DNA from: an uncultured delta proteobacterium
GTDB lineage: Bacteria; Desulfobacterota; RBG-13-43-22
DNA length: 64,000 nucleotides
Direction: 5' to 3'
Assembly (NCBI GenBank): GCA_963843145.1
Contig: CAWJJC010000010.1
Location: 192,001 to 256,000 of the forward strand
Shown: positions 1 through 64,000 of the stretch, piece by piece
Layout: each line of letters starts with the position of its first letter
Numbering within the stretch: the first letter of the stretch is position 1
Position numbers and translations under genes: made by a program
Notes under the pieces: model-generated
Seen by the model: only the letters and a program-made list of their open reading frames with translations
Told to the model about the DNA's origin: nothing
Databases searched by the model: none

Positions 1-1518
1 ATCACGGCCTCTCCTCCGGATAACCGGGGATATATGAGCCTGGGCCTGGCTATCGATGTGGCCAGAATCCTCATCCGAAAAGCCGCAACCGTTGTGATGG
101 AAATCAATCCCAATATGCCCGTGACCTATGGGGATACCTCGATTCATGTCGACCAGGTGGATTATATCATCGAAAGCAGTGAACCCCTGCCGGAGAGAAG
201 GGGCAAGTCTGTTGACCCTGTTATCGACCGGATCGGTTGGAATATCTCCAACCTCATTCAAGATAATTCCACGGTCATCCTCCATGTGGGTTCCATCTTC
301 GACGCCGTGGCCCACTATCTAACGACCAAAAAAAATCTAGGTATCTTGACCAACGTGATCTCCGACTGGGTGATCGAGCTGATCGAATCGGGGGCCATCT
401 CCCTGGAACGGGAAAAGGCCTCGGGTGGGCAGGTTTCTACCAGCTACTGTTACGGCACCAGGGCCCTGTATGACTATGTTCACCAGAATCAGCTTTTTGG
501 CTTCTACCCCATTGCCAGGCTGGCAGACCCCTATAGGCTTCGAAAGATAGCCAACCTGATCAGTATTATGAACGTGGAAAAGATCGACATCACGGCGGGG
601 AAAGTAGTCTTCCATTCCGGCGACGACCTGCTTTCCGGCTATGAAAGCAAGTTCAATTTCGCTCTGGGTACGGCCTATTCCAGAAACGGCAAGGTCATCT
701 TTGCCCTGAGATCTACGGACCGGAACGGCCACAGCAATATCGTCGTTCTACACGAAAACATCGACGGCCGGGTCCGTTCAGCCTTTAGTATTATCCGCTA
801 TGTCATCACGGAGTACGGTGTGGCCAACCTGTTCGGTAAGTCCATCCGGGAGCGCGCCTTGGCCATGATCGAGATCGCTCATCCCGATCACCGGGAGGAA
901 CTTTTCCAGAAGGCTAAAGCGGCCGGTTTTCTGTATGGGGACCAGATCTATGAACCCGGATATTCGGTCAACTATCCCCTGGACATTGAAACGATGAAGA
1001 CCTTCAAAGAGGGTCTGGAGGTGAAGATTCGTCCCATTAAACCATCCGATGAGGACATGATGCGCCGGCACTTTTATACCTTTTCCGATGAGTCGAAATA
1101 CTTGCGTTATTTTACGAATATCCGAACGATGCCCCATGCGGACATGCAGAAGTACGTGAATATTGATTACAAAAAGATCATGTCCATTGTCGCCGTTTTA
1201 CAGAAAGGCAATTCCGAAAGAATCATCGCCGAAGGGCGATACGCAGAATATCCTCAGGAGAATACCCACGAACTGGCTTTTCTCGTCGATGAAGTTTTTC
1301 AGGGAAAGGGCATCGGCTCCTTTCTGGTGAATTATCTCATTAAGATCGCCAAGGAAAGAGGGTTGCCGAAGCTGAGCGCCAGCGTCCTGCTCAGGAACAC
1401 CAAAATGCTGGCCGTCTTCAAACGGGCCGATGTGACCCCCCGGATGAAATATGATGGGGAGGTGTGCGAACTGGAATTTATCCTGAATGAGTCGTCCAGC
1501 GCCCAATCTGCCAGTTGA
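1..1518 (+). CDS. Acetyl-CoA hydrolase/4-hydroxybutyrate CoA-transferase family domain fused to C-terminal GNAT acetyltransferase (5' end outside window)
   Basis: Frame open from base 1 (ITASPPDNRGYMSLG). Motifs YVITEYGVANLFGKSIRERALAMIEIAHPDHREEL (AcetylCoA_hyd_C), then IRPIKPSD...ELAFLVDEVFQGKGIGSFL (GNAT). Confidence 0.85.
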   Translation: MTASPPDNRGYMSLGLAIDVARILIRKAATVVMEINPNMPVTYGDTSIHVDQVDYIIESSEPLPERRGKSVDPVIDRIGWNISNLIQDNSTVILHVGSIFDAVAHYLTTKKNLGILTNVISDWVIELIESGAISLEREKASGGQVSTSYCYGTRALYDYVHQNQLFGFYPIARLADPYRLRKIANLISIMNVEKIDITAGKVVFHSGDDLLSGYESKFNFALGTAYSRNGKVIFALRSTDRNGHSNIVVLHENIDGRVRSAFSIIRYVITEYGVANLFGKSIRERALAMIEIAHPDHREELFQKAKAAGFLYGDQIYEPGYSVNYPLDIETMKTFKEGLEVKIRPIKPSDEDMMRRHFYTFSDESKYLRYFTNIRTMPHADMQKYVNIDYKKIMSIVAVLQKGNSERIIAEGRYAEYPQENTHELAFLVDEVFQGKGIGSFLVNYLIKIAKERGLPKLSASVLLRNTKMLAVFKRADVTPRMKYDGEVCELEFILNESSSAQSAS

Positions 1519-1766
1519 TGGTGGAGATGGTGACCCATTGCATCAAGGAGGCGGACCCAACAGAGAGAGATGGGGTCTCTACTTTTTATATTCGGCTACT
1601 CTCCCCCTCCTTTGAGCTTACCCGCGTTTGGGAAACTCTCCGGAGATGCCTGACCTCCACCTCCCGAAATATGCAATTTAGAACCACCTTACCGGGTCAG
1701 AGTTGGAAAAGGCGACATTTCCGTGGACATCGCCCGGGCCAGGGATTTGCGTTTGAAGGATCAAAG

Positions 1767-1920
1767 GTGAAAAAATACGTCATCGATACCAATGCCCTGA
1801 TTTCTTTTGTGACCGATCGGAACCTGGAACAACAGGTATCGTGAAATCGGTCCTGGAAAGTGGTTCACGGCTGAGAGGGGTGGTACTCTGCCACGCCCGC
1901 GTTCTTACCGAATTTGTAAA
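1767..1920 (+). pseudogene. PIN-domain toxin remnant
   Basis: GTG start, KKYVIDTNALISFVTDRN (PIN N-terminal VIDTN), stop at 1842-1844. Continues in another frame as VKSVLESGSRLRGVVLCHARVLTEFV, then breaks off. Confidence 0.6.
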
Positions 1921-1942
1921 TAAAAAAAGCCGGGTTGCCCGC

Positions 1943-2086
1943 CTATTCGTAAAGAGTTCCTCCCGCCTTTGAACCTATTAATCCCCGGTCTTTTTCTGCC
2001 AGTTGTTTCTCTTTCTTCTCAGGTTTCCTCCTCGCCTCCGAATTTTTGCCTACCTTCTTCTTCCAACTCCGAATTAATGCCCCCAT
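1943..2086 (-). CDS. Possible small basic hypothetical protein (47 aa)
   Basis: MGALIRSWKKKVGKNSEARRKPEKKEK...; Lys-rich ORF with weak RBS. Confidence 0.25.
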   Translation of the reverse strand: MGALIRSWKKKVGKNSEARRKPEKKEKQLAEKDRGLIGSKAGGTLYE

Positions 2087-2264
2087 CTGCTCACCATCCC
2101 TGGCTTTGGTCCAGACATTTCGGCCAGGCATATTTTGCCAAGTGAAAACCGGGAGGGCTAGTATTTGTTTCCCAATAGTCTGGGGGCTCTACGTGGGATC
2201 CAAAATCCCGTCTGGGAACTCTCGTTAAATCAGTCGCTTGGCCTCAAACCTGGAGGGGTTACAC

Positions 2265-2280
2265 TGGCATGTGGTTTGCA
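2265..2280 (+). promoter_or_regulatory. Sigma-54 (-24/-12) promoter
   Basis: TGGCATGTGGTTTGCA with exact GG-N10-GC spacing, ~80 bp upstream of ATG 2363. Confidence 0.7.
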
Positions 2281-2362
2281 ATTCTTAGCGTTCATCAAAC
2301 GTACGTCCGTTTTCCGACAATCAATTCCAGAAAATGGAGCAAATGCTAACCAGGAGGTGTGT

Positions 2363-2812
2363 ATGTCGATTTCCGGCATTTCCGCAAGTACCGATCCTTA
2401 CGAAGCCTACCAGGCCAATGGGCAAAATAACTTAACGCAATTCCGACAGGATTTTCAGGACCTCGCCAGCGCCTTGCAGTCCGGCGATCTGTCGGGAGCC
2501 CAAAAGGTCTTTACCACTCTACAGCAACTGCTGCCTAACCCCTCGGCCGGCAATCAGACCTCAACCGGGCAGCAAGGAAACGGCCAAAACCCATTCGCCG
2601 CTGATTTCAGTGCGCTTGATCAAGCCCTCAAGTCAGGCAATCTTAAGAATGCCCAGGATGCTTTTGCCAAACTGCAACAGGATATGCAGTCTGTTAAAGG
2701 ACATCATCATCACCACCACCATAAGGCGTCTGGAAGCACTCAAAGTGTTGCCCCCACAACCGCCGGGGTCAACGATGGCACCAGTAGCAGCGGTATCAAC
2801 CTTACCGTTTGA
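2363..2812 (+). CDS. Hypothetical protein with duplicated helical repeat and His7 tract
   Basis: RBS AGGAGG at ~2352. Begins MSISGIS; two DFxxLxxALxSGxLxxAQxxFxxLQQ repeats; HHHHHHH near the C-terminus. Confidence 0.8.
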   Translation: MSISGISASTDPYEAYQANGQNNLTQFRQDFQDLASALQSGDLSGAQKVFTTLQQLLPNPSAGNQTSTGQQGNGQNPFAADFSALDQALKSGNLKNAQDAFAKLQQDMQSVKGHHHHHHHKASGSTQSVAPTTAGVNDGTSSSGINLTV

Positions 2813-3040
2813 ACCCTAGTCCCGCTGGGGTCGAAAACGACTACGGACGTACGTTTGATAATGGATGATTTCTTTCGGATTCGAGAAGGCATTTAATCCA
2901 AAAACAGGCAGACTATCGACGGGCCAGGGGTGCGTGTTTGAGGGGTTGTAGGTATACGTTGAGATAACTGGAAAATATCCGGCCAGCATTAACTTGAGAT
3001 GAAGGGCCGGTCGGTGCGATTACCACAAGGAACGGGCTGC

Positions 3041-3078
3041 AAAAGCGGGAGAAACCTCCTTAGGCCCTCCCGCCTTTT
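3041..3078. terminator. Bidirectional intrinsic terminator-like hairpin
   Basis: AAAAGCGGGAG...CTCCCGCCTTTT between convergent genes. Confidence 0.55.
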
Positions 3079-3107
3079 ATTTTTATACCCTTATTAAGTT
3101 ACGATAT

Positions 3108-3227
3108 TTAAGCCCGCCCCGCTGGCGGTGCTTTGCGATTGCCCACTGCTTCCATATCGGTAGCTTGAACGGCTTCGACCAGCCCGCTCAACTTCATCTT
3201 CACTTCGGATAGGGACAGGGTTTTCAT
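3108..3227 (-). pseudogene. Truncated Phd/YefM antitoxin
   Basis: MKTLSLSEVKMKLSGLVEAVQATD is a typical Phd N-terminus, with RBS; only 39 aa and no toxin partner. Confidence 0.55.
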
Positions 3228-3255
3228 TAAAATGACCTCTTTTATGGTTGACCTG

Positions 3256-3864
3256 CTATTGTTTTTTAAAAATCGCTTCCAGTACGTGGTCGCCGGTAAC
3301 TTCCTTGAAGGTGTAGGTGTTAACGGCGCCCTGCGAAACCTTGTCCACCAAAACCTCGGCAACCCGGTAGCCGGGCAGGGGGATAATCTGGAACCTCCGC
3401 TTTTCCCCGTAACCTGCTTTTACATTACCGTAAGGATGGATGACCCCGTTCATCGGGGGGCGGACTTGAATCGTATACGTTCTCAGGGAGAAGGTGGCGG
3501 TGACGGTCCGTTCGGTTGACAGGATGACCGTACAGGTGCGGGAGAATCCTGTGCAGTTTCCGCTCCAGCCCTCGAATACGGAATTCGGGGCGGGAAGCGC
3601 TAACAGGGTCACCATCGTCCCTCTCTTAAAGAAGGGCCCGGCGGGACTGGTTGTCACCTTCCCCCGTCCGTTCCCGGTTCGGAGGATCGTCAGGGCACCC
3701 ACCGGTATAGCCGGTGGCTGATCCGTGTCGGACGGAAGGTCCGGCCGGGTATCCTGTGCCGCTCTGGGGGTTCCCTGACCGAAAACCAGTTCACCAAAAC
3801 AGAACAGGAAGACTGTCAGGCCGAGTACGGGGATCGCCCACTTCAGCCCGTTGCGCCGTTTCAT
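3256..3864 (-). CDS. Exported protein with divergent InlB B-repeat-like domains
   Basis: N-terminal hydrophobic signal; GxGxVT...GTMVTLLALPAPNSVFEGWSGNC...CTV...VTATF; second repeat PLPGYRVAEVLVD...YTFKEVTGDHVLEAIF. Confidence 0.75.
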   Translation of the reverse strand: MKRRNGLKWAIPVLGLTVFLFCFGELVFGQGTPRAAQDTRPDLPSDTDQPPAIPVGALTILRTGNGRGKVTTSPAGPFFKRGTMVTLLALPAPNSVFEGWSGNCTGFSRTCTVILSTERTVTATFSLRTYTIQVRPPMNGVIHPYGNVKAGYGEKRRFQIIPLPGYRVAEVLVDKVSQGAVNTYTFKEVTGDHVLEAIFKKQ

Positions 3865-3877
3865 ACCCTTGCTCCTT

Positions 3878-4882
3878 TTATTTGCGAATGGTTATCGGTT
3901 TTCGGTTCTCCAGCCGCTCCAGGGCGGTTTTGACGCTGGTCCGCATCCGCTCGATCGACTGTCCCAAACGGGCGACCTCTCCTTCCCCCTCTACGTCGAC
4001 GGCCGCTTCCAGGTCCCCCATGCTGATCCGGTCGGCCGCTTCCGTCAGGCGGCGGATCGGCCGGACCAGGGAAGACGAAAAGGCGTAGATAACCGCCAGC
4101 AGTACGGCCAGGTCGATCAGGACAATGGCCAAGAAAAGCAGAAACCGGTTTCTGTACCTCTCCGAATAGGAGGCTTGCATTCGGTCCACCTTGGCCTGGA
4201 TGGCGGCTGCCGGTTTACCGAATTCGTCTATATAAGTCGTGGCGGCCACGATCAGGTCCGTGCCCTCCACCGGGGCGCTGAACATGTACTTGGGCCGCAC
4301 CTTGCCATCGATGTCCGTCCATCGGTAATAGCCGCCCGAGGCCCCTTTCAGTCCGGCATCCATGACCTTGACGAATTCCGGCAGTTTATCGCCCAGCCGA
4401 TGCAGGTCGGTCCCCACGATCTTTGGGTTAACGTGAAAATAGTTGATCCCTTTATTGTTGTGAACCGCCGTATAGCCGGTTTCCCCGACCCGCTGGATGG
4501 CGATCTCCTGGAGCCGCGGCTGGTTGGCCAGGGCCGCCTCCGACAGGCCCGGATGTGCTTCCAGGTAGATTTCAATCTGCCGGGCCACTCCCTCGGCTTT
4601 TTCCTGAATGATCTTCTCTCCCAGTTTGTTGAGGGAAGCGACGGATTCTTTGACGCTGGCGGCGCCCAGCTCCTTCAGGCTGTCGGACCCGAGGGCCCGG
4701 ATACTGACCAACGGGCCCACATTGACGAAAAGCAGGCCGGCGATGACCAGGAAGGCGATCAGAATGGGAACGAAGATCCCCAGCAGCAACGTTTTCTTTA
4801 AGCCCAGCCGGTTCCTTCGCTGCCTGAAGGGTCCCGATTTCAGGTCTGGAAAGCCTTCCTCGCGCTTCGATATTTCCGTCAT
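3878..4882 (-). CDS. Two-TM Cache-HAMP sensor protein lacking an output domain
   Basis: TM1; periplasmic Cache-like region (VGETGYTAV, HVNPKIVG, GYYRW, DLIVAATTYIDEF); TM2; HAMP (RPIRRLTEAADRISMGDL...EVARLGQSIERMR); stop follows soon after. Confidence 0.8.
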   Translation of the reverse strand: MTEISKREEGFPDLKSGPFRQRRNRLGLKKTLLLGIFVPILIAFLVIAGLLFVNVGPLVSIRALGSDSLKELGAASVKESVASLNKLGEKIIQEKAEGVARQIEIYLEAHPGLSEAALANQPRLQEIAIQRVGETGYTAVHNNKGINYFHVNPKIVGTDLHRLGDKLPEFVKVMDAGLKGASGGYYRWTDIDGKVRPKYMFSAPVEGTDLIVAATTYIDEFGKPAAAIQAKVDRMQASYSERYRNRFLLFLAIVLIDLAVLLAVIYAFSSSLVRPIRRLTEAADRISMGDLEAAVDVEGEGEVARLGQSIERMRTSVKTALERLENRKPITIRK

Positions 4883-4907
4883 GATCGATCCTCCTGATTT
4901 CGAGTGC

Positions 4908-5717
4908 TTACGTGGTTTCGAAGGAAGAAAGCCAGGCGACATACATGGCCTTGCCGAACTTTTCTCGTTTCGGTTCCTCCGTGATCTGGTCACAGACCGT
5001 CGAGATGAAACTTTTCACCCGGTCCTTCGGGAAAGCCTCCCGGGATTCCTCAAAGGCATCCAGGGTATCATTCAGGATAATCCGGGCGATCGGCCCCACC
5101 ACCTTCTTGAGTTCCGTCTCCGCGGCATCGAAAAAGGCCTCGTCAACCGTGGTCCGCAGCCCCGCTTCGGGAATATCGGCGGCCTCCGTTTTTTCGACCA
5201 GCCCTCTTTCAACCAGAACATTGAGAACGCCCGAAATATCAAAAAGGGTCCGCCCGAGCCGGCCGGCCATTTCGGAGACATTCCGCCTCCCGTTGCACAG
5301 GGCGAGTACGCCCCATTGTCCGGCCGGGATCATCCGGTCTTCTCCGTTGCTATCCACCACCAGGGAGAAGACGGCTTCGGCGGAGGGCACCGCTTGCCTG
5401 ATCCTCTTCCACTCCTCCTCCCGTTGGGACCAATTCGCCATGACCTGTTCCGTGGGCAGACGCACCGTGCGTTCATCCGAGGACGTCTGCCAATTGAAGG
5501 TGACCCGGCCGTTGGACAGGTCCATAATGGGCAGGAGCGCCTCTTCTCCGTTCAGGGTGCCGGTCCTGGCGTGGACGATCTGGCCCCCCTCAATATATAA
5601 CTCCGCGCCCTCTTTACCCTTGACCGCCATCAGCCCGGATTTCTTCCCGTCCACCAGGGATTTTACCAGGTCGAATAATCTGGTCTCTGAAAGATCTCCG
5701 ATCAAATCCTTGAACAC
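4908..5717 (-). CDS. DUF4388 (PatA-N-like) domain protein
   Basis: GDLSETRLFDLVKSLVDGKKSGLM...LYIEGGQIVHA...GEEAL; central winged-HTH-like segment; C-terminal VGPIARIIL domain. Confidence 0.8.
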   Translation of the reverse strand: MFKDLIGDLSETRLFDLVKSLVDGKKSGLMAVKGKEGAELYIEGGQIVHARTGTLNGEEALLPIMDLSNGRVTFNWQTSSDERTVRLPTEQVMANWSQREEEWKRIRQAVPSAEAVFSLVVDSNGEDRMIPAGQWGVLALCNGRRNVSEMAGRLGRTLFDISGVLNVLVERGLVEKTEAADIPEAGLRTTVDEAFFDAAETELKKVVGPIARIILNDTLDAFEESREAFPKDRVKSFISTVCDQITEEPKREKFGKAMYVAWLSSFETT

Positions 5718-5892
5718 CGGCCGCCTCCTTTGCCGCTGCGAACCCGGGCCTGGTCGGCAGGAACGCCGACCCGGCGAAAGACTCCGTATTCGTTTTTATA
5801 ATCGTATCAACTTAGGTAGGAATTTCAGAATAGGGTACCCGCTTATCACGGGGATTGTATAGGTATATAGAAAGGTTCTGTAGGAAGTCAAG

Positions 5893-6196
5893 GGGAAAAG
5901 ACCAGATGGAAGAGAGAAGAGGGAAGATGGAAGAAATTGGGGGAAGCCGGAGGGGGGAGATAAGTCGTCAGGCGCAAGAGGGGCTCGTGGGTCTGAAAGT
6001 AAGGAGTGAGGAGCGAGGGCGCGAGGGGCGGCGAAAAAAACCAGATGGGAGCGGGAAGATGGGAGATGGAAGAGATGGGGAAAGAGGAGGAACCGACTGG
6101 AACGTAAGTCGTCAAGCGTGAAAGCGGCTCATAGGTTTTAGCGAGTGGCTCTGAAAACCGTAAGGAGTAAGGCGCGAGGGGGCAAGGGGGGAAAAA
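5893..6196 (+). repeat. Purine-rich imperfect tandem duplication (~2 x 145 bp)
   Basis: AAAA(G)ACCAGATGG...GATGGAAGA...TAAGTCGTCA...CTGAAA...GTAAGGAGT.AGG...GCGAGGG occurs twice. Confidence 0.55.
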
Positions 6197-6233
6197 TCAC
6201 TAATGGATCAAGGCGGAATTATTAATGGTCTCA

Positions 6234-6527
6234 AAATAATATTGATAGGATTCCGTAACGCCGCCCAGTCACAACCAGAGACAAGAGACGATCTCTCACA
6301 GAGCACACAGAGATCGCAGAGAATGGTTAATTTCTGATTGCCGCTGAGAGGCCGGCAATCAGAAAAAATCTCACGCTCCGCGAATAAGACCCCGCCGGAG
6401 GCGTGAGCTGTTTTGAAAAATCGGCGTCTCCGCGATTTTTCAAAAAATAGATTCGTCTTTCTCTGTGCCCTCGGCGAACTCGAGCGAAGCGGGCGAGAGA
6501 TAAAAAGAACACTTGGTGTAAATACAA
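6234..6527. repeat. ~290 bp structured intergenic repeat, copy 1
   Basis: Aligns end to end with 23583-23875; internal hairpins GATTGCCG/CGGCAATC and TTTGAAAAATCG/CGATTTTTCAAA. Confidence 0.85.
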
Positions 6528-6606
6528 TTATGAAACTGTTAATAGGTCGAAAGGGGGACCAGACCGGCAACCGGCGCAAACCCGCCGATTGGAATCCTGA
6601 GGGGGA

Positions 6607-7737
6607 TTACTTTTCGGCAGGCCGTTCTTGGTTTTTCGCTTTTTTCTCCTCCAGGTTCCTTTGATGCAGGTCTCGGAAAGTTGCGGCGGGCTTAACCCCG
6701 ATCCGGTCCTCTCTCCCCTTCAAGACCACGGCCTCAGTGGGGCAGACCGTGGCGCAGACACCACAGCCGATGCACCACTCCTGATCGATGACCGGTACGT
6801 CGTCTTCCATTTGCACGGCCTGGACCGGACAAATCGTGGCACACGCTCCACAACCCGAACATTTGTGGGGATCGGTTTCTCTCATGAAGTACGTCGCCAT
6901 GATAGCATCCCGTGGAATTTTTCTCCTCCGGATGTTGCCCACATTCCAGCAGGCACAGCCACAGCAGTTGCAGTTGTGTTTGATTTCGCCCTCCGCGTTG
7001 TCCACGAAGTGAACCAATCCGGCCTCTTCGGTGACCCGGATCAGGTCGAGGGCCTCTTCCCTGGTAAGCTCACGGGCCAGGCCTCTATCGATGACGAAGT
7101 CGGCCAATTCATCAAATTTCAAGCAGACTTCGGTGGGGTGCTCACAGCCTCTGCCGAGCAGTCGGTACGAGACGCGGCAGGGACAGTGCGCTACGGCGAT
7201 ACGCCTGGCCTGGGCAATGACCTGCTCCATCAGTTGAACCGGGAAGACCGCCTGTAAATCAGGCTGGATCGCTTTTCCTACCGGGATGTAGCGGTACTGC
7301 TTGGTATGGCTGCCATAGGCCTGCGCGGTAACCTCCCGGTTAAAGTACTTGGCCACCAAGAGGGCCATCTTGCGGGCGTGCGGCGTGTCTTCGCCCTTCC
7401 AGAAAAAAGTCTGCGGGAACCCGAATCCCACCTGCAACAGGGCGTACCCCTTTTCACCGGTCGAGGTTGGGCCCGCATAGAGGAGCCCTTTTTCGACGAG
7501 ACGGTCTAAAGCCGCTTCCAATTCCTCCGGGGACATCGCCGCCCGGGTCCCTATCTCGGAGACAGGGACCGTAGAAAAAGGGATCACACCCGTAGGCAGC
7601 GCCAAAGCGATTTCCGCCTCGGAGGGGTTGAGATTTTCTCTTAAGATTTCCAGCAGGGTTTCCCGGGTGGGGTAACCCATGCCGACCTGGCGCAAGTGAT
7701 CGGCTAACCTTTGATAAACATCCTGTTCTTCCATCAC
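6607..7737 (-). CDS. 4Fe-4S dicluster ferredoxin-type protein with N-terminal HTH-like region
   Basis: CPCR...C...C, CNCCGCAC, and two CxxCxxCxxxCP motifs. Confidence 0.85.
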   Translation of the reverse strand: MMEEQDVYQRLADHLRQVGMGYPTRETLLEILRENLNPSEAEIALALPTGVIPFSTVPVSEIGTRAAMSPEELEAALDRLVEKGLLYAGPTSTGEKGYALLQVGFGFPQTFFWKGEDTPHARKMALLVAKYFNREVTAQAYGSHTKQYRYIPVGKAIQPDLQAVFPVQLMEQVIAQARRIAVAHCPCRVSYRLLGRGCEHPTEVCLKFDELADFVIDRGLARELTREEALDLIRVTEEAGLVHFVDNAEGEIKHNCNCCGCACWNVGNIRRRKIPRDAIMATYFMRETDPHKCSGCGACATICPVQAVQMEDDVPVIDQEWCIGCGVCATVCPTEAVVLKGREDRIGVKPAATFRDLHQRNLEEKKAKNQERPAEK

Positions 7738-8036
7738 GTTTTCTCCTTGGAGATGATTTCCTCTTTCTTGGAGCGAGGCAGCGCTTTTATTCGTGCTTCT
7801 CGAATGAGGGCTTCGGAATGCGTCAGACTTTCCTGTTGATACAACAGTTTGACGGGCAGGCGGGTTCGGGTGTAGGTTGCCCCCCTACCCTCACTATGTT
7901 GCTTGACCCGGGCCCGGACATCTTTGGCGATCCCCGTATAGAGAGACCCATCCCCGCAGCGGAGAATATAAACGGTCCACTCCTTTCCCCCCTTGGTCTT
8001 CATCCCCTGGATCATTCTTAAGTATTTGGTCTCCAT
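7734..8036 (-). CDS. GIY-YIG nuclease (UPF0213/YhbQ family)
   Basis: WTVYILRCGDGSLYTGIAKD...R...H..G.GA.YT..R.P..L.Y.E...A...E..IK. Confidence 0.9.
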   Translation of the reverse strand: METKYLRMIQGMKTKGGKEWTVYILRCGDGSLYTGIAKDVRARVKQHSEGRGATYTRTRLPVKLLYQQESLTHSEALIREARIKALPRSKKEEIISKEKT

Positions 8037-8101
8037 CTCAGAATTGGTTCATCCCTCGGGCCTCCTGGCTAATGGTCCGGATCCACAGGAGCTCCGTTTT
8101 T

Positions 8102-8423
8102 ATCTATTGACGCTTCGCCCTTTTGGGTGGGTACCCCCCCAGATCTGGTATGGCCGATGGGTCTCGGCGAAAGGGCTTTCCAAAGGTACTCCGGACTTCG
8201 AACCCGGGCCTAAATTACCAATTTTATTTGAAGCAGGCCCAAACTCAAAGGCTTTTGATGCTTCTTCGGCCGGCCCTGCCTCCGTGTAGATTTAGAAACA
8301 TGGGGGCCGGGTTAGAACCTATAAAGCAAGGTGGAAAACCCTTTCGCCGAGACCCATCGGCCACGAAGGCCTGATTTCAATCTAATCTACCAAATATTGT
8401 GGCCACCCACCCAAAAGGGCGAA
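8102..8423. repeat. ~100 bp repeat with a partial inverted copy forming a long imperfect inverted repeat
   Basis: Parts of 8102-8202 pair with 8333-8363 and 8405-8423; full inverted copy at 21581-21680. Confidence 0.75.
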
Positions 8424-8678
8424 CAACCTATTTATTCAGGCATACCAATAATTAGGGCCGTCTGTCAAACAAAGAAAACCGGAACCGTAGGCCTTATCAG
8501 TAAAAAATTCGAACACGATTATTGTCCTTAACATTTTAACCCTCAATAACTTATAATCGGGTTGGCTTTTTGTCGAAACCACAAATTGATCTATTAACGG
8601 GACGTTTCAGGCAGGGTGGGTCCCTGGAGGCCTTCTCCCGGATGAGGAAGAGGATTCTAACTAAGCGGAGGTTCCCTG

Positions 8679-9233
8679 ATGTTTTTAATCACTATTCTGG
8701 TACTGATCGTTGTCCTGGGTTTCCTGGTGATCGGCCCCTACAACGCCCTGGTCCGGGGAAGGAACGAGGTCAAAAACGCCTGGAGTTCGATCGACGTCCA
8801 GCTCAAGCGGCGCTATGATCTGATTCCCAATTTAATAGAAACGGTTAAGGGATATGCGGGCCACGAAAAAAAGACCCTGGAGGCGGTGGTCCAGGCCCGG
8901 CAGCAGGCCGTTAACTTTAGCGGGGGAGTGGAGGAACGGGCCCAGGTCGAAAATGTCCTGACCTCGGCCCTGCGTTCGCTCCTGGCCGTAGCCGAGGCCT
9001 ACCCGGACCTCAAGGCCAATCAAAACTTTCTGGCCCTGCAGGAGGAACTTTCCAACACCGAGAACAAAATCGGCTTCTCGCGACAGTACTATAACGATGC
9101 CGCCATGCGCTACAGGAACCGGGTGGAGATGTTCCCCAGCAATATCGTTGCCAATATTTTTGGTTTTCAGGCCGAGCCATTTTTTCAAGTGGAAGCCACC
9201 GCGGAACGCGTGGCTCCTCAAGTGAAATTTTAG
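8679..9233 (+). CDS. lemA: LemA family protein
   Basis: N-terminal TM; YNALV..RNEVKNAWSSIDVQLKRRYDLIPNL.ETVKGYA.HE; EAYPDLKANQNFL.LQEEL..TENKI...RQYYN; FPSNIVA. Confidence 0.95.
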   Translation: MFLITILVLIVVLGFLVIGPYNALVRGRNEVKNAWSSIDVQLKRRYDLIPNLIETVKGYAGHEKKTLEAVVQARQQAVNFSGGVEERAQVENVLTSALRSLLAVAEAYPDLKANQNFLALQEELSNTENKIGFSRQYYNDAAMRYRNRVEMFPSNIVANIFGFQAEPFFQVEATAERVAPQVKF

Positions 9234-9250
9234 CCAGGAAAGGGATCCTC

Positions 9251-9520
9251 ATGGTTGAGACACTTCAGAATATCGGTTGGGCGGTGATTTTTTCAATAAT
9301 GGGCGGCCTGATCGGGATGGCGCTGGTCATCGCCTCATCGCTGATCCTGCCGTCGCTCATCGATCGCCTGACCCCCAACATTGACGAACAGAAGGAAATT
9401 GCCCGCGGCAATACCGCGGTGGGGGAATACTACGGGCGAGTCGTAGGCTCCGCCATCCTGGGGGTGAGCATCGTAGTTGCCGCCGCGGTATTGGGCGGGA
9501 TCCTCGCCGCCTTGCATTAA
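9251..9520 (+). CDS. Small two-TM membrane protein, DUF350-like
   Basis: Two hydrophobic helices flanking IDRLTPNIDEQKEIARGNTAVG, resembling the DUF350 signature. Confidence 0.7.
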   Translation: MVETLQNIGWAVIFSIMGGLIGMALVIASSLILPSLIDRLTPNIDEQKEIARGNTAVGEYYGRVVGSAILGVSIVVAAAVLGGILAALH

Positions 9521-9550
9521 TCCTTTTTTTTGCCTCGACGAAAGGTGCCT

Positions 9551-12500
9551 ATGAAACGGCTTGTCGGACTGACGGCGTTGTTTCTCCATTTGCTCAGTCC
9601 CACCCTGTCCTGGGCCCGAGGCGGGGGCGGCTGCCTGGAAGAGGGCACCCCGATTCGGACCCCAAAGGGGTCGGTGGCCATTGAAAAGCTGGTGGTGGGC
9701 GACCCGGTCTGGAGTCTATCCGCCGGCCAACTGCGGGAGGCCAAAGTCCGGGCGGTTATCCGGGTGCTCCCCCAAGAGATCCTGGAGATATCCGCCAGGG
9801 AGACCCGGTTACGGGTCACCCCCGAACATCCGCTGCTGGTGGCCCCCGGAACGTATCGCCAGGCAGGTTCCCTTTTCCCGGGGGATACGGTTTTCCTTTT
9901 CAGGGCTGGAGCGCTGAAGGCCGAGACGGTCCGGTCCATTGAACACCGGATAGCGAAACGCCCGGCGTATAATCTCTTGGTCAGCCCGGGCGGGACCTTT
10001 CTTTCCGGGGACCTGGTCCTGCACAATAAGGGCTGCTTCCTGCCCGATAGCCCGATCCTGCGGACGGACGGGACGGAGGTGATGATCAGTGCCGTGAAAC
10101 CGGGCGATGCCCTTTGGGCCTTCACGCCGGGCGGACACCTGGTACCCACCCGCACCCGGTCCGTGATTCGCCTCGAAGCGGATGAGTATGTCCTGATGAA
10201 GACCGATCGGGTCACGCTGCGGGTAACCCCGGAGCATCCTTTCTACGTCGGCCGGGGAACCTTCAAGACAGTCGAAGCCCTCAAACCGGGGGATACCGTC
10301 CTGGCTTTTGACGGGAAATGGCTGGCCAAACAGCATATTGTTTCCCTGGAGAGGGTCCGGGAACGGGTTTCGGTCTATAATCTCCAAACCGATCGGCCTC
10401 ATACCTTTTTCGTCAGCGGGGTGGCTGTCCACAATAAGGGCGGAGGATGTTTCCCGGCCGGAACCGGGATTGCCACTCCCCAGGGAGAGCGGTTCATCGA
10501 AGAATTGGCTGCCGGAGACGAAGTCCTTGTCCGTAGACCCGGAAGGGCGGACGGTTCGGAGCCGGGTGAAAACCATCCTGGTGAATAAAAGCCCCCTGCT
10601 GAAAATTAAGACCGCCAGGGGTTTCCTGCTGGCCACCGAGGACCACCCGATACGCGTGGGGAAAGATAGGTTTCGGCCGGCGGGGGATCTCCGCCCGGGA
10701 GAGCAAATCACCCGCTGGAATGAGGGCCGCCTGGCCGCCGACACGGTTCGGAGGATAGACTCCGGGCTTAAGGAAGGACTCGTCTTTAATCTCGAAGTTA
10801 CCGGTCCCCATACCTTCATTGCCGGCGGCGTCGTCGTTCACAATAAGGGGGGTGGTTGCCTTCCGGCGGGAACTCCCATCCAAACCCCTAAGGGTCAAAC
10901 CGCGATTGAAGAGCTGGCCCCAGGAAGCCCGGTACTGTCCGTTGATCCCGAAGGCCGGGTTATCCCTACCCACGTTGAGAAGATTTATAAGACCCGGGCA
11001 CTGCTTATCGAAGTCGTCACGGATGCCGGGTCCTTGCGAACCACTTCCGACCACCCGGTGGGCAGTCCCGGCGGGGCGTTCGTTCCCGCCGGGCGGCTGC
11101 GGCCGGGCCGGGAAGTGCTCTTCTGGAAGGACGGGGTTCTCCGAACGACCCGCGTCAAGCGGATCGTTTGGGAAGAGCACCCGCAACCGGTCTACAACCT
11201 CAGCGTAGGCTGGCCGAACACGTTTCTGGCCTCGGGGTTTCTGGCCCACAACAAGGGAGGGGGAGGATCCAGAAGCTCAAGTTCCGGTTCTTCCCACGGG
11301 AGGAGCGGCGGCAGCACGCTCCACCTGGGAGGATCTGATCCTTTCTTTCTTTTTTATCGTCTTCATTTTTATTCTTGTTCGTGATCGTCTTTGTCGCGAT
11401 CGCTTCCAAAGCTTTCCAAGAAAAAGAGCGAAAATCTCGACTTCGTTTACAGCCGCAATCAGATCGATCCCAAGGCACAAAAGACCGAGAAACTGTTGGC
11501 CTTCCTCAGCCGTCAGGATTCCTCCGTCTCCCCGGAAACGCTGCGCGATCAGGCGAAGGCCACGTTCCTCAAACTGCAGGAATGCTGGGGTAAACGGGAA
11601 TACGGGCCCATGGGGGCGCTGCTGGTACCGGACCTCTATACCCAGCACACGGCCCAGCTCCAGGGCTTGGCCCGGAACCACGAGATCAATCGGATCGACG
11701 ATCTGACAGTGGAGCGGATCGATCTGGTGAATGTCCGCTATACCGAAAAGGGGAATCAACGGGAGTTCACCGCTCTGATTACCGCTTCGGCCCGGGATTA
11801 TTATCTGGACGACCGCTCGGGAAAATTCCTCCGGGGCGATCGGACCCCGGCGCGTTTTCAGGAGTTCTGGACCTTCCAGTTGATGAACGGACGTTGGCTG
11901 CTGCGGGAGATCGAGCAGGCGGGGGAAGCGGATATCCTCAAGGATGACAACTTCGCCGAGATGCTGACCGAAGAAACGCTGAAGGGGATTTACGGAGAAG
12001 CATCCGTCCCCACAGGGGAAGCGGGGCCCTGGCTGGAGAAAGAGGTGGAACAGAAGGCCGGTCGCACCGACCGCTTGTTGAATTTTCTATCCCAGACCGA
12101 CAAGCTCTGGAATCGAAACCAGATGCTCGAACGGGCTCGTCAGGTTTTCCTGGATGTCTACCTGGCCCGGGAAACAGGCGATCCGGCCCGGGTCGCGGCC
12201 GACGACCTCTTTCCGAAGGTGGCCGAGGATTTGAAGACCCAGGTGGCTTACTGGAAGAATGAGGGCGTCGTCGTCGAATACCGGAATCTTTGTGTGCGCA
12301 AGGTGGAGCTGCTCCTGGTTCGTAATTCGGGGACAACACCCGGGATGAATATACGGTGCGGGTCAGCGCGCATGCCCAGCGGATGATCCGCAAAGGTGAC
12401 CAGTCCTTGAGCGCCCAGGACTACGTCACGCCCTTTGAAGAGTACTGGACTTTCGGCCGCCTGGAGGGACAGTGGAAACTGAAGGAAGTATTGCCTCCGG

Positions 12501-12595
12501 GCCAGGGGAAAAAGGCTGTTGGCCTGGAAAACGTGGACGAAGACAGCAACCCCGGGCAGCTCCAATGGTATTACCGGCAGCCCCGCGTCCGTTAG
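9551..12595 (+). CDS. Exported poly-Hint protein: signal peptide + 4 tandem Hint/BIL domains + Gly/Ser linker + TM + two Tim44-like domains (frameshifts at ~10526, ~11315-11410, ~12330)
   Basis: Joined from ORFs 9530-10588, 10308-11384, 11391-12386 and 12356-12595. Four C...TxxHP...HN units; Tim44-like segments ending FQEFWTFQ...WLLREIEQ and FEEYWTFG...WKLKEV. Confidence 0.85.
9632..10027 (+). other. Hint domain 1 (132 aa)
   Basis: CLEEGTPIRTPKG...VTPEHPL...AYNLLV...VLHN, followed by KG. Confidence 0.9.
10034..10435 (+). other. Hint domain 2 (134 aa)
   Basis: CFLPDSPILRTDG...VTPEHPF...VYNLQT...HTFF...AVHN, followed by KGGG. Confidence 0.9.
10448..10844 (+). other. Hint domain 3 (132 aa after removing 1 extra base at ~10526)
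   Basis: CFPAGTGIATPQG...ATEDHPI...VFNLEV...HTFI...VVHN, followed by KGGG. Confidence 0.88.
10857..11252 (+). other. Hint domain 4 (132 aa)
   Basis: CLPAGTPIQTPKG...TTSDHPV...VYNLSV...NTFL...LAHN, followed by KGGGGS. Confidence 0.9.
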
Positions 12596-12707
12596 GGTGG
12601 TAGGCACATGGAATAAATGGCGTTTCGCCCTTTCGAACGGGTACCTCCTCCAAAAGGGCGAAGTGATTAGTTATAAACGGTCTCCAAAGAGTACCCACAT
12701 CGTATCG

Positions 12708-12792
12708 CGTCATTCCCGCAGCGCTTTTGAGCGGGAATCCAGGTTTTTCTCATGAAACACTGGATCCCCGATAAAGACATTCGGGGCTGACG
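12708..12792. repeat. CGTC-tagged REP-like palindrome doublet, copy 1
   Basis: CGTCATTCCCGC...GCGGGAATCC...GGATCCCCGA...TCGGGGCTGACG; inverted copies at 26614-26698 and 30226-30310. Confidence 0.8.
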
Positions 12793-12863
12793 AGAAATCA
12801 GAAGTAAAAACAATAAAGAGCCTGTTAATAAGTCCGGAATAGCCTTCTTTCAATGTTGACAGG

Positions 12864-12984
12864 TTTGCAAAAAGTCCCGAACTGTCATCCTGAACAAAGT
12901 GAAGGATCTCGGATCTAGATGAAAAAACAAGATTCTTCGCATTCGCTTAGAATGACAAACTCTCTCTGACAGACTTTTTGCAAA
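12864..12984. repeat. REP/RPE-like palindromic element
   Basis: Terminal IR TTTGCAAAAAGTC/GACTTTTTGCAAA enclosing GTCATCCTGAA...GAAGGATCT...AGATTCTTCGC...AGAATGAC. Confidence 0.7.
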
Positions 12985-12988
12985 ACCA

Positions 12989-15900
12989 TTAATGCTCGAT
13001 CAAAGGCAAGTACAAATGCAACTTGCCATCAAAAGGGATATACTGAGGGGTCAGCACATCGAGGACGACTCCGCCCAGCAGTTGCGCGCCCGCGTAGCCC
13101 TCCACGGCAATCCGAGGTTTCCGGCCCTGGGAGATCGGAGATCCCGCCGCTATCTGCACGGTCACGGGGACCTGTTCACCCGGTACCAGGGTCGCCTGGG
13201 CGGGCGAGACCGTCACCATCCAGTCCGCGGGGAGGTCGATTCTACGATAACGCACATCGATAACGGCCGTCGCACTCCCCGGGTTGCTCACCGGGAAGGT
13301 TTCCGTGGTCTGATAGACCTGCACCATGGTGTTTCCACTCGCGGCCGCACCGATCGACGCCAACGCGGCGCCGGCCGAACCGGCGGTCACGGTCGGGACG
13401 AAGACCACGGGATGCAGGAACAGTTCGCTGACCTGCCGGAAGCTCGCCGAAAGATCCTGCAGCTTGGTGCGCGGGCTCTCGCCCAGGAGGGTGGGATCGG
13501 CCGCGATCAACTGCTGACGGCGGTTTTCAATCTGCGCGTCGCTGAACCCGGCGGCGTGGTAGTCATTGATATCGTCGGCGCTGAAGCCCGTCGTTTTCAA
13601 CTGGTCCTGGTAGGCGAGGACGGCGTCGAGCGGGATCGGGTTGTCGGGTACGGCCTCGCTGACCAGCAGGTTGGTGAAGGCGTCCACCTTGTCGGCGGCG
13701 GCCGCCAGGGAGGAAGCCAGGCGCAGTTTAAAGTACAGAAAGGCGTTCGCCTGGATGGAGGCCCACTGGAGGGAGTTGGCCTCCGACGCCCCGCCGTTGC
13801 GGTCGATTGAAACGGCGGCCCCGCCGCCGTCATAGACGAGATCCGCCAGGGCATTGGCCAGATCATTAAACGCCGCGGCCTCGGCCGGGGTTACCCCGGT
13901 CGTCGGGGTCGCGGTGATGATGGCCAGCCGGGCCGGGATTGTCACGGCCCGGTAATCCTGGCTGGGCGGGTCGCCGGTAAGAGAATTGGAAATATCCTGC
14001 GCCAGCGACAGCAGCATGTCGATCATGTGTCGGGCCAACCTGAGCGGGATTTTGAAGGGGGTCGTGTCAAAGGCTTTGTCGATAAAGGAGTTCATCTTCT
14101 CAAGGGAGTTCTTCGTCTTCTGCAGGCCCGATTTTTGCGGCGGGCTGACCAGTCCCGGTTGATAGATCTTGAGATTGCGCTGCCTCCGCCCCGAGGATCC
14201 CGCTAACAGCCGCGCGTTCAAGGCTCCCGAGCCGACTGAAGTGATACTGTACTGCACTTCGAAGCAATAGTGACCGGAAACCACCGGCGTCCACGGCAGG
14301 CTGAAGGTGCGCGTGCTGCCGGCCGGGATGACTTCGCCCGTAAAGGTCCCCAGGGGACCGAAGACCAGGCCGACCCCGGATTGGACAAAACCGAAGGTCA
14401 GGTCCACGGTGACGGGCTGGGGCAGCGGATTGGTCAGCGACGCACTGACCGTGGCCGGGACGCCCTGGATGGCCGGCAGCGGGGTCACGTCGATATCGTT
14501 GCCCAAATAGGGAGCCGGGGAATTGGGGAACAGTTCAGTCAGGTTGAGCGGGGTGGTGAAGGTGATTTTCGATTGGGGTGACATGGCGTATTCGCAGGCG
14601 CTGGCGGCATCCAACGTGGCCGTCACCAGGGCATCCCCGGTTCCGGCCGAGAGAAGGTAAGCCAGCGTTTTTCCGGTAATATCGGTTATGCCGCCATCGG
14701 TCACGGTCCCCAGATTCGATTTAAGCTTGACGGTGCGTCCGGGAAGGGGCGCGCCGTTGCCGTCGGTCAGGGTGAGGTCAAAATAGACCTTGGTCAGGTT
14801 ATCCGCCGGGGCAAACCAGCGCCGCGGCGTGAGGGTGATGACTGGAGCGTTGCTGAGGGGAAAGTCCACGTTGGCCACGGTGCTGGTGAGGAAGGGGACG
14901 AACAGCACCCCGGCCGTGACGTTATCGCCCGCGCCCGTCCCGCAGGCCGGCGCCAGGTCGGAATGGGGCCCGGTGGGGTCGCCCCACCAGTTGTTGGTGG
15001 CCAGGACGGCGGAGTTGGTGGTCGCGTTGCGCACACCGTACAGGGCGTTACCGGTAATCTGGCTTTCCAGGACCGATCCGCCGGCGTTGCTGTCGAAGCG
15101 CACCCCGTCCTTGGAGCTGTTGCGGATGATGCTGTGCCGGGCCACCAGCATCCCGTTCGAGAGATAGATATTGGCCCCCAGGCGTCGCTCCCCCCGTACT
15201 CGACCGTGGTGTACTCCAGTTGGGCCGTCGCCGGCTGCGTTCCGCCGAAAACCACCAGCCCGCGCCAGGAACCGGGACTTTGGGTCTGACCGGTCAACAG
15301 CACCGGCTCGGTGGCCGTCCCCATTACCTGGAGGCCCCCGCCGATCGCCAGAAACCCTGTGGCGGTGAACTTCAAGGTGCTGCCCGCTTCGATGGTCAAG
15401 GTATTGCCCAAGAGGTTGGCCACCCCCGAGTCTATCAGATAGGGAATGCCCGGATTGGCCCAGTGCCGTTGGCCGGTTACGGTGGTCACCGTGGACACCA
15501 GCACGGCATTGCTCCCATTACCGCCGGCAGTTAGGCTGCTCAGCTTAAGGTCCCCTGAGGGTGCGTTGAACTGGAGCGCATTTTGACCGTTGCCGGTAAA
15601 GCTGGAGGAGCGGATTTCGAAGCCGCTTCGGTAAGTGCCATAGACGCCGTTTCCGGCGCTGCTGTTGATCGCCGAGTGTAAAATGGTGAGCACGGCCCGG
15701 TCCGCGTAGACGGCCGCCCCGAAGGAACCGCTGATTCCGCCATACTCGATGGTCGCATACTCGAAGGTTGCGGAAGCGTTGGGCGCCCCATCCACGTTGA
15801 TCCCTCCCCATGAACCGGGGGATGCGGTCACGCCGGTAAAAGTAATCGGGTTGGCGGGTGACCCGATCGCCACCAGGTTGCCCTGAACATAGAGTGTGCC

Positions 15901-16140
15901 TGGAGCGGTGAATTGTACGGTCACACCCGGATCGATGGTTAGCGTGACCCCACCGGGGATCGTGGCCCCGCCCGCGCAGACATCGTAGGGACTACCGGCT
16001 GGAGTCCAGGTGGTGGTGACGAGCGATCCGCAGATGGCAGTCGGTGCTGCCTGGGCGGTTTGAATCATTTGGAGATGTTCGATCAAGAAGCATCCGATCA
16101 GGACCAGGATACCCAAGAAACAAGCCTTTAATCCAGTCAT
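12989..16140 (-). CDS. Large exported beta-helix/Ig-like surface protein with C-terminal LYLPLI tail (frameshift ~15175)
   Basis: Signal peptide; repeated G...P..FT/LT.....PGSW.G beta-helix units; NNWWGDPTGP; Big_1-like DGNGAPLPG..V; ends LHLYLPLIEH. Joins ORFs 14794-16152 and 12989-15151. Confidence 0.75.
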
Positions 16141-16794
16141 AAAATGAACCACCTCAACTTCGCCTGAAATAAAGAGTGCGATCCTCTTATGTAGGTTGAG
16201 CTATTCACCAGGGGAATTCTCCCGGGCAGCATTATTAGCCCGGAGGTCTCCATTCCTATCCTCTACGCTTGTCCGGTATAATTTTATGCATTGAATAAAA
16301 AAGGATAAATAGGGTAAATACTGCATTTTTAAGATGGAAACACAGTATTTTATGAAACAGGTTAGCCCCTAGTAATCCGGGAGGTAGCCTCCGGATAAAC
16401 TGGAACAGAGCCGACAGATGCGCTTTCGAGGAATATATGCGCGGACTGGCGCGGCCGGATGCTGCCGGGGCCCTCTTTTAGGTCATGGGCCGGAAGATTG
16501 AGGCTGGTTAGGATATTTAGAAGGAAATTAGGCCGGGGAGAACTTCCTCGCGGATAATGGAAAGCCAAAGGCAAAGGGCCGAAAGAGACCGCAAGTCGTT
16601 TAGCGCCGGAAAGATTATCCGTCCCCTACACCAGCCGGGACCATTCATCCGGTCGGCCTGACGAAATGGAATGTATTTCTTCTAAATTCCATGCAGAGGG
16701 GTCCCGGCCTCAACCTGCCCCGGCGCCTCATCACGGATCAGCTTCTCACTTTTCTCCTCCGCGGCCCGGCCCACACGCATTGGTCCTTTCGTTA

Positions 16795-17502
16795 CTATCG
16801 ATTGGCTACACCCAACCATTTTTCCAGTAGGCCGGGGTCGTCGGACAACGCGGCGCTGGAGCCAAAATGAACGATCCGTCCCCGCTCCAGTATTATCGCT
16901 TTATCGGTCAGTGGGAGTATTTGGCGGGCATGCTGCTCGACCAGGACTACCGCCATGCCGCCGGCTTGCATCATGGTTTGGACCGCGGCCAGCACCTCCT
17001 GGACGACAATGGGCGCCAGCCCTTCCAGCGGTTCGTCGAGCAACAGGAGCAGAGGATTAAGGACCAAGGCCCGGCCGATGGCTAACATTTGCTGTTCGCC
17101 CCCTGAAAGTTGATTGCCGAAATTGCGCCGTGCCGCCTGCAGACGCGGGAATAGTTTGAACACGTCTCCCGGCGTCCAGGGACCCGGACGGGCCACCGCC
17201 GTCAGGTTTTCCTCGACGGTCAGCGAAGGAAAGATATCCCGTTCCTGGGGAACCCAGCCTAAGCCGGCCGCGGCCCGCTTGTGGCTCGGGACAAAAGTAA
17301 TTTCCCGACCGCCAAACCAGATCTGTCCGCCATGGACCTGGGTGGCGCCCATGAGGGTCGCCACCAGGGTGGTCTTGCCCATGCCGTTGCGGCCGAGAAC
17401 GGCCACCGCCTCGCCCTCGGCCAGGGTCAACGACAGGGCCGAAAGCACCACGGACTGACCATACCCGGCGGAAAGGTCCTGGAGGCGTAACAGGTCACCC
17501 AT
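16795..17502 (-). CDS. livF: Branched-chain amino acid-type ABC transporter ATPase (LivF-like)
   Basis: GRNGMGKTT; LSGGEQQMLAIGRAL; LLLDEP. Confidence 0.9.
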   Translation of the reverse strand: MGDLLRLQDLSAGYGQSVVLSALSLTLAEGEAVAVLGRNGMGKTTLVATLMGATQVHGGQIWFGGREITFVPSHKRAAAGLGWVPQERDIFPSLTVEENLTAVARPGPWTPGDVFKLFPRLQAARRNFGNQLSGGEQQMLAIGRALVLNPLLLLLDEPLEGLAPIVVQEVLAAVQTMMQAGGMAVVLVEQHARQILPLTDKAIILERGRIVHFGSSAALSDDPGLLEKWLGVANR

Positions 17503-18247
17503 AGGCCGCCTCCCCTAAATAGACCTTGCGCACCCGGGCGTCGGAGGCAATCACCTCGGGCGGGCCCTCGACGAGGACCGCCCCGGCGACCAGCACGGTA
17601 ATCCGGCGGGCAAAGCGGAAGACCAGATCCATGTCGTGCTCGATCAGCAACACCGCGACGGTGCTGGGCAGTTCGGCCAGGGTGCTATAAAGTTCAACCC
17701 CCTCCCCTTCGGGGATGCCGGCAGCCGGCTCGTCGAGCAGAAGCACGCGCGGGTGAAGGGCCAGGGCCAGGGCAATCTCGATCATTCGCTGCCGTCCGTA
17801 AGGCAAAGTCTTAGTGGGCCGGTGGGCACAATCGAGCAGGTGCAGACGATCCAAAAGCTCGGCGGCTTCGTCGATCGTTTCCGTATCCCCGGCCAGGCGA
17901 GACCACCAGCGGGCCGTGGTGCCACGCCGTTGGGCCACGGCTAAGGCGACACTTTCCAGGGGTGTCAGGCCCGGAAAAAGTTGATTGACCTGGAAAGTGC
18001 GTACGAGCCCGTGGGAGACCCGCTGATGTTGGGCTACTTCAGTGATGTCGACGCCGTTTAGGATCACCTTTCCGGCGTCCGGCCGGAGAACGCCGGTCAA
18101 TAGGTTGACCAGAGTGGTCTTGCCGGCACCGTTGGGACCGATCAGCGCCTGGCGAGCGCCCTGTTCGACTGTCAGGGAAATGTCATGGGCGACCATCAAA
18201 CCGCCGAATTGCTTTCTGAGACCCTTGGTTTCCAAAGCCGACTGCAT
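17495..18247 (-). CDS. livG: ABC transporter ATPase (LivG-like)
   Basis: GPNGAGKTT; LVRTFQ; LLLDEPAAG; IEHDMD; VYLG C-terminus. Confidence 0.9.
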   Translation of the reverse strand: MQSALETKGLRKQFGGLMVAHDISLTVEQGARQALIGPNGAGKTTLVNLLTGVLRPDAGKVILNGVDITEVAQHQRVSHGLVRTFQVNQLFPGLTPLESVALAVAQRRGTTARWWSRLAGDTETIDEAAELLDRLHLLDCAHRPTKTLPYGRQRMIEIALALALHPRVLLLDEPAAGIPEGEGVELYSTLAELPSTVAVLLIEHDMDLVFRFARRITVLVAGAVLVEGPPEVIASDARVRKVYLGEAAYG

Positions 18248-18249
18248 CT

Positions 18250-19305
18250 TCAATCTCCCGGGTGCCCGGCTTCGCCCGGCCCAGGCCGATGCAGAAAGGA
18301 CAGGCCCCTTGAGGCCAGTCCCATGAGTCCACCCCGGGCCAGGAAGACGAGGGCGATGAAGGCAATTCCGATCCAAAACTGCCAGTATTCGGGGCTGATG
18401 TCGGAGAGCCAATACTGGGCGACGATCAGCGCCAGGCTTCCCACCAGGCCGCCGTAAAGCGTACCGGCTCCCCCGAGCACAACGACCAACAGTACCTCGG
18501 CCGATTTCCCGAAGGAGAGCACGTCGAGGGAGACGAATTGCGTGGTCTGTGTCAGGAGGGCCCCGGCGATGCCGGCCAGGGCGGCCCCCAGGGTATACAC
18601 GACCACCAGACGCCGGACCACGGGGGTGCCCAGGGCATGCATGCGTCGTTCATTTTCCTTGATGCCGCGCAAGGCCAGGCCGAAAGGAGAATGGACGAAG
18701 CGCCGGACCAGAAGAAACGAAAGGAAGAGAACGATCAGGCTGTAGAGGTACGCCGTGCGACCGTACAGACCGAAACCCCAGATCCCCAAGATGGGCCGGA
18801 CCGTTACCCCCTGAAGTCCATCGGCGCCGCCGGTGAGCCCATGCAGCTTATTGGCCAACTCCAGCAACATGAGGCAGATACCGAGGGTCACCATAAGCCG
18901 GGTGAGATCCGAGCCGCGCAGGACCAGGAAGCTGGTGGCAAAACCGACAAGGGCGGCCGCCAGACCCCCGATCACCAGCCCGCTGAGGGGTTCGCCCCAG
19001 CCCTGCTGGGCCAAGATCCCGGCCGCGTAGCCTCCCAGTCCGAAAAAGGCCGCGTGTCCCAGCGAAATGATGCCGGCATAACCGAGAATAAGGTCGAGGG
19101 AGAGGGCAAAGAGGCCCATAATGGCCACACGACTCAGCAGGACCAGTTGCCGCGGAAAGAGGAAGTAAGCGGCTATCGTCAGAACCCAGAAGACGATCTC
19201 CAGGGGTCGCCAGGAAGCCGCGGCCTGAAGAGGCGCGGCTGCGGTCCGATACCGAATTCGGCGGCTCTGCGCCAGGGGCGACTCCCTGGGGTCTGAACCG
19301 GTCAA
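18250..19305 (-). CDS. livM: ABC transporter permease (LivM-like)
   Basis: GYAGIISLGHAAFFGLGGY; TGGADGL; SPFGLALRGIKENE. Confidence 0.9.
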   Translation of the reverse strand: MTGSDPRESPLAQSRRIRYRTAAAPLQAAASWRPLEIVFWVLTIAAYFLFPRQLVLLSRVAIMGLFALSLDLILGYAGIISLGHAAFFGLGGYAAGILAQQGWGEPLSGLVIGGLAAALVGFATSFLVLRGSDLTRLMVTLGICLMLLELANKLHGLTGGADGLQGVTVRPILGIWGFGLYGRTAYLYSLIVLFLSFLLVRRFVHSPFGLALRGIKENERRMHALGTPVVRRLVVVYTLGAALAGIAGALLTQTTQFVSLDVLSFGKSAEVLLVVVLGGAGTLYGGLVGSLALIVAQYWLSDISPEYWQFWIGIAFIALVFLARGGLMGLASRGLSFLHRPGPGEAGHPGD

Positions 19306-20165
19306 GACGTGGCTCTTCTGCCGAAGAGGCCCTGGGGCCGCCAGATGAGCATAACGACCATGACGGCATAGATGATAAAGGCCCCGATTTCGGGGATGTA
19401 GTACTTACCGGCCACATCGAAGACGCCCAGGATGAGCGCCGCAGCCAACGGGCCGCCTACGGTACCGGTCCCGCCCACGGCGACGACGATCAAAAAATAG
19501 ACCAGGAACTTTACCGGAAAAGTCGGGTCCAGGTTGAGGATTTCGATCCCCAGGGCTCCGGCCAATCCGGCCAGTCCCGATCCTAAGCCGAAGGTGATAG
19601 CGAAGAGACGATTGACATTGATGCCCAGGCCCCGGGCGACACGTCCATTATCGACGGCGGCACGCAGCCGGCTGCCGAAGCGGGTCCGCATCAGGCCCAG
19701 GTGGAGGAACAGGGCGATGAGGCCGCAAAGCCCGATCAGGAAGAGGCGGTAGACTCCGACGTCGAAGCCGGAGAAGACGTGAAACTGCCCTTGCAGGAAT
19801 GAGGGAACTTGAATGATCTGATGTTGAGAGCCCATGAAATAGGCGGCGGCGGCCATGGAGGCAAAGACGATCCCAATGGTGAACAGCACCTGATCCAAGG
19901 GATGGGCATTGTACAGGCGAACGTAGAGGGTGCGCTCCAGGATCACCCCGGCCAAGGCCGAAACGATGAAGGCTACGGGCAGACAAAAGAGGAAAGGCAG
20001 GCCCCAGTGGTTCAACAGCACCACGGCCACATAACCGCCTAACATGGCGAACGAACCGTGGGCCAGATTGACGAAGTTCATGATGCCGAGGGTCACGCTT
20101 AACCCGAGGGCCAGCAGGAATAGCAAAGCCCCCGAGGAAACGCCATCAAAGAGGACGGTCAACAT
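19302..20165 (-). CDS. livH: ABC transporter permease (LivH-like)
   Basis: ALGLSVTLGIMNFVNLAHGSF; TRFGSRLRAAVDN; RPQGLFG. Confidence 0.9.
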   Translation of the reverse strand: MLTVLFDGVSSGALLFLLALGLSVTLGIMNFVNLAHGSFAMLGGYVAVVLLNHWGLPFLFCLPVAFIVSALAGVILERTLYVRLYNAHPLDQVLFTIGIVFASMAAAAYFMGSQHQIIQVPSFLQGQFHVFSGFDVGVYRLFLIGLCGLIALFLHLGLMRTRFGSRLRAAVDNGRVARGLGINVNRLFAITFGLGSGLAGLAGALGIEILNLDPTFPVKFLVYFLIVVAVGGTGTVGGPLAAALILGVFDVAGKYYIPEIGAFIIYAVMVVMLIWRPQGLFGRRATS

Positions 20166-20195
20166 GGGATCGTCTGCTGTTTTGCCGATCGACGA

Positions 20196-21365
20196 TTACT
20201 TCCCGCTTGGGGGTACCGAGGCGATATGGTCGAACTCGACATTGAACAAATGACCGCCTACTCGCTTCACCTCGCGCATATAGACATCTTGGACGATATC
20301 GCGGGTCCGCGGATCGATGCTGACCGGGCCGCGGGGGCTGACCCAGCTTAAGCCCTTGGCCGCGGCGATGAATTTGTCGCCTTCGGCCGAGCCATTGGTC
20401 TTCTTCAGGACCCGGTAAATCAAATCCATGCCATCCCAGCCACCGACGGCCATGAAGTTCGGCCGCATACCGGGGTTGGCTTTCTCGAAGGCGGCCACGT
20501 AGGCCTTGTTCTCGGGTGAAGGATGGGCCGCGGAATAGTACTGCGAGGTAATCGTCCCGATAGCCGGATCCCCCATGGAGTCCAGGATGTCGTCATCCGT
20601 CATGTCGCCCGTGCCGATGAGCTTGATGCCGGCCTTGGACAGACCACGCTCGGCGAACTGCTTCATCACCGCGGCACCCTGGCCGGAGGGAACGAAGACA
20701 AACAGGGCCTGGGGTTTGGCATCTTTGGCCCGTTGGACAAAGGGCGCATAGTCGGGATTCTGAAGGGGAACCCGGGCGCTGCCGACCACTTTCCCTCCGT
20801 TTTGTTCGAACACCCGCTTAAAGCTGGTCTCCGCGTCAATGCCCGGCGCGTAGTCGCTTATCAGCGTGAACACCGTCTTAATACCGTGCTGGGAAGCCCA
20901 AACCGCCAGCGGAGTGGAATTTTGGGGCAGCGTACCCGAAGTGCGTAAGATATAGGGAGACTTCTCCGGGATAACCAGGGTCATGGCCGACATAACGATC
21001 ATGGGGGTCTTGGCGAGCGTGGCGATCGGGGCCGCCGCGAAGGCCAGCGGTGTCAGCCCAAATCCGGCCAGGATTTCGGCGTGATCATTGGTGACCAGTT
21101 CCTGGGCGAAACGTTTGGTGGTCTCCGGCACGCTGGTATCATCCCGCAGTAAGAGCTCGATCTTGCGGCCGGCCACCACATTGCCGTGCTCGGCCAGATA
21201 AAGCTTGACGGCCGCAACGACCTGCTTGCCGGTCGAGGCAAAAGGTCCGGTCATCGGGAGAATCAGACCGATCTTTAGGGGTTGTTGGGCCATGGCCCTT
21301 TCAGATAAAAAAACGGACGCGGACAGAAAAACCAAAAATAAAGTGAAGAACAATCTTATTCTCAT
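20196..21365 (-). CDS. Periplasmic substrate-binding protein (Leu/aromatic acid-binding PBP1 family)
   Basis: Signal peptide; KIGLILPMTGPFASTG; GFGLTPLA; SDYAPG.DAE; SPRGP..IDP.TRDIVQ. Confidence 0.9.
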   Translation of the reverse strand: MRIRLFFTLFLVFLSASVFLSERAMAQQPLKIGLILPMTGPFASTGKQVVAAVKLYLAEHGNVVAGRKIELLLRDDTSVPETTKRFAQELVTNDHAEILAGFGLTPLAFAAAPIATLAKTPMIVMSAMTLVIPEKSPYILRTSGTLPQNSTPLAVWASQHGIKTVFTLISDYAPGIDAETSFKRVFEQNGGKVVGSARVPLQNPDYAPFVQRAKDAKPQALFVFVPSGQGAAVMKQFAERGLSKAGIKLIGTGDMTDDDILDSMGDPAIGTITSQYYSAAHPSPENKAYVAAFEKANPGMRPNFMAVGGWDGMDLIYRVLKKTNGSAEGDKFIAAAKGLSWVSPRGPVSIDPRTRDIVQDVYMREVKRVGGHLFNVEFDHIASVPPSGK

Positions 21366-21580
21366 GACTCTCCTCTCTTTTGGTCAGCAATCATGACCGT
21401 CATGGTGAAAGTTGATTTAACAGAAGGTCTAGGATAAAAGAAACTCCCTAATCACGAGTGAACCGTCTTCGCCTTATTGGTGAAATTGGCCGGGGAAACA
21501 GTTCGTTTAAGCCGGGAAAAGTATAGGAAAGGGGAAATAGAGAGTCAAGGGGAAAAAAACGGACGGTTATTCGTCCTTTT

Positions 21581-21680
21581 TTGAAGCCCGGAGTACCTCT
21601 GGAAAACCCCTTTGTCGAGACCCGACGGCCATACCAGATAGGCGGGGGTACCCGCCCAAAAGGGCGAAGCGTTAAATAGA
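21581..21680. repeat. Inverted copy of the ~100 bp repeat at 8102-8202
   Basis: Reverse complement reads TCTATTTAACGCTTCGCCCTTTTGGGCGGGTACCCCCG...GGTCTCGACAAAGGGGTTTTCCAGAGGTACTCCGG. Confidence 0.8.
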
Positions 21681-21842
21681 CAGCCGCAAAACAGAAAGGA
21701 TGCCCTTCAATAAAGTGGCTCTGACTGACCCGCCGCTAAATCGGGCTCGCCGCAATGGCGCCGGATTCGCGGCGAGAACCCACGAAGCCCAAGTCGATAA
21801 CGGCTTACCCGGCTAGGTTCAGGCCGGGTGCTCCCTCCCCAG

Positions 21843-23556
21843 TTATTTCACCGGGGAGGCATCCCACTCCCCTTCCCGTCGCAATTGTTCCACGATGGGC
21901 TGGGCCAGCTTCTGCAGGGCCAGCTTGTCCACTTTGGTGCTGCGGGTGATTGGGAATTCCCGGCCGGCGGGCCAGAGCTCCACATGCTGGGGCCGCTTGT
22001 AGGAGGCGATTTCCCGGCAGTGGGCCAGCACTTCCTCGGCGGTCAGCGCCGCCCCCGGGAGGAGGCGCACAAAGGCAAAGATCCCCTCGTCAAAAAGCCG
22101 ATGTTCCAGACCCACCACTTCGGCCACTTCCACCCCGGGCAGCCGGCCGATGTGGGCTTCGACCTCATCCGGAAAAACGTTATAACCTTTTTGTTTGATC
22201 ACGAACTTCCGCCTCCCGGCCAGAAAGAGGGCCCGGTAGGTTCCCAGGTTTTTGAAGGAGCCGAGGTCCCCGGTATAGAGGATCCCTTCTCTGGAAATGG
22301 TTTTGGCCGTTTCCTGAGGCTGGTTGTAGTAGCCGAGGAACACCAGGGGTGGATGGTAGCAGATCTCCCCGATCTCCCCTTCAGGGAGTTCCTCCCCGGC
22401 GCTGCCGTCCGGGTTCATGGGCCTGCGGACCGTAACGGCCGCCAGGTCGGGGAAGGCCCGCCCCACCTGGCCGACCATTTCCTCCGGCGGAATATCCTTC
22501 GGGGTAAAGGTGGCGAAGCCGGCATTTTCGGTCATGCCGATACCGGTGCCGAAATGGGGAGCCATGCCGGAGAGTTTTTTCAGGAAGGCCAGATCCACCG
22601 CCGAACCGGCATAGGCCACGAAGCGCAGGCTGCTCAGATCGAGACCGGGATAGTCGGGATGATTCCAGAGCATCCGGTACTGGGTGGGGATCTGCCCGAG
22701 GACATTGACCCGGTGCTTGGGAATGGCCTCCAGGGTCATCTTGACATCAAAGATGCGCAACAGGACGGTCGTGCCCCCCAGGGCCATGGTGGTCATGAAA
22801 CATTCGGTCAGACAGCCCACGTGGCTGGGAGGCAGGTTGATCAGGATACGCAGGTCGCTGCCCAGTCCCACGTCCAATCCCCGGGCCAGGATCTCGTTCT
22901 GGGTGATGATGTTCTCGTGGCAGAGCAGGGCCGGTTTGGGATCGCCGGTTGTCCCGGTGGTATAGATGATCAAGGCCGGGGTCCGGGGTTTGACCTGTCG
23001 ATAAGCCTTTTCCAGCCTCCGGGTGAAGAGGTCCTTGATTTTCAAAGCCAGGAGCTTCTTCTTGTCCATCATCCCGGTGATCGACCAGGCCCCGTCCAGG
23101 AGTTCCCCGGGCTTCGGGTCGGCCGTAAACTGCACCAGAAATTCGACGGAAGGGACAGTGCGCTTTTACCGCTTGGCCGACCTGGCGGAAATCTCGGACC
23201 GGGGTCTGTCCCAGGAAGAAAAAGACCTTGGGGTTGATTTTGTTCAGGTCCCGGACGACTTCTTCATCCTTGAGGCGCAGGTCCAGCGGGGAAACAATGG
23301 CTCCGATCTTAAAACAGGCGTACATCAGCATCAGGTGTTCCGGAATCAAAACCAGTTGGGTGGCCACGCGGTCTCCCTCCCGGACACCCATATCCAGCAG
23401 ACGCAGGGCGAAGAAGTCGATCAGGGAAAGAAACCGTTTATAGGATACGGTTTTGCCGTCCTCGTGCTGGATCATGGCCGGTTTATCCGGAAAGGTTTTC
23501 GCCCAGTGCTCGATATAGGAATTGACCAAGGGTAATCTAACAAAAGGGGTGGTCAT
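21843..23556 (-). CDS. AMP-binding acyl-CoA synthetase (frameshift ~23150)
   Basis: IYTTGTTGDPKPA; GMTE; YTGDLG; GRRKFVIKQKGYNVFPDEVE; joins ORFs 22747-23556 and 21843-23135. Confidence 0.85.
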
Positions 23557-23582
23557 GTTTCCTCCTTATATTAACGGTCACG

Positions 23583-23875
23583 AAATAATATTGACAGGAT
23601 TCCTTAACGCCGCCAGTCACAACGTAAGACAAAAGACGATCTCTCGCAGAGCGCACAGGGATCGCAGAGAATATATAATTTTTGATTGCCGCTGAGAGGC
23701 CGGCAATCAAAAAAAATCTCCCGCTCCGCGAATGAGACCCCGCCGGAGGCGTGAGTTTTTTTGAAAAATCGGCGTCTCAGCGATTTTTCAAAGACTAAAA
23801 TCATCTTTCTCTGCGCCCTCTGAGAACTCGAGCGAAGCGGGCGAGAGATAAAAAGAACCCTCCCTGTAAATACAA
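23583..23875. repeat. ~290 bp structured intergenic repeat, copy 2
   Basis: Same orientation and same hairpins as 6234-6527. Confidence 0.85.
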
Positions 23876-23943
23876 GTCGAAAAACGACTTTCTGCGAGGC
23901 GGGACTCTCCCGCCACTTGAAGTAAATTCAAGTGGTCCCACCC

Positions 23944-24843
23944 TCACCCACTTTCGGTGAGTCCGTCATTTTTTATGAAGGCGTAGCCTTTGCTGATGGC
24001 CGGCTGCCCTTCCGCGTTCTGGACGATAAAATACAGATCGGTCCCTTCGGGCCGGGGGAGTTTTCCGACTAGACCAATCCGAATGGAGGTCCCGGGCAGA
24101 ACCATACCGCTGAACCGGCCGGAGAAGGCCCCGAGTCTCCGGGGATCCTTCCCGGCTTCCCGATTCAGGATCTCCCGGGCGGCCAGGGCCAATGTGGCGG
24201 TTCCCTGGAGGATGATCCCGGGCAGCCCGACCCGGCGGGCAAAGCTTCGCGAGGTATGGATGGGGAAGAAGATATTGGTACAGCCGTCGTAGAGGAAGGG
24301 CCGCAGGGTGTCGATGGGCAGGGTCGTTTCCCAGAGGGCTCGGTCCGCCTCCGGGACGGATGGGATCGCCGGGAGGGCCTCCTGCCCCTGCCCGTCCCCG
24401 GTGCAGGACACTCCCCGCATCAAGGCCCCGGTATGCTCGGTGAAAACCCGTTGGCCCTTCTGGTCCGAAGCCTCAAAGCAGATCACTACCCGGGTCCCGG
24501 CCCGATGGGGCAGGATGGCGGCGATCTTCCCCTGAACCGTCAAGTGATCTCCGGGCCGCGCGGGGCGATGGAAGACCAGGTGCTCGGTATGGTGGACCTG
24601 GGTGAAGAGGACCTCCGGTGGAAACCGCTCGCTGTCGATAAATTCCCAGATCCGCTCCAGGATGGGCCAGGTAACAGCCACGCTGAAAAGCGGTGGGGCG
24701 ACAATCCCCGGATCGCGCTCGTCGTCAAAATACCAGGGATTGTCATCCCCCACGGCGGCAGCGTAATTCATCGTCTCCCGCCAGGTCACTTCCCGGTCAT
24801 AGGGTTTCAGCATCGTTCCGACCAGGTCTGAACTCAGGTTCAT
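23944..24843 (-). CDS. MaoC/hot-dog double-domain (R)-enoyl-CoA hydratase-like protein
   Basis: YAAAVGDDNP.YF; APPLF; FPIHTS..FAR.VGLPGIILQGTAT. Confidence 0.8.
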   Translation of the reverse strand: MNLSSDLVGTMLKPYDREVTWRETMNYAAAVGDDNPWYFDDERDPGIVAPPLFSVAVTWPILERIWEFIDSERFPPEVLFTQVHHTEHLVFHRPARPGDHLTVQGKIAAILPHRAGTRVVICFEASDQKGQRVFTEHTGALMRGVSCTGDGQGQEALPAIPSVPEADRALWETTLPIDTLRPFLYDGCTNIFFPIHTSRSFARRVGLPGIILQGTATLALAAREILNREAGKDPRRLGAFSGRFSGMVLPGTSIRIGLVGKLPRPEGTDLYFIVQNAEGQPAISKGYAFIKNDGLTESG

Positions 24844-24949
24844 GAAGGTCTCCCATTGGTACGAAAAACCACTTCGTGATTTAAAATTCGGTGTTCGATA
24901 TTCGAACTTCGTTTTTTCCTTTTCATATTAAACCGTTTTCCCTTGAGGC

Positions 24950-25738
24950 TCAGGATCGGCCTTCCTCGGCCAGGCAGGCGGCGCCAAGGGCGGCGGTGAG
25001 CCGAGGGGTCTCCGGAACCCGCACCTCCAAACCCAGGGCCTCGCTGACGACCCGGACCAGGCCGGTGTCTTCGGCCCCGCCGCCAGTGAGAACCACCTCC
25101 GGCTCCATTTTCACCCTTTTGGCCAGCAGGGCCACTTTGGCGGCCATGGCGCGATGCACGCCGGCCAGCAGGTCTTCCGGACGGGCGCCTTCAGCCAATC
25201 GCGAGACGGTCTCCGATTCGGCAAAGACGGCGCAGTTGGTGGAAAATTCCACCGGCCTTTCCGATTTCAGGGAAAGTGGGCCGATGGCTTCCCATTCGAT
25301 CTGCAGGATACGGGCTATGATCTTCAGGAAGCGGCCGGAGCCGGCGGCGCATTTTTCGCTGATCAGGAAATCGACCACCCGGCCCTCGTTGTTCAGCTTG
25401 GCGGCTTTGGTGAACTGCCCGCCGATATCGATCACGGTGCGGGCCGCTGGGAAGTGGAAACGGCAGCCCCTGGCCTGGCAGGATATGTCGGACACCGTCC
25501 GGGCCGAAAAGGGGGCGCTTTCCGCTCCGACACCGGTGACCACAATGCCGGCGAGTTGTTCCCGGTTCAGCCCGGCCCGGGCCAAGGCCGCCTCCAACAC
25601 GCCTCGGGCCGTTTCCCGGTAGCGCCCCCCGGAAGGACACATTTCGGAAGCCAGGATTTTTTGACCGCTGAGCAGCACCGCCTTGATAAAGGCCGAACCG
25701 ATATCCACTCCGGCAAAACAGGCGGGCGCTTTGCTCAT
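24950..25738 (-). CDS. CoA-substrate enzyme activase (BadF/BadG/BcrA/BcrD/HgdC ATPase family)
   Basis: GVDIGS; IDIGGQ; EKCAAGSGRFL; NCAVFAESE; TGGGA. Confidence 0.9.
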   Translation of the reverse strand: MSKAPACFAGVDIGSAFIKAVLLSGQKILASEMCPSGGRYRETARGVLEAALARAGLNREQLAGIVVTGVGAESAPFSARTVSDISCQARGCRFHFPAARTVIDIGGQFTKAAKLNNEGRVVDFLISEKCAAGSGRFLKIIARILQIEWEAIGPLSLKSERPVEFSTNCAVFAESETVSRLAEGARPEDLLAGVHRAMAAKVALLAKRVKMEPEVVLTGGGAEDTGLVRVVSEALGLEVRVPETPRLTAALGAACLAEEGRS

Positions 25739-26565
25739 TGGAAGAAGGTCACCCCTTCCAGTTTTCTGGCCCGGTTCGGGATCACCCCGCGGGCGGTGAA
25801 GTCCATTCCCAAGAGGGCCGCCCCCAACGCACCGGTGAGGAGGGGTTCATCGGGCACCAGCACCGGGAAACCGACCTGGTCTCCCACGGCCTGGATCAAC
25901 CCGCTGTTCATGGCCCCGCCGCCGGTGACTGCCACGTCCTTTTGGATCCCCAGAGCGCGGACCAGATTGACCACCCGCCCGGCAATGGCCGCGTGCAACC
26001 CGGCGATGATTTCCGGGATACCCGCCCCCTCGGCCAGCCGGGAAGTCACCTCGTGTTCGGCAAAGACGGTGCAGGTATTGGAAATAGGGACGGCTTCCTT
26101 GGCCATCAGCGAAAGGCCGCCCATTTCGGCCAGGGGGATCCCCAGGGTATCGGCGATCACCTCCAGGAAACGGCCGGTACCGGCGGCGCACTTATCGTTC
26201 ATGACAAAGTTGATGACCTTGCCGCCGGCGTCCAGCTTGATACCCTTGGAGTCCTGCCCGCCGATATCGATAACCGTCCGGACCGTGGGAAAGAGGGCCC
26301 GAATGCCCCGGGCGTGGCAGGTGATCTCCGTAATCTGCTTGTCGGCGAAGGGGACGTTGATCCGTCCGTACCCGGTGGCCACGATAAAGTCCAGGCCCTC
26401 CAGGGCCAGGCCCGTTTTGTCCAGGATCCCGGCCAGCACTTGCAGGGCTAAATGGCGGTGTTCGGCGCCGGTAGGGCCGATGATTGATCCCAGAACTTTT
26501 CCTTCCCCGTCGGTGATAACCGCCTTGGTCATGGTGGAGCCGATGTCAATGCCGGCATAGGGCAT
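25735..26565 (-). CDS. CoA-substrate enzyme activase (BadF/BadG/BcrA/BcrD/HgdC ATPase family)
   Basis: GIDIGSTMTK; ATGYGR; TEITCHA; IDIGGQDSK; MNDKCAAGTGRFLE; TCTVFAE. Confidence 0.92.
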   Translation of the reverse strand: MPYAGIDIGSTMTKAVITDGEGKVLGSIIGPTGAEHRHLALQVLAGILDKTGLALEGLDFIVATGYGRINVPFADKQITEITCHARGIRALFPTVRTVIDIGGQDSKGIKLDAGGKVINFVMNDKCAAGTGRFLEVIADTLGIPLAEMGGLSLMAKEAVPISNTCTVFAEHEVTSRLAEGAGIPEIIAGLHAAIAGRVVNLVRALGIQKDVAVTGGGAMNSGLIQAVGDQVGFPVLVPDEPLLTGALGAALLGMDFTARGVIPNRARKLEGVTFFQ

Positions 26566-26613
26566 AATTATCTTTTGTATACCGTCTCTTTATTGTATTT
26601 ACCGGTAATCTCT

Positions 26614-26698
26614 CGTCATCCCCGAATGCCTTTATCGGGGATCCATTGTTCCTTGAGAAAGGCCTGGATTCCCGCTCAGAAGCGCTGCGGAAATGACG
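26614..26698. repeat. CGTC REP-like doublet, copy 2
   Basis: Reverse complement of 12708-12792. Confidence 0.8.
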
Positions 26699-26853
26699 CG
26701 CATTAATTCCGAGTAGTTTTTGTTTTGGTCATTTGGATTTGGGACTTTCGTGCTTGTTTCGAATTTCGTGCTTCGGATTTCGGATTTAAAGATCGCGCCG
26801 GTTCAATACTATTATCGTACCTGGACCCTTTGCCCCTTTCTCCAACCTTCCAT

Positions 26854-28167
26854 TTACGCCCGCCCCGCCAGGGCCTCGATAAAGGCCCCGATCTGGGCCT
26901 TCCAGTGGGCCTCGGAGTAATCCCGGAGATCGACCATGTCGGAGACCAACTGCATCATGGGGATATCCGTGAATTGACCCAGGAGGTTTTTGATATGCAC
27001 CTGGCCGACCGTGGTCGCCCGGCAGGAACGGCAGGCGTGGAAGACCACCCCGTCGATCCGGTAATCGTTGATCATCCCCAGCAGCTTTTCCACGATGGGA
27101 TGGCCGCTGTGGGCCCGGGCCTGGTCGTGACGCTGCGTGAAGCGCAGAAAGGTCCGCCAGGCCAGGTATTCGACCGGGTCTTTGATCCGGGCCGGCACTT
27201 CCACGGGGTCGTAGCCCCGGTAAACGTTCTCAATTACGAATACGGCGCCGAAGCTTTCGAAGTAATTAAAGATCCAGAGGGTGTGCCAGGGGGGCAAGCC
27301 ACCGCCGTAGAGCAGGCGGTACTTTTCCTCGGGGATGACGCCGATCTTGTTTTCCGCCTTGGCCTTGACCTCATCGTAGAGCCCCTGGTAGAAATCCACC
27401 GCCACCTGGGTGCCGGAGAAATAATGGCCGGCCACCATGACGCTGAAGTGGTCCTGGGTCGGCATGGGGCTGGGGACGGCGACGCGCAGTCGGTCGATCT
27501 CGTACCAGAGCCGCCAGGACTCATCCCCCAGCCGGATGGTCTCCCAGAGCCTCTCTGGATCAAGCTTCTGGCCGGTCTGCTGCTCGAGAAACCCGATCAG
27601 ACCCTGAAACTGCTCTTTTTGATAGTGGATATAGTAGTCCCGCACCCGGTCCAGGTCCGCGTAAACCGGCGGCCCAACCACATCGATATTATAGGTAGGC
27701 ACGTCCAGGTAGCGCCCCGCCGCCTGAAACCATTTGAAGCGGGGGTCGCAGACGGCGCTGCTGCCCAGCATCAGGTCTGGGACGGGCATCCCGCCGTCCG
27801 GGGCGTTTTCCGGCAGGCCGCCCAGCTCTTTTCGCAGGCTGTCGAAGCCCAGGCCGATCCGGGCATAGCTGCAAAGCACCTGGGAGTAGCCGTCCGCTTC
27901 CGCCTGGAGGAGAAAGCGGTCCATGTCGCGCTTGGCGGCGCACAAGCCGGCATAGTTTTCCGTGGGCAGAGGCACGATATCCATGGCCCGCAGGATTTCG
28001 TCATACTGGGAAGCCACCATAAAATAGGCCACTTTCTGGCCCCGGGCCTTGGCTTCGTGGGCGTTCCGGTAGATGCTCTTCACCAGGGCCCGCACCTGCC
28101 GGGCCGTTTCCGTGCCTTTGATCGCCGTGGTTTTTTGCTTTCCCTTCTCTTCCCTAACCATAACCAT
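26854..28167 (-). CDS. 2-hydroxyacyl-CoA dehydratase / class I benzoyl-CoA reductase family subunit (HGD-D)
   Basis: PTENYAGLC; LCSYAR; GGMPVPD; CDPRFKWF; IDGVVFHACRSCR; SDMVD.R. Confidence 0.88.
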   Translation of the reverse strand: MVMVREEKGKQKTTAIKGTETARQVRALVKSIYRNAHEAKARGQKVAYFMVASQYDEILRAMDIVPLPTENYAGLCAAKRDMDRFLLQAEADGYSQVLCSYARIGLGFDSLRKELGGLPENAPDGGMPVPDLMLGSSAVCDPRFKWFQAAGRYLDVPTYNIDVVGPPVYADLDRVRDYYIHYQKEQFQGLIGFLEQQTGQKLDPERLWETIRLGDESWRLWYEIDRLRVAVPSPMPTQDHFSVMVAGHYFSGTQVAVDFYQGLYDEVKAKAENKIGVIPEEKYRLLYGGGLPPWHTLWIFNYFESFGAVFVIENVYRGYDPVEVPARIKDPVEYLAWRTFLRFTQRHDQARAHSGHPIVEKLLGMINDYRIDGVVFHACRSCRATTVGQVHIKNLLGQFTDIPMMQLVSDMVDLRDYSEAHWKAQIGAFIEALAGRA

Positions 28168-28172
28168 TCCCT

Positions 28173-29312
28173 TTAAGTCAGCATTTCCAGAAAGGCCTGG
28201 ACCCGGGTACGGAGCTGGCCGCTGGCGGAGGTGGAGTAATCGTCCTCGATCATCAGCACCGGAAGCGGCATTCCCTCCAAGTATTCCCGCAAATCAGGCC
28301 CTTCCAGTTCACAGGTATCGCAGTAGCGAACGATCGTGCCGATGACCCCGTCGACCTTCCATTCCCTGACGAACCGGCCGATGTGCCCGAAGCGGTTTTC
28401 CAGATCCTCCTCCCGGGTCCCGGTCCGGGCCTCAAAGCTGCGGGGGCAGCGGGTTTGCAGGTATCGCCGGGCCAGGCCCTCCAGGGGATCGTCGGTTTCC
28501 GGCACGTCGTCCCAGAAGAAGCGGGTGCCGGTGCAGAGATCGTCCATCACCAGGGAGGCCCCGCTCTCCTCCACCAGTTGAATAAAGGCCGCGTCGTCTA
28601 TCTCGCTGCCCCAGATGAAGAGGCGGGGAAGTTTCGGGGTCTGGGGCCGAGGGCGCGCCTGAATCTCGGCGACGGCTTCCTGGACGAGTTTCAGGTGCTC
28701 CGCCGTCGGCAGGCCCAGGCCGGCCACCAGGATCCGGGTGACCTCGGTTCCTGAAACCAGCGGCGGGTCGGCCTTTCGCAGGTCATACAGCTCCCGAAGG
28801 ACGGCCCGCCGCCGGTTGGACAAGCGGACGACTTCCCGCAGCCGGTCCGGCTCCAGTTTCCGCCCCGACCACTGCTCCAGGCTGTGGATTAAGTACTCCA
28901 GCTCCCGGCGATAGAAAGTGTCGGAGTCTGGTCCCCGCATATGAGGCACGTTGAGGAGATGGTTGAAGGGAGACGGTTTATTGTGACGCCAGATATGGAA
29001 CAGGCGCTCCACCGTATCGCAGCTATGGGGGGCCACGAACCCGTCCAAGAAATCATATTCCCCTTTCAGGGCCAGGTTGAAACAGCTTCGGGCAAAGGGG
29101 CAGGCCATGGGCTCGATGTAGGCATCCGCCTGATCGATGGGCTCACCGGGGCGGCCCTGGATGCGAAAGGGAAGCATCTCGAAAGCGGTGATGATCTCCT
29201 CGGGCACGAAGCAGCAAAGATAGCCGATGACCTTTTGGCCCGCCTCGTGCCATTCCCGGGCGCGCCGGCTTCTATCCTGATAGTAGATCTCTATCTGTTC
29301 GAAAGCGTTCAT
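28173..29312 (-). CDS. 2-hydroxyacyl-CoA dehydratase / class I benzoyl-CoA reductase family subunit (HGD-D)
   Basis: GYLCCFVPEEII; ACPFARSC; HSCD; DDLCTGTR; DGVI....YCD; GQLRTRVQAFLEML. Confidence 0.88.
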   Translation of the reverse strand: MNAFEQIEIYYQDRSRRAREWHEAGQKVIGYLCCFVPEEIITAFEMLPFRIQGRPGEPIDQADAYIEPMACPFARSCFNLALKGEYDFLDGFVAPHSCDTVERLFHIWRHNKPSPFNHLLNVPHMRGPDSDTFYRRELEYLIHSLEQWSGRKLEPDRLREVVRLSNRRRAVLRELYDLRKADPPLVSGTEVTRILVAGLGLPTAEHLKLVQEAVAEIQARPRPQTPKLPRLFIWGSEIDDAAFIQLVEESGASLVMDDLCTGTRFFWDDVPETDDPLEGLARRYLQTRCPRSFEARTGTREEDLENRFGHIGRFVREWKVDGVIGTIVRYCDTCELEGPDLREYLEGMPLPVLMIEDDYSTSASGQLRTRVQAFLEMLT

Positions 29313-29365
29313 GGGATGTGTTCCTTAATACGAAAATAGAACCCGGCGCCACTCGGGCATTCATC

Positions 29366-29400
29366 AATAATTAATAATTAACAATTGATTATTAATTATT
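29366..29400. promoter_or_regulatory. AT-only inverted repeat upstream of the dehydratase/reductase operon (putative operator)
   Basis: AATAATTAATAAT-N9-ATTATTAATTATT. Confidence 0.4.
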
Positions 29401-29728
29401 AATGTAAACCAGTTAGGCTTATATCGCCCCTTATTTTCATGTTTCGGGGTGCCCGCCCCGGGCAGGGGGGTTTAGTATGAAAATCCTTATCACCCTCTTC
29501 TATTTAAATCCATTACATTTTGTGTCTCCTGCAAAAATCCTAAGCCATCATTCCGGGGCAAATCGGCATCCAGGAACGCTAATCATTTCGGTTAACAATT
29601 TTCTACAAAAATGGTTACCGTTTTTAATCATCAAAAATCATTGATAAAATCTTCCTTGGGAGGGGTTATGGGCAGCCGGCCTTGGCAATCGGGTGTAAGA
29701 GACTCCCGCGGTCTTATGGGATGATTTA

Positions 29729-30127
29729 TTGGCGTTTTTGATTTTCAGCCTGATCATAGATCTGGCCCAGCCTCAAGAACTCCCGGCGGCTTCGGATTGG
29801 ACGATTGTGGACGCACCGAATGTTAAACGTCGTTTTCATACGGCCACGCTGCTGCCGGACAGGCGGGCGCTGGTAGTCGGGGGCTCCAATAATGGCTCTC
29901 TCGCCAGCACAGAAATTTTTAACAGTGGTCTTGGATACAATTTCTTGTGGCGACCGAAGGTAACCCAAATCCCCTCGACATTAAGGCTCGGCAACGCGCT
30001 GACCTTAAATGGTTCTGGATTCAGGGGCTACGGTTTCAGCGAAGGATCGGGCGGGGGTACGAATAACTCCGCCGGCAATTACCCTATCGTCCAGGTCCTT
30101 CGCCTGGACAATGAGCAGATCGCTTGA
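29729..30127 (+). pseudogene. Kelch/galactose-oxidase-repeat protein remnant
   Basis: Signal-like start, a single kelch repeat (RRFHTATLLPDRRALVVGGSNNGSLASTEIF) and WRP...GSGFRG...SEGSGG...NYPIVQ..RLDNEQ, then a stop. Confidence 0.6.
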
Positions 30128-30225
30128 TTAAAGCCGGACGGAGTCGGTCCCCGATTTCCGCCTCGGCCGGCTGATCGAAGGCCGCCCGGTTGAGCGTCTG
30201 CTTTTTGAATTTACTGGCATCGTCT

Positions 30226-30310
30226 CATCATCCCCAAAGGCCTTAATCGGGGATCCAATGTTCCTTAAGAAAAGCCTGGATTCCCGCTTAGAAATGCTGC
30301 GGGAATGATG
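30226..30310. repeat. CGTC REP-like doublet, copy 3 (degenerate)
   Basis: CATCATCCCCAAAGG...GGGGATCCA...TGGATTCCCGC...GCGGGAATGATG. Confidence 0.75.
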
Positions 30311-30359
30311 ATTTATTATGTTGTTCCTATTTTGAGATCATTTATGATCCCTACGGTTT

Positions 30360-32302
30360 TTACCACCCGCCGCCGCCTCCACCGCCTCCTCCCCCCCGGA
30401 CGACCCACCGCCTCCGGAACCCGACGAAGCCGAAGAGCTGGCCACGGCGCTCGATAGAGATTCCCCCAAGGTGGAGGCCAAGGCCCCCGCGCTGAAGGCG
30501 CTCACTGAACGACTGGAATACCAGTCCGGGGATCGGCCTTCCGCCGCCGCGGAGGAGAGGATCTCCGAAAATTGTTCGGCCCAGCGTTGCTCCACCCCCA
30601 GGGCCAGGGCGTAAGGTAAAAATTTTTCGAAAAGTTCCGGGGTCTTTTCCGGGGAATTCAGGTAATTGAGCCGGTCTTTTTCGGCGGCCTCCAGAAAGAC
30701 CCGAAATCCCTCGATCTCGTCCAGCCGCATCCGTCCCAGGGAGGTTACGGCCTTCAAAAGCTGGTAGAAGACCAAAGTGATGCCCACCGAAACGACATAA
30801 AGAACGGCCAGGGGGACCGAAGTGGCTTGAAAGGCCAGGACATACAGTCCCAGGACTTCCCCTCCGACGAAGGGCAGGGCAAACAGCGTCAGGAAAACTG
30901 TTCCGATTAATTTTCCGATTTTTCCGGGACCTCTGACCACCTCCAGCCAGGATTTGGCCAACGTCACCATTAGGAGGGCCACCCCGATACTCCAGACAGT
31001 CAGCCAGATGGAAATAAAAGAGAACAGGGGAAGACTGCCCTGATCCAGGGCCTCACGAATTCCGGAGAGGACCACCACCCCCAGTGTCAGGAGCAACCCG
31101 ATGCCAAAGTACCAGCGATTATGAACGAAATAGCTCTTTTCATACCCGTATTCCAGGTTTCGCTTCAGGGCGGAAACGGCACTTTGGATAATGGTCCGAT
31201 TGGCCGGAATAAAAACCACTTCCTGCCGTTGATTGAAGAGGGCCCCGTAGACCTTCTCTTCGTCTGGGGACGCCGGGGCCTTCTTCTCTCCATCCCGCTT
31301 CCGGGCCGAATATTGGCCGAACGTTTCTTTGATCGTCAGGTACCCCTTGACCGCCAGGTTAATGAGCGCGGCCGTAAAGGCCGGATCGTCATACCTCTGG
31401 TTCCAGACATAGCGCAGGGCCGCCGGACTCATTCCACCGGGCGGGGCATAGCGGGTGACAATGATGCCCTTTTCCGGGTCTTTCCCCACCCGAACCCAGA
31501 CGATAAGATAATAAACCAGGATGGCCAGGATCCCGGCCAGACCGAAGACGAAACCCCGATTATCGGAGGTGATGGCCCAAACCCCGGTCGGCTCCGTTGC
31601 CGTCACATAGCCTTTGGGCCAGGAAACGGCAATGGTCAGGCCCTCATTCAAGGCCAGGGGCCTGGTGGTAAAAAAGCGCACGGTGCCGGCCGACGGATCA
31701 ACTTCTTTTTCAAAATCCAGGCCCCGGGCACCCTTCGGGCCGGTGTAACCGGCCGTGGATATGATTTCCCCCCCGCTCCCCTCCGGCAGATGCACCGTGG
31801 CCGAGACCTGATCGATGGGGAATTTCCAGTCGTTACCGGTAACGTTCCAGTAAAGCTCATCAAACTCCGGGAATAAGCCGAGCTGCCGATCGGTCTCATA
31901 AACAAAGGTATAGGTATATTCCCCGGGGGGCAGAAGTACCTCTTTTCGGCCGAAATAGACCCGCTTCCCTATGGAAATTCCCTCGAAATGAAACGACTCG
32001 GGCTCTCCATCCCGAAGGAGCTGCCGGACCTCAAAACCCACCCGCCGAATCAGACCGTATTTCCCGCGATAGCGGGTAGGAAAATCACGGTAGATCCCGC
32101 GCTTGATCTGATTGTTTTCGGCCCGGACCCTGATGGTTTCGGTGACGGTCAGGGAGGCGTCGGAGTGAATCCTGATGTCACTCTGAAAGGAAAGGATTTT
32201 TTCTTCAGCCCGCGCCTGGACGGCCATGATCAGGAAGAAGCAATTCAACCCCAGCAGCAGGACGAGACCCGGCCCGTTTTTCCCCTTCATCCGGTTAATC
32301 AT
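30360..32302 (-). CDS. DUF2207 family membrane protein (true GGGGGGGGGW* end restored by correcting a C-run indel at ~30391-30397)
   Basis: EKILSFQSDI...VTETI...IKRGIYRDFP; DELYWNVTG..W.FPI; FEKFLPYALALGV...WA; Gly-rich tail. Confidence 0.85.
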
Positions 32303-33302
32303 AATACCCCTTTAGCCAAAGAATAAAAAAGGCAACCGATATTAGAGCGTGGGAGAGGATGAAAACCAGTATCCCGAGGGATAGCCTTCCCGAAGAATCC
32401 TTTTCGATAACCGCAGCCAACGCTTCACCTGTTCCCGGCCAGAGCTGTACCGCATCGGAGACTTTCCCGGGGTTGGGGATCAGTCCGCCGCGGGACGGCG
32501 AGTAGATCCCGAAGGCCGTCACCTCCGCCCCGACCGGCACCACCCGCTCCGAACATTGCCGGCCTTCGAACCGGAAGTCTTCCGGGTCCAGGTCCGTTCC
32601 CCGACGGATATCGGCTCGCGCCTCCCCGTCGTCATCCACCGACCGCTCCAGGAGTTGGCCCAACCCTTTTTTAATATCCGCCTTCTTAATGGTTTCAAAG
32701 GCCGTGTTTTTCAAATAGGCCCTGATCCTTTTCCGACCCCCCTCCCCGACCACGGCCTCGTCAAACCGCTCCAGATCCGGGAATCCGAGCAGAAGCAGTT
32801 CTCCCCTGGCCGTTCGGATGACCGCGGGCGTCAAAGCCCATCCCCAGGCATCGGACCCGGTCGTTCGGTTATCCCGCCCTATCTCGGCCACATCGTATTC
32901 ATAGGCCACGCAGGAAACACCCTGAAAGGGAGAGATCAGGGCCATGCCCAGCGGATGGATGGCGCCGCCGGACGCCTCAAACCGCCCGTCTTTCTTGGGC
33001 CTCCCCGCCCAATCACGGCGGATCGCCGCCCCCAATTTGCGGGAACGAAACAGACCCAGGAGACCCGCCACCAGGGCGCCGGTCCCTAGGGCGGTGAATA
33101 AAGCAAAGAAAAAGGGGGCCGCCGGATCAGGGATCAGCCGTAGGAAGAGGAGAACATAAAGGGCATAGATGAGCAAGAAACCCAGCAGGGGATAAAAACA
33201 GCCGCTTCTGAAAATGGTTTTTTTGGAAACCTTCGCTGAACCTATTTTAACCAAATCGAACCACATTGCGGCCGGCAGCTTTGGCTTGGTAAAGGGCCTC
33301 AT
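32295..33302 (-). CDS. Hypothetical membrane protein
   Basis: Two N-terminal TMs, SPFQGVSCVAYEY, ER....G.EV..FG, C-terminal TM; overlaps the DUF2207 start. Confidence 0.65.
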   Translation of the reverse strand: MRPFTKPKLPAAMWFDLVKIGSAKVSKKTIFRSGCFYPLLGFLLIYALYVLLFLRLIPDPAAPFFFALFTALGTGALVAGLLGLFRSRKLGAAIRRDWAGRPKKDGRFEASGGAIHPLGMALISPFQGVSCVAYEYDVAEIGRDNRTTGSDAWGWALTPAVIRTARGELLLLGFPDLERFDEAVVGEGGRKRIRAYLKNTAFETIKKADIKKGLGQLLERSVDDDGEARADIRRGTDLDPEDFRFEGRQCSERVVPVGAEVTAFGIYSPSRGGLIPNPGKVSDAVQLWPGTGEALAAVIEKDSSGRLSLGILVFILSHALISVAFFILWLKGYYD

Positions 33303-33361
33303 CGGCCCGGAAAATCGTTTTGGACAAATCCTCGCTCAGCAGGTTCATCAGGTGCCGTCGA

Positions 33362-33586
33362 TTAAATAAGCCGGTTAAATCGTCCCGAATGGCCATCTCC
33401 TAAAAGAAAATATAAGGACCTCGCCTCCATAATACCGAGCCCACTTTGAACAAAACCCAGGATAAAAGCCATGGCGTAGGTTCCGGCAGCCATAAAAAAG
33501 CGGCGAATACGCACGGCCTGCTCTTTATTATCTCGAGGGTAGAGGGAAAAACGGGCTAAAAAGGGTGCGGAACGATTATCGGACAT
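33362..33586 (-). pseudogene. N-terminal fragment of a membrane sensor (GGDEF/cyclase-type TM region)
   Basis: DNKEQAVRIRRFFMAAGTYAM followed by hydrophobic helices, then an abrupt end. Confidence 0.4.
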
Positions 33587-33717
33587 CGGGATTATTCGTT
33601 TCGATCCCAAAAAGGCTGGGTATTTATTTCGGAAATATTCCGGGCCGCGAAGAGCGGCAAGCGCATTGTCTCGGCTTCCTGAGGCGGTCGACTGCGGAGT
33701 CACCCCCCGGGTGTCGA

Positions 33718-34290
33718 TCAGGGCGTTGCGGCCCGGCGGCCCAGTTCAAAGGCCTCGTTCTGGGCCGCTTCATTACCGGCAATCTCCCCGTTCTCCGTGG
33801 CCGAGGTCATGACGGCCCCGATCCAGCGGAGTTTGGTAAAGTCCGCCGTGGTTTTAAAACTGTGCACCATAGGATCCGCCGTGTGAACGTTCACGTCCCC
33901 GCAGACGGTGATCAGTCCGATGCGTTTGCCCTTCATTCGGGGATAGTAGGCCTTATGCCAATTCCAGTCCGCATCAAAAAAGGCGCACCAGCGATCCAGG
34001 TAGGCCTTCATTTGCGAGGTCATCGACCAGAAATAAATGGGTCCGCTGTGGAGGACGGCGTCGGCTTCCAGGATTTTCCGGTGAATCTTCGGCATGTCGT
34101 CCCGTAAGACGCAGAGACCGGTTTCATTGCATTGCTTGCAGTCCTGGCAGCCGGAAATTTTTTTTCGATTGAGGATGATTTTTTCTACCTCCGCGCCGGC
34201 TTCCCGGGCGCCGGCCAAGGCCCGGTCCAAGAGCAGATCGCTGTTTCCCCCGATTCGGGGACTTCCCATAATACCCAGCACTTTCATCAT
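33718..34290 (-). CDS. Flavodoxin family / iron-sulfur flavoprotein
   Basis: GSPRIGGNSD; CQDCKQC....C...DDM; PIYF..MTSQMKAYLDR. Confidence 0.9.
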   Translation of the reverse strand: MMKVLGIMGSPRIGGNSDLLLDRALAGAREAGAEVEKIILNRKKISGCQDCKQCNETGLCVLRDDMPKIHRKILEADAVLHSGPIYFWSMTSQMKAYLDRWCAFFDADWNWHKAYYPRMKGKRIGLITVCGDVNVHTADPMVHSFKTTADFTKLRWIGAVMTSATENGEIAGNEAAQNEAFELGRRAATP

Positions 34291-34406
34291 GGTCCTCCCG
34301 GTAGTTTTAGGGCAATTGTTCACAAATTCGGGGATCAATCCGTTGGACTATAGGCCCAACGAATTGATCCCCGAAGCGTAGGGACGGTTTCTCACGTCCG
34401 CAAAGG

Positions 34407-36605
34407 TTATTTGGCCTTGATAGCCGCCAGGATGCGATCGGGGGTCAGCGGGATACGCCGGACCCGCGCGCCCGAAGCCTTAAAGACGGCATTGGCCACA
34501 GCCGGGGCCAGCGGGGGCACCCCCGGTTCGCCGATCCCGCCGAGCGGTTCTTTGCTGTTGATCAGTTGAACGTCGATGTCAGGGACCTGGCTCATGCGGA
34601 TAATCCCGTAGTCATCGAAATTGGCGGATTTCACCCCGCCGTTGGCAAAGAGCACCTCCTCCTGGAAGACCGTGCTCAGGGCGTTGATGATGGCTCCTTC
34701 GATCTGCCTGACCGTGTTGTCCGGGCTCACCGCCATGCCGCAGTCCACGGCCGCCACCACCCGGTTAACTTTCAAGGCGCCCGTTTTTTCATCTACCGAG
34801 ACTTCAGCCGCCTGGGCCACAAAAGTCCCGAAGCAGTGGTGCTGGGCGATTCCCAATCCTCGCCCCTTGGGCAGGGACTTGCCCCAGCCGATCTTTTCCG
34901 CCGCCACCTGGAGGACCTTCTGGGCCCGGGGGCTGCCTTTCAGAAGCCCTAGGCGAAAAGCCAGAGGGTCCTTTTTGGCAGCCAGGGACAGTTCATCAAT
35001 GAAGCTTTCCACCACAAAGGCGTTAGGGCCGTTCTGGACCGAGCGCCAGGGGCACACCGGTATGGGCAATTGGGAAATGAGGAACTCCAGATAAAAATCC
35101 GGGATCTCATAAAGGATCTTATTCCCATCCGGGGAACCCGGAAAGTCTACCAGCCCCCAGAGGCTCATGATGTCGACGCCGTTTTGCACCGCCTTGGGTT
35201 CGATGCGCTGCATGAGCGAACCGGCCACGGCCTTATGGGACCAGCCGGCTAGATTACCCTGGCTGTCCAGACCGGCTTCAATTCGCTGGGTAGTAGCGGC
35301 TCGGAAGAGACCGAACTTGATGTCTTCTTCCCGGGACCAGACCACTTTTACCGGTTTGCCCAGGACTTTGGCGACAACAACCGCCTCGGCCACGAAATCC
35401 GGATCGGCCCGCCGTCCCAGTCCGCAGCCCATATTGGTAGTATGGATATTGATCTTCTCCGGAGGAAGCCCGGAAATCTGGGAGGCCACGATTTGAGCCA
35501 CGGTCTGCCCCTGCGTTGGGGCCCAGACGTCGCATTGATCCTTGGTAACATGGGCCGTGCAGTTCATGGGCTCCATGGTGGTGTGGGCCACGTAAGGCAC
35601 ATAATAGGTGGCCTTGACCTTTTGGGCCGAGCCGGCCAAGGCCTTGGCCGCGTCGCCATTGGCGGCAACCTTGGAACCCGGCTTGTCCAAATCCTCCAGC
35701 AAAGATTTTTCAACAAAGGCAGTGTCCATTTGGGGCAGAGCGCCGCCGTCCCATTTCACCTTCAGGGCCTCCCGGCCTTTCCAGGCGGCCTCCAGGGTCT
35801 TGGCACAAACCGCGATACCCATCGGGATCGAAGCCACCTTAACTACTCCCTTGACCATTCCCGCCGCTTTTTCATCAAAGGAGATCGGCTTGGCCCCATA
35901 AGCCGGGGGACGGGCAATCACGGCATAGTGCAGATCCGGCAGGTCCACATCCAGCCCGTATATCGCCTTGCCGCGCACCTTGGCGGGTATATCCAGCCTG
36001 GGCATCGCCTTCCCTATATATCGGAATTCGCTTTCCTTCTTAAGCGGAGCCGTTTTCGGGACGGGAAGTTTGGCGGCCTCGAGGCAGACCTGCCCGTAGG
36101 TCAGGCTACGCCCACTTTTCCCATGTTTGACCTTCCCCAATTCGGCCTGGCATTCATTTTCCGGGACCTTCCAGCGGGCCGCGGCGGCTTGGACCAGCAT
36201 GGTCCGTCCGGCGGCGCCGGCCTGGCGCAAGATATCATAAAAGCCCCGAACGCTGGAGCTGCCCACGGTGATCTGGAGTTTGTAAAAGGGATTGAAAAAT
36301 TCCTTGGCAGCCGGACCCTGCTGAACCCGCACCTGCTTCCAGTCGGCCTCCAGTTCATCGGCGAGGATCATGGACAAGGTGGTATGGGTGCCCTGCCCCA
36401 TCTCCGAGCTGCCGATGACCGTGGTCAGCACATTATCCGGAGTGATCTTATACCAAACGCTCGGATTGAACCCCTTCAAGGCCTTGGGGTCCTGGGAAGC
36501 GTTGAGTAGCCGGGTGCCCAGCGGTCCTACGGAAACGGCAATGGTCAGGCCGCCGGCGGCCAGGGAGCTTTTCAGAAACGTTCGACGAGTGATACTGGTA
36601 CTCAT
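34407..36605 (-). CDS. Xanthine dehydrogenase family molybdopterin-binding subunit (IorB-like), Tat-exported
   Basis: TRRTFLK; SEMGQG; HTTMEPMNC; WSREED; WRSV; QIEGAI; GGIGEPGVPP.APAVANA. Confidence 0.9.
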   Translation of the reverse strand: MSTSITRRTFLKSSLAAGGLTIAVSVGPLGTRLLNASQDPKALKGFNPSVWYKITPDNVLTTVIGSSEMGQGTHTTLSMILADELEADWKQVRVQQGPAAKEFFNPFYKLQITVGSSSVRGFYDILRQAGAAGRTMLVQAAAARWKVPENECQAELGKVKHGKSGRSLTYGQVCLEAAKLPVPKTAPLKKESEFRYIGKAMPRLDIPAKVRGKAIYGLDVDLPDLHYAVIARPPAYGAKPISFDEKAAGMVKGVVKVASIPMGIAVCAKTLEAAWKGREALKVKWDGGALPQMDTAFVEKSLLEDLDKPGSKVAANGDAAKALAGSAQKVKATYYVPYVAHTTMEPMNCTAHVTKDQCDVWAPTQGQTVAQIVASQISGLPPEKINIHTTNMGCGLGRRADPDFVAEAVVVAKVLGKPVKVVWSREEDIKFGLFRAATTQRIEAGLDSQGNLAGWSHKAVAGSLMQRIEPKAVQNGVDIMSLWGLVDFPGSPDGNKILYEIPDFYLEFLISQLPIPVCPWRSVQNGPNAFVVESFIDELSLAAKKDPLAFRLGLLKGSPRAQKVLQVAAEKIGWGKSLPKGRGLGIAQHHCFGTFVAQAAEVSVDEKTGALKVNRVVAAVDCGMAVSPDNTVRQIEGAIINALSTVFQEEVLFANGGVKSANFDDYGIIRMSQVPDIDVQLINSKEPLGGIGEPGVPPLAPAVANAVFKASGARVRRIPLTPDRILAAIKAK

Positions 36606-37069
36606 GATTTCCGGCCCTCCTTTCCTTTCAATTGGACGGCGGTCTGAATGCCCTTCTTGATCCGCGGGTAGGTCCCGCAGCGGCAGATGACATCATCCAT
36701 CTGGGCGACGATTTTTTCGGGATCGGGTTTCTTCTCTCCGTCCACGAGGGCGGCTACCTGCATTATTATCCCCGGCTGGCAATAGCCACATTGCACTACC
36801 TGTTCCTTAATCCAGGCCCTTTTCACCGGATGGTCCTCCGGCAGCCCCTCAATGGTGGTGATCTTTTTCCCTTGGGCCTCCTTCACCGGGATGGTGCAGG
36901 AACGTTCGGCCCGGCCGTCGATCAGCACTGTGCAGTTCCCGCATTCCCCGATTCCGCAGCCGAACTTGGTCCCGGTCAACTTGAGGTTGTCCCGGATCAC
37001 CCAGAGCAACGGCGTGTCCGGGGGAACATCGAGTTTGTGTTTTTTACCATTGACCTTGAGCGCAATCAC
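36602..37069 (-). CDS. (2Fe-2S)-binding subunit (IorA-like)
   Basis: TPLLWVIRD.L.LTGTKFGCG.GECGNCTV; QCGYCQPG; CRCGTY. Confidence 0.92.
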   Translation of the reverse strand: MIALKVNGKKHKLDVPPDTPLLWVIRDNLKLTGTKFGCGIGECGNCTVLIDGRAERSCTIPVKEAQGKKITTIEGLPEDHPVKRAWIKEQVVQCGYCQPGIIMQVAALVDGEKKPDPEKIVAQMDDVICRCGTYPRIKKGIQTAVQLKGKEGRKS

Positions 37070-37121
37070 AATTTCCTCCTTTCTGCTAGTGGGTTGATGG
37101 GTTCATAGCGAATTCCAAACG

Positions 37122-37266
37122 GTCATCCTAAGCCCTTCGCCGGCCGTCATCCTGAGTCCCGCCGCGGGATAAACTCCGCGAAGGATCTTGTCTTCCGGCT
37201 TAGGGTAAACTTTGCAAAGAAGCTTACCAACTACCTTCTGCAGATTCTTCGCCTTCGCTCCTGATG
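37122..37266. repeat. REP-like palindromic cluster (GTCATCCT family)
   Basis: GTCATCCTAAG / GTCATCCTGAG...CGAAGGATCT...AGATTCTTCGC..TCGCT, related to the core of 12864-12984. Confidence 0.6.
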
Positions 37267-37315
37267 ATTGGAGTGCCTTGACGGTCCCCTGGTGAACTCC
37301 TCAGCAGCCGCCAAA

Positions 37316-37609
37316 TTAGATGGAGGCCAGTTCCTGCAAAATGGTTATTTCCGGCTTACCGGCCAACAGTTCGCCGGCCTTGGCGAAAAAGGCATTAAAA
37401 TGAGGGGTGGAGGAATGAAACTTGAAGGCCTCCTTATCCCGGTAGCGTTCCATGACCACCAAAGTCTGCGGGGCGTCTTTGGAAACGTTCAAGGTGTAAT
37501 ACAAGGTGCCCTCCTCTTTGGCCACTTCGGCTACCAACTCTTTGAAGGCTTCCACGGCTTCGTTAAACTTGTCTTCTTTAATCGGGATTTTGGCAATTAC
37601 AGCGACCAT
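37316..37609 (-). CDS. ABM/putative quinol monooxygenase family protein
   Basis: EEGTLYY.L...MERY.DKEAF..H..TPHF. Confidence 0.85.
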   Translation of the reverse strand: MVAVIAKIPIKEDKFNEAVEAFKELVAEVAKEEGTLYYTLNVSKDAPQTLVVMERYRDKEAFKFHSSTPHFNAFFAKAGELLAGKPEITILQELASI

Positions 37610-37729
37610 CGACTGTCCTCCTTAAGAATTATTTTTGGTACCCATTCAGCTTTAGAAAAAGCGCGGACCCCTATCAGGTCGGCCAGAGATAGATGCTCAG
37701 GTTAAGAAAACCCTGGTCCCAGGGCTGGT

Positions 37730-38050
37730 TCAATCACAATTACCGGAAGAAATATCATCCCCGTCCAGTGTCCAGACGTTGTTAATTTTCTTAAAGGTCA
37801 ACACCACTTTTTTTCTGGTATTAAAATGATAATTGCCGCACTGCCAGGTCAGGATCCGGTATTCCGTTCCCACTCCCACTACCGTGTATTGGGTATCGTA
37901 GTCGGCATTGTGGGAGATACCCGTGCCCTCCACGTGATACGTCACGTTTTTTTCCGATTTCGCGCCTGAATGGGAATAATCGCAACTCCAAAAACCGACT
38001 GCCATGAGAAGGATGAGCGCTACGGTCCATCCGGTTTTTTTGATTCGCAT
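37730..38050 (-). CDS. Hypothetical lipoprotein
   Basis: MRIKK + hydrophobic stretch + FWSC lipobox-like motif; RBS present. Confidence 0.6.
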   Translation of the reverse strand: MRIKKTGWTVALILLMAVGFWSCDYSHSGAKSEKNVTYHVEGTGISHNADYDTQYTVVGVGTEYRILTWQCGNYHFNTRKKVVLTFKKINNVWTLDGDDISSGNCD

Positions 38051-38073
38051 AATCCCCTCCTTTCTTTAATCGA

Positions 38074-39192
38074 TTACCCCTGATCCAAGGCCGCGGATAT
38101 TTCCTCCAGCACCAGACCCTCGCTTTTGGGCCGGATATCGTTTAAAGCCTTCCGGGCTTCCCGGCCGCCGATACGTCCCAGGGCCCAGGCGAGCATGCCC
38201 AACACTCTTTCGTCTTGATTCTCTTCCCAGGCCCGGATCAGCTCCGGGACATAGCGGTCGTCCAGGCTGTTGCCCATGACCCGGGCCACATTCATTTTCC
38301 ACCGCCAAAGTTCTTTATCCGACATGTAGAACATGTGGGGCCAGACGCGGGCGTTGAAGTAGGGAACATCCATGCGCAGCAATTTATCGAGCCCGAAGTC
38401 CTCCACCATGGCGGCCACCTTTTGATTGACCGGCAGCCCCTTGGCCAGCCAGGGAAGGTTCCGGGGACAGACATTCTGGCAATGGTCGCAGCCATAGACC
38501 CACAGGCCCATGGGCTCCCGTAGTTCTCGCGGAGTCAGCCCCTGCCCAAAATAAGTCAGATAAGAAATACACTTATAAGGATCGATGTGTCGGGGTCCCT
38601 TCAAGGCACCGGTGGGGCAGGCTACCAGGCAGGTGTTCCGGCACCACTCGGGACAGCCGACGGTCAAGGTCGGTTCGTCGGGTTCAAATTCCCGGTTGAC
38701 CACCACCGCGATGGGCAGGACCCAGGAGCCCCGACCGACCAGTTGATTGGAATAAAACAGACAGTTTTTGCCGAAAGTTCCCAGGCCGGCCCGTGCCGCG
38801 GCCACCCGGTGGGGCAGGTGAAAGGGGATTTGGGCCTGAATGCCCTGGTCCCGAAGAAAGGAACGAAAGGCCTTGATCCTTTTGGCCAACCGGTCTTTGG
38901 TAACCCGGTCGTCATCCAGGTAACAGCGGCCGAAATGACGTTCCAGGGCCGGGGGATAGGACTCTCTGAAATAGTCCTCCATCAAGACCAGGATGGACCG
39001 GGCATCGGGAAGGATATTTTTCGGGTCGGTCCCGGCCATCAAGTCCAGGCCCGATCGAAAGGCCCATTGGTATTCTTTAGCGCGTTCCCGCAGGATTTCC
39101 TGTTGGTGCAAAAAAGGATCGGCCGTGGTAACCCCGAGGGCTCCAAAACCACAATTCCGGGCCTGGGCCATAATATCATCTTTAGAAAGCAT
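38074..39192 (-). CDS. queG: Epoxyqueuosine reductase (QueG)-like Fe-S/cobalamin protein with C-terminal HEAT repeat
   Basis: AARAGLG.FGKNC; C..WC...C..ACPTGAL; CISYLT; WVYGCD.CQ.VCP.N. Confidence 0.7.
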   Translation of the reverse strand: MLSKDDIMAQARNCGFGALGVTTADPFLHQQEILRERAKEYQWAFRSGLDLMAGTDPKNILPDARSILVLMEDYFRESYPPALERHFGRCYLDDDRVTKDRLAKRIKAFRSFLRDQGIQAQIPFHLPHRVAAARAGLGTFGKNCLFYSNQLVGRGSWVLPIAVVVNREFEPDEPTLTVGCPEWCRNTCLVACPTGALKGPRHIDPYKCISYLTYFGQGLTPRELREPMGLWVYGCDHCQNVCPRNLPWLAKGLPVNQKVAAMVEDFGLDKLLRMDVPYFNARVWPHMFYMSDKELWRWKMNVARVMGNSLDDRYVPELIRAWEENQDERVLGMLAWALGRIGGREARKALNDIRPKSEGLVLEEISAALDQG

Positions 39193-39414
39193 TTTCTTCG
39201 CCTCACAGAAAAAATGCGGCTATAGTACCGCAGAAGAATCTTCCCGTCCAGACCTTTTGATAAGGCGCTGGCCTAAGCCCGACAAGAAGGAGCTGCCTCC
39301 CGGCACGCTAAGAAATCGCTTGCTATCCGGACCGGCATTTATCTAAAGTTAGGAAGCGGCCATATGGAAAGACGGTTAAGTCCGGACTGGTTGGGCATTC
39401 GGGGAGGCAGGTGG

Positions 39415-40649
39415 TTAGAAAAGGTTTACTGTGGCCTTAATCTGGCTCTTGACTAGAGGAATCAGATTGTCCCAGATGCTGTTGGGCAGGCTGAGCAAAT
39501 CAACAGCATAGGTTAGTTGGGGTGAAACCAGGCGCTCACCGCTGCTTCCGCATCCTAAGGCGTTGGCCAGGTTGTCCGCGACAAAAATGATGGCCGCCTC
39601 GGATTCGAGCGGGCGGGACCAGGGAGGGTGATGACCGCCGAGGGCCTGTTCCAGGCCTACCGGGAGCTTCCACTGGTCGGCCAGGGCCTTTCCAACCTGG
39701 GTGTGATCAAAGCCGATCATATCCCGCTCGGTCTGATAATAGAAACAATCAGAATGTCGGACCTGACGCAAAACGGCCTTGGCCGGCCCGGGCAGGTTCT
39801 TAAAAATAACGAGTTTCCCCAAGTCATGAAGCAGTCCGGCGACAAAAAATGATTCCAGATTAGGGAATTTGCGGACACCGGCGATCCAGCGGGCACAGGT
39901 TCCGCAGGCCACACTATGCTCCCAGAAAAGATTCATGTTCATCAGGCTGGACGGGATTTCTCGGAAAAGGGCCATCACCGAAGTCCCCAGGACCAGATCG
40001 TTGATCTGGTTTTGGCCCACTATGGTGACGGCCCGGGAGACGGTGTCGATTTTCTGCCTGAACCCATAAAAAGCGCTGTTTACGATTTTAAGAAGCTTGG
40101 CGGAAAGATTCGGGTCCTGGCTGATGATGGCGGCTATATGCCTGGCGGAACTGTTGGGGTCCTTGATGACCTCTTCAATCCGGAGATAGATGTCCGGAAG
40201 GGACATGAGCTCGCTGTCCGATTTGATGAGGGTTCGAGGGTCGCTGCTCCAATCGCGGCCTTCGGGATTCGACCCTTCTCCCGCGGATTGGTCTGCTTTC
40301 AAATCTCCGGCGCCAGACAAGGTTGACGGGGAGAATTCCGTTTCATCCTCTAAAGATTCGATCACCCGGTAGATTTCCCGAAAAACCGGATGTTCAAGGT
40401 CGCACTGGGAAAAAACGGTTGACAGGCGATCCCTGTTTATCAAGGTCGGTGTCCCGGTCGTCGGAAGGGGCAGGAGCGGCGGATCGAGGCCGGGCGGCTG
40501 ACAGCCTGAACGCTGTCCCGAAAGGAGATCCAAGATGGGTCAAGGCCCAAGGTCTTATCCTTCCTGATAGACAGCCGGACTTCCTTAAGGGGGAAATCCC
40601 CGGCCAATGCCTTTCCGGGATTGCGGGCCTGGATATTGATTCTAACCAT
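39415..40649 (-). CDS. HDOD domain protein (5' part frameshifted or degenerate)
   Basis: LMSLPDIY; ISQDPNLSAKLLKIVNSAFYG; FWEHSV; AGLLHDLGK; GFDHTQVG; probable N-terminus MVRINIQ in another frame. Confidence 0.75.
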
Positions 40650-40819
40650 GAGCGGCAATTCACCTCACCGGTTAAGAAGGAATAATGCTAACTATTTCTA
40701 TTTAGCTGAATCATTTACCCTAGAGGAGAAGAAAAATCAAGTCACTTTTTTGTTTTTGTATTAGGCTATTGACCCGACATCCTCAGAATAGAAACGATTA
40801 GACGAGGGAGGGGGAACCC

Positions 40820-41665
40820 ATGATCCTGAAAACAACTATTCTAGCCGAAGGTTTTCTCTTTCCAGAGGGGCCTCGCTGGCATGAGGGGAAGCTCTGGGTG
40901 TCCGACATGCAGAGCCATTGGGTGACGACCGTCGATCTTCAGGGGAAGACGGAAAAGATAGTCGAGGTTCCGGGTTCGCCCTCCGGCCTGGGCTGGCTCC
41001 CGGACGGCCGGTTGCTGGTCGTCTCCATGACCGATCGCCGCCTGCTGCGAATCGACCCGGAAGGACTGGCCGAGGCGGCCGATTTAAGCCGACTGGCTTC
41101 CTTTCACTGCAACGACATGGTGGTCGACCGGAAGGGGCGGGCCTATATCGGCAACTTTGGTTTTGATTTTGCGGTGGGGGCCCCCGTATCCCCGGCGGAG
41201 ATCGTGCTGGTAACTCCGGAAGGCCGGGCCCGTCGGGTCGGCGAAGGACTCCTTTTCCCGAACGGAACCGTCATTACGCCGGACAACCACACCCTCATCG
41301 TAGCCGAGACTTTCGGACACCGCCTGACCGCCTTTGATCTTGAACCCGACGGCGCCCTTTACAACCGCCGGGTTTGGGCCGACCTGGAAGGGGCCTTTCC
41401 CGACGGCCTCTGCCTGGATGCCGAGGGGGCGATCTGGGTGGCTGCCCCGGAGCCCGGCGAAGTGCTGCGGGTCCGGGAAGGAGGAAAAATCACCGACCGG
41501 GTGAACGTTTCAACCAGGCCTTATGCCTGCATGCTGGGCGGTCCGGAACGACGCACCCTCTTCGTCTGCACGGCGGAATCGGCCGTTCCGGGCCGCGGGC
41601 GGAAAGGGACCGGCGGACGGATTGAAATGGTGGACGTCGATGTCCCCGGGGACGGGCTCCCTTAA
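40820..41665 (+). CDS. SMP-30/gluconolactonase/LRE family protein
   Basis: FPEGPRWH; PSGLGWLPDG; CNDMVVD; FPNG; PDGLCLDAEGAIWVA. Confidence 0.92.
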   Translation: MILKTTILAEGFLFPEGPRWHEGKLWVSDMQSHWVTTVDLQGKTEKIVEVPGSPSGLGWLPDGRLLVVSMTDRRLLRIDPEGLAEAADLSRLASFHCNDMVVDRKGRAYIGNFGFDFAVGAPVSPAEIVLVTPEGRARRVGEGLLFPNGTVITPDNHTLIVAETFGHRLTAFDLEPDGALYNRRVWADLEGAFPDGLCLDAEGAIWVAAPEPGEVLRVREGGKITDRVNVSTRPYACMLGGPERRTLFVCTAESAVPGRGRKGTGGRIEMVDVDVPGDGLP

Positions 41666-41758
41666 TTACCGGATTAGTGAAATAGGCGGGGCCATTCGTG
41701 CGGCCTTCGCTAACGCCAGGAAAAAGTTTGTCGATCGTATTCGCCTTCAGGAGGGATC

Positions 41759-42457
41759 ATGAGCGCACCTTTGATTTCCATTTCCTATTTGTTTGATTTT
41801 GAAAATAATAATGTCAAAACTTTTGAAGCCCTGTTGAGTGCCTCGACCTTGTCTCTGGTTCTCCCTGAATCCTATGAAATTCCATCCTGGGCCCATGCCT
41901 TTCGCTGCTCGCAATATTCCCCTGAAATCGCCGATAGCCATTGTTGCAGTATTTGTATCAATATCTCCCATCTGATTGAAGAATTCAAAACGTTCGATTC
42001 CGTTACCCCCTGCACGATTACCGTTCGCACCAAGGAGCGTAATTATACCCTGAAATCCAATGTCCAACGGGGCCTTTCCTCCATATTGGGTCTCTATATG
42101 GCTACCAGTGATTGCCCCTTCCTGAGCTTCTTGCGTCCTATGGCGCGATTCCATCTACCCTTTGCTTCAACGGAAGAAACCATCTTCCGTTCGGCAGGTT
42201 CCTATTTGATCGGACAGTATTTTAAGGCAAAAAAAAACAACCGGGCTGACTTTGAATTAGGCCAGTTACCGGCGACTTACAGCAAGGTTTCCAGAATCAA
42301 TCGTGATATTATTCGACACTTGCGCAATAATTATTATACCCATGATGCTTATGCCAATGCCCTGGCCATTCTCGACAACTTTGCCCAGATGATCTCGGCG
42401 TTTCTTCCCGAAGAACTCGACGAGTTTGCTCCATTTTACGATCAAATCATAGAATGA
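41759..42457 (+). CDS. Conserved hypothetical protein (DUF6901-like)
   Basis: QRGLSSILGLYMATSDCP...RPMARFHLPFASTEET.FR; AT-richer than its neighbours. Confidence 0.65.
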   Translation: MSAPLISISYLFDFENNNVKTFEALLSASTLSLVLPESYEIPSWAHAFRCSQYSPEIADSHCCSICINISHLIEEFKTFDSVTPCTITVRTKERNYTLKSNVQRGLSSILGLYMATSDCPFLSFLRPMARFHLPFASTEETIFRSAGSYLIGQYFKAKKNNRADFELGQLPATYSKVSRINRDIIRHLRNNYYTHDAYANALAILDNFAQMISAFLPEELDEFAPFYDQIIE

Positions 42458-42609
42458 TAGCCGATAATGCCCAGAAAAAGAGAACCGAAGATCATCGTCA
42501 GGGCAATCAAGATATGGAGAACCTGCCTCCGGACGTAGGCCTTGATTGTCAATAGGGGCTGAGGATGACCCTCATACCTGGCTTGATCTTCCCTCTTTTT
42601 CGATCGAAC

Positions 42610-43416
42610 TCAATTCCCCTCGCTGGACTCTAATTCAAATCGGATCATGCCCACCGGAAGCTCCGTTTCGATTAAAATCGGGGTTTTCTTTCCATCGGTC
42701 GTATACCAGAGGTGTATCAGCCCCTCCCGATCTCCAAAGGTCGAGAAAAAGGTTTTCGAATCCAGCCGCACGGCCTCCACTTCTCCAAACATTTTCGACT
42801 GAACCATCTCCTTTGTGGAACGGAAGACGATCTGTCGCAACCTCAGGCCGTCAAAGATGGACATGGGGACATCTTGCCCAGGGAGCAGTGTTCCTTTTAA
42901 ATAGAAGCGGGCAAATAGGGCGAGTGGATCATAGGTACCGGGCGGAAGGGGTATCCCCTGACTCTCTTTGGCCTCTTTGTTTTCCACTACCACCCTTTGA
43001 TGGAGGAGGTCGAAGGTGAAGGTCTGGCGATAATGCTTCTCTTTAATTAAAATCCCCCCCTGATCAATCTCCTTCACACTCGTCACCGGTGTGTAGGTCC
43101 CGGCTTCCAGGGTTGACGTGAAGCGGTTGTTCATTCGAAATAGGGTTTCAAGGGAGGGGTTCGATTGGAAAATGGCCTGGACCCTAATCATGGGCCGTCC
43201 TCTTTCTAAGGACCATTCCTCCATAATCCTAATAGTCGCCTTGAGAATTGAAACACCGAACTTGGTCGCGGTGTAATTAAAAACCTTCCCCTTCCCGGAA
43301 TTAGGTTGGCAAATCGGCGCCGGTTCAGCGGCATAGGCTGAGATCCCTATCGATAAAATTCCAATAACGAAAAGAACTTTGACCCTTATTTTCCAACCCT
43401 CTGTTCTCTGATCCAT
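42610..43416 (-). CDS. DUF3108-like exported protein
   Basis: Signal/TM; TYDPLALF; IFDG; G.I.LWYT.D....P..IET.LPVG.I...L. Confidence 0.7.
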   Translation of the reverse strand: MDQRTEGWKIRVKVLFVIGILSIGISAYAAEPAPICQPNSGKGKVFNYTATKFGVSILKATIRIMEEWSLERGRPMIRVQAIFQSNPSLETLFRMNNRFTSTLEAGTYTPVTSVKEIDQGGILIKEKHYRQTFTFDLLHQRVVVENKEAKESQGIPLPPGTYDPLALFARFYLKGTLLPGQDVPMSIFDGLRLRQIVFRSTKEMVQSKMFGEVEAVRLDSKTFFSTFGDREGLIHLWYTTDGKKTPILIETELPVGMIRFELESSEGN

Positions 43417-43564
43417 TTTTGAAGTCAGCGCTAGACCATGGCTATTCATTAGCGAGCGGAAGTTGCGACTCGGACTCCGCCGGGGTTGGCGAAAGTCCGA
43501 GCCGCGAGGTAGGAGTGACGGGCTGTTCAATACATCTTTAAGCAACCGGCTCGGTAGCCGGGCG

Positions 43565-43774
43565 CTAGGCGGGTCTTTTCCCCTCCGATGGTTTTTCTTC
43601 CTTTTGATTATCCCCGGAATCCTTTCCTTCCAGTCCCGTATCCTCCAGGCCCTTCTTAAAGCCCGTAATGGCCTGGCCTAAACTTTTCCCCAGACTGGGT
43701 AAATTTTTTGCTCCGAAGACGAAAAAGGCTATAATCAGAATAATAATTAACTCTTGATTCCCGATGCCGAACAT
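43565..43774 (-). CDS. tatA: Twin-arginine translocase TatA/E subunit
   Basis: MFGIGNQELIIILIIAFFVFGAKNLPSLGKSLGQAITGFKKG. Confidence 0.92.
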   Translation of the reverse strand: MFGIGNQELIIILIIAFFVFGAKNLPSLGKSLGQAITGFKKGLEDTGLEGKDSGDNQKEEKPSEGKRPA

Positions 43775-43837
43775 GGGTGACCTCCTTTTGGAAGATAACG
43801 ATTATTTTGGTAATGTGGATGAGGGAAGGGTGGTCTT

Positions 43838-44137
43838 TTAACAGCGAAGGACGGGCAGTCTTTGGAGTGGGTTAAGGTGGAAAGGAAGTTCAAGAAGACG
43901 ACAACCGGCAATTAATAGAGAAACAGAAAAAGGCAGAAAAATAAAGCCCTCCCCTGCCAAACTACTCAGCCCCCCCGCACCGGGGAAATCTTGGGCCGGA
44001 TCCTCCAAGGCCAGGTTACCCTTAAGAATATCCGAGTCCAACAGGCCGAAGTATATGCCTAAAATAGGAGCAAGGGTTATCCAGAACAATAATAGGATAA
44101 TCCCCACTTTCCCTTGAATTTTCGGCTCGATTTTCAT
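43838..44137 (-). CDS. Hypothetical small membrane protein
   Basis: Hydrophobic ORF ending LPVLRC, upstream of tatA. Confidence 0.45.
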   Translation of the reverse strand: MKIEPKIQGKVGIILLLFWITLAPILGIYFGLLDSDILKGNLALEDPAQDFPGAGGLSSLAGEGFIFLPFSVSLLIAGCRLLELPFHLNPLQRLPVLRC

Positions 44138-44492
44138 GATCTACATCTCTATATAGCCTAATATAGCATTTTTTTTAATCAAGTCAAGAAAGCAGACCTG
44201 GCACCAGATTACAAGTAAATGACGCAATTTCAAATAGAATTTTTAACGTTATCGAGAAACGGAACGACTAATAGATTATTCGGGACTCCGCGGGGAAGGT
44301 CCCTCCGGGGCAAAAACCAGTTTGCGGGCGATAACGATCCGGAAAGAAGAGAAAAAGCGTTATCTGAAGCCCTCGTTGACAATGAGCAGCTAATACCTTA
44401 TCTTGTTAATGGATCTAAATTAATTAGAATTTCCGCTAATTTCCAAAAATCGAGTCTGGGGCTCGGACACCAACCAGAGAAATAGGTAAATA

Positions 44493-45884
44493 ATGTCTTC
44501 AAAAGCGATGCCCAAAACGAGCGCGGGAGGAAATATACTTCCGGCGAAAGCGATACCGGAAGAATCAACTGAACCCGGCAGGACTGTTGACTTGTTGGAT
44601 TGGCTATTCGGGATTTTCATCCTGGCCGGCCTGGGGATCCTGGTCTATACCAGCCTCACCGGAGGCCTGCTTTCTCCGATCATCCGGGCTGCCAAAGCCG
44701 ATCCCCGGGCCACCCTGATGGTCAGGCCCAGCTTGCTCTTGGCTGCCATGGGCAGTCTCTTCGTGGTATTTCGAACCATGCTTTGGTTCCAATACCGGCC
44801 TTTCCCCTCGGCGAATTTTCAAAACGCCCCGTCGCTCACCGTCATCATCCCGGCCTATAATGAGGGGCCAATGGTTGAAAAGTCCATTCACTCGGTCTTG
44901 GAAGCCGATTACCCCCGGGATCGCCTGGAAGTATTTGTGGTGGACGACGGGAGCAAGGATGATACCTGGATGCATATCAAGCGGGCCGTAAACAAACACC
45001 CGGGCCAGATCACGGCCATCCGCTTTCCGGTCAACCGGGGTAAAAGGGAAGCCCTGGCGGAAGCCTTTCAAAAGGCTCGGGGAGAAGTGGCTATTACCAT
45101 TGATTCCGACAGCGTCATTACCAAAGGAACGCTGCTCTCCATGGCCGGTCCTTTTCATGATCCGAAGGTGGGCGCTGTGGCCGGAAAGGTCAAGGCCTAC
45201 AATCGGCAGCAGGGCCTCATTCCTCGTATGTTGCATATCCGCTTCATCTTGTCCTTTGATTTCCTGCGGGCGGTGCAATCAACCTACCGGACGGTATACT
45301 GCTGTCCGGGGGCCCTGGCGGGCTACCGGGTTGAGGTGGTCAGGAGGGTCCTGGAATCCTGGCGGAGGCAAACCTTTTTAGGGGTTCCCTGTACCTATGG
45401 TGAAGACCGGGCCTTGACCAATTTTATCCTGGCTCAAAATTTCGATACCGTCTACCAGGGATCGGCCGAGGTATACACGATTGTTCCCTGGACGTATAAG
45501 CGACTTTACCGGATGTACCTCCGTTGGGATCGAAGCTATATCCGCGAGAACATCCATTTTTTTCGCATCGTCTGGAAGCGGCCCTTCTGGTCCTGTTTGG
45601 TTTCGCTGTTCGATATGATCATCACCAACCTCCGCTATCCGGTGGGCTGGGCCGCTTTGGGGATGTTGGTTTACCTTTCCTTTCAGGACCCGACCACCAT
45701 TCTCCGCGTCTTCCTGGCCATCGGTATTTTTTCGTTTTTAAATACCTTATATTATGTTTACTGCGAGAGGCGGGGAGACTTCTTTTACGGGGTTATTTAT
45801 GCCTATTTCTCCTTCCTGACCCTGTTCTGGGTCTTCCCCTATGCTCTGCTGACCGTTCGTTCGAAGTCCTGGATGACCCGCTGA
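44493..45884 (+). CDS. Processive GT2 glycosyltransferase, hyaluronan synthase/NodC-like
   Basis: IIPAYNE; VDDGSKD; GKREAL; IDSDS; CCPGALAGYR; TFLG..CTYGEDRALTN; LRWDRS; flanking TMs. Confidence 0.85.
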   Translation: MSSKAMPKTSAGGNILPAKAIPEESTEPGRTVDLLDWLFGIFILAGLGILVYTSLTGGLLSPIIRAAKADPRATLMVRPSLLLAAMGSLFVVFRTMLWFQYRPFPSANFQNAPSLTVIIPAYNEGPMVEKSIHSVLEADYPRDRLEVFVVDDGSKDDTWMHIKRAVNKHPGQITAIRFPVNRGKREALAEAFQKARGEVAITIDSDSVITKGTLLSMAGPFHDPKVGAVAGKVKAYNRQQGLIPRMLHIRFILSFDFLRAVQSTYRTVYCCPGALAGYRVEVVRRVLESWRRQTFLGVPCTYGEDRALTNFILAQNFDTVYQGSAEVYTIVPWTYKRLYRMYLRWDRSYIRENIHFFRIVWKRPFWSCLVSLFDMIITNLRYPVGWAALGMLVYLSFQDPTTILRVFLAIGIFSFLNTLYYVYCERRGDFFYGVIYAYFSFLTLFWVFPYALLTVRSKSWMTR

Positions 45885-45915
45885 ATCTGCCGCCGGGAAA
45901 ACGATCCGAAAATGG

Positions 45916-45949
45916 GGCGCGGAGCGTTTTCTCCGCGCCGCTTTTATTT
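45916..45949 (+). terminator. Intrinsic terminator
   Basis: GGCGCGGAG-N6-CTCCGCGCC followed by a T-rich tract. Confidence 0.65.
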
Positions 45950-46135
45950 GTGGCCCTGATTCGGTAGATAATCTGAAGGCAACCGTCCAGGTCAAAGCAA
46001 CCCCCTTCCCGCCCAGGTAGCCAGCCCCTCCGCCACAATTCCTTCTTTAGAATAAAGTTTTCTATTCAAATGCCGATCTTTTATCCAGGCGAAGCCCACC
46101 GACCCGCAGTTCAGGGGTACCGTCATGGAGGTCTT

Positions 46136-47608
46136 ATGGAAGTATTAAAGAAAAATATTCGGAAAAAAGCCATGGTGGCGATCCTGATCACCTGCGCGGT
46201 GACCGCTCTGGCCTCGGGAATTGCCCTCAACGCGGTTTGGCAAATAAATCAGGTCGTTACCCACGTCGTACCCCAGGCCGAAGCCATGCTTATCGGCGTC
46301 AAAGACCTTTATGGTCAGGGGCTCCAACAGGGTCAGGCCATCCGTAACATCATCCTGGACCCCGGCAACGCTACCGCCTATAAAAACCTGGAAAAGGCGG
46401 CGGAAGACTTCAATGCCGCCGGTCTGCGTTTAGCCGAGGTTACCAAGTCGGCGGGGGAGAACGGCTTCACCGCCAAAGTCCTGGAAATAGCCGATCTGGA
46501 GCGGGAAGATCTCAAGGTCCTTCGGGAAATTAGCGGGGTGGTCAAGGCCGGCCAGAAGGATCAGGCCGTAGAGATACTGAATAGCCGGGAAACACCGCTG
46601 TGGCGGAAAAATAAAAAGATCATTCTCGACCTCAACAGTCAAATGGCGGAATACCGGAAACGGGTCTATGCCCAAACGGAGACCAAAGCCTATCGGCAGA
46701 TGGTGGCTGTAGCCCTGGGTACGGCCCTGCCCATTCTTTTCGCCCTGGGACTGGGGCTGGCACTGCAGGCGGCCCTGCGGCGGATCGACCACATCGGGAA
46801 GAACATCCGGGAAGAAATTCAATCGGTATCCGCGGTCTCCGGACAAGTTTCCACCGCCAGCCAGTCCCTGGCGGAGGATGCCTCCCGCCAGGCCGCCGGC
46901 ATAGAGGAGACTTCCGCGGCTATCGAGGAGATGGCGGCGACGACCAGGCAGAACGCCGAAAACGCCGATCAAGCCAATAACTTCATGATCGAAGCCGGAC
47001 ACGTGTTGAAAGAGGCCAACCGCTCCATGAAGGGACTTATCCTGTCGATGGACCAGATTTCCTCCGCCAGTGAGGATACGGGAAAAATAGTAAAAACAAT
47101 CGATGGCATCGCCTTCCAGACCAACCTGCTGGCCCTCAACGCCGCCGTGGAGGCGGCCCGGGCTGGAGAGGCCGGGGCCGGCTTTGCGGTGGTCGCCAAC
47201 GAGGTAAGGAATCTGGCCAGGCGCGCAGCCGAGGCGGCCCAAAACACCTCCAGCCTGATTGAGGAAACCGTCCGCAAGGTCAGGGAGGGATCGGAACTGG
47301 TGACCCAGACCAACGAGGTTTTCAGAAAAGTGGGAGAGCGAGCGAAGCAGGGCGGAATGCTGGTGGCCGGAATCGCTGCGGCCTCGAATGAACAGTCCCG
47401 GGCCATCGACCAGATCCAGCGGGCGGTGGCCGAGATGGACCGCTTAACGCAGAAAAATGCGGCCAGCGCGGAAGAGTCATCTTCCGCCTCGGAGGATTTG
47501 TACGACCGGTCCGAGATGATGAGCAATCAAGTAAAAGAACTGGCGGACGTTATCGGTGGCAACGGCCGCCCCCTTATGATCGACCCGGAGGCGACGGTTT
47601 CTTGCTGA
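46136..47608 (+). CDS. Methyl-accepting chemotaxis protein
   Basis: TM-periplasmic helical sensor-TM; [37 protein letters not shown]. Confidence 0.92.
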
Positions 47609-49848
47609 AAGCGGCGATAAAGGGATTGTTCACAAAAGTACTTTGAGCTTTCGGGTCCCGGCCCGGTCGCCCTTCACCCTTCTTCTCTTTTCCTTTGGTC
47701 TTCAAACCCGAGGAGGAAGATCCGCTCTTCAGGGAAAGGGAAATCCGCTTCCGGCTCAGGTCCACTTCCAGCACCCGGACCGTCACCTTTTGTTGTAAGG
47801 TGACCACCTCGGCCGGGTTTTTCACAAAACGGTCAGCCAGTTCGCTCACATGGACCAGGCCGTCTTGATGGACGCCAATGTCCACGAAGGCCCCGAAGGC
47901 AGTAATGTTGGTCACTACGCCGGGAAGCTTCATTCCCGGGCCGGACATCCTCGATCTTCTCCACCCCCTCGGCAAAATGGAAGGCCTCGAACTGCTCCCG
48001 GGGATCGCGACCGGGTTTGGAGAGTTCGACCAGAATATCCTCAAGGGTGGGCAGGCCCGCCTTCTCCGAGACGTAGCGGCTAAGATCGATTCGTCCACGG
48101 AGGAGCTCATCGCGGAGCAGATCGCTCATCGAACAGCCCAGGTCCCGGGCCATGGCATCGACCAGGGGATAGCTCTCCGGATGGACGGCGCTTCCGTCCA
48201 GGGGGTTCTCGCCGTCGCGGATGCGCAGAAAGCCGGCGGCCTGCTCAAAGGCCTTGGGGCCCAGCCGGGGCACCTGTTTCAACGCCTCCCGGGACCGGAA
48301 GGGGCCGTTCGTATTCCGGTACTCCACGATCCCTTTAGCCAGTTGAGGTCCCAATCCGGAGACGTAGGTCAGCAGTTGTTTGCTGGCCGTGTTGACCTCC
48401 ACGCCTACCCGGTTGACGCAGCTCACCACCACGTCATCCAGGCTGCGCTTCAAGGCGGTCGGATCCACGTCATGCTGGTACTGGCCGACCCCGATCGACT
48501 TGGGGTCGATTTTGACCAGTTCGGCCAGAGGATCCATCAGCCTCCGCCCGATGGAAACGCTCCCCCGGACGGTAACATCCTGATCGGGAAATTCCTCCCG
48601 GGCGACTTCAGAGGCCGAGTAGATGGAGGCGCCGCTCTCATTGACCATGATCACCTGGATGCCCGGGGGCAAATCAAGACCGCGGATGAACGTTTCGGTC
48701 TCCCGGCCGGCCGTGCCGTTGCCGATGGCGATGGCCTCAATGCCGAAACGGTCGCACCATTCCCGAATGTGGGTGCCGGCCTGGACGGTGCTTTTCTCGG
48801 ACAACAGAAAAATAGTTTCATGATGGACCAGTTTCCCCTGGGGGTCGAGGCAGATCACCTTGCATCCGGTCCGGAATCCGGGATCGATGGCCAGGACCAT
48901 TTTCCGGCCCAAAGGCGGGGTCAGGAGGAGCTGGCGGAGGTTCTCGGCAAAAACCCGGATGGCTTCCTGGTCGGCCTTTTTTTTCGTCTCCAGGCGGATT
49001 TCGGTCTCCATGGAGGAAGAAAGGAGCCGCTTATATCCATCCTGCGCAGCCAGTTGAACCTGCCGGGAGGCCGGCCCTTCCCCTTTGATGAAAAGATGTT
49101 CCAGGATCTCCAAAGCCCCCTCTTCCGGAGGGATGACCCGCAGGGTAAGAAAACCCTCCTTTTCCCCCCGACGCAGGGCCAGGATCCGGTGGGAGGGCGC
49201 GCTGGTCACGGGTTCCTCCCAGTCAAAATAATCCCGGTATTTGATCCCCGCCTCTTCCTGGCCCGTGATGATTTTCGATCGGAAAACCGCCTGCGAGGCG
49301 AAATAATCCCGCATCCGGGCCCGGGCGGTCTCATCCTCGCTGATCCATTCGGCGATAATGTCGCGGGCCCCGGCCAGGGCTTCTTCCGCTGATGCCACCC
49401 CTTTTTCCGAATCGATGTAGGCCGAAGCCTCGGTTTCGGGGTCCAGCTCGCCCTGATCGAAAAGTCCCCGGGCCAGCGGTTCCAGCCCTTTTTCCCTGGC
49501 GATGGTGGCCCGGGTCCGGCGTTTGGGCCGGAAGGGCAGATAAATATCTTCCAGGACGGTCAGGGTCTCGGCGGCCTGGATTTTCTCCTTCAAGGCCTCC
49601 GTGAGCTGTCCTCTTTCCTCCATGGCTTTGAGAATGGACTCCCGGCGCTGATCTAACTCCAGGAGTTGCCCCATCCGGTCCCGAACCGCGGTGACCGCCA
49701 CCTCGTCCAGGGACCCGGTGGCCTCCTTCCGGTAGCGGGAGATAAAGGGCACCGTGGCCCCTCCGTCCAGAAGGTCGGCCGTGGCCTCTACCTGTCCGGG
49801 TGCCAGGCCCAGTTCTTGGGCAATTTTTGAACCATGGGTTTTATTCAT
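47574..49848 (-). CDS. tex: Tex RNA-binding transcription accessory protein (frameshift ~47938 before the S1 domain)
   Basis: [20 protein letters not shown]; [10 protein letters not shown]; [22 protein letters not shown]; S1 domain [20 protein letters not shown] in the next frame. Confidence 0.92.
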
Positions 49849-49961
49849 CAGGGTTTTCTTTTGGGCTGCTTATCCGCCTTGTTTTTTGTTTTTTGTCTCT
49901 GTTTTTCGGTGTTCTGTTTCTGCCCCTTTTCCTTGTTTTTCTTGCCGCCCTTGTCTCCCAT
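49848..49961 (-). CDS. 37-aa Lys/Gln-rich small protein translationally coupled to tex (absent from ORF track)
   Basis: RBS GGAAAGGAG; MGDKGGKKNKEKGQKQNTEKQRQKTKNKADKQPKRKP; TGA overlaps the tex ATG (TGATG). Confidence 0.7.
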   Translation of the reverse strand: MGDKGGKKNKEKGQKQNTEKQRQKTKNKADKQPKRKP

Positions 49962-50086
49962 TAGGTCTCTCCTTTCCCGGTTGTTTAGAAGATCTTTTCA
50001 CAGTGTGGCCTACTTTTCAAAATCCGTCAATGCCCACTTTCAGGAAGTCTTCAAATCCTCAGGTTCGTCAGCCGTTTCCGAGTTAT

Positions 50087-50923
50087 TCAGGAATTAACCA
50101 CAGCGTAGGCATTGCTCAGCACGACCGCCCGGTCGGTGCGGGCCTGGATGAGATAACGACCTCCGGATTCCCGCCAGCCCTCGGTGGTGAGGGTCTCGCC
50201 CGGATAGACCGCGCCGGAGAAGCGGGCCTTGAATTCTTTAAAGCGCGTCACCTGCCCACCGCAGAGGCCGTGGAGGATGGCCCGGGTGGCGTAGCCGTAG
50301 GTGCAGAGTCCATGGAGAATGGGCCGGTCGAAGCCGCCGCGCCGGGCGAACTCCGGGTCCAGGTGTAGGGGGTTCAGGTCCCCGCTGAGGCGGTAGAGGG
50401 CGGCCTGGTTCTCGGGAATGGGGTAAGTGACGCTGAAATCGGGCGCGACGCCCTCGGGAGGGTTCAAAGAAACGGCTTTAGGCCCCGGGTCGCCTCCAAA
50501 GCCCCCGGCGCCCACATGAAAGGCGATATGCTCCACATCAAAGAGAGGGTCCCCTTTTTCGGTCCGGCCCGCGGTCAGAAAACGAATGACCGCGGCTTTG
50601 CCTTTGTCATAGACGTCGGCTATTCGGCTGGCGGCCATGATTCTCCCCTCGGGGGGGATCGGCCGATACAGGCGAATTCCCTGCTCGCCGTGCAGAAACC
50701 GAAAGCCCTCCACCTGCCGGCTCAACTCGATGAGGAGTTTTCCGGAGGCCTTGGTCGCGAAGCTGGGAAAGACCTGCAGGCCTCCCGGGGTATTTTCGTA
50801 AAGGAAAGGAAGCTCGTCCACCTGGGCGCCGATGCCCAAGGCGTAGAGGACCACATCTTTCCAGGTATAGGTGAACACAAATTCCTGCGGCTCCCGGGAC
50901 ACTGTTTTCCAATCGATGGTCAT
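50087..50923 (-). CDS. MaoC-family enoyl-CoA hydratase 2 (MFE-2-like)
   Basis: LYALGIGA; LHGEQ; YRLSGDLNPLHLDP.FA..GGFDRPILHGLCTYG. Confidence 0.9.
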   Translation of the reverse strand: MTIDWKTVSREPQEFVFTYTWKDVVLYALGIGAQVDELPFLYENTPGGLQVFPSFATKASGKLLIELSRQVEGFRFLHGEQGIRLYRPIPPEGRIMAASRIADVYDKGKAAVIRFLTAGRTEKGDPLFDVEHIAFHVGAGGFGGDPGPKAVSLNPPEGVAPDFSVTYPIPENQAALYRLSGDLNPLHLDPEFARRGGFDRPILHGLCTYGYATRAILHGLCGGQVTRFKEFKARFSGAVYPGETLTTEGWRESGGRYLIQARTDRAVVLSNAYAVVNS

Positions 50924-51156
50924 TGGTTTCTCCTTATTAAGTCCTCATGCCCGGGGCGGGAACCCCGAAGCATGAATATAATGCAATAAAGGCAGTAAAT
51001 CAGCTCGTCCTTCCGGCCCCATCTTAAAAGCGGGTAAACTCCATCCGGAATCTTGGGCAGCGAAGATCTTGGGTCACCCGGATGCCGGATCAGGTCCGGC
51101 ATGACGGCAACGGCAACTACCTGAAAACGGTGATCGGTTTTATTCTCGTATTGGAT

Positions 51157-51927
51157 TTACTCCCCGGTGAATACCGGTTTCCGCTTTTCCAGGAAGGCCT
51201 GGAATCCTTCCGTCCGATCTTTGGTTTCCCGCACGGCGGCGGAACCCTCGGCCTCGGCCCGCAGCCCGGCATCGATCCCCTCATACGTCCCCTCGGTTAA
51301 GGCCTTCAGGACCCAGCTCACGGCAATGGGCGGCCGTTCCGCCAGTTTCCGGGCCAGTTCCAGGGTGTCTTCCATCAGTTTTCCGGGCTCAGCCAGCCGG
51401 TTGACCAGCCCGATCTCCAGGGCCTCCCGGGGGCCGATCCGTTGGCTGAAGAGAATCATCTCCAAGGCCCTGGCCCGACCCACCAGACGGGGCAGGCGCT
51501 GGGTCCCGCCCCAGCCGGGGATAATCCCCAGGTTGAGCTCGGTCAGGCCGACGGAGGCCTTGGGGTCATCCACCATGATCCGGAAATGACAGGTCAGGGC
51601 CAGCTCCAACCCGCCGCCCAGCGCGTGGCCGTTCAAGGCGGCAATCGTCGGCTTGGGAAAACGATCCAGCCGCCTCCAGAGTTCCCGACCCAGGGGGCTG
51701 GTCTTCGGGGCGTTGGCCGCATCCGAGACATCGAACCCCGAAGAAAAAATCTTTTCGCCGGCCCCGGTCAGGATCACCACCCGTGTCTGCCGGTCGTTTT
51801 CCAGGTAGTCCAATCGTTCCTTCAACTCCTCCATGGCCGCCAGGTTCCAGGCATTGGCCGGAGGGTGGTCGATGGTCAGGATACTGATGTGTTCTTTCTG
51901 CTCCAGAAGGATATGCTGAAAGGACAT
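51157..51927 (-). CDS. Enoyl-CoA hydratase/isomerase (crotonase) family
   Basis: FSSGFD; [13 protein letters not shown]; [21 protein letters not shown]; AFLEKRKP.F. Confidence 0.92.
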
Positions 51928-51971
51928 GGATCACTCCTTTTCGGTGAATGAATCAAAGGGATATTCTTAAA

Positions 51972-52786
<815 letters not shown>

Positions 52787-52865
52787 CTAAAAATTAGACC
52801 TTGTTTATAGCAAGCCGGGCAATTTTTTGAAACAAGAAATATCAGCTATTTTTTCTTGCAATAAA

Positions 52866-52890
52866 TAAACTGGTTTAATAAACTGGTTTA
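52866..52890 (+). promoter_or_regulatory. Tandem near-palindromic operator boxes of the phd-vapC operon
   Basis: TAAACTGGTTTA repeated twice, just downstream of TTGCAA. Confidence 0.6.
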
Positions 52891-52921
52891 ATAGATGAAT
52901 ACTTTCAGAAGAGGGGAACTC

Positions 52922-53164
52922 ATGGAAAGAGTCAACGCCTTCGAAGCAAAAACACACCTTTCCGGATTGTTGCGGGAAACCGAAAAGGGAAAGAGTTTCA
53001 TCATTTGCCGGCGAGGGAAGGAAGTAGCCCGACTTATCCCCCCAGAGTCATCGGGAGGGGGCAAAGGATTTCAATCCATTGCCGAAGAATTTCAAAAAAT
53101 CCGTAAAAAGGTGGTGGGAACGGTCAATATTCGGGAGCTGATTGAAGAAGGGCGACGGTATTAA
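52922..53164 (+). CDS. Phd/YefM antitoxin
   Basis: VNAFEAKTHLSGLL...G....I.RRG..VARL.P...ELIEEGRR. Confidence 0.9.
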   Translation: MERVNAFEAKTHLSGLLRETEKGKSFIICRRGKEVARLIPPESSGGGKGFQSIAEEFQKIRKKVVGTVNIRELIEEGRRY

Positions 53165-53580
53165 TGGAGTGGGTATTGGATTCCTCCTTCGCCCTTTCCT
53201 GGGTCCTCCCGGAGGAGTACTCCGATCAGTCCGATGCTTTTCTCCAACAAAGGTCATCTGAAGACACCTTTTGGGTACCGGCCCTCTGGTGGTACGAAAT
53301 TTCGAACGCCTTGTTGACGGCTCAAAAACGGAACCGGGTCACCGAAGCCGATCGGATTCAAATGGTGGCCTTATACGGCTCCCTCCCCATTCAAACCGAT
53401 ACCCCCTTCCATTTCGAAGCCATCAGCCGGTTCCAGGAACTGGCCCTGGCCTATTCACTGACCGCCTATGACGCCGCTTATCTGGAACTGGCCCTTCGCA
53501 AAGGGCTGGCCATCGCCACCTTTGATCAACGGCTTAAACAAGCGGCCCAAAAAGCCGGACTGAGCACCATCCCAAACTGA
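53164..53580 (+). CDS. vapC: VapC PIN-domain toxin
   Basis: WVLDSS; VPALWWYEISN; LTAYDAAYLELA; ATFD. Confidence 0.9.
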   Translation: MEWVLDSSFALSWVLPEEYSDQSDAFLQQRSSEDTFWVPALWWYEISNALLTAQKRNRVTEADRIQMVALYGSLPIQTDTPFHFEAISRFQELALAYSLTAYDAAYLELALRKGLAIATFDQRLKQAAQKAGLSTIPN

Positions 53581-53732
53581 GATTAGATTTTTACAGCCAA
53601 AAAAGATTTCAAATTTTTTTGGCTAGATTTGATCTAATTTTGAAGAAACCGGGAAACGGATCTTGTATGTCTATTTTTTACCCGACTAAAAAATGGCCTT
53701 GACTGTTTTGGAATAAGGTCTAAAATAGCCAT

Positions 53733-54857
53733 ATGCGTTATATCGCACCTTATGTGCTGAAAGATCTTCAGTCCAAAATGGTCTTTGTCGGCGGTCCCCG
53801 CCAGGTGGGCAAGACCACCATGGCCAAGGAGGTTTTAAACGGGTTTCCCAGCGGACGATATTTCAACTGGGATTTTGACGACGACCGTCAGGATATTCTA
53901 AAAAAACGGTGGGCGGCGGAGAACACCCTGTTGATCTTCGACGAACTGCACAAGTTCCCCCGCTGGAAAAACTGGATCAAAGGCCTTTATGACGTATCCC
54001 ATTCAAAGCATTCTTTCCTGGTCACCGGGTCCGCCCGCCTCGACCTCTACCGGCGGGGAGGGGATTCCCTTTTAGGCCGTTATCACTATTGGCGCCTGCA
54101 TCCCTTCAGCCTCGATGAAATACCCAAGGGCCTGACCGCCCGAGAAACCTTCCAACGGTTGATGTCCGTAGGCGGTTTCCCGGAACCTTTTCTGGATAAC
54201 GATGAACGGGCGGCCCGCCGCTGGCGGCGCGAGCGCTTCGACCGGGTCCTGCGGGAGGATATCCGGGACCTGTCTCCCATCCGGAACATCCAGTTGCTGA
54301 GTCTTTTCCTCGACCTCCTCCGCCAGCGGGTGGGCGGCCTGGTCACCTTGTCCAACCTGGCGGCCGACATCCAGGTGTCACCCAAAACCGCCGCCTCCTG
54401 GTTGGAGGTGCTGGAACGGATGTACCTGGTGTTTGCCGTCCGACCCTTCACCCGGTCTTTGCCCCGGGCCGTCCTCAAACCCCCCAAGGTCTATTTTTTC
54501 GATACCGGCGACCCGCTGGTGGATGAAGGGGAGCGTTTTGAAAACCTGGTGGCGGCCTCCCTGCTGAAAAGACTGCAATTCCTGGAGGACCGAGACGGGT
54601 ACCGCTACGAATTGCGTTATATCCGGGATAAGGAAGGCCGGGAAGTGGATTTTGTTATCCTGAAGGATAATCGTATCGAGGAACTGATCGAAGTAAAATG
54701 GGCCGACGAAAACATTTCCAGGTCCCTCCTCTATTATGCGGAGAAGCTTCGTCCGCACAAAGCCACCCAGGTGGTAGCCCGTTTAAAAAGGCCCTACGAC
54801 CAGGGAAAAATTCAAGTTCGGGACCCTTTCTCTTATTTCCATTCCGATCTTTTTTAA
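53733..54857 (+). CDS. AAA_14 ATPase with DUF4143 C-terminal domain
   Basis: GPRQVGKTT; FDELHK; VTGSA; GGFPEP; KPPKVYFFDTG; EVDFV...IEVK. Confidence 0.9.
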   Translation: MRYIAPYVLKDLQSKMVFVGGPRQVGKTTMAKEVLNGFPSGRYFNWDFDDDRQDILKKRWAAENTLLIFDELHKFPRWKNWIKGLYDVSHSKHSFLVTGSARLDLYRRGGDSLLGRYHYWRLHPFSLDEIPKGLTARETFQRLMSVGGFPEPFLDNDERAARRWRRERFDRVLREDIRDLSPIRNIQLLSLFLDLLRQRVGGLVTLSNLAADIQVSPKTAASWLEVLERMYLVFAVRPFTRSLPRAVLKPPKVYFFDTGDPLVDEGERFENLVAASLLKRLQFLEDRDGYRYELRYIRDKEGREVDFVILKDNRIEELIEVKWADENISRSLLYYAEKLRPHKATQVVARLKRPYDQGKIQVRDPFSYFHSDLF

Positions 54858-55763
54858 GATCATCTGACTGCCCGGACCCAGCCGTTTCCAAAAAACCCCG
54901 AAGACCCCGGTAAGGATCAGGGTCGTCCCCAGGACGGTCGATAAGGTAATGCGCTCTCCCAGCACCAGCCAGCCCAAGAGGACGGCGATGACCGGATTGA
55001 TATAGGCGTAGGTCATGACCACGGAGAGAGGAAGGCTGCGCACGGCGGTGACGAAGGCGGTGAAGCTGATCAGCGATCCGAAAATCACCAGGTAGATCCA
55101 ACCGATCCAGGCCATCGGCGCCGGGTGCGGCCAGGGTTCACCGGAAAGCAGCATCAGGGCGATCAGGCCCAGGCTCCCGAAAAATTGCTGATAGGCGGAG
55201 GTTAAAATCGGTGCGGCCTTGGGCGGCCGGCGCTGCAGGAGAAGAGAGCCCCCTGACCAGGCCATGGCGGCCAGCAGGAGAGCCGCGGTGGAGGAGGCAT
55301 CGGCCCAAAGGCCCTGCTTCAGGACCGGCGTCACCAGGACGGCCAGACCCGAAAAACCGATCAATAGCGAAAGCACTAATAGAAAAGAGGGCGCCTTCCG
55401 CTCAAGGATGGATTCCACCATAACCGGCCACAGGGGGGTAGTGCCGACGACCAGCGCGGCATAACCGGAGTTGGCGTGGCGCTCGGCGTAGGTGACCAGC
55501 CCGTTTCCTCCGAGCCACAACAGGAGGCCGGAAACGATCAGAACCCGCAGTTCAGGGCCTGAAGGCCGAGACCAATGGCCGAAACTCTTGGCCAGGACAA
55601 AAAGGATCGCGGAAGCACACAGGGTTCGACTGGCGGCCATGGCGAAGGGAGGAAAGCCGCTTCCTTCATGGACGGTCAAACGGATGAAAAGATAGGTGCT
55701 GCCCCAGACCAGGTAGACCACGATCAGGTTCAGCATCCCCTTGGCTGAAATGGATAAGGGCAT
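54783..55763 (-). CDS. EamA/DMT family transporter (3' end uncertain)
   Basis: VYLVWGSTY; GGNG; YLVIFGSLI.F; TYAYINPVIAV.LG...LGE. Confidence 0.88.
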   Translation of the reverse strand: MPLSISAKGMLNLIVVYLVWGSTYLFIRLTVHEGSGFPPFAMAASRTLCASAILFVLAKSFGHWSRPSGPELRVLIVSGLLLWLGGNGLVTYAERHANSGYAALVVGTTPLWPVMVESILERKAPSFLLVLSLLIGFSGLAVLVTPVLKQGLWADASSTAALLLAAMAWSGGSLLLQRRPPKAAPILTSAYQQFFGSLGLIALMLLSGEPWPHPAPMAWIGWIYLVIFGSLISFTAFVTAVRSLPLSVVMTYAYINPVIAVLLGWLVLGERITLSTVLGTTLILTGVFGVFWKRLGPGSQMILKKIGMEIRERVPNLNFSLVVGPF

Positions 55764-55860
55764 GGTGCTCGGCCTCGGTTAAAATCGGGGTAGCCTACAC
55801 AAATGCGCTAAAATAGGTCAAGTCATATTATCTTTGTAAAATGGAAGAGGATATCCCGAA

Positions 55861-57039
55861 ATGCAAGGATATATTGATCGACATCTTTCCGGGGAGCTGA
55901 AAAAATCCCTGACCCACAACCCGGTAACGGCGCTTATCGGGCCGAGGCAGTGTGGAAAATCGACGCTGGCCCGACATATTTTGAAAGACCGCCCGGAGGC
56001 CCTGTTTCTGGATCTGGAGCTTCCTTCAGACCTGCGGAAACTGGCTGATCCCGAATTTTTCCTCAGGGAACATGCAGCCAACATGGTTTGCATCGATGAG
56101 GTCCAGCAAAGACCTGATCTTTTTCCCGTCCTCCGGGCCTTGGTGGACCTGGACCGGCGGCCGGGCCGGTTCCTGCTCCTCGGCTTTGCCTCGCGCGATC
56201 TGATCCGCCGAGGGGGCGAAACGTTGGCCGGACGTATTCGTTACCTGGAGTTGACCCCCTTTGCCTGGTCTGAGTTGCAACCCGAAGCGGAACGAAAAGG
56301 GTGGGATTTCAAAAGACATTGGTGGCGGGGCGGCTTTCCTCCGGCCTTTCTCTCCGAAGAAAAGGCCCAGAGCGCTGCCTGGCGGCGAGATTTGATCCAG
56401 GATTATCTGAGCCGGGATATCCCGTAATCCGAATTTGCCATCCCGGCCCCGACCATGAGACGTTTCTGGCAAATGCTGGCCCATTATCACGGCGGACTGC
56501 TGAATGCCTCTAAACTAGGCCAGGCCTTGGACGTGTCCAATAAAACCGTTCGAAAGTACCTGGATATTCTGAAAGAAACCTTTATGGTCCGGGTGCTGCC
56601 GCCCTCAGAAGTCAACTTGAAAAAACGCCTGGTGAAATCTCCCAAGGTTTATCTGCGCGACAGCGGATTGCTGCACACCCTCCTAGAAATTGAAACTGCC
56701 ACCGATCTTTACGGACACCCGGTCTTCGGCGCCTCCTGGGAAGGCTGGTGCCTGGAGCAGATTGTCACCGCCCTGCCCCTCTGGCAGCCCGCCTTCTACC
56801 GGTCCTCATCGGGCGAAGAAATCGACCTGATCCTGGACAAAGGGCGTCGGCGCCTGGCCTTTGAATTCAAGGCCTCCCTTTCCCCCCACCTAACCCGGGG
56901 CTTTCCCGGGACCCTCGAGGCGCTGCAACCGGAAAAGACCTGGGTCGTCTGCCCCATGAGCGAGGCCGGCTACAACTTACGCCCAGGCGTCCGGGTAATC
57001 GGCATCGAGGAATGTTTGAAGGATGTAAAAAAGGCATAA
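55861..57039 (+). pseudogene. AAA_14-DUF4143 ATPase interrupted by an in-frame TAA at 56425-56427
   Basis: ORFs 55861-56427 and 56455-57039 are in the same frame; GPRQCGKST, IDEVQ, RGGFP, KRLVKSPKVYLRDSG, EIDL...FEFK. Confidence 0.8.
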
Positions 57040-57140
57040 TTTGTTCCATGATTTGTTGACACCTTCAATAATTTTAGTAGGATAATACCGAGAAACCAGA
57101 ATGGAGATGGTATTTTCTTGTTTAGCCGGGTATATAAAAT

Positions 57141-57383
57141 ATGAGTCCTTCAATTTTTAGAGCAAAAGGGTACCGATTCTATTTTCTGTCAAACGAAGAA
57201 GAGCGCATCCATATTCACGTGATGAGCGAAAGCGGAGAAGCGAAATTCTGGTTGGAACCCATTATCTCCTTGGCTGTCCATCACAAGCTGACTCCGAAAA
57301 AACTTGGTGAAATCCAGGGTATTATTGAGGAACATAAGGATGAAATCGTCCAAGCATGGCGAAAACATTTTGGTAAGCGTTGA
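57141..57383 (+). CDS. DUF4160 domain protein (putative toxin)
   Basis: MSPSIFR..GYRFYF.SNEE.R.HIHV....GEAKFWLEP...W..HF. Confidence 0.85.
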   Translation: MSPSIFRAKGYRFYFLSNEEERIHIHVMSESGEAKFWLEPIISLAVHHKLTPKKLGEIQGIIEEHKDEIVQAWRKHFGKR

Positions 57384-57657
57384 GAACATTACACCTTTTG
57401 GCATTTGGCTTTTCGTCAAGGGAAGGGAGTACTTTCTCAGCTATAAGGATTATCCTTACTTCAAGGATCAAACCCTGAAATCGATACAGGCTGTTCAGTT
57501 GCTTCAGGGGTACCACTTATATTGGCCGGAACTGGATGTGGACTTGGAAATTGATAATCTCGAAAACCCGGAAAAATATCCCTTGAAATGGAAAGCCGCC
57601 AAAACTAAACGTATGAGACAATCCGACGAAACGGGCAAAAAGATGGCCTCCCGCTGA
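57340..57657 (+). CDS. DUF2442 domain protein (putative antitoxin)
   Basis: VENITPFGIWL....EYFL.Y..YPYF...HLYWPELDVDL...PEKYPL; overlaps the DUF4160 gene. Confidence 0.85.
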   Translation: MKSSKHGENILVSVENITPFGIWLFVKGREYFLSYKDYPYFKDQTLKSIQAVQLLQGYHLYWPELDVDLEIDNLENPEKYPLKWKAAKTKRMRQSDETGKKMASR

Positions 57658-57764
57658 TTTGGTTGCTATGCGCTGGGGTGGATCATCCAGGGATTGTCCT
57701 TTTTCGATTTAAAACAACCGAATAGAATGATGTCCCGCTTCGCTTTATGAGAGTCCCCCTCCTT

Positions 57765-57851
57765 GTCATTGTGGGCGAAGCGAAGCAATCCCCCCATGGA
57801 GCTTATAAACTGTTCGTGAGATTGCTTCGTCGCTTCGTCCCCCGCAAAGAC
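57765..57851. repeat. REP-like palindrome (GTCATTG..CGAAGCAATC family)
   Basis: GTCATTGTGGGCGAAGCGAAGCAATC...GAGATTGCTTCGTCGCTTCG...CCCGCAAAGAC. Confidence 0.6.
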
Positions 57852-58615
57852 AGTCCGGAGGACTTTTTGTGAAACCTTCCTAATTGAGGTCGACCAAAAC
57901 CAATTCCTTTGATCAAAGGCTTACCCCGGCCGCCCCAAAAGCCGGGCTGAGCACAATCCAAACTGAGATAACTTATTCGGAAGGTTTTTGGCCCGGCTTC
58001 CGGCTGGGGCAAAATATCCTGTTCATCCTGTCAATCCTATCCTTGTCTTTTCACCTCACCCCTTACTCCTCACCCCTACTGCCCTTGGGTTGCCTGACCT
58101 AAGACCCTCAAACAACCCTCATAGGTATTTGTTTTCGCTGTCATCCCGAACCCGATTCGGGATCCAGGACCTTTAAACTACCCTGTCCTGGTCGCTTCCC
58201 GAGAAGAAGATATGTAGCACTGCCGCCCCCGGCTGCGCCTATTCAACTAAATTTACAGCAAAAACCCTTGACAACCCTATTTTTTCGAAATAAAGTCGAA
58301 CGAAATTTCCTTTCTTAGCTAACCCGGTCCTTCATTTATTTTGCCGCTTTGCCAGCGCAAATGGGAGTCGAGAATGCCAGCATTCGTTCCCAATTTGTCC
58401 TCCAGGGGGCTCTCCCCTTCTGACATTTACTCATTATACGAACGCAGGGCTTATCTAAATGGCCTTTATAATGACCACTTTCGGAAGGCTCAAGGGCCTT
58501 ATCGCCGGCATTTCAATCCTGAAAAAGAAAGGTTTAAGCCTTGGCCCAAACTAGACAAATTGAATGAAGTGAACAACGTTCCGCTTTATTAAAATAGGGC
58601 AAGAGAATCGAGACA

Positions 58616-60118
58616 ATGGCAAAAAAAACAAGATCTCCGGCATCGTTTTTCAGTTACGTTCAATTAAATGATAAGCATGATAGTGGAAGGCTCACGAAAT
58701 TGCGAGAACGGCTTGAAAAGGAAGTGGAAGTTCACACTGGCGAACCCTTTCCCATTTTTCAAGACCGAAACGATATAAGCTGGGGTCAGGCATGGAAGGA
58801 GCGAATTGAAGATGCCATTGATTCTTCTACCTTCCTGATTGTTATCGTTACCCCGAGTTACCTCAAAAGTCCGGCCTGCCGCAAGGAATTTGATCTGTTT
58901 CTTAAGCGTGAGAAGAAACTCAGAAGAAATGACCTTATTCTGCCTTTAATCTATATTGAAACCCCCGCTATTATAAAAAAAGAAGGGAAAGAAAAGAATC
59001 CTATCGCATGTGAAATCGCAAAACGTCAGTGGGCGGACTGGCGAGACCTAAGATTCGAACCGTGGACCAGTCCGGAGGTTGGCAAACGATTAGCTACGCT
59101 GGCGATGACGATCCGTGATGCAATATATAGTAGCAGTAACCTTTCAATTTATCCAAAAGGAAAAAGGAAAGGTGGGAAAAGACAAACAAGGATAGACATC
59201 TTTGAAAAGTCTCACAGGTTATTGTTGGAAGATAAACAAATAGCTCCAATATCTAAGTCACATGAAGATGAGATACCACTTAGACACACGGCATACGTAG
59301 AACCGACAACCCTGATTGTCGATTCGATTCCTTCAAGTGGCAATTTCAAAACAATCACTGAGGCAATTAACAAAGCCCAAGCTGGTTACCGTCTCATCAT
59401 CCGGCCAGGAATATACAGAGAGAGTGTTATCATTCAAAAACCACCTGAGATAATTGGGGATGGTAACATGGAAGTTATTGTTATTGAATCGAAAGGTAGA
59501 AATGCTCTCTTCTTTAATACCGGATTCGGAAGAGTAGCAAACCTTACGATACGTCTGAACGAAGGTGGCGATAGTTCCGCGGTAGATATAGCCCAGGGGA
59601 AATTTGAATTGGAAGGCTGTGATATATCGAGCCAGTCCTGGGGTTGTGTGGCGATTCATGGTGGTGCAGATCCACGCCTGAGACGGAACCAAATTCATGG
59701 CAGTGAGAGAAACGGTATAATCGTGTACGAGAATGGCAAGGGCACAATAGAAGACAACGATATATATGAAAATAGTTTTTCATGCGTTATGATTAAAGGA
59801 GATGGCGATCCAGTTTTACGACGGAATCGAATCCGGCTAGGTAAAGTAAGTGGTGTATTCGTGGCTATGGATGGGAAAGGGACACTGGAGGAAAACGAAA
59901 TTTACAGGAATGTTTTTTCAGGTGTTTCCATTGCAAAAGATGGAAACCCTATCCTGAGACGGAATAGGATTTCTCATAATGGTCGTTATGGAATATGGAT
60001 CGGGAAAGGGGCAGGTGGTATTTTCGAAAGCAACACTCTCACGAGTAATGATGTGAGCCCTTGGAGAATTGATGAGAAGAACCCGGATAGGATAGTCCGA
60101 AAAGATAATATTGAGTGA
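58616..60118 (+). CDS. TIR domain + right-handed beta-helix (NosD/CASH-like) protein
   Basis: FFSY...IFQDR..ISWGQ.W...I...I....FLIVIVTPSYLKSPACRKEF (TIR_2); TITEAI..A..G..L.IRPG.YRE and repeated P.LRRN.I...G.G..E.N.I..N beta-helix turns. Confidence 0.85.
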   Translation: MAKKTRSPASFFSYVQLNDKHDSGRLTKLRERLEKEVEVHTGEPFPIFQDRNDISWGQAWKERIEDAIDSSTFLIVIVTPSYLKSPACRKEFDLFLKREKKLRRNDLILPLIYIETPAIIKKEGKEKNPIACEIAKRQWADWRDLRFEPWTSPEVGKRLATLAMTIRDAIYSSSNLSIYPKGKRKGGKRQTRIDIFEKSHRLLLEDKQIAPISKSHEDEIPLRHTAYVEPTTLIVDSIPSSGNFKTITEAINKAQAGYRLIIRPGIYRESVIIQKPPEIIGDGNMEVIVIESKGRNALFFNTGFGRVANLTIRLNEGGDSSAVDIAQGKFELEGCDISSQSWGCVAIHGGADPRLRRNQIHGSERNGIIVYENGKGTIEDNDIYENSFSCVMIKGDGDPVLRRNRIRLGKVSGVFVAMDGKGTLEENEIYRNVFSGVSIAKDGNPILRRNRISHNGRYGIWIGKGAGGIFESNTLTSNDVSPWRIDEKNPDRIVRKDNIE

Positions 60119-60305
60119 GAAAGGGGACATCCTACGTAAAGCGGGACTTTGTCCACTACATTCAATAACTCCATTTGTGCCCTCCCCCCGGCCCTCTCCA
60201 ACTCACCTAGGGAATGGGTTGTGCCGGACTATAAATGGAACATGAATTGGCCATGAGCCGACCACGAACCGTATCCAATTGAGCCATCGTCGTTACCTAT
60301 GGCGC

Positions 60306-60610
60306 TCATCCTTCCAGCCATTTGGCGCTTTTGTAGAAGTAGCGGTCGGGCACAAGGGCCCGTACCGGGCCCCCGTGCTCCTTCGGAAGCTTCTCACCAA
60401 AAAAACTGTGGGCGAGGATAAACATTTTCCTTGCGTGCCTCTGTTATTGGGATGTTGGTGGTATATAACCGGCGGCGGCCTCGAAGATAACAAAATTTGC
60501 CTCTTTTCGCGGTTTCACCAGACGCATTAGGGTGCTCAGGCGGACCCCGGTCCAATGGGAATCCAAGAGCGTCCAGCCCGTAACGCAATGCACATCGCCG
60601 GTCAACCTGA
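60306..60610 (-). pseudogene. Fragment of a sulfite oxidase-like (YuiH-type) molybdopterin oxidoreductase
   Basis: Manual translation across two frameshifts: LTGDVHCVTGWTLLDSHWTGV...GYTTNIP...[24 protein letters not shown]. Confidence 0.75.
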
Positions 60611-61054
60611 TTAGGCGGCCTTTGGGGAATGGAGCACTTCCCAGCCAAGGCAGGCGAGTTTAATGTAGTAGGGTATCGGTTTGTGCCCTCCGTGATAGTA
60701 GAGGATCGTTCGGCGGGAAATGCCCAGTGCCTTGGCCGCGGCGCTTAAAGATAGTCCATTCCGCTCCAGCCACGCATTGAACTCGGTCACCGGATATGCG
60801 GCGCCGGTTTGCTCTTTGCCCAAACGATACAAAGAATCCGCATCGATACCGATCTCACCATCGGCCCACTCCACACCATGTCCCCATTCCTCCACGGCCA
60901 CCCCGGCAAAAAAGCTTGATTTTTTCAGCCGTTCATATCCGGGGGAATGGAGATAGTCGGACAGGTCGACCTTGGTCTGTTTACCGCTGCGCCAGACAAT
61001 GGTCAGAAGAGCCGGCGCTTCCGCCGTAACAGAATCTATTCGTTGTTGATTCAT
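60611..61054 (-). CDS. DUF2442 + HTH domain protein (putative antitoxin)
   Basis: VDLS...F..V.V..WG.GVEW...I.ADSL; FNAWLERNGLSLSAAAKALGISRR...Y..G.KPIP....LAC.GWE. Confidence 0.85.
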   Translation of the reverse strand: MNQQRIDSVTAEAPALLTIVWRSGKQTKVDLSDYLHSPGYERLKKSSFFAGVAVEEWGHGVEWADGEIGIDADSLYRLGKEQTGAAYPVTEFNAWLERNGLSLSAAAKALGISRRTILYYHGGHKPIPYYIKLACLGWEVLHSPKAA

Positions 61055-61060
61055 ACTAAT

Positions 61061-61291
61061 TCACCTCCCATTCAATTCGTGCCAGGCCGTCCACAGCCGC
61101 CCCTTGTTGGCCTCCGCCCATTGGCGAGCCTCGATCAGGATAGTGGCCGGCGTGCGTCCAATGATGACCTCGAGCGTTTCAATGGATATTGATGCCCTTC
61201 CCTCAGGCCACCGCAGATGAAAATGCGGTAGGCCATGCTCCTGACCAAATACCTCAATTTTCCAATTGCGGTTATAATGAATACGGGTCAT
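61061..61291 (-). CDS. DUF4160 domain protein (putative toxin)
   Basis: WKIEVF..EHG.PHFHL......ASISIETLEV..G...A..WA..N...L...W.ELN. Confidence 0.8.
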   Translation of the reverse strand: MTRIHYNRNWKIEVFGQEHGLPHFHLRWPEGRASISIETLEVIIGRTPATILIEARQWAEANKGRLWTAWHELNGR

Positions 61292-61526
61292 GAGGGAAGT
61301 ATAGGGAATAATATTCTCTATGTCAATAATAGGTTCTGTTTCCGGTTTCAGGGGGTCGATTGTAAAGGGGGATGTAGTCCATTTCATTCAAAAACCGTTT
61401 CTGGAAAGAGCAAAATAGGGGAAGAACGGTGCGGGCCTCGGACAGCCTCGGAGCTTGAATGGACCCAAGAACAAGAAGCCCAAGCGGATTCGAATTCGAA
61501 TAAGATGAGCGGGTAATTTGATGGCC

Positions 61527-61973
61527 CTATTTGGGAATGGCGGGCGTGTAGCTTTTTAAATCCTGAAAATATTTACGGAAAATTCCCCGGTCCCTGGTTA
61601 AAAGGGCATCGCACCGACTCAGGGCGAAGCCGCCTATATAAAAATCGGAAAGTACATGGCCTTTATGCGGCAATGGTTTCCGGCAATGGGGGCAGATAAC
61701 CTTGCCTTTCTTCTTTAGGTATTTCATCCAGCGTTGGGCGGCTACAGAAGCTGCCTCCTGATCCAGGCTTTCAACCCGGATGGAATGATCCTCCAGAAAT
61801 TGCGACGCTTCCTGGATGTTTCCCTGAAACTGGGGAAGGAGTTCGGCGAACACTATGGAAGGTATCACCAGAACTTCTCCTGCTGATAGGGCGGCATAAA
61901 AAACTTCCTGGTATTCCCGAAATTCGTCTTTCAATACATCGATCAGGATCGAGGTATCCACACAGACCCGCAT
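61527..61973 (-). CDS. PIN-domain toxin with CxxC insertion
   Basis: VCVDTSIL; IVFAEL; ICPHC; SDFYIG.FA...LLTRD. Confidence 0.85.
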   Translation of the reverse strand: MRVCVDTSILIDVLKDEFREYQEVFYAALSAGEVLVIPSIVFAELLPQFQGNIQEASQFLEDHSIRVESLDQEAASVAAQRWMKYLKKKGKVICPHCRKPLPHKGHVLSDFYIGGFALSRCDALLTRDRGIFRKYFQDLKSYTPAIPK

Positions 61974-62191
61974 CAAACGGCCCCTCGGATTTCTTCGATA
62001 TATTGATCGGTCGTTTGATGACCCCGATATTTTCCGCACCATTTCTTTTTGAGCCGTTCCAAAGGATCGGCCACCAGAACGAATTGATTTCCTTGACGAA
62101 CCAGATCGACTCTGGTTCCGGGAATGATTCCCAGGGATTTGCGAACCTGGGGCGGAATCGTAATTTGGTATTTTGCGGTTACTCTGGTCAT
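61973..62191 (-). CDS. AbrB/MazE/SpoVT-type antitoxin
   Basis: VTAKYQITIP..VRK.LGI.PG; coupled to the PIN gene. Confidence 0.9.
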   Translation of the reverse strand: MTRVTAKYQITIPPQVRKSLGIIPGTRVDLVRQGNQFVLVADPLERLKKKWCGKYRGHQTTDQYIEEIRGAV

Positions 62192-62311
62192 AGGCTTTTT
62201 TCTCCTGAGGTATACTGTTTATGTATATTAAGCATACTTATTTATTGCGGCGGTGTCAATCCAAAGTCTCCAAACTTCTCCCTAAGAACATCTTGTTGCC
62301 CTATGCGTCTA

Positions 62312-62743
62312 TCACGGCCCCCCTACCCAATGAACCTGAGGGAATGATTTCCTGGCCGAATTATAGAAGCGTCGGTCCCCGGTCCAGAGAAGACAATTAT
62401 GCCAGAGGGCCAAAGCCAGGTAGTGGGCGTCATAGGTCGCCGGCTGACCGAGTTGCAGGGACAGTTCCAGTGCCCGGCTGTGAAGGCCGCCCTCCTCCTG
62501 GATTTCAATTCCAAAGGCCATGATCACTTCCAGGGCTTCCTGCGCTTGAAGCAAATTCATTTCCTTGCGCCTGACCCGTTTGTACAGGGCGTTGGTAACC
62601 TCGGTTAACAGCGGGCAGGGGGCCAGCAGGCCGGTATCTTCCTTACCCCAGAGTTCAGCCAAGCGGAGGGCCTGTTCGGAATAGCTTTCCGGAACGGCCC
62701 ACATGACGGCCAGGCTGGCATCGATCACTAGGTACCTTTCCAT
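62312..62743 (-). CDS. vapC: VapC PIN-domain toxin
   Basis: LVIDAS.A..W; EVTNAL; ATYDAHYLALA; WTGD. Confidence 0.9.
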   Translation of the reverse strand: MERYLVIDASLAVMWAVPESYSEQALRLAELWGKEDTGLLAPCPLLTEVTNALYKRVRRKEMNLLQAQEALEVIMAFGIEIQEEGGLHSRALELSLQLGQPATYDAHYLALALWHNCLLWTGDRRFYNSARKSFPQVHWVGGP

Positions 62744-62752
62744 GAAGCTTCC

Positions 62753-63031
62753 CTACCTTCGGGCCTGGCGGATCAAATCGGCTGAATTGACCTGGAAAAC
62801 CTTCCCCCCGAAGGTCTTCCGCTGGAAGTTCCGGGCTCGATCCACGGCCTGGCTCAATCGGGAACCCAGGTCAGGGGCATTATTCCCCGTAGAAAGCTGA
62901 GCCTGAACGGCCTGAAGACAGAACTGAGAGAGGGTAAGATTCCGTTCGGCGGCCATCAATTTGATCCGCCTGCGGGTAACCTGATCCGGAAGATAGATGT
63001 TCAAACGTACCGGGGAATTTTCCTTTCGCAT
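62753..63031 (-). CDS. Ribbon-helix-helix-like antitoxin
   Basis: RLNIYLPD....RIKLMAAER..TLSQF; SADLIRQAR; upstream of vapC. Confidence 0.7.
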   Translation of the reverse strand: MRKENSPVRLNIYLPDQVTRRRIKLMAAERNLTLSQFCLQAVQAQLSTGNNAPDLGSRLSQAVDRARNFQRKTFGGKVFQVNSADLIRQARR

Positions 63032-63057
63032 GGTTCACCTCCTGGTAATTGATAATA

Positions 63058-63077
63058 GCACTAAAGCACTTTAGTGC
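63058..63077. promoter_or_regulatory. Perfect palindrome upstream of the RHH antitoxin (putative autoregulatory operator)
   Basis: GCACTAAAG-CA-CTTTAGTGC. Confidence 0.6.
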
Positions 63078-63222
63078 CAAAATATAAGTCCTCCGACTAA
63101 AGTTCCTTCGCCTAATACCGAAAACAAAATCAAGCCCGACTCGGACATGGCTATCATCCTCAACCCTTGAGGAGAATCCACGTTGGAAAAAAGCGCGGCA
63201 ACTTCACAGGGAGAATTGAAAC

Positions 63223-64000
63223 ATGGATTTCAAAAAAACAAATAGAATTAGTGAGTTGGGTAATTCCGGGGCCATCACCCGGCGGGCATTTTTGACCTAT
63301 TCGGCCGGGGCATTCGGTGCGCTGACGCTGAATTCATTGGCTTGGGGGGATGTCGGCGCTGCCCCAAGGCAGTACCGAAATACCGCAATACCCGATTAGG
63401 CCTAAAGTCACTACGACGCTTCAGGAGATGATTACCTTTCCCAGGACTTTGCCGGGTCTGACCATAACTCAAATTTCCCAGGTCGAACAATACGACAAGT
63501 TTGGCTATGGCCACTGGACGCTCGGTTCGCCGCTTCCGTTGATGCCGAGAACGGACCTCATGCCCAAAAACTACAGCCGGCCGTCGCCGGCCCGAAAAGC
63601 CAAACTCATCCACTTCTTCACTTTTTCCGATATTCACATTACGGACAAGGAAGCGCCGAATCAACTGATCCATTTTCAACAGGCTGAACGATTCGCCTAT
63701 AACAACACTTCCATCTACTCGCCGGTGATGATGCGCACCACGCACGTGTTGGATGCCGCCGTTCAGACGGTTAATGCCCTGCACCGGCAGAACCCCTTCG
63801 ATTTCGGCCTCTCGCTCGGCGACACCTGCAACAGCACCTCGTACAACGAGCTCAGGTGGTATCTCGACGTCTTCGACGGCAAGGTCATTACACCCAGTTC
63901 CGGCGCCCATCTCGGCGCGGACAGCCTGGACTACCAAAAACCCTACCGGGCCGCCGGACTGGACAAGTCCATCCCCTGGTATCAGGCGATGGGCAACCAT
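63223..64000 (+). CDS. Tat-exported metallophosphoesterase (TIGR03768/RPA4764-like); frameshift in G-run ~63345; runs off the window
   Basis: TRRAFL signal; FFTFSDIHITDKEAPNQL; YSPVM..TTHVLDAAVQTVNALH; LGDTCNST.YNELRWY; PWYQAMGNH. Confidence 0.85.

Follow-up and report, generated by a model that had tools for sequence, protein, structure and literature searches.

Arrays of Hint domains between glycine and lysine in a bacterial Tim44-like membrane protein point to a possible, unusual cut-and-rejoin chemistry outside the cytoplasm

Introduction

Junction residues define both inteins and BIL domains, and a large family of Hint domains, spread over several phyla, that lie between an invariant Gly at -1 and Lys at +1 is a natural experiment on Hints without a hydroxyl or thiol acceptor. 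What could such domains do? The question was raised by a locus in a 64,000-nucleotide stretch of DNA from an uncultured delta proteobacterium (the window), in which positions 9617–11270 encode RGGGG, Hint, KG, Hint, KGGG, Hint, KGGG, Hint and KGGGGS, with 9617 opening the Arg codon and 11270 closing the Ser codon that follows the final KGGGG. The host protein is widespread in bacteria and so far unstudied; our literature search (Hint with Tim44 or LemA, DUF350, tandem Hint/polyglycine/isopeptide, and periplasmic intein topics) has found no paper on a Hint-Tim44 family. We have analysed the locus and its homologues, and the Gly-Hint-Lys arrays appear to point to an unusual cut-and-rejoin chemistry outside the cytoplasm.

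Results

The array is part of a long membrane protein

All features of the locus are on the forward strand. A LemA family gene (8679–9233; Pfam PF04011, E 1.4e-60) and a gene for a DUF350 (YjfL-type) small membrane protein (9251–9520; PF03994, 27.8 bits against a cut-off of 26) are followed by a signal peptide, MKRLVGLTALFLHLLSPTLSWA (9551–9616), with a predicted signal-peptidase I site before the Arg, and by the N-extein RGGGG (9617–9631). Hint1 (132 aa, 9632–10027), with Cys1, a T-x-E-H block B and a C-terminal His-Asn, is assigned by Pfam Hint families, AlphaFold2 and HINT fold matches. After the linker Lys-Gly (10028–10033) comes Hint2 (134 aa, 10034–10435), which is assigned by Pfam, AlphaFold2 and Foldseek and to which the best PDB match, 2LWY, aligns. 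Hint3 (10448–10844), with one extra base in the window, lies between two Lys-Gly-Gly-Gly linkers (10436–10447 and 10845–10856), and the last unit is Hint4 (132 aa, 10857–11252; Pfam). The signal peptide, the linkers and Hint4 were also read directly from the sequence. Each of the four Hints starts with Cys, contains block B T-x-x-H, ends with His-Asn and has Lys next, and the stretches before them are RGGGG, KG, KGGG and KGGG, so that the Gly before and Lys after every Hint, to which an earlier note on this DNA had drawn attention, are present at all four junctions.

The coding sequence runs on past KGGGGS to 12595, which in the window is obscured by at least three frame breaks besides the one in Hint3. 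Lys-Gly4 leads into a Gly/Ser/Arg-rich low-complexity linker (11253–11340), and homologues carry a similar Gly/Ser-type linker after their last Hint. A transmembrane (TM) helix region follows (11341–11420), which is out of frame in the window and was located by three-frame reading against the intact homologues P0096 and P0123. Then come two Tim44-like domains, the predicted cytoplasmic part (11391–12595), which are placed in PF04280 by a score above the Pfam cut-off (76.5 bits against 29.6, E 3e-21, in two stretches), with a frame break near 12327 and the C-terminal 79 aa in the ORF 12356–12595. The exteins had been described as tiny Lys-Gly peptides; this suits the N-terminal and internal pieces, while the C-extein after Hint4 amounts to a whole membrane protein of ~450 residues, including both Tim44-like domains. 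Judging from the predicted topology, the Hint array makes up the exported N-terminal section of a single long inner-membrane protein. A search of the same genome with this query has found no further copy outside the locus.

Frame breaks in the window copy

In the window, the gene is interrupted by at least four frame breaks over 3.1 kb, more than most neighbouring genes have. The earlier reading of the array had the junctions right, but Hint3 can be read only across a frame change near 10525–10529, where frame 2 gives CFPAGT...AAGDEVL and frame 0 then gives SVDPEGR...VVVHN. If the breaks were real, the gene would be dead in this organism, a decaying pseudogene from which nothing is made. We consider this improbable in spite of the density of the breaks, since short-read contigs of strains with 95–99% identity lack the extra base at 10525 and have the base that is missing at 12327/12328. 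Specifically, one base fewer at 10525 in the contig of run X4 restores the frame of Hint3, and one additional base at 12327/12328 in the contigs of runs X1 and X4 restores that of the Tim44 part. As these two breaks are missing from the contigs of related strains, they are probably consensus errors. The seven contigs compared are all of small share and all leave 11090–11407 uncovered; no RNA data set was listed among those that contain the locus. The loss of frame in the TM region is probably to be explained by three single-base slips, which would sit in T and A runs. Other observations argue in the same direction: relatives of the same genus have open frames of 819–1040 aa, the window holds a second split gene (AMP-binding, 21843–23556), and the record titles of seven of the eight related loci with frame changes share one 'MFD' series label.

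Fold and closest relatives

The AlphaFold2 model of the di-Hint is all-beta (pLDDT 90.0, pTM 0.86). With this model, Foldseek has returned 47 PDB matches at E ≤ 0.001, and the top matches listed are inteins, BIL domains and Hedgehog, including Tetrahymena BIL2 (6Y75/6TMM, E 2e-8), the Ssp DnaB mini-intein and the BIL domain of C. thermocellum (2LWY). The profile comparison with the PDB gives 5.8e-16 for 2LWY, 2e-14 for BIL2 and 3e-10 for the best intein. The units have the beta-fold, Cys1 and block B T-x-x-H of the HINT superfamily. In addition, they have the His-Asn end without a +1 Cys, Ser or Thr by which Amitai reportedly defined the A-type BIL domain in 2003, and their sequences are nearer to BIL domains than to inteins. 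It is thus very probable, as far as fold and motifs can tell, that the window Hints are an active A-type-BIL-like array that excises itself.

The A-type BIL domain of Clostridium thermocellum (2LWY) is the best PDB profile match, with a Foldseek TM of 0.84 on the target. It has Cys1, the D/E-H-P-F-Y-V block B, the VHN end and the lack of a +1 Cys/Ser/Thr in common with these Hints, and like them it sits in an exported stretch that is not conserved, and not in the active site of an enzyme. The Hints studied here differ in their invariant Lys+1 and Gly-1 (a comparison that leaves aside the native flanks of 2LWY), in their tandem arrangement, with 1 to at least 5 copies and linkers of 2 to 8 residues, and in their host, a Tim44-like inner-membrane protein. 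BIL domains without a +1 nucleophile are described in sections of PMC7664689, which cites the work on the C. thermocellum domain (Amitai 2003; Aranko 2013).

The second PDB profile match and top Foldseek match is BIL2 of Tetrahymena thermophila BUBL1 (6TMM, 6Y75). According to sections of PMC8616854, it joins the C-terminus of a Gly-ended upstream piece, through a thioester and without ATP, to the epsilon-amine of a Lys as an isopeptide, and it also passes ubl4 to other substrates. The Gly-thioester and Lys chemistry that the earlier note had proposed therefore has a precedent in the closest solved relatives, the BIL domains and the BIL2 isopeptide (parts of PMC7664689 and PMC8616854). The flanks of BIL2 are folded ubiquitin-like domains, and the Lys that serves as acceptor is part of ubl5 or of another protein, whereas our family lacks such domains, has its Lys directly at +1 and is placed in the bacterial periplasm. 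A BUBL-type Ubl-BIL-Ubl polyprotein was ruled out by the linkers of 2 to 8 residues and by the lack of any Ubl match in Pfam.

The Hedgehog C-terminal autoprocessing domain (1AT0) has the HINT fold, is secreted, and has its thioester resolved by an outside nucleophile; the G|CF junction in our arrays resembles its GCF site. Unlike these units, with HN at ~132 aa, it has a sterol-recognition region and no C-terminal His-Asn cleavage. A Hog domain was ruled out because the units in the homologues end with HN after 128–140 residues and K-Gn follows at once. Class 1 mini-inteins (Ssp/Npu DnaB, Mtu RecA) share the fold and the catalytic blocks A, B and G, but a canonical class 1 intein was also ruled out, since +1 is Lys in all units (4/4 in the window, 221/221 in homologues) and the flanks are oligo-Gly low complexity in an exported tail, not a conserved site of a housekeeping host; the tandem and extracytoplasmic arrangement differs as well. 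The pretoxin HINT family (PF07591) matches the window with 58.9 bits (cut-off 27.7) and shares the exported context. Its accepted role is cleavage without splicing. It was ruled out too, because a TM helix and two Tim44-like domains lie downstream here, with Tim44 as the only downstream Pfam domain and no match to a toxin family.

Junction residues are invariant across the family

We have collected a homologue set of 80 loci from the genomes of other species in about eight phyla, with 221 complete Hint units. Cys1, the C-terminal HN, Lys+1 and Gly+2 are found in every unit (221/221 each), Gly-1 in 220, and block B T-x-x-H in 217. First Hints are preceded by RGGGG as N-extein in 76 of 78 cases, and the Arg of this piece is invariant in the alignment. 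Lys+1 is encoded by AAG in 136 cases and by AAA in 85; with both codons in use, it is at the protein level that this Lys is conserved. One of the two patterns used to fetch the 80 loci was HNKGCFLP, which biases the Hint1/Hint2 junction only and leaves the later junctions unaffected. A profile search over 1.84 billion representatives, which is free of this bias, gave Lys+1 at all 151 Hint ends of Tim44-bearing proteins. The earlier note had suggested selection on the +1 Lys and had named a variable +1 residue, together with simple cleavage as the only reaction, as what would tell against its proposal; the counts indicate strong selection on this Lys and on the Gly at -1 throughout the family, and +1 is constant save in P0068, the sole exception, where Asp-Gly follows Hint1.

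The linkers are less uniform. Between Hint1 and Hint2, the linker is KG in 72 of 72 single-frame loci, a count that is partly biased by the search pattern, and KG is also present at 38 junctions of the unbiased representative set, while the later linkers of the homologues consist of K and 1 to 7 Gly. An exact KG could suggest a factory of cyclic peptides, in which the freed alpha-amine of Lys would attack the downstream Gly thioester head-to-tail and give cyclo(Lys-Gly) diketopiperazine from KG, or larger cyclo(K-Gn) and cyclo(RGGGG). Dipeptide thioesters do cyclise readily. Yet we hold this reading to be most unlikely, given the range from G1 to G7 in the other linkers, the single-Hint members such as P0096, the linkers of 0 to 1 residue in related arrays, and the lack of any linked export or receptor gene among the flanking ORFs of five loci in Pfam.

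In related Hints with next residues other than Gly, Lys still follows VHN in 97 of 142 cases (K, KC, KP and KT linkers), and the other +1 residues are S, R, C, A and T. Together with the variable linker length, this ties the Lys to the Hint's own C-terminal chemistry, and not to a defined K-Gn peptide product, an outcome that had been proposed earlier and that these data do not favour.

Locus context and distribution

Directly upstream of the array, the DUF350 gene is found in 79 of the 80 related loci, and a LemA homologue is upstream in 46. Tim44 is downstream in all 77 loci that reach that far, and Hints and Tim44 share one frame in 72 of 80. From this constant position, the gene for the DUF350 small membrane protein is the partner gene of the Hint-Tim44 protein. 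By Pfam, the ORFs around five of the loci belong to unrelated genes, and no further conserved neighbour was found besides DUF350 and LemA.

The number of Hint copies per protein varies from 1 to at least 5, and the gene has a patchy distribution (within the class, 11 of 21 genomes have it; in the phylum sample, 17 of 401). Both observations would fit selfish or neutral intein-like inserts, without host function, that were tandemly duplicated in a tolerant Gly-rich tail. The array has no homing endonuclease, and mini-inteins persist without one. On the other hand, the order of Hint1-type and Hint2-type units is kept at 44–82% identity across phyla. An in-frame deletion in the tail would shed a useless insert, yet the Tim44 matches of the subfamily in the phylum sample all lie in long open frames (at least 645 aa in 14 of 16 other genomes, by length irrespective of Hint content). 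We therefore regard selfish inserts as very unlikely. Besides the split copies of the window and of G004, the class and phylum samples have no open frame sized for a complete Hint-free protein; G241 has a 259-aa partial match, counted whatever its Hint content. Among the 120 of 305 Tim44 matches listed, we have found no spliced-looking tail (R-Gn-K-Gn) without a Hint, and the Hint-free matches with a clear N-terminus (among them P0159, P0162, P0185 and P0235) begin at once with TM helices and lack a Gly tail.

Discussion

A mechanism may be proposed from what we have observed of the architecture and fold of the protein, its catalytic motifs and its invariant junctions. Each Hint would be a competent single-turnover autoprocessing unit, with Cys1 making a thioester of the Gly(-1)-Cys1 peptide bond and the His-Asn at the C-terminus cleaving Asn|Lys through succinimide formation. 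As +1 is Lys, and not Cys, Ser or Thr, canonical transesterification is impossible. Since canonical splicing is barred in this way, the Gly thioester would most readily be resolved by the amine of the invariant Lys+1 in cis, a reading which we prefer tentatively, with cleavage alone nearly as likely. Asn cyclisation would free the alpha-amine of the Lys, which could attack as in the BIL aminolysis that Dassa is said to have proposed in 2004; alternatively, the epsilon-amine could do so, in the manner of Tetrahymena BIL2. Excised Hints would end up in the periplasm, and joining of the Gly-rich pieces would give the membrane protein a short Lys/Gly tail, with hydrolysis as a competing side reaction. 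Because catalytic residues are kept at both ends of the units and RGGGG is conserved, the N-terminal thioester seems to be used, in addition to C-terminal cleavage.

Several points count against capture by the Lys amine. Without a shift in pKa, the amines of Lys are weak nucleophiles at neutral pH, ligation would yield a low-complexity tail that has no obvious reason to be put together again, the linker length varies from G1 to G7, a Lys nucleophile leaves the invariant Arg of the N-extein unexplained, and the window copy is broken in at least four places. Moreover, as Lys+1 also stands before residues other than Gly in related arrays, it could serve C-terminal cleavage or packing instead.

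These points lead to the alternative of cleavage only, which is but a little less likely. In this case, thioester hydrolysis and Asn cyclisation would cut the Hints free at both ends, the R/K-Gly(n) pieces would be by-products, and the periplasm would receive free Hints while the Tim44-like protein was trimmed to a short tail; Lys+1 and Gly-1 would be kept for fast, clean cleavage or for packing against the fold. The 97 of 142 related Hints with Lys before unrelated residues, the variable number of Gly and the lack of a recognisable function in the linkers all fit, and BIL domains yield mainly cleaved products in the account given in parts of PMC7664689. However, Lys+1, Gly+2 and RGGGG stay the same across about eight phyla, which goes beyond what the kinetics of cleavage normally require, and related Hints accept S, R, C, A or T at +1. 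Both catalytic ends are kept, and the export of 2 to 4 discarded domains per molecule needs a further reason. Even if cleavage were all that happens, the export of several self-destructing domains per protein would still be unexplained.

A third outcome, which we think unlikely, is that the thioester is passed to a third party, so that the array would keep activated acyl groups in reserve outside the cytoplasm without need of ATP. The cationic R/K-Gly(n) acyl of a unit, or else the piece upstream of it, would go to an amine outside the array, for instance on lipid head groups, peptidoglycan, polyamines or the lysines of proteins, by analogy with Hedgehog cholesterolysis and BUBL Ubl transfer. 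Such transfer would explain the basic start (Arg after the signal peptide, Lys after the Hints) and the Gly end of each piece, as well as the tandem copies, each a single-turnover shot, and it suits a compartment without ATP. BIL2 does move ubl4 onto other substrates (PMC8616854, in part), and DUF350 genes occur elsewhere in polyamine and membrane-stress operons (sections of PMC11237479), though the link to polyamines is faint and comes from those other operons. Against it, neither an acceptor nor a recognition domain was found, and the only conserved neighbours found are DUF350 and, in 46 of 80 loci, LemA.

If the preferred capture by the Lys amine is true, these arrays would be a bacterial, extracytoplasmic counterpart of the ubiquitin-like ligation without E1 and E2 that has so far been reported for one ciliate protein, and possibly a compact tool for protein ligation at Gly-Lys junctions. 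It is conceivable, though doubtful, that the chemistry goes further. Either the epsilon-amine of Lys+1 would act as the second nucleophile of 'isopeptide-splicing' Hints, or R/K-oligoGly units would be donated to envelope amines, and in both cases the outcome would be an ATP-independent, ubiquitin-like Gly-to-Lys ligation outside the cytoplasm. In the former, the Gly(-1) thioester would pass to the Lys epsilon-amine, Asn cyclisation would then free the Hint, and the exported tail would be joined by Gly-epsilon-Lys bonds with its alpha-amines free; such Hints would be a new mechanistic class. Overall, three unstudied envelope families (DUF350, LemA and bacterial Tim44-like proteins) are tied to a testable chemistry.

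Two minor observations concern residues near the junctions. Glu before the block-B His is present in 166 of 218 units with Lys+1 and in 10 of 36 others, a weak lead that is confounded by kinship, and beyond this enrichment no residue was found to co-vary with Lys+1. On the N-terminal side, the residue before the invariant Arg in the 78 homologues is Ala in 55, Gly in 19, Ser in 3 and Pro in 1.

The Hint array and its host protein

The array occupies positions 9617–11270 and reads RGGGG, Hint1, KG, Hint2, KGGG, Hint3, KGGG, Hint4 and KGGGGS in the ORF listing and the raw sequence. Each of the four Hint units has 132–134 residues, starts with Cys and ends with His-Asn, and the Pfam families Hint_2, PT-HINT, Hint, Intein_splicing and Vint all score above their cut-offs. 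The earlier note had described this junction layout correctly, both end coordinates matching the Arg and Ser codons to the base. Two points had escaped it: Hint3 is readable solely through a frame change near 10525–10529, and the protein continues beyond KGGGGS.

After the last Hint, intact homologues carry a linker rich in Gly, Ser and Arg, one hydrophobic helix, a Lys-rich stretch and two Tim44-like domains. Tim44 is present in the window (Pfam, E = 3e-21), with the post-Hint parts of its protein spread across three frames, and comparison with homologues places the out-of-frame transmembrane (TM) helix region at about 11341–11420. A signal peptide of 22 residues is predicted directly before RGGGG; together with the Lys-rich segment that follows the helix, it suggests that the Hints lie outside and Tim44 inside. 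Upstream of the array, Pfam identifies LemA (8679–9233) and DUF350 (9251–9520) genes. With the query used, no second copy of the Hint-Tim44 gene was found elsewhere in the window's own genome.

Distribution and gene neighbourhood

With each species represented by a single genome, the scan found relatives in 203 genomes, and locus statistics were derived from the best 80 of them. The genomes that carry these 80 loci belong to Syntrophales and other 'delta' lineages, Verrucomicrobiota, Planctomycetota, Nitrospirota, Lentisphaerae, Anaerolineales, Acidobacteria, Auribacterota and Legionella massiliensis. DUF350 lies directly upstream in 79 and LemA upstream in 46; the Tim44-like part follows the Hints in 77, the other three stopping at a contig edge, and neighbours beyond these genes vary from locus to locus. 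By regex count, the 72 single-frame loci (a few contigs being incomplete) encode two Hints in 20 cases, three in 45 and four in 7, and single-Hint and five-Hint members were found too. Occurrence of the gene is patchy: 11 of the 21 genomes from the window's class have it, and 17 of the 401 sampled from its phylum. Such patchiness would fit selfish inserts, but the order of Hint1-type and Hint2-type units is kept across phyla, and we regard that explanation as very improbable.

The L. massiliensis locus (L075), from the sole cultured-isolate genome among the best 80, carries three Hints in an intact gene preceded by DUF350, and the genes around it have unrelated housekeeping roles (cation efflux, QueH, HemY).

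Conservation of the junctions

The best 80 loci yield 221 complete units with flanks. Cys1 and the C-terminal His-Asn are found in all 221, T-x-x-H in 217 and Gly-1 in 220. Lys+1 (codons AAG 136, AAA 85) and Gly+2 are both present in 221/221, where one locus-fetch pattern included HNKGCFLP and biases the first junction only. A profile search without such bias, run against 1.84 billion representatives, returned 36,564 proteins at E ≤ 0.001 (247 at ≤ 1e-30). Among 60 Tim44-bearing representatives of this set, Lys follows 151 of 151 Hint ends; among 65 others (fragments and other architectures) it follows 97 of 142, the next commonest residues being S (12), R (6), C (6), A (5) and T (5). The claim of an invariant +1 Lys has thus held, since variation across homologues was looked for and not seen in either the 221 units or the Tim44-bearing set. 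An exception in the first homologue search is the database protein P0068, with Asp-Gly after the Hint instead of Lys-Gly.

Judged by sequence, this Lys is part of the Hint C-terminal motif (VHN-K) rather than of any particular K-Gn peptide, because many Hints of related tandem arrays, with linkers of only K, KC or KP or none at all, also have Lys at +1. The Hint1-Hint2 linker is KG in 72/72 single-frame loci, and linkers after Hint2 consist of K and one to seven Gly. Cyclic peptides as products would suit the constant KG linker, though not the later ones of varying length, and are hardly to be expected. Glu stands immediately before the block-B His in 166 of 218 K+1 units versus 10 of 36 others, a comparison confounded by kinship; as a weak lead, it could mark a site that binds or activates Lys.

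The N-extein is RGGGG before 76 of 78 first Hints, and in 77 of 78 the residue ahead of its Arg is A, G or S, the pattern of a signal-peptidase site. Transfer of Gly-acyl pieces to a third party would best account for the basic first residue of every piece, including the otherwise odd invariant Arg just after this site; it has no acceptor, however, and seems unlikely.

Several metagenomic proteins (P0291, P0258, P0287, P0327, P0343, P0347, P0355) consist of three to seven tandem Hints with no other Pfam domain. The Hints are separated by at most 2 residues (K, KC, R, KP) or by none, and in some the next Hint's Cys1 stands directly at +1 of the preceding Hint. Arrays of this kind seem to be more widespread, and as yet undescribed.

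Fold, relatives and possible chemistry

The construct RGGGG-Hint1-KG-Hint2-KGGG, modelled with an alignment of 79, gave a mean pLDDT of 90.0 and a pTM of 0.86. In Foldseek, Tetrahymena BIL2 (6Y75/6TMM) is the top match, ahead of the Ssp DnaB mini-intein and the Clostridium thermocellum BIL 2LWY, in that order, with Npu DnaB, RecA mini-inteins and Hedgehog 1AT0 lower. Sequence profiles place 2LWY first (5.8e-16) and BIL2 second (2e-14), followed by inteins (3e-10) and Hedgehog (3e-7). BIL domains lack a nucleophile at +1 and yield mostly cleaved products (PMC7664689). An aminolysis scheme with the alpha-amine was reportedly drawn by Dassa in 2004. According to section 2.4 of PMC8616854, BIL2 links a Lys epsilon-amine to the upstream C-terminus by an isopeptide bond, and acts as an ATP-independent 'single-ubiquitin-dispensing platform' in which ubl4 is passed to ubl5 or Ras.

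Architecture, fold, complete catalytic motifs and junction invariance are established here; each Hint unit is probably active. We infer that canonical splicing is excluded for Lys+1 Hints, because Lys cannot form an ester or thioester branched intermediate. Our best reading, held tentatively, is that the Hints would excise themselves from the array and an amine of Lys+1 would capture the Gly thioester, so that a peptide or isopeptide bond results. Cleavage only, which matches the general behaviour of BIL domains, is nearly as likely as this capture and by itself somewhat doubtful; if it is true, the family would be less remarkable. The chemistry of Lys+1 Hints is directly testable. A literature search largely outside subscription journals found no paper on Hint-Tim44 proteins, Lys+1 Hints or tandem Hint arrays; we regard the family as BIL-type Hint autoprocessing in which the invariant junction and the host protein are new and the Hints stand in tandem.

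Frame breaks and other genes in the window

Besides the change in Hint3, reading through the TM helix region probably takes three slips of one base each, within runs of T and A, and the frame changes near 12327 within the Tim44 C-terminal part. We very probably see consensus errors here, not decay, on four grounds. First, short-read contigs from related soil metagenomes (95–99% alike, from samples other than the window's, the TM region being without cover) restore the long frame, run X4 with one base fewer at 10525 and runs X1 and X4 with one extra base at 12327/12328. Second, an AMP-binding enzyme gene (acyl-CoA ligase type, 21843–23556, minus strand) is likewise split into two overlapping ORFs, with Pfam profile parts 2–100 and 153–384 in different frames, which fits an error-prone consensus. 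Third, Hints and Tim44 share a single frame in 72 of 80 related loci, and 7 of the 8 lacking it have record titles labelled with the 'MFD' series. Fourth, in same-genus relatives the frame stays open for 819 and 1040 aa.

Many database homologues (P0018, P0026, P0032, P0036, P0061, P0064, P0049 and the related locus L042) run out of frame within the Gly/Ser-rich linker. RRWWKQEQLQ-type strings there are frame-shifted GGGGSRSSSS, and some homologues regain the frame; these shifts probably stem from sequencing slips in DNA that is G-rich and of low complexity, with real slippage as the alternative.

On the minus strand at 12989–16152, large ORFs of 720 aa (Big_1 domain) and 452 aa (beta-helix) overlap by ~350 bases and may be one secreted protein that another frame break divides. 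Two BcrAD/BadFG-type ATPases and two HGD-D subunits (2-hydroxyacyl-CoA dehydratase/benzoyl-CoA reductase-like) cluster at 24950–29312 on the minus strand, adjoined by a MaoC dehydratase and a branched-chain amino-acid ABC transporter (16795–21365), which suggests anaerobic acyl-CoA metabolism. DUF2207 proteins are often paired with LemA and have Gly-rich tails; a DUF2207 membrane protein with N- and C-terminal Pfam domains (30338–32302, minus strand) may form another envelope module of LemA type within the window.

Follow-up and report, generated by a model that had tools for sequence, protein, structure and literature searches.

A conserved membrane protein family with tandem intein-like Hint domains and a Tim44-like half, probably carrying a self-excising periplasmic array

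The purpose served by intein-like domains of bacteria (BIL domains) has been open since their description, and reviews offer a cleavage activity together with a vague role in protein variability. The question is raised in a pointed form by a gene in the window (the whole 64,000-nucleotide stretch of DNA analysed here, from an uncultured delta proteobacterium), which carries four Hint domains in tandem: what do such modules do in this protein, and is the gene, which the assembly presents in broken frames, an intact one? The full gene occupies positions 9551-12595 of the plus strand (about 1010 codons), and the first-pass annotation covered only its putatively exported N-terminal half. A re-reading of the sequence found all the features described there in their places (Table 1). 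Four tandem Hints of 132-134 aa, catalytically intact and mutually diverged, had been claimed, and this was confirmed by translation, by Pfam and by identities of 33-36% (33% for Hint2 and 36% for Hint4, both relative to Hint1, the orthologous Hint1 domains of relatives being 56-77% identical to it).

Table 1. Positions in the window of the array gene's parts and of the two genes upstream
Feature	Position	Strand	Description and basis
LemA-family gene, first of an apparent operon	8679..9233	+	Pfam LemA, E 1.4e-60
DUF350 small membrane protein	9251..9520	+	89 aa, two hydrophobic segments; Pfam 27.8 bits (cut-off 26)
Signal-like N-terminus	9551..9616	+	22 aa, MKR + hydrophobic core + ...SWA; ATG at 9551; translation
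RGGGG ahead of Hint1	9617..9631	+	Translation
Hint1, type 1	9632..10027	+	132 aa; KG linker 10028-10033; Pfam, AlphaFold2, Foldseek
Hint2, type 2	10034..10435	+	134 aa; KGGG linker 10436-10447; Pfam, dN/dS
Hint3	10448..10844	+	132 aa if one extra base is skipped; KGGG 10845-10856; frame pieces
Hint4	10857..11252	+	132 aa, then KGGGGS...; Pfam
Lys + Gly/Ser-rich linker and single transmembrane helix	11253..11429	+	Three-frame translation compared with intact orthologues
Two Tim44-like domains	11430..12595	+	Pfam Tim44; stop codon 12593-12595

Exactly four cysteines occur in the Hint region, each of them the first residue of a Hint. The N-terminal Cys nucleophile and the block B Thr-x-x-His are present in 4/4 window Hints, as is the terminal His-Asn (4/4), and at 132-134 aa the domains have no insert and no homing endonuclease. 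The spacers consist only of KG or KGGG, in agreement with the spacing of a few residues noted earlier. Five Hint-type models of Pfam scored above their cut-offs. The open reading frame (ORF) 9530-10588 matched Hint_2 with 74.6 bits (cut-off 28.4), PT-HINT with 58.9 (27.7), Hint with 55.2 (29.7) and Intein_splicing with 46.4 (35.8), and ORF 10308-11384 gave 41.1 bits for Intein_splicing and 39.4 for PT-HINT; the four profiles that had been proposed as a check all exceeded the curated cut-offs. No toxin had been seen after the Hints, and the sequence bears this out, what follows being a transmembrane helix and, after it, a pair of Tim44-like domains. The C-terminal half matched Pfam Tim44 in two stretches (76.5 bits, cut-off 29.6, E 3e-21). 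The NCBIfam model of the Tim44/TimA adaptor reached 33.8 bits on the protein, below the cut-off of 80, which places the protein outside that curated family, and the NCBIfam scan gave no family model covering the entire protein.

Hydropathy of the intact relatives revealed two hydrophobic segments only, the N-terminus and the later helix, with Lys/Arg residues after the second. The Tim44-like domains are predicted to be cytoplasmic by the positive-inside rule, and we infer that the Hint array forms the periplasmic part of an inner-membrane protein and not a free exported protein. Of the exported protein originally proposed, the outward-facing Hint half is retained as a prediction, while its free state gives way to a membrane protein accompanied by a DUF350 gene. 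Directly upstream, a DUF350 ORF is present in 70/75 related loci, and four of the other five have no upstream sequence. A LemA ORF is found upstream in 45/75 loci, mostly in Desulfobacterota-type records as judged by eye from their titles. The next genes after the array gene are on the other strand and include Big_1, beta-helix and ABC transporter genes. Prediction of a complex between the DUF350 protein and the linker-transmembrane-Tim44 half gave a score of 0.00 (mark 0.32), which speaks neither for nor against such a complex.

The gene as assembled is broken at about five places, each time by a frame change of a single base. The one within Hint3 is an extra base in 'cc' at 10525/10526; about three fall within about 110 bases of T-rich sequence, near 11310, 11378 and 11412; and one is located near 12327-12335 in a G run. 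Cover was provided by Logan contigs from related soil strains, 90-99% alike and of a different strain (the best run held 0.20 of the sampled words), with no contig spanning the gene and with cover missing at 11065-11397 and 12508-12700. A contig of the related-strain run X4 is one base shorter at 10525, so that ...EVLSVDPEGR... reads through just like its counterpart in the orthologues, and at 12327/12328 an additional base is found in contigs of both X1 and X4. The correction of indels called for by the first-pass annotation was thus achieved in part: 10525 and 12327/8 are in frame in the related-strain contigs, and the three changes in 11300-11425 lie outside read or contig cover. Moreover, the AMP-binding gene and the Tex gene of the window are each divided between two overlapping frames. 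Since the orthologues are single frames, two of the indels are absent from related strains and the window contains at least two further genes broken alike, the frame changes are most likely assembly errors and not decay. Programmed frameshifting was ruled out by orthologues having the same architecture in single frames, and so was an assembly chimera, which had been named beforehand as a possible refutation.

It appears improbable that the gene is a genuine pseudogene of the window genome, with the frame changes as true mutations. Such a reading could draw on the density of the changes (about five per 3 kb, three of them inside about 110 bases), on contigs that are not from the same strain and leave 11065-11397 without cover, and on the absence of the gene from 10/20 other genomes of the same family, from which it follows that loss does occur. 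It is opposed by a sequence with no stop or decay besides the frame changes, by dN/dS values of 0.09-0.34 relative to G001 and G007, by the position of 10525 and 12327/8 in short base runs that are in frame in related strains, by the two unrelated window genes split in like manner, and by 6/75 related loci in which the Hints are spread over two ORFs or their ORF lacks the Tim44 half.

An orthologue was found in 11 of 41 related genomes, G000 included. Seven genomes (G001, G007, G009, G011, G013, G015 and G017) have it as a single open frame of 888-1069 aa, composed of three or four Hints, the linker, the transmembrane helix and two Tim44-like domains. In the phylum sample the orthologue is present in 17/401 genomes, its long frames fitting the Hints except for the split or cut copies of G000, G003 and G241, and no Hint-less orthologue was detected among these 401 genomes (17 with the Tim44 half). 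Among 8000 scored proteins, 952 matched at E<=1e-3, and the best 120 of these 952 contain three (23 proteins), four (93), five (2) or six (2) Hints. A relative is encoded in 390 of 446 candidate stretches of species-representative genomes, and 75 loci were kept, whose record titles name Desulfobacterota, Verrucomicrobiota, Planctomycetota, Lentisphaerae and Acidobacteriota and, further, Sumerlaeota, Myxococcota, Anaerolineales and Legionella. The copy count suggested earlier as a check thus ranges from one to six Hints across the family, with two or three, and not the four of the window, being commonest. The order of Hint types is fixed across phyla and begins with 1-2: among the best 120 proteins it is 1-2-3-4 in 75, 1-2-3 in 22 and 1-2-1-2 in 6, and among 74 loci it is 1-2 (31), 1-2-4 (17), 1-2-3 (10) or 1-2-3-4 (6). 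Near-identical repeated Hint copies are found in proteins P0001 and P0013. Most matches of 'near' length were fragments of Hint-bearing proteins. The complete Hint-less relatives (P0140, P0156, P0157, P0217, P0227 and P0234) begin directly with the membrane helix, and their existence indicates, as a point against a host-kept array, that the Tim44-like protein can work without it.

The residues expected to act in processing hardly vary. All 456/456 complete Hints of one set and 186/186 of a second (642/642) have Gly-1, Cys1, the terminal His-Asn, Lys+1 and Gly+2; decayed catalytic residues in homologues, considered at the outset as a ground for refutation, occurred in none of the 642 domains. 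In block B of the 456 complete Hints, Thr is kept in 454/456 and His in 455/456. The +1 residue is Lys, never Cys, Ser or Thr, in every Hint examined. The sequence x-R-G-G-G-G precedes the first Hint in 70/72 loci and 114/115 proteins, and neighbouring Hints are separated by 2-8 residues, K followed by one to seven G, only Lys/Arg and Gly being present between or before the Hints, each of which is preceded by a stretch ending in Gly-Gly or Lys-Gly. The dN/dS of the Hints was 0.10-0.37 over 26 valid comparisons, with 0.10-0.24 for Hint2, the most conserved of them, and 0.06-0.20 for the Tim44 half. Along with the kept catalytic residues and the type order, these values point to selection rather than decay, as had been anticipated.

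The AlphaFold2 model of Hint1 reached a pLDDT of 96.3 and has a Hint fold, so that the structure prediction recommended earlier agrees with the profile searches. Foldseek gave 2LWY as the best match of this model (TM 0.86), with BIL domains, inteins and Hedgehog at TM 0.8-0.88, and 2LWY is also the best sequence match among solved structures (E 2.9e-20, full length). Sequence and model together place the Hints in the HINT superfamily and support A-type BIL domains as their closest relatives, which upholds the original assignment. A-type BIL domains reportedly go back to Amitai (2003), Dassa (2004) and Aranko (2013).

Like the A-type BIL of Clostridium thermocellum (2LWY), the window Hints are small and free of an endonuclease, have Cys1, the block B Thr-x-x-His and the terminal His-Asn, lack a +1 Cys/Ser/Thr, belong to exported bacterial hosts and show in block F an Asn where the RadA intein has Asp. 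The C-terminal His-Asn is part of the A-type definition in PMC4031507, which also describes a thioester, cleavage by Asn cyclisation and a possible ligation by the freed amino group. According to reviews (PMC7765530, PMC5874633), BILs occupy variable stretches of bacterial proteins that are not conserved, whereas the window Hints stand at a fixed place in a membrane protein family conserved across phyla; the family differs, too, by its arrays of one to six Hints with a set type order, by the invariant Gly-1/Lys+1/Gly+2 and by spacers of Lys/Arg and Gly only. The ciliate BUBL proteins (Tetrahymena BIL2, 6Y75/6TMM) likewise have several BILs per polypeptide and a related fold (TM 0.85). In section 2.4 of PMC8616854 a lysine amino group accepts the BUBL thioester and an isopeptide bond is formed, for BIL2 with lysines of other proteins. 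The BILs of BUBL are separated by whole ubiquitin-like cargo domains, unlike the Hints, whose spacers measure 2-8 residues; BUBL belongs to the eukaryotic cytoplasm, while the array is bacterial and putatively exported, and the sequence likeness is weak (E 4.9e-9).

The PT-HINT domain (PF07591) of polymorphic toxins is matched above the Pfam cut-off, but the array gene has neither a toxin tip nor a variable C-terminus nor an immunity gene, its Hints leading into the conserved transmembrane helix and then the pair of Tim44-like domains. Class 1 mini-inteins (Mtu RecA, 3IFJ) share the fold (TM 0.87), Cys1, the block B His and the terminal His-Asn, but the array Hints are apparently exported and reside in a Gly-rich tail and not within a cytoplasmic enzyme at a conserved position, and the lack of a +1 nucleophile makes the standard branched intermediate of class 1 inteins impossible. 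The Hog domain of Hedgehog has the same fold (TM 0.88); the array Hints differ from it in ending with His-Asn followed by Lys-Gly and in having no sterol-recognition-like region. With bacterial Tim44-like proteins (PF04280) the C-terminal half has in common a membrane anchor followed by two PF04280 domains. The literature search found no paper describing the Hint-Tim44 family, none linking Hint or BIL domains to Tim44 or DUF350, and the phrase 'tandem Hint' in no paper. To the first-pass annotation the four-Hint architecture was unfamiliar, and as far as papers go this stands; however, back-to-back Hint arrays are present in other metagenomic proteins too, and the Hint array as such is therefore not unique.

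The reading that we consider probable is that of a single inner-membrane protein with a periplasmic, self-excising array of four Hints kept by the host, the frame changes being assembly errors. The array protein would be made together with the DUF350 protein and, in the window lineage, with LemA, and each Hint, once exported by Sec, would fold and process itself. An N-S acyl shift at the invariant Gly/Cys1 would give a thioester, and cyclisation of the terminal Asn would cut at the invariant Asn/Lys. The upstream thioester might then be attacked by the Lys-Gly stretch through its newly freed amino group, as has been proposed for type A BILs, or by water. The array would in this manner be removed module by module, and the Tim44-like membrane protein would be left with a short periplasmic tail rich in Gly and Lys. 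The re-joining is the weakest step, since BIL products are mostly cleaved and not spliced according to the reviews PMC7664689 and PMC4031507.

With regard to the invariant Lys+1, it is tempting to speculate that its side-chain amine attacks the Gly-Cys thioester and that Asn cyclisation then frees the Hint, the flanks becoming joined by a Gly-(epsilon)Lys isopeptide; this we regard as conceivable but doubtful. Were it true, and were it to recur at every Hint, a short, branched and protease-resistant Gly/Lys tail would arise on a membrane protein outside the cytoplasm without ligase or ATP. Such a reaction would parallel that of BUBL in bacteria and within one molecule, and would count as a new class of protein splicing.

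A hand-over of the thioester in trans, by which each Hint would couple the piece before it to some other component of the envelope (for instance peptidoglycan, a lipid or a partner protein) and the array would act as a multi-shot conjugation device, is rather unlikely. Its models are Hedgehog, with cholesterol as acceptor, and BUBL BIL2; the fold resemblance to both of them, the isopeptide transfer by BIL2 in the section quoted above and the Gly-Gly or Lys-Gly ends before every Hint are in its favour. However, only RGGGG precedes Hint1 and only 2-8 residues separate the Hints, which leaves nothing that could be passed on as cargo. The invariant His-Asn and Lys+1 would, furthermore, be needless for a pure Hedgehog-like N-terminal transfer, and the protein has neither a sterol-recognition-like region nor a ubiquitin-like domain.

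Only a slight probability is assigned to selfish or leftover mini-inteins that duplicated in tandem within a Gly-rich tail able to tolerate them, retaining catalytic residues only because a failed exit would harm the host protein. The copy number of one to six, the near-identical copies in P0001 and P0013 and the Hint-less relatives would suit such elements, and any tolerated intein keeps its catalytic residues. The domains nevertheless have no homing endonuclease and no +1 Cys/Ser/Thr; Lys+1, Gly+2 and Gly-1 are invariant in 642/642, the order beginning with 1-2 is the same across phyla, purifying selection extends over whole domains, the signal peptide and RGGGG occur only together with Hints, and the 17 of 401 phylum genomes with an orthologue have Hint-consistent long frames, bar the three split or cut copies. 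As an observation in its own right, a harmless parasitic intein would preserve the catalytic residues just as a self-excising array would, which tells against the latter.

Slighter still is the chance of a non-catalytic ectodomain, the Hint folds staying attached as a periplasmic spacer or binding module: the confident model of RGGGG-Hint1-KG-Hint2 (mean pLDDT 90.7, pTM 0.85) fits a fixed 1-2 packing and whole-domain conservation would suit a structural role, but the never-varying residues are the catalytic and junction ones and not a surface patch, and linkers of Lys and Gly only make little sense in a rigid spacer.

The Hint-Tim44 family represents an unusually clean case among bacterial intein-like domains, with tandem modules in a set position of a conserved membrane protein that is not a toxin and occurs in many phyla, no cargo between them and junction residues, including a Lys in place of Cys/Ser/Thr, constant in 642 domains. 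It is therefore a good test case for the role of such modules outside the cytoplasm. If the self-processing is true, it would represent protein self-excision kept by the host in the periplasm, and if the Lys does the joining, the splicing chemistry would be new and might offer a useful route to isopeptide bonds that needs no ligase. Moreover, three families of unknown role, the Tim44-like protein, DUF350 and LemA, are tied into one envelope module that is open to genetics.

Some further observations concern the relatives. A DUF350-Tim44 fusion was considered for Hint-less relatives with several N-terminal helices and was rejected, as Pfam gives Tim44 only in 9/9 proteins. The sole further Tim44-like gene detected in the relatives is about 330 aa long and 26-32% identical, with no Hint matches at those places. 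Some members of the family are titled 'polymorphic toxin-type HINT domain-containing protein' at NCBI.

That four Hint domains lie in tandem in the exported N-terminal part of one gene, as proposed in the first-pass annotation, was confirmed with coordinates (see table), because the translation, the Pfam scores, the cysteine positions and the divergence of the paralogues agree. The Pfam models Hint_2, PT-HINT, Hint, Intein_splicing and Vint each exceed their own cut-off on the array, the translated Hint region contains only four cysteines, each the first residue (Cys1) of a Hint, and the paralogues are 33-36% identical to one another, orthologous copies in relatives being 56-77% identical. The array itself thus stood, but it is not the whole protein: it makes up only half of the gene and is interrupted by a one-base frame change in Hint3.

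Features of the Hint/Tim44-like gene, its upstream neighbours and two split genes of the window
Feature	Position	Strand	Basis
LemA gene, directly upstream	8679-9233	same strand	Pfam
DUF350 gene, directly upstream	9251-9520	same strand	Pfam
Signal-like N-terminus (MKR, hydrophobic core, ...SWA), then RGGGG	start ATG 9551	+	ORF table, three-frame translation
Hint1 (132 aa), then KG	9632-10027	+	limits set from translation
Hint2 (134 aa), then KGGG	10034-10435	+	limits set from translation
Hint3 (132 aa), then KGGG	10448-10844	+	limits set from translation
Hint4 (132 aa)	10857-11252	+	limits set from translation
Stop codon of Hint/Tim44-like gene	12593-12595	+	three-frame translation
AMP-binding enzyme gene, split over two overlapping frames	22750-23565 (profile 2-100); 21846-23165 (profile 153-384 + C-terminal domain)	-	
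Tex gene, split over overlapping frames	body 47836-49869; S1 domain 47577-48125	-	

Downstream of Hint4, three-frame translation showed a lysine with Gly/Ser-rich sequence, a T-rich stretch encoding a membrane helix, and a pair of Tim44-like domains, which Pfam matches in two stretches at E 3e-21. The LemA, DUF350 and Hint genes are separated by 18-31 bases, and the genes 3' of them are unrelated and on the opposite strand. A DUF2207 membrane protein with both Pfam halves is encoded 21 kb away from the LemA gene, at 30341-32311 (-); this family is often found together with LemA genes. Another Tim44-like gene, only distantly related (28% identical, in a frame of about 330 aa), occurs outside the window at G000:C10:57529-57972 (locus L036); the Hint search of related genomes gave no Hint match there, and counterparts occur in most relatives, even those without the Hint-bearing gene.

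The frame change in Hint3 is an extra base in 'cc' at 10525/10526. About three more, seen by three-frame translation, fall in the T-rich stretch (near 11310, 11378 and 11412), and another near 12327-12335 in the Tim44-like half. An orthologue was found in 11 of 41 related genomes (that of the window included), and in seven of them it is one uninterrupted frame of 888-1069 aa, laid out in the same way. The first-pass annotation proposed correcting the indels with reads. Short-read contigs of related soil strains cover parts of the gene: that of run X4 has one base fewer at 10525, restoring the Hint3 frame, and those of X1 and X4 have one base more at 12327/12328, restoring the second Tim44-like domain; positions 11065-11397 are uncovered. 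Moreover, the AMP-binding and Tex genes, which are unrelated to this one, are both split, a sign that single-base indels are common in the assembly. The alternative is that the window copy is a true pseudogene; each piece of the copy nonetheless shows purifying selection in codon-level comparison with two related genomes (G001 and G007). The frame changes are very probably assembly indels, and the organism probably has an intact copy that was mis-assembled.

Of 8000 candidates scored in a word-indexed search with Hint1-3 as queries, 952 were relatives at E<=1e-3. The best 120 of the 952 contain three (23 proteins), four (93), five (2) or six (2) Hints according to a family-built profile, which counted the four-Hint protein P0096 as six split matches; nearly all of the 120 also contain PF04280. 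Relatives are named automatically 'Hint domain-containing protein', 'TIM44-like domain-containing protein' or 'polymorphic toxin-type HINT domain-containing protein', some by JGI 'predicted lipid-binding transport protein (Tim44 family)', and NCBIfam holds no model for the whole protein. With one genome per species, a relative is encoded in 390 of 446 candidate stretches. Seventy-five loci were, as named in the source records, from Desulfobacterota-type lineages, Verrucomicrobiota, Planctomycetota, Lentisphaerae, Acidobacteriota, Sumerlaeota, Anaeromyxobacteraceae, Anaerolineales, Methylacidiphilaceae and three Legionella records; they carry two (33 loci), three (28), four (8), one (5, mostly cut or split) or no Hints (1, cut). 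A DUF350 frame lies directly upstream in 70 of the 75, four of the other five being without upstream sequence, and LemA lies upstream in 45. The Legionella loci (L067, L072 and L075; two cultured species and one MAG) have a two-Hint version with the family junctions RGGGG|C...HN|KG and the upstream DUF350 gene. The gene is distributed patchily in the window's phylum: of 401 genomes sampled, just 17 have the Tim44 half at E<=1e-40, and their copies lie in long frames of 645-1069 aa except in G000 (the window's own), G003 and G241, where they are split or cut.

Retention of the catalytic residues, claimed for the window copy, extends to the homologues. Gly-1 (preceding the Hint), Cys1, the terminal His-Asn, Lys+1 and Gly+2 are each present in 456/456 complete Hints of the 120 proteins and in 186/186 of the 75 loci, the block B Thr and His in 454 and 455 of the 456. 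An x-RGGGG prefix stands before the first Hint in 70/72 loci and 114/115 proteins, and every inter-Hint linker consists of K and one to seven G. Typed with four profiles, the proteins show the order 1-2-3-4 (75 of 120), 1-2-3 (22), 1-2-1-2 (6), 1-2-1-2-1-2 (2) and a few others; 74 loci show 1-2 (31), 1-2-4 (17), 1-2-3 (10), 1-2-3-4 (6) and 1-2-1-2 (2). Of the nine loci that lack the 1-2 start, eight hold cut or split copies; the ninth, L078, has a lone type-2 Hint directly after ...SWARAGGG and is the only array with a complete N-terminus and no type 1 first. The ancient core is thus the 1-2 pair, joined by KG alone, types 3 and 4 being additions of the window's lineage. Some proteins (P0001, P0013) carry nearly identical repeated Hints, so tandem duplication still alters copy number. 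By the Nei-Gojobori method, the Hints gave 26 valid dN/dS values of 0.10-0.37 over eight genome pairs, two others being saturated; the range for the Tim44 half was 0.06-0.20. The Hint/Tim44-like feature is real, widespread, uncharacterised and under selection.

Against solved structures, a 24-Hint profile matched the Clostridium thermocellum BIL (bacterial intein-like) domain 2LWY first, over its full length (E 2.9e-20), followed by inteins, Tetrahymena BIL2 (4.9e-9) and Hedgehog (2.8e-7). In block F, the alignment shows 2LWY and the window family sharing an Asn at a position occupied by Asp in the RadA intein. Hint1 as modelled by AlphaFold2 (pLDDT 96.3) matches 2LWY (TM 0.86), the Mtu RecA mini-intein (0.87), BIL2 (0.85) and Hedgehog (0.88). 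The model of RGGGG-Hint1-KG-Hint2-KGG is confident throughout (pLDDT 90.7, pTM 0.85), in keeping with a fixed 1-2 pair. The array is a variant of the A-type BIL kind within a conserved DUF350/Tim44-like envelope module.

In relatives, hydrophobic sequence is confined to two segments: the signal-like one and the post-linker helix, which has acidic residues before it and K/R after it; this pattern suggests that the Hints should be periplasmic and the Tim44-like domains cytoplasmic. In the scheme accepted for type A BILs, an N-terminal thioester forms, Asn cyclisation cleaves the C-terminus and the freed amine attacks the thioester (PMC4031507); cleavage products predominate (PMC4031507, PMC7664689, PMC7765530). 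Judged from sequence, self-processing of the array is likely. Each Hint would cut itself out in this way and, because only Lys/Arg and Gly lie between the Hints, the end product would be either tiny peptides and a KGGGGS... tail or a re-joined RGGGG-KG-KGGG-KGGG-KGGGGS... tail. The alpha-amine scheme does not call for an invariant Lys+1; the C. thermocellum BIL reportedly has Ala at +1. In ciliate BIL2 the acceptor is reported to be a lysine side chain, so that an isopeptide bond forms (PMC8616854 section 2.4). By this analogy, and with Lys+1 not needed for the alpha-amine route, joining through an isopeptide bond at Lys+1 is the most daring reading compatible with the data. Complete relatives without Hints exist, with the membrane helix at the very start, so the array is dispensable for the Tim44-like part.

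An exhaustive profile search gave 50,555 proteins at E<=1e-3 and 253 at E<=1e-30; among the top 150 were 145 new representatives, 52 with the Tim44 half and 93 without. Short fragments with the family junctions G|C...HN|KG account for many of the 93; others are distinct proteins with back-to-back Hints, and tandem Hints are thus a wider theme, equally undescribed. They include a subtilase-PKD protein with four PT-HINT domains (P0320), a surface protein of 3399 aa with three Hints (P0318), a Big_9/cadherin protein with two (P0346) and a distant three-Hint protein (P0367) scoring 28.5 bits with the Tim44 model, just below its cut-off of 29.6. These four, together with P0324 and P0372, are metagenomic and have 2-5 back-to-back Hints, often with Lys at +1. 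Such arrays sit terminally in subtilase, PKD or Ig-repeat surface proteins. In the literature covered, which takes in only a minority of subscription journals, neither a link of Hint/BIL domains to Tim44 or DUF350 nor the phrase 'tandem Hint' was found. The four-Hint architecture, initially noted as unrecognised, is therefore described in no paper found, but back-to-back Hints are not confined to it.

Elsewhere in the window, an AAA_14 + DUF4143 ATPase gene is present in two copies, at 53724-54854 (+) and 55840-57036 (+), the second with an in-frame stop between 56424 and 56428. The product of a gene at 58598-60115 (+) has a TIR domain at its N-terminus and beta-helix/NosD repeats after it; the gene lies in the stretch of lowest G+C (0.44, at 58-60 kb) and could be of the defence type, carried on foreign DNA. 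A cluster at 24953-29324 (-), coding for two ATPases of the BcrAD/BadFG type and two proteins of the HGD-D type (2-hydroxyacyl-CoA dehydratase D-component), adjoins genes for MaoC dehydratase and enoyl-CoA hydratase and resembles a pathway for anaerobic acyl-CoA or aromatic metabolism.
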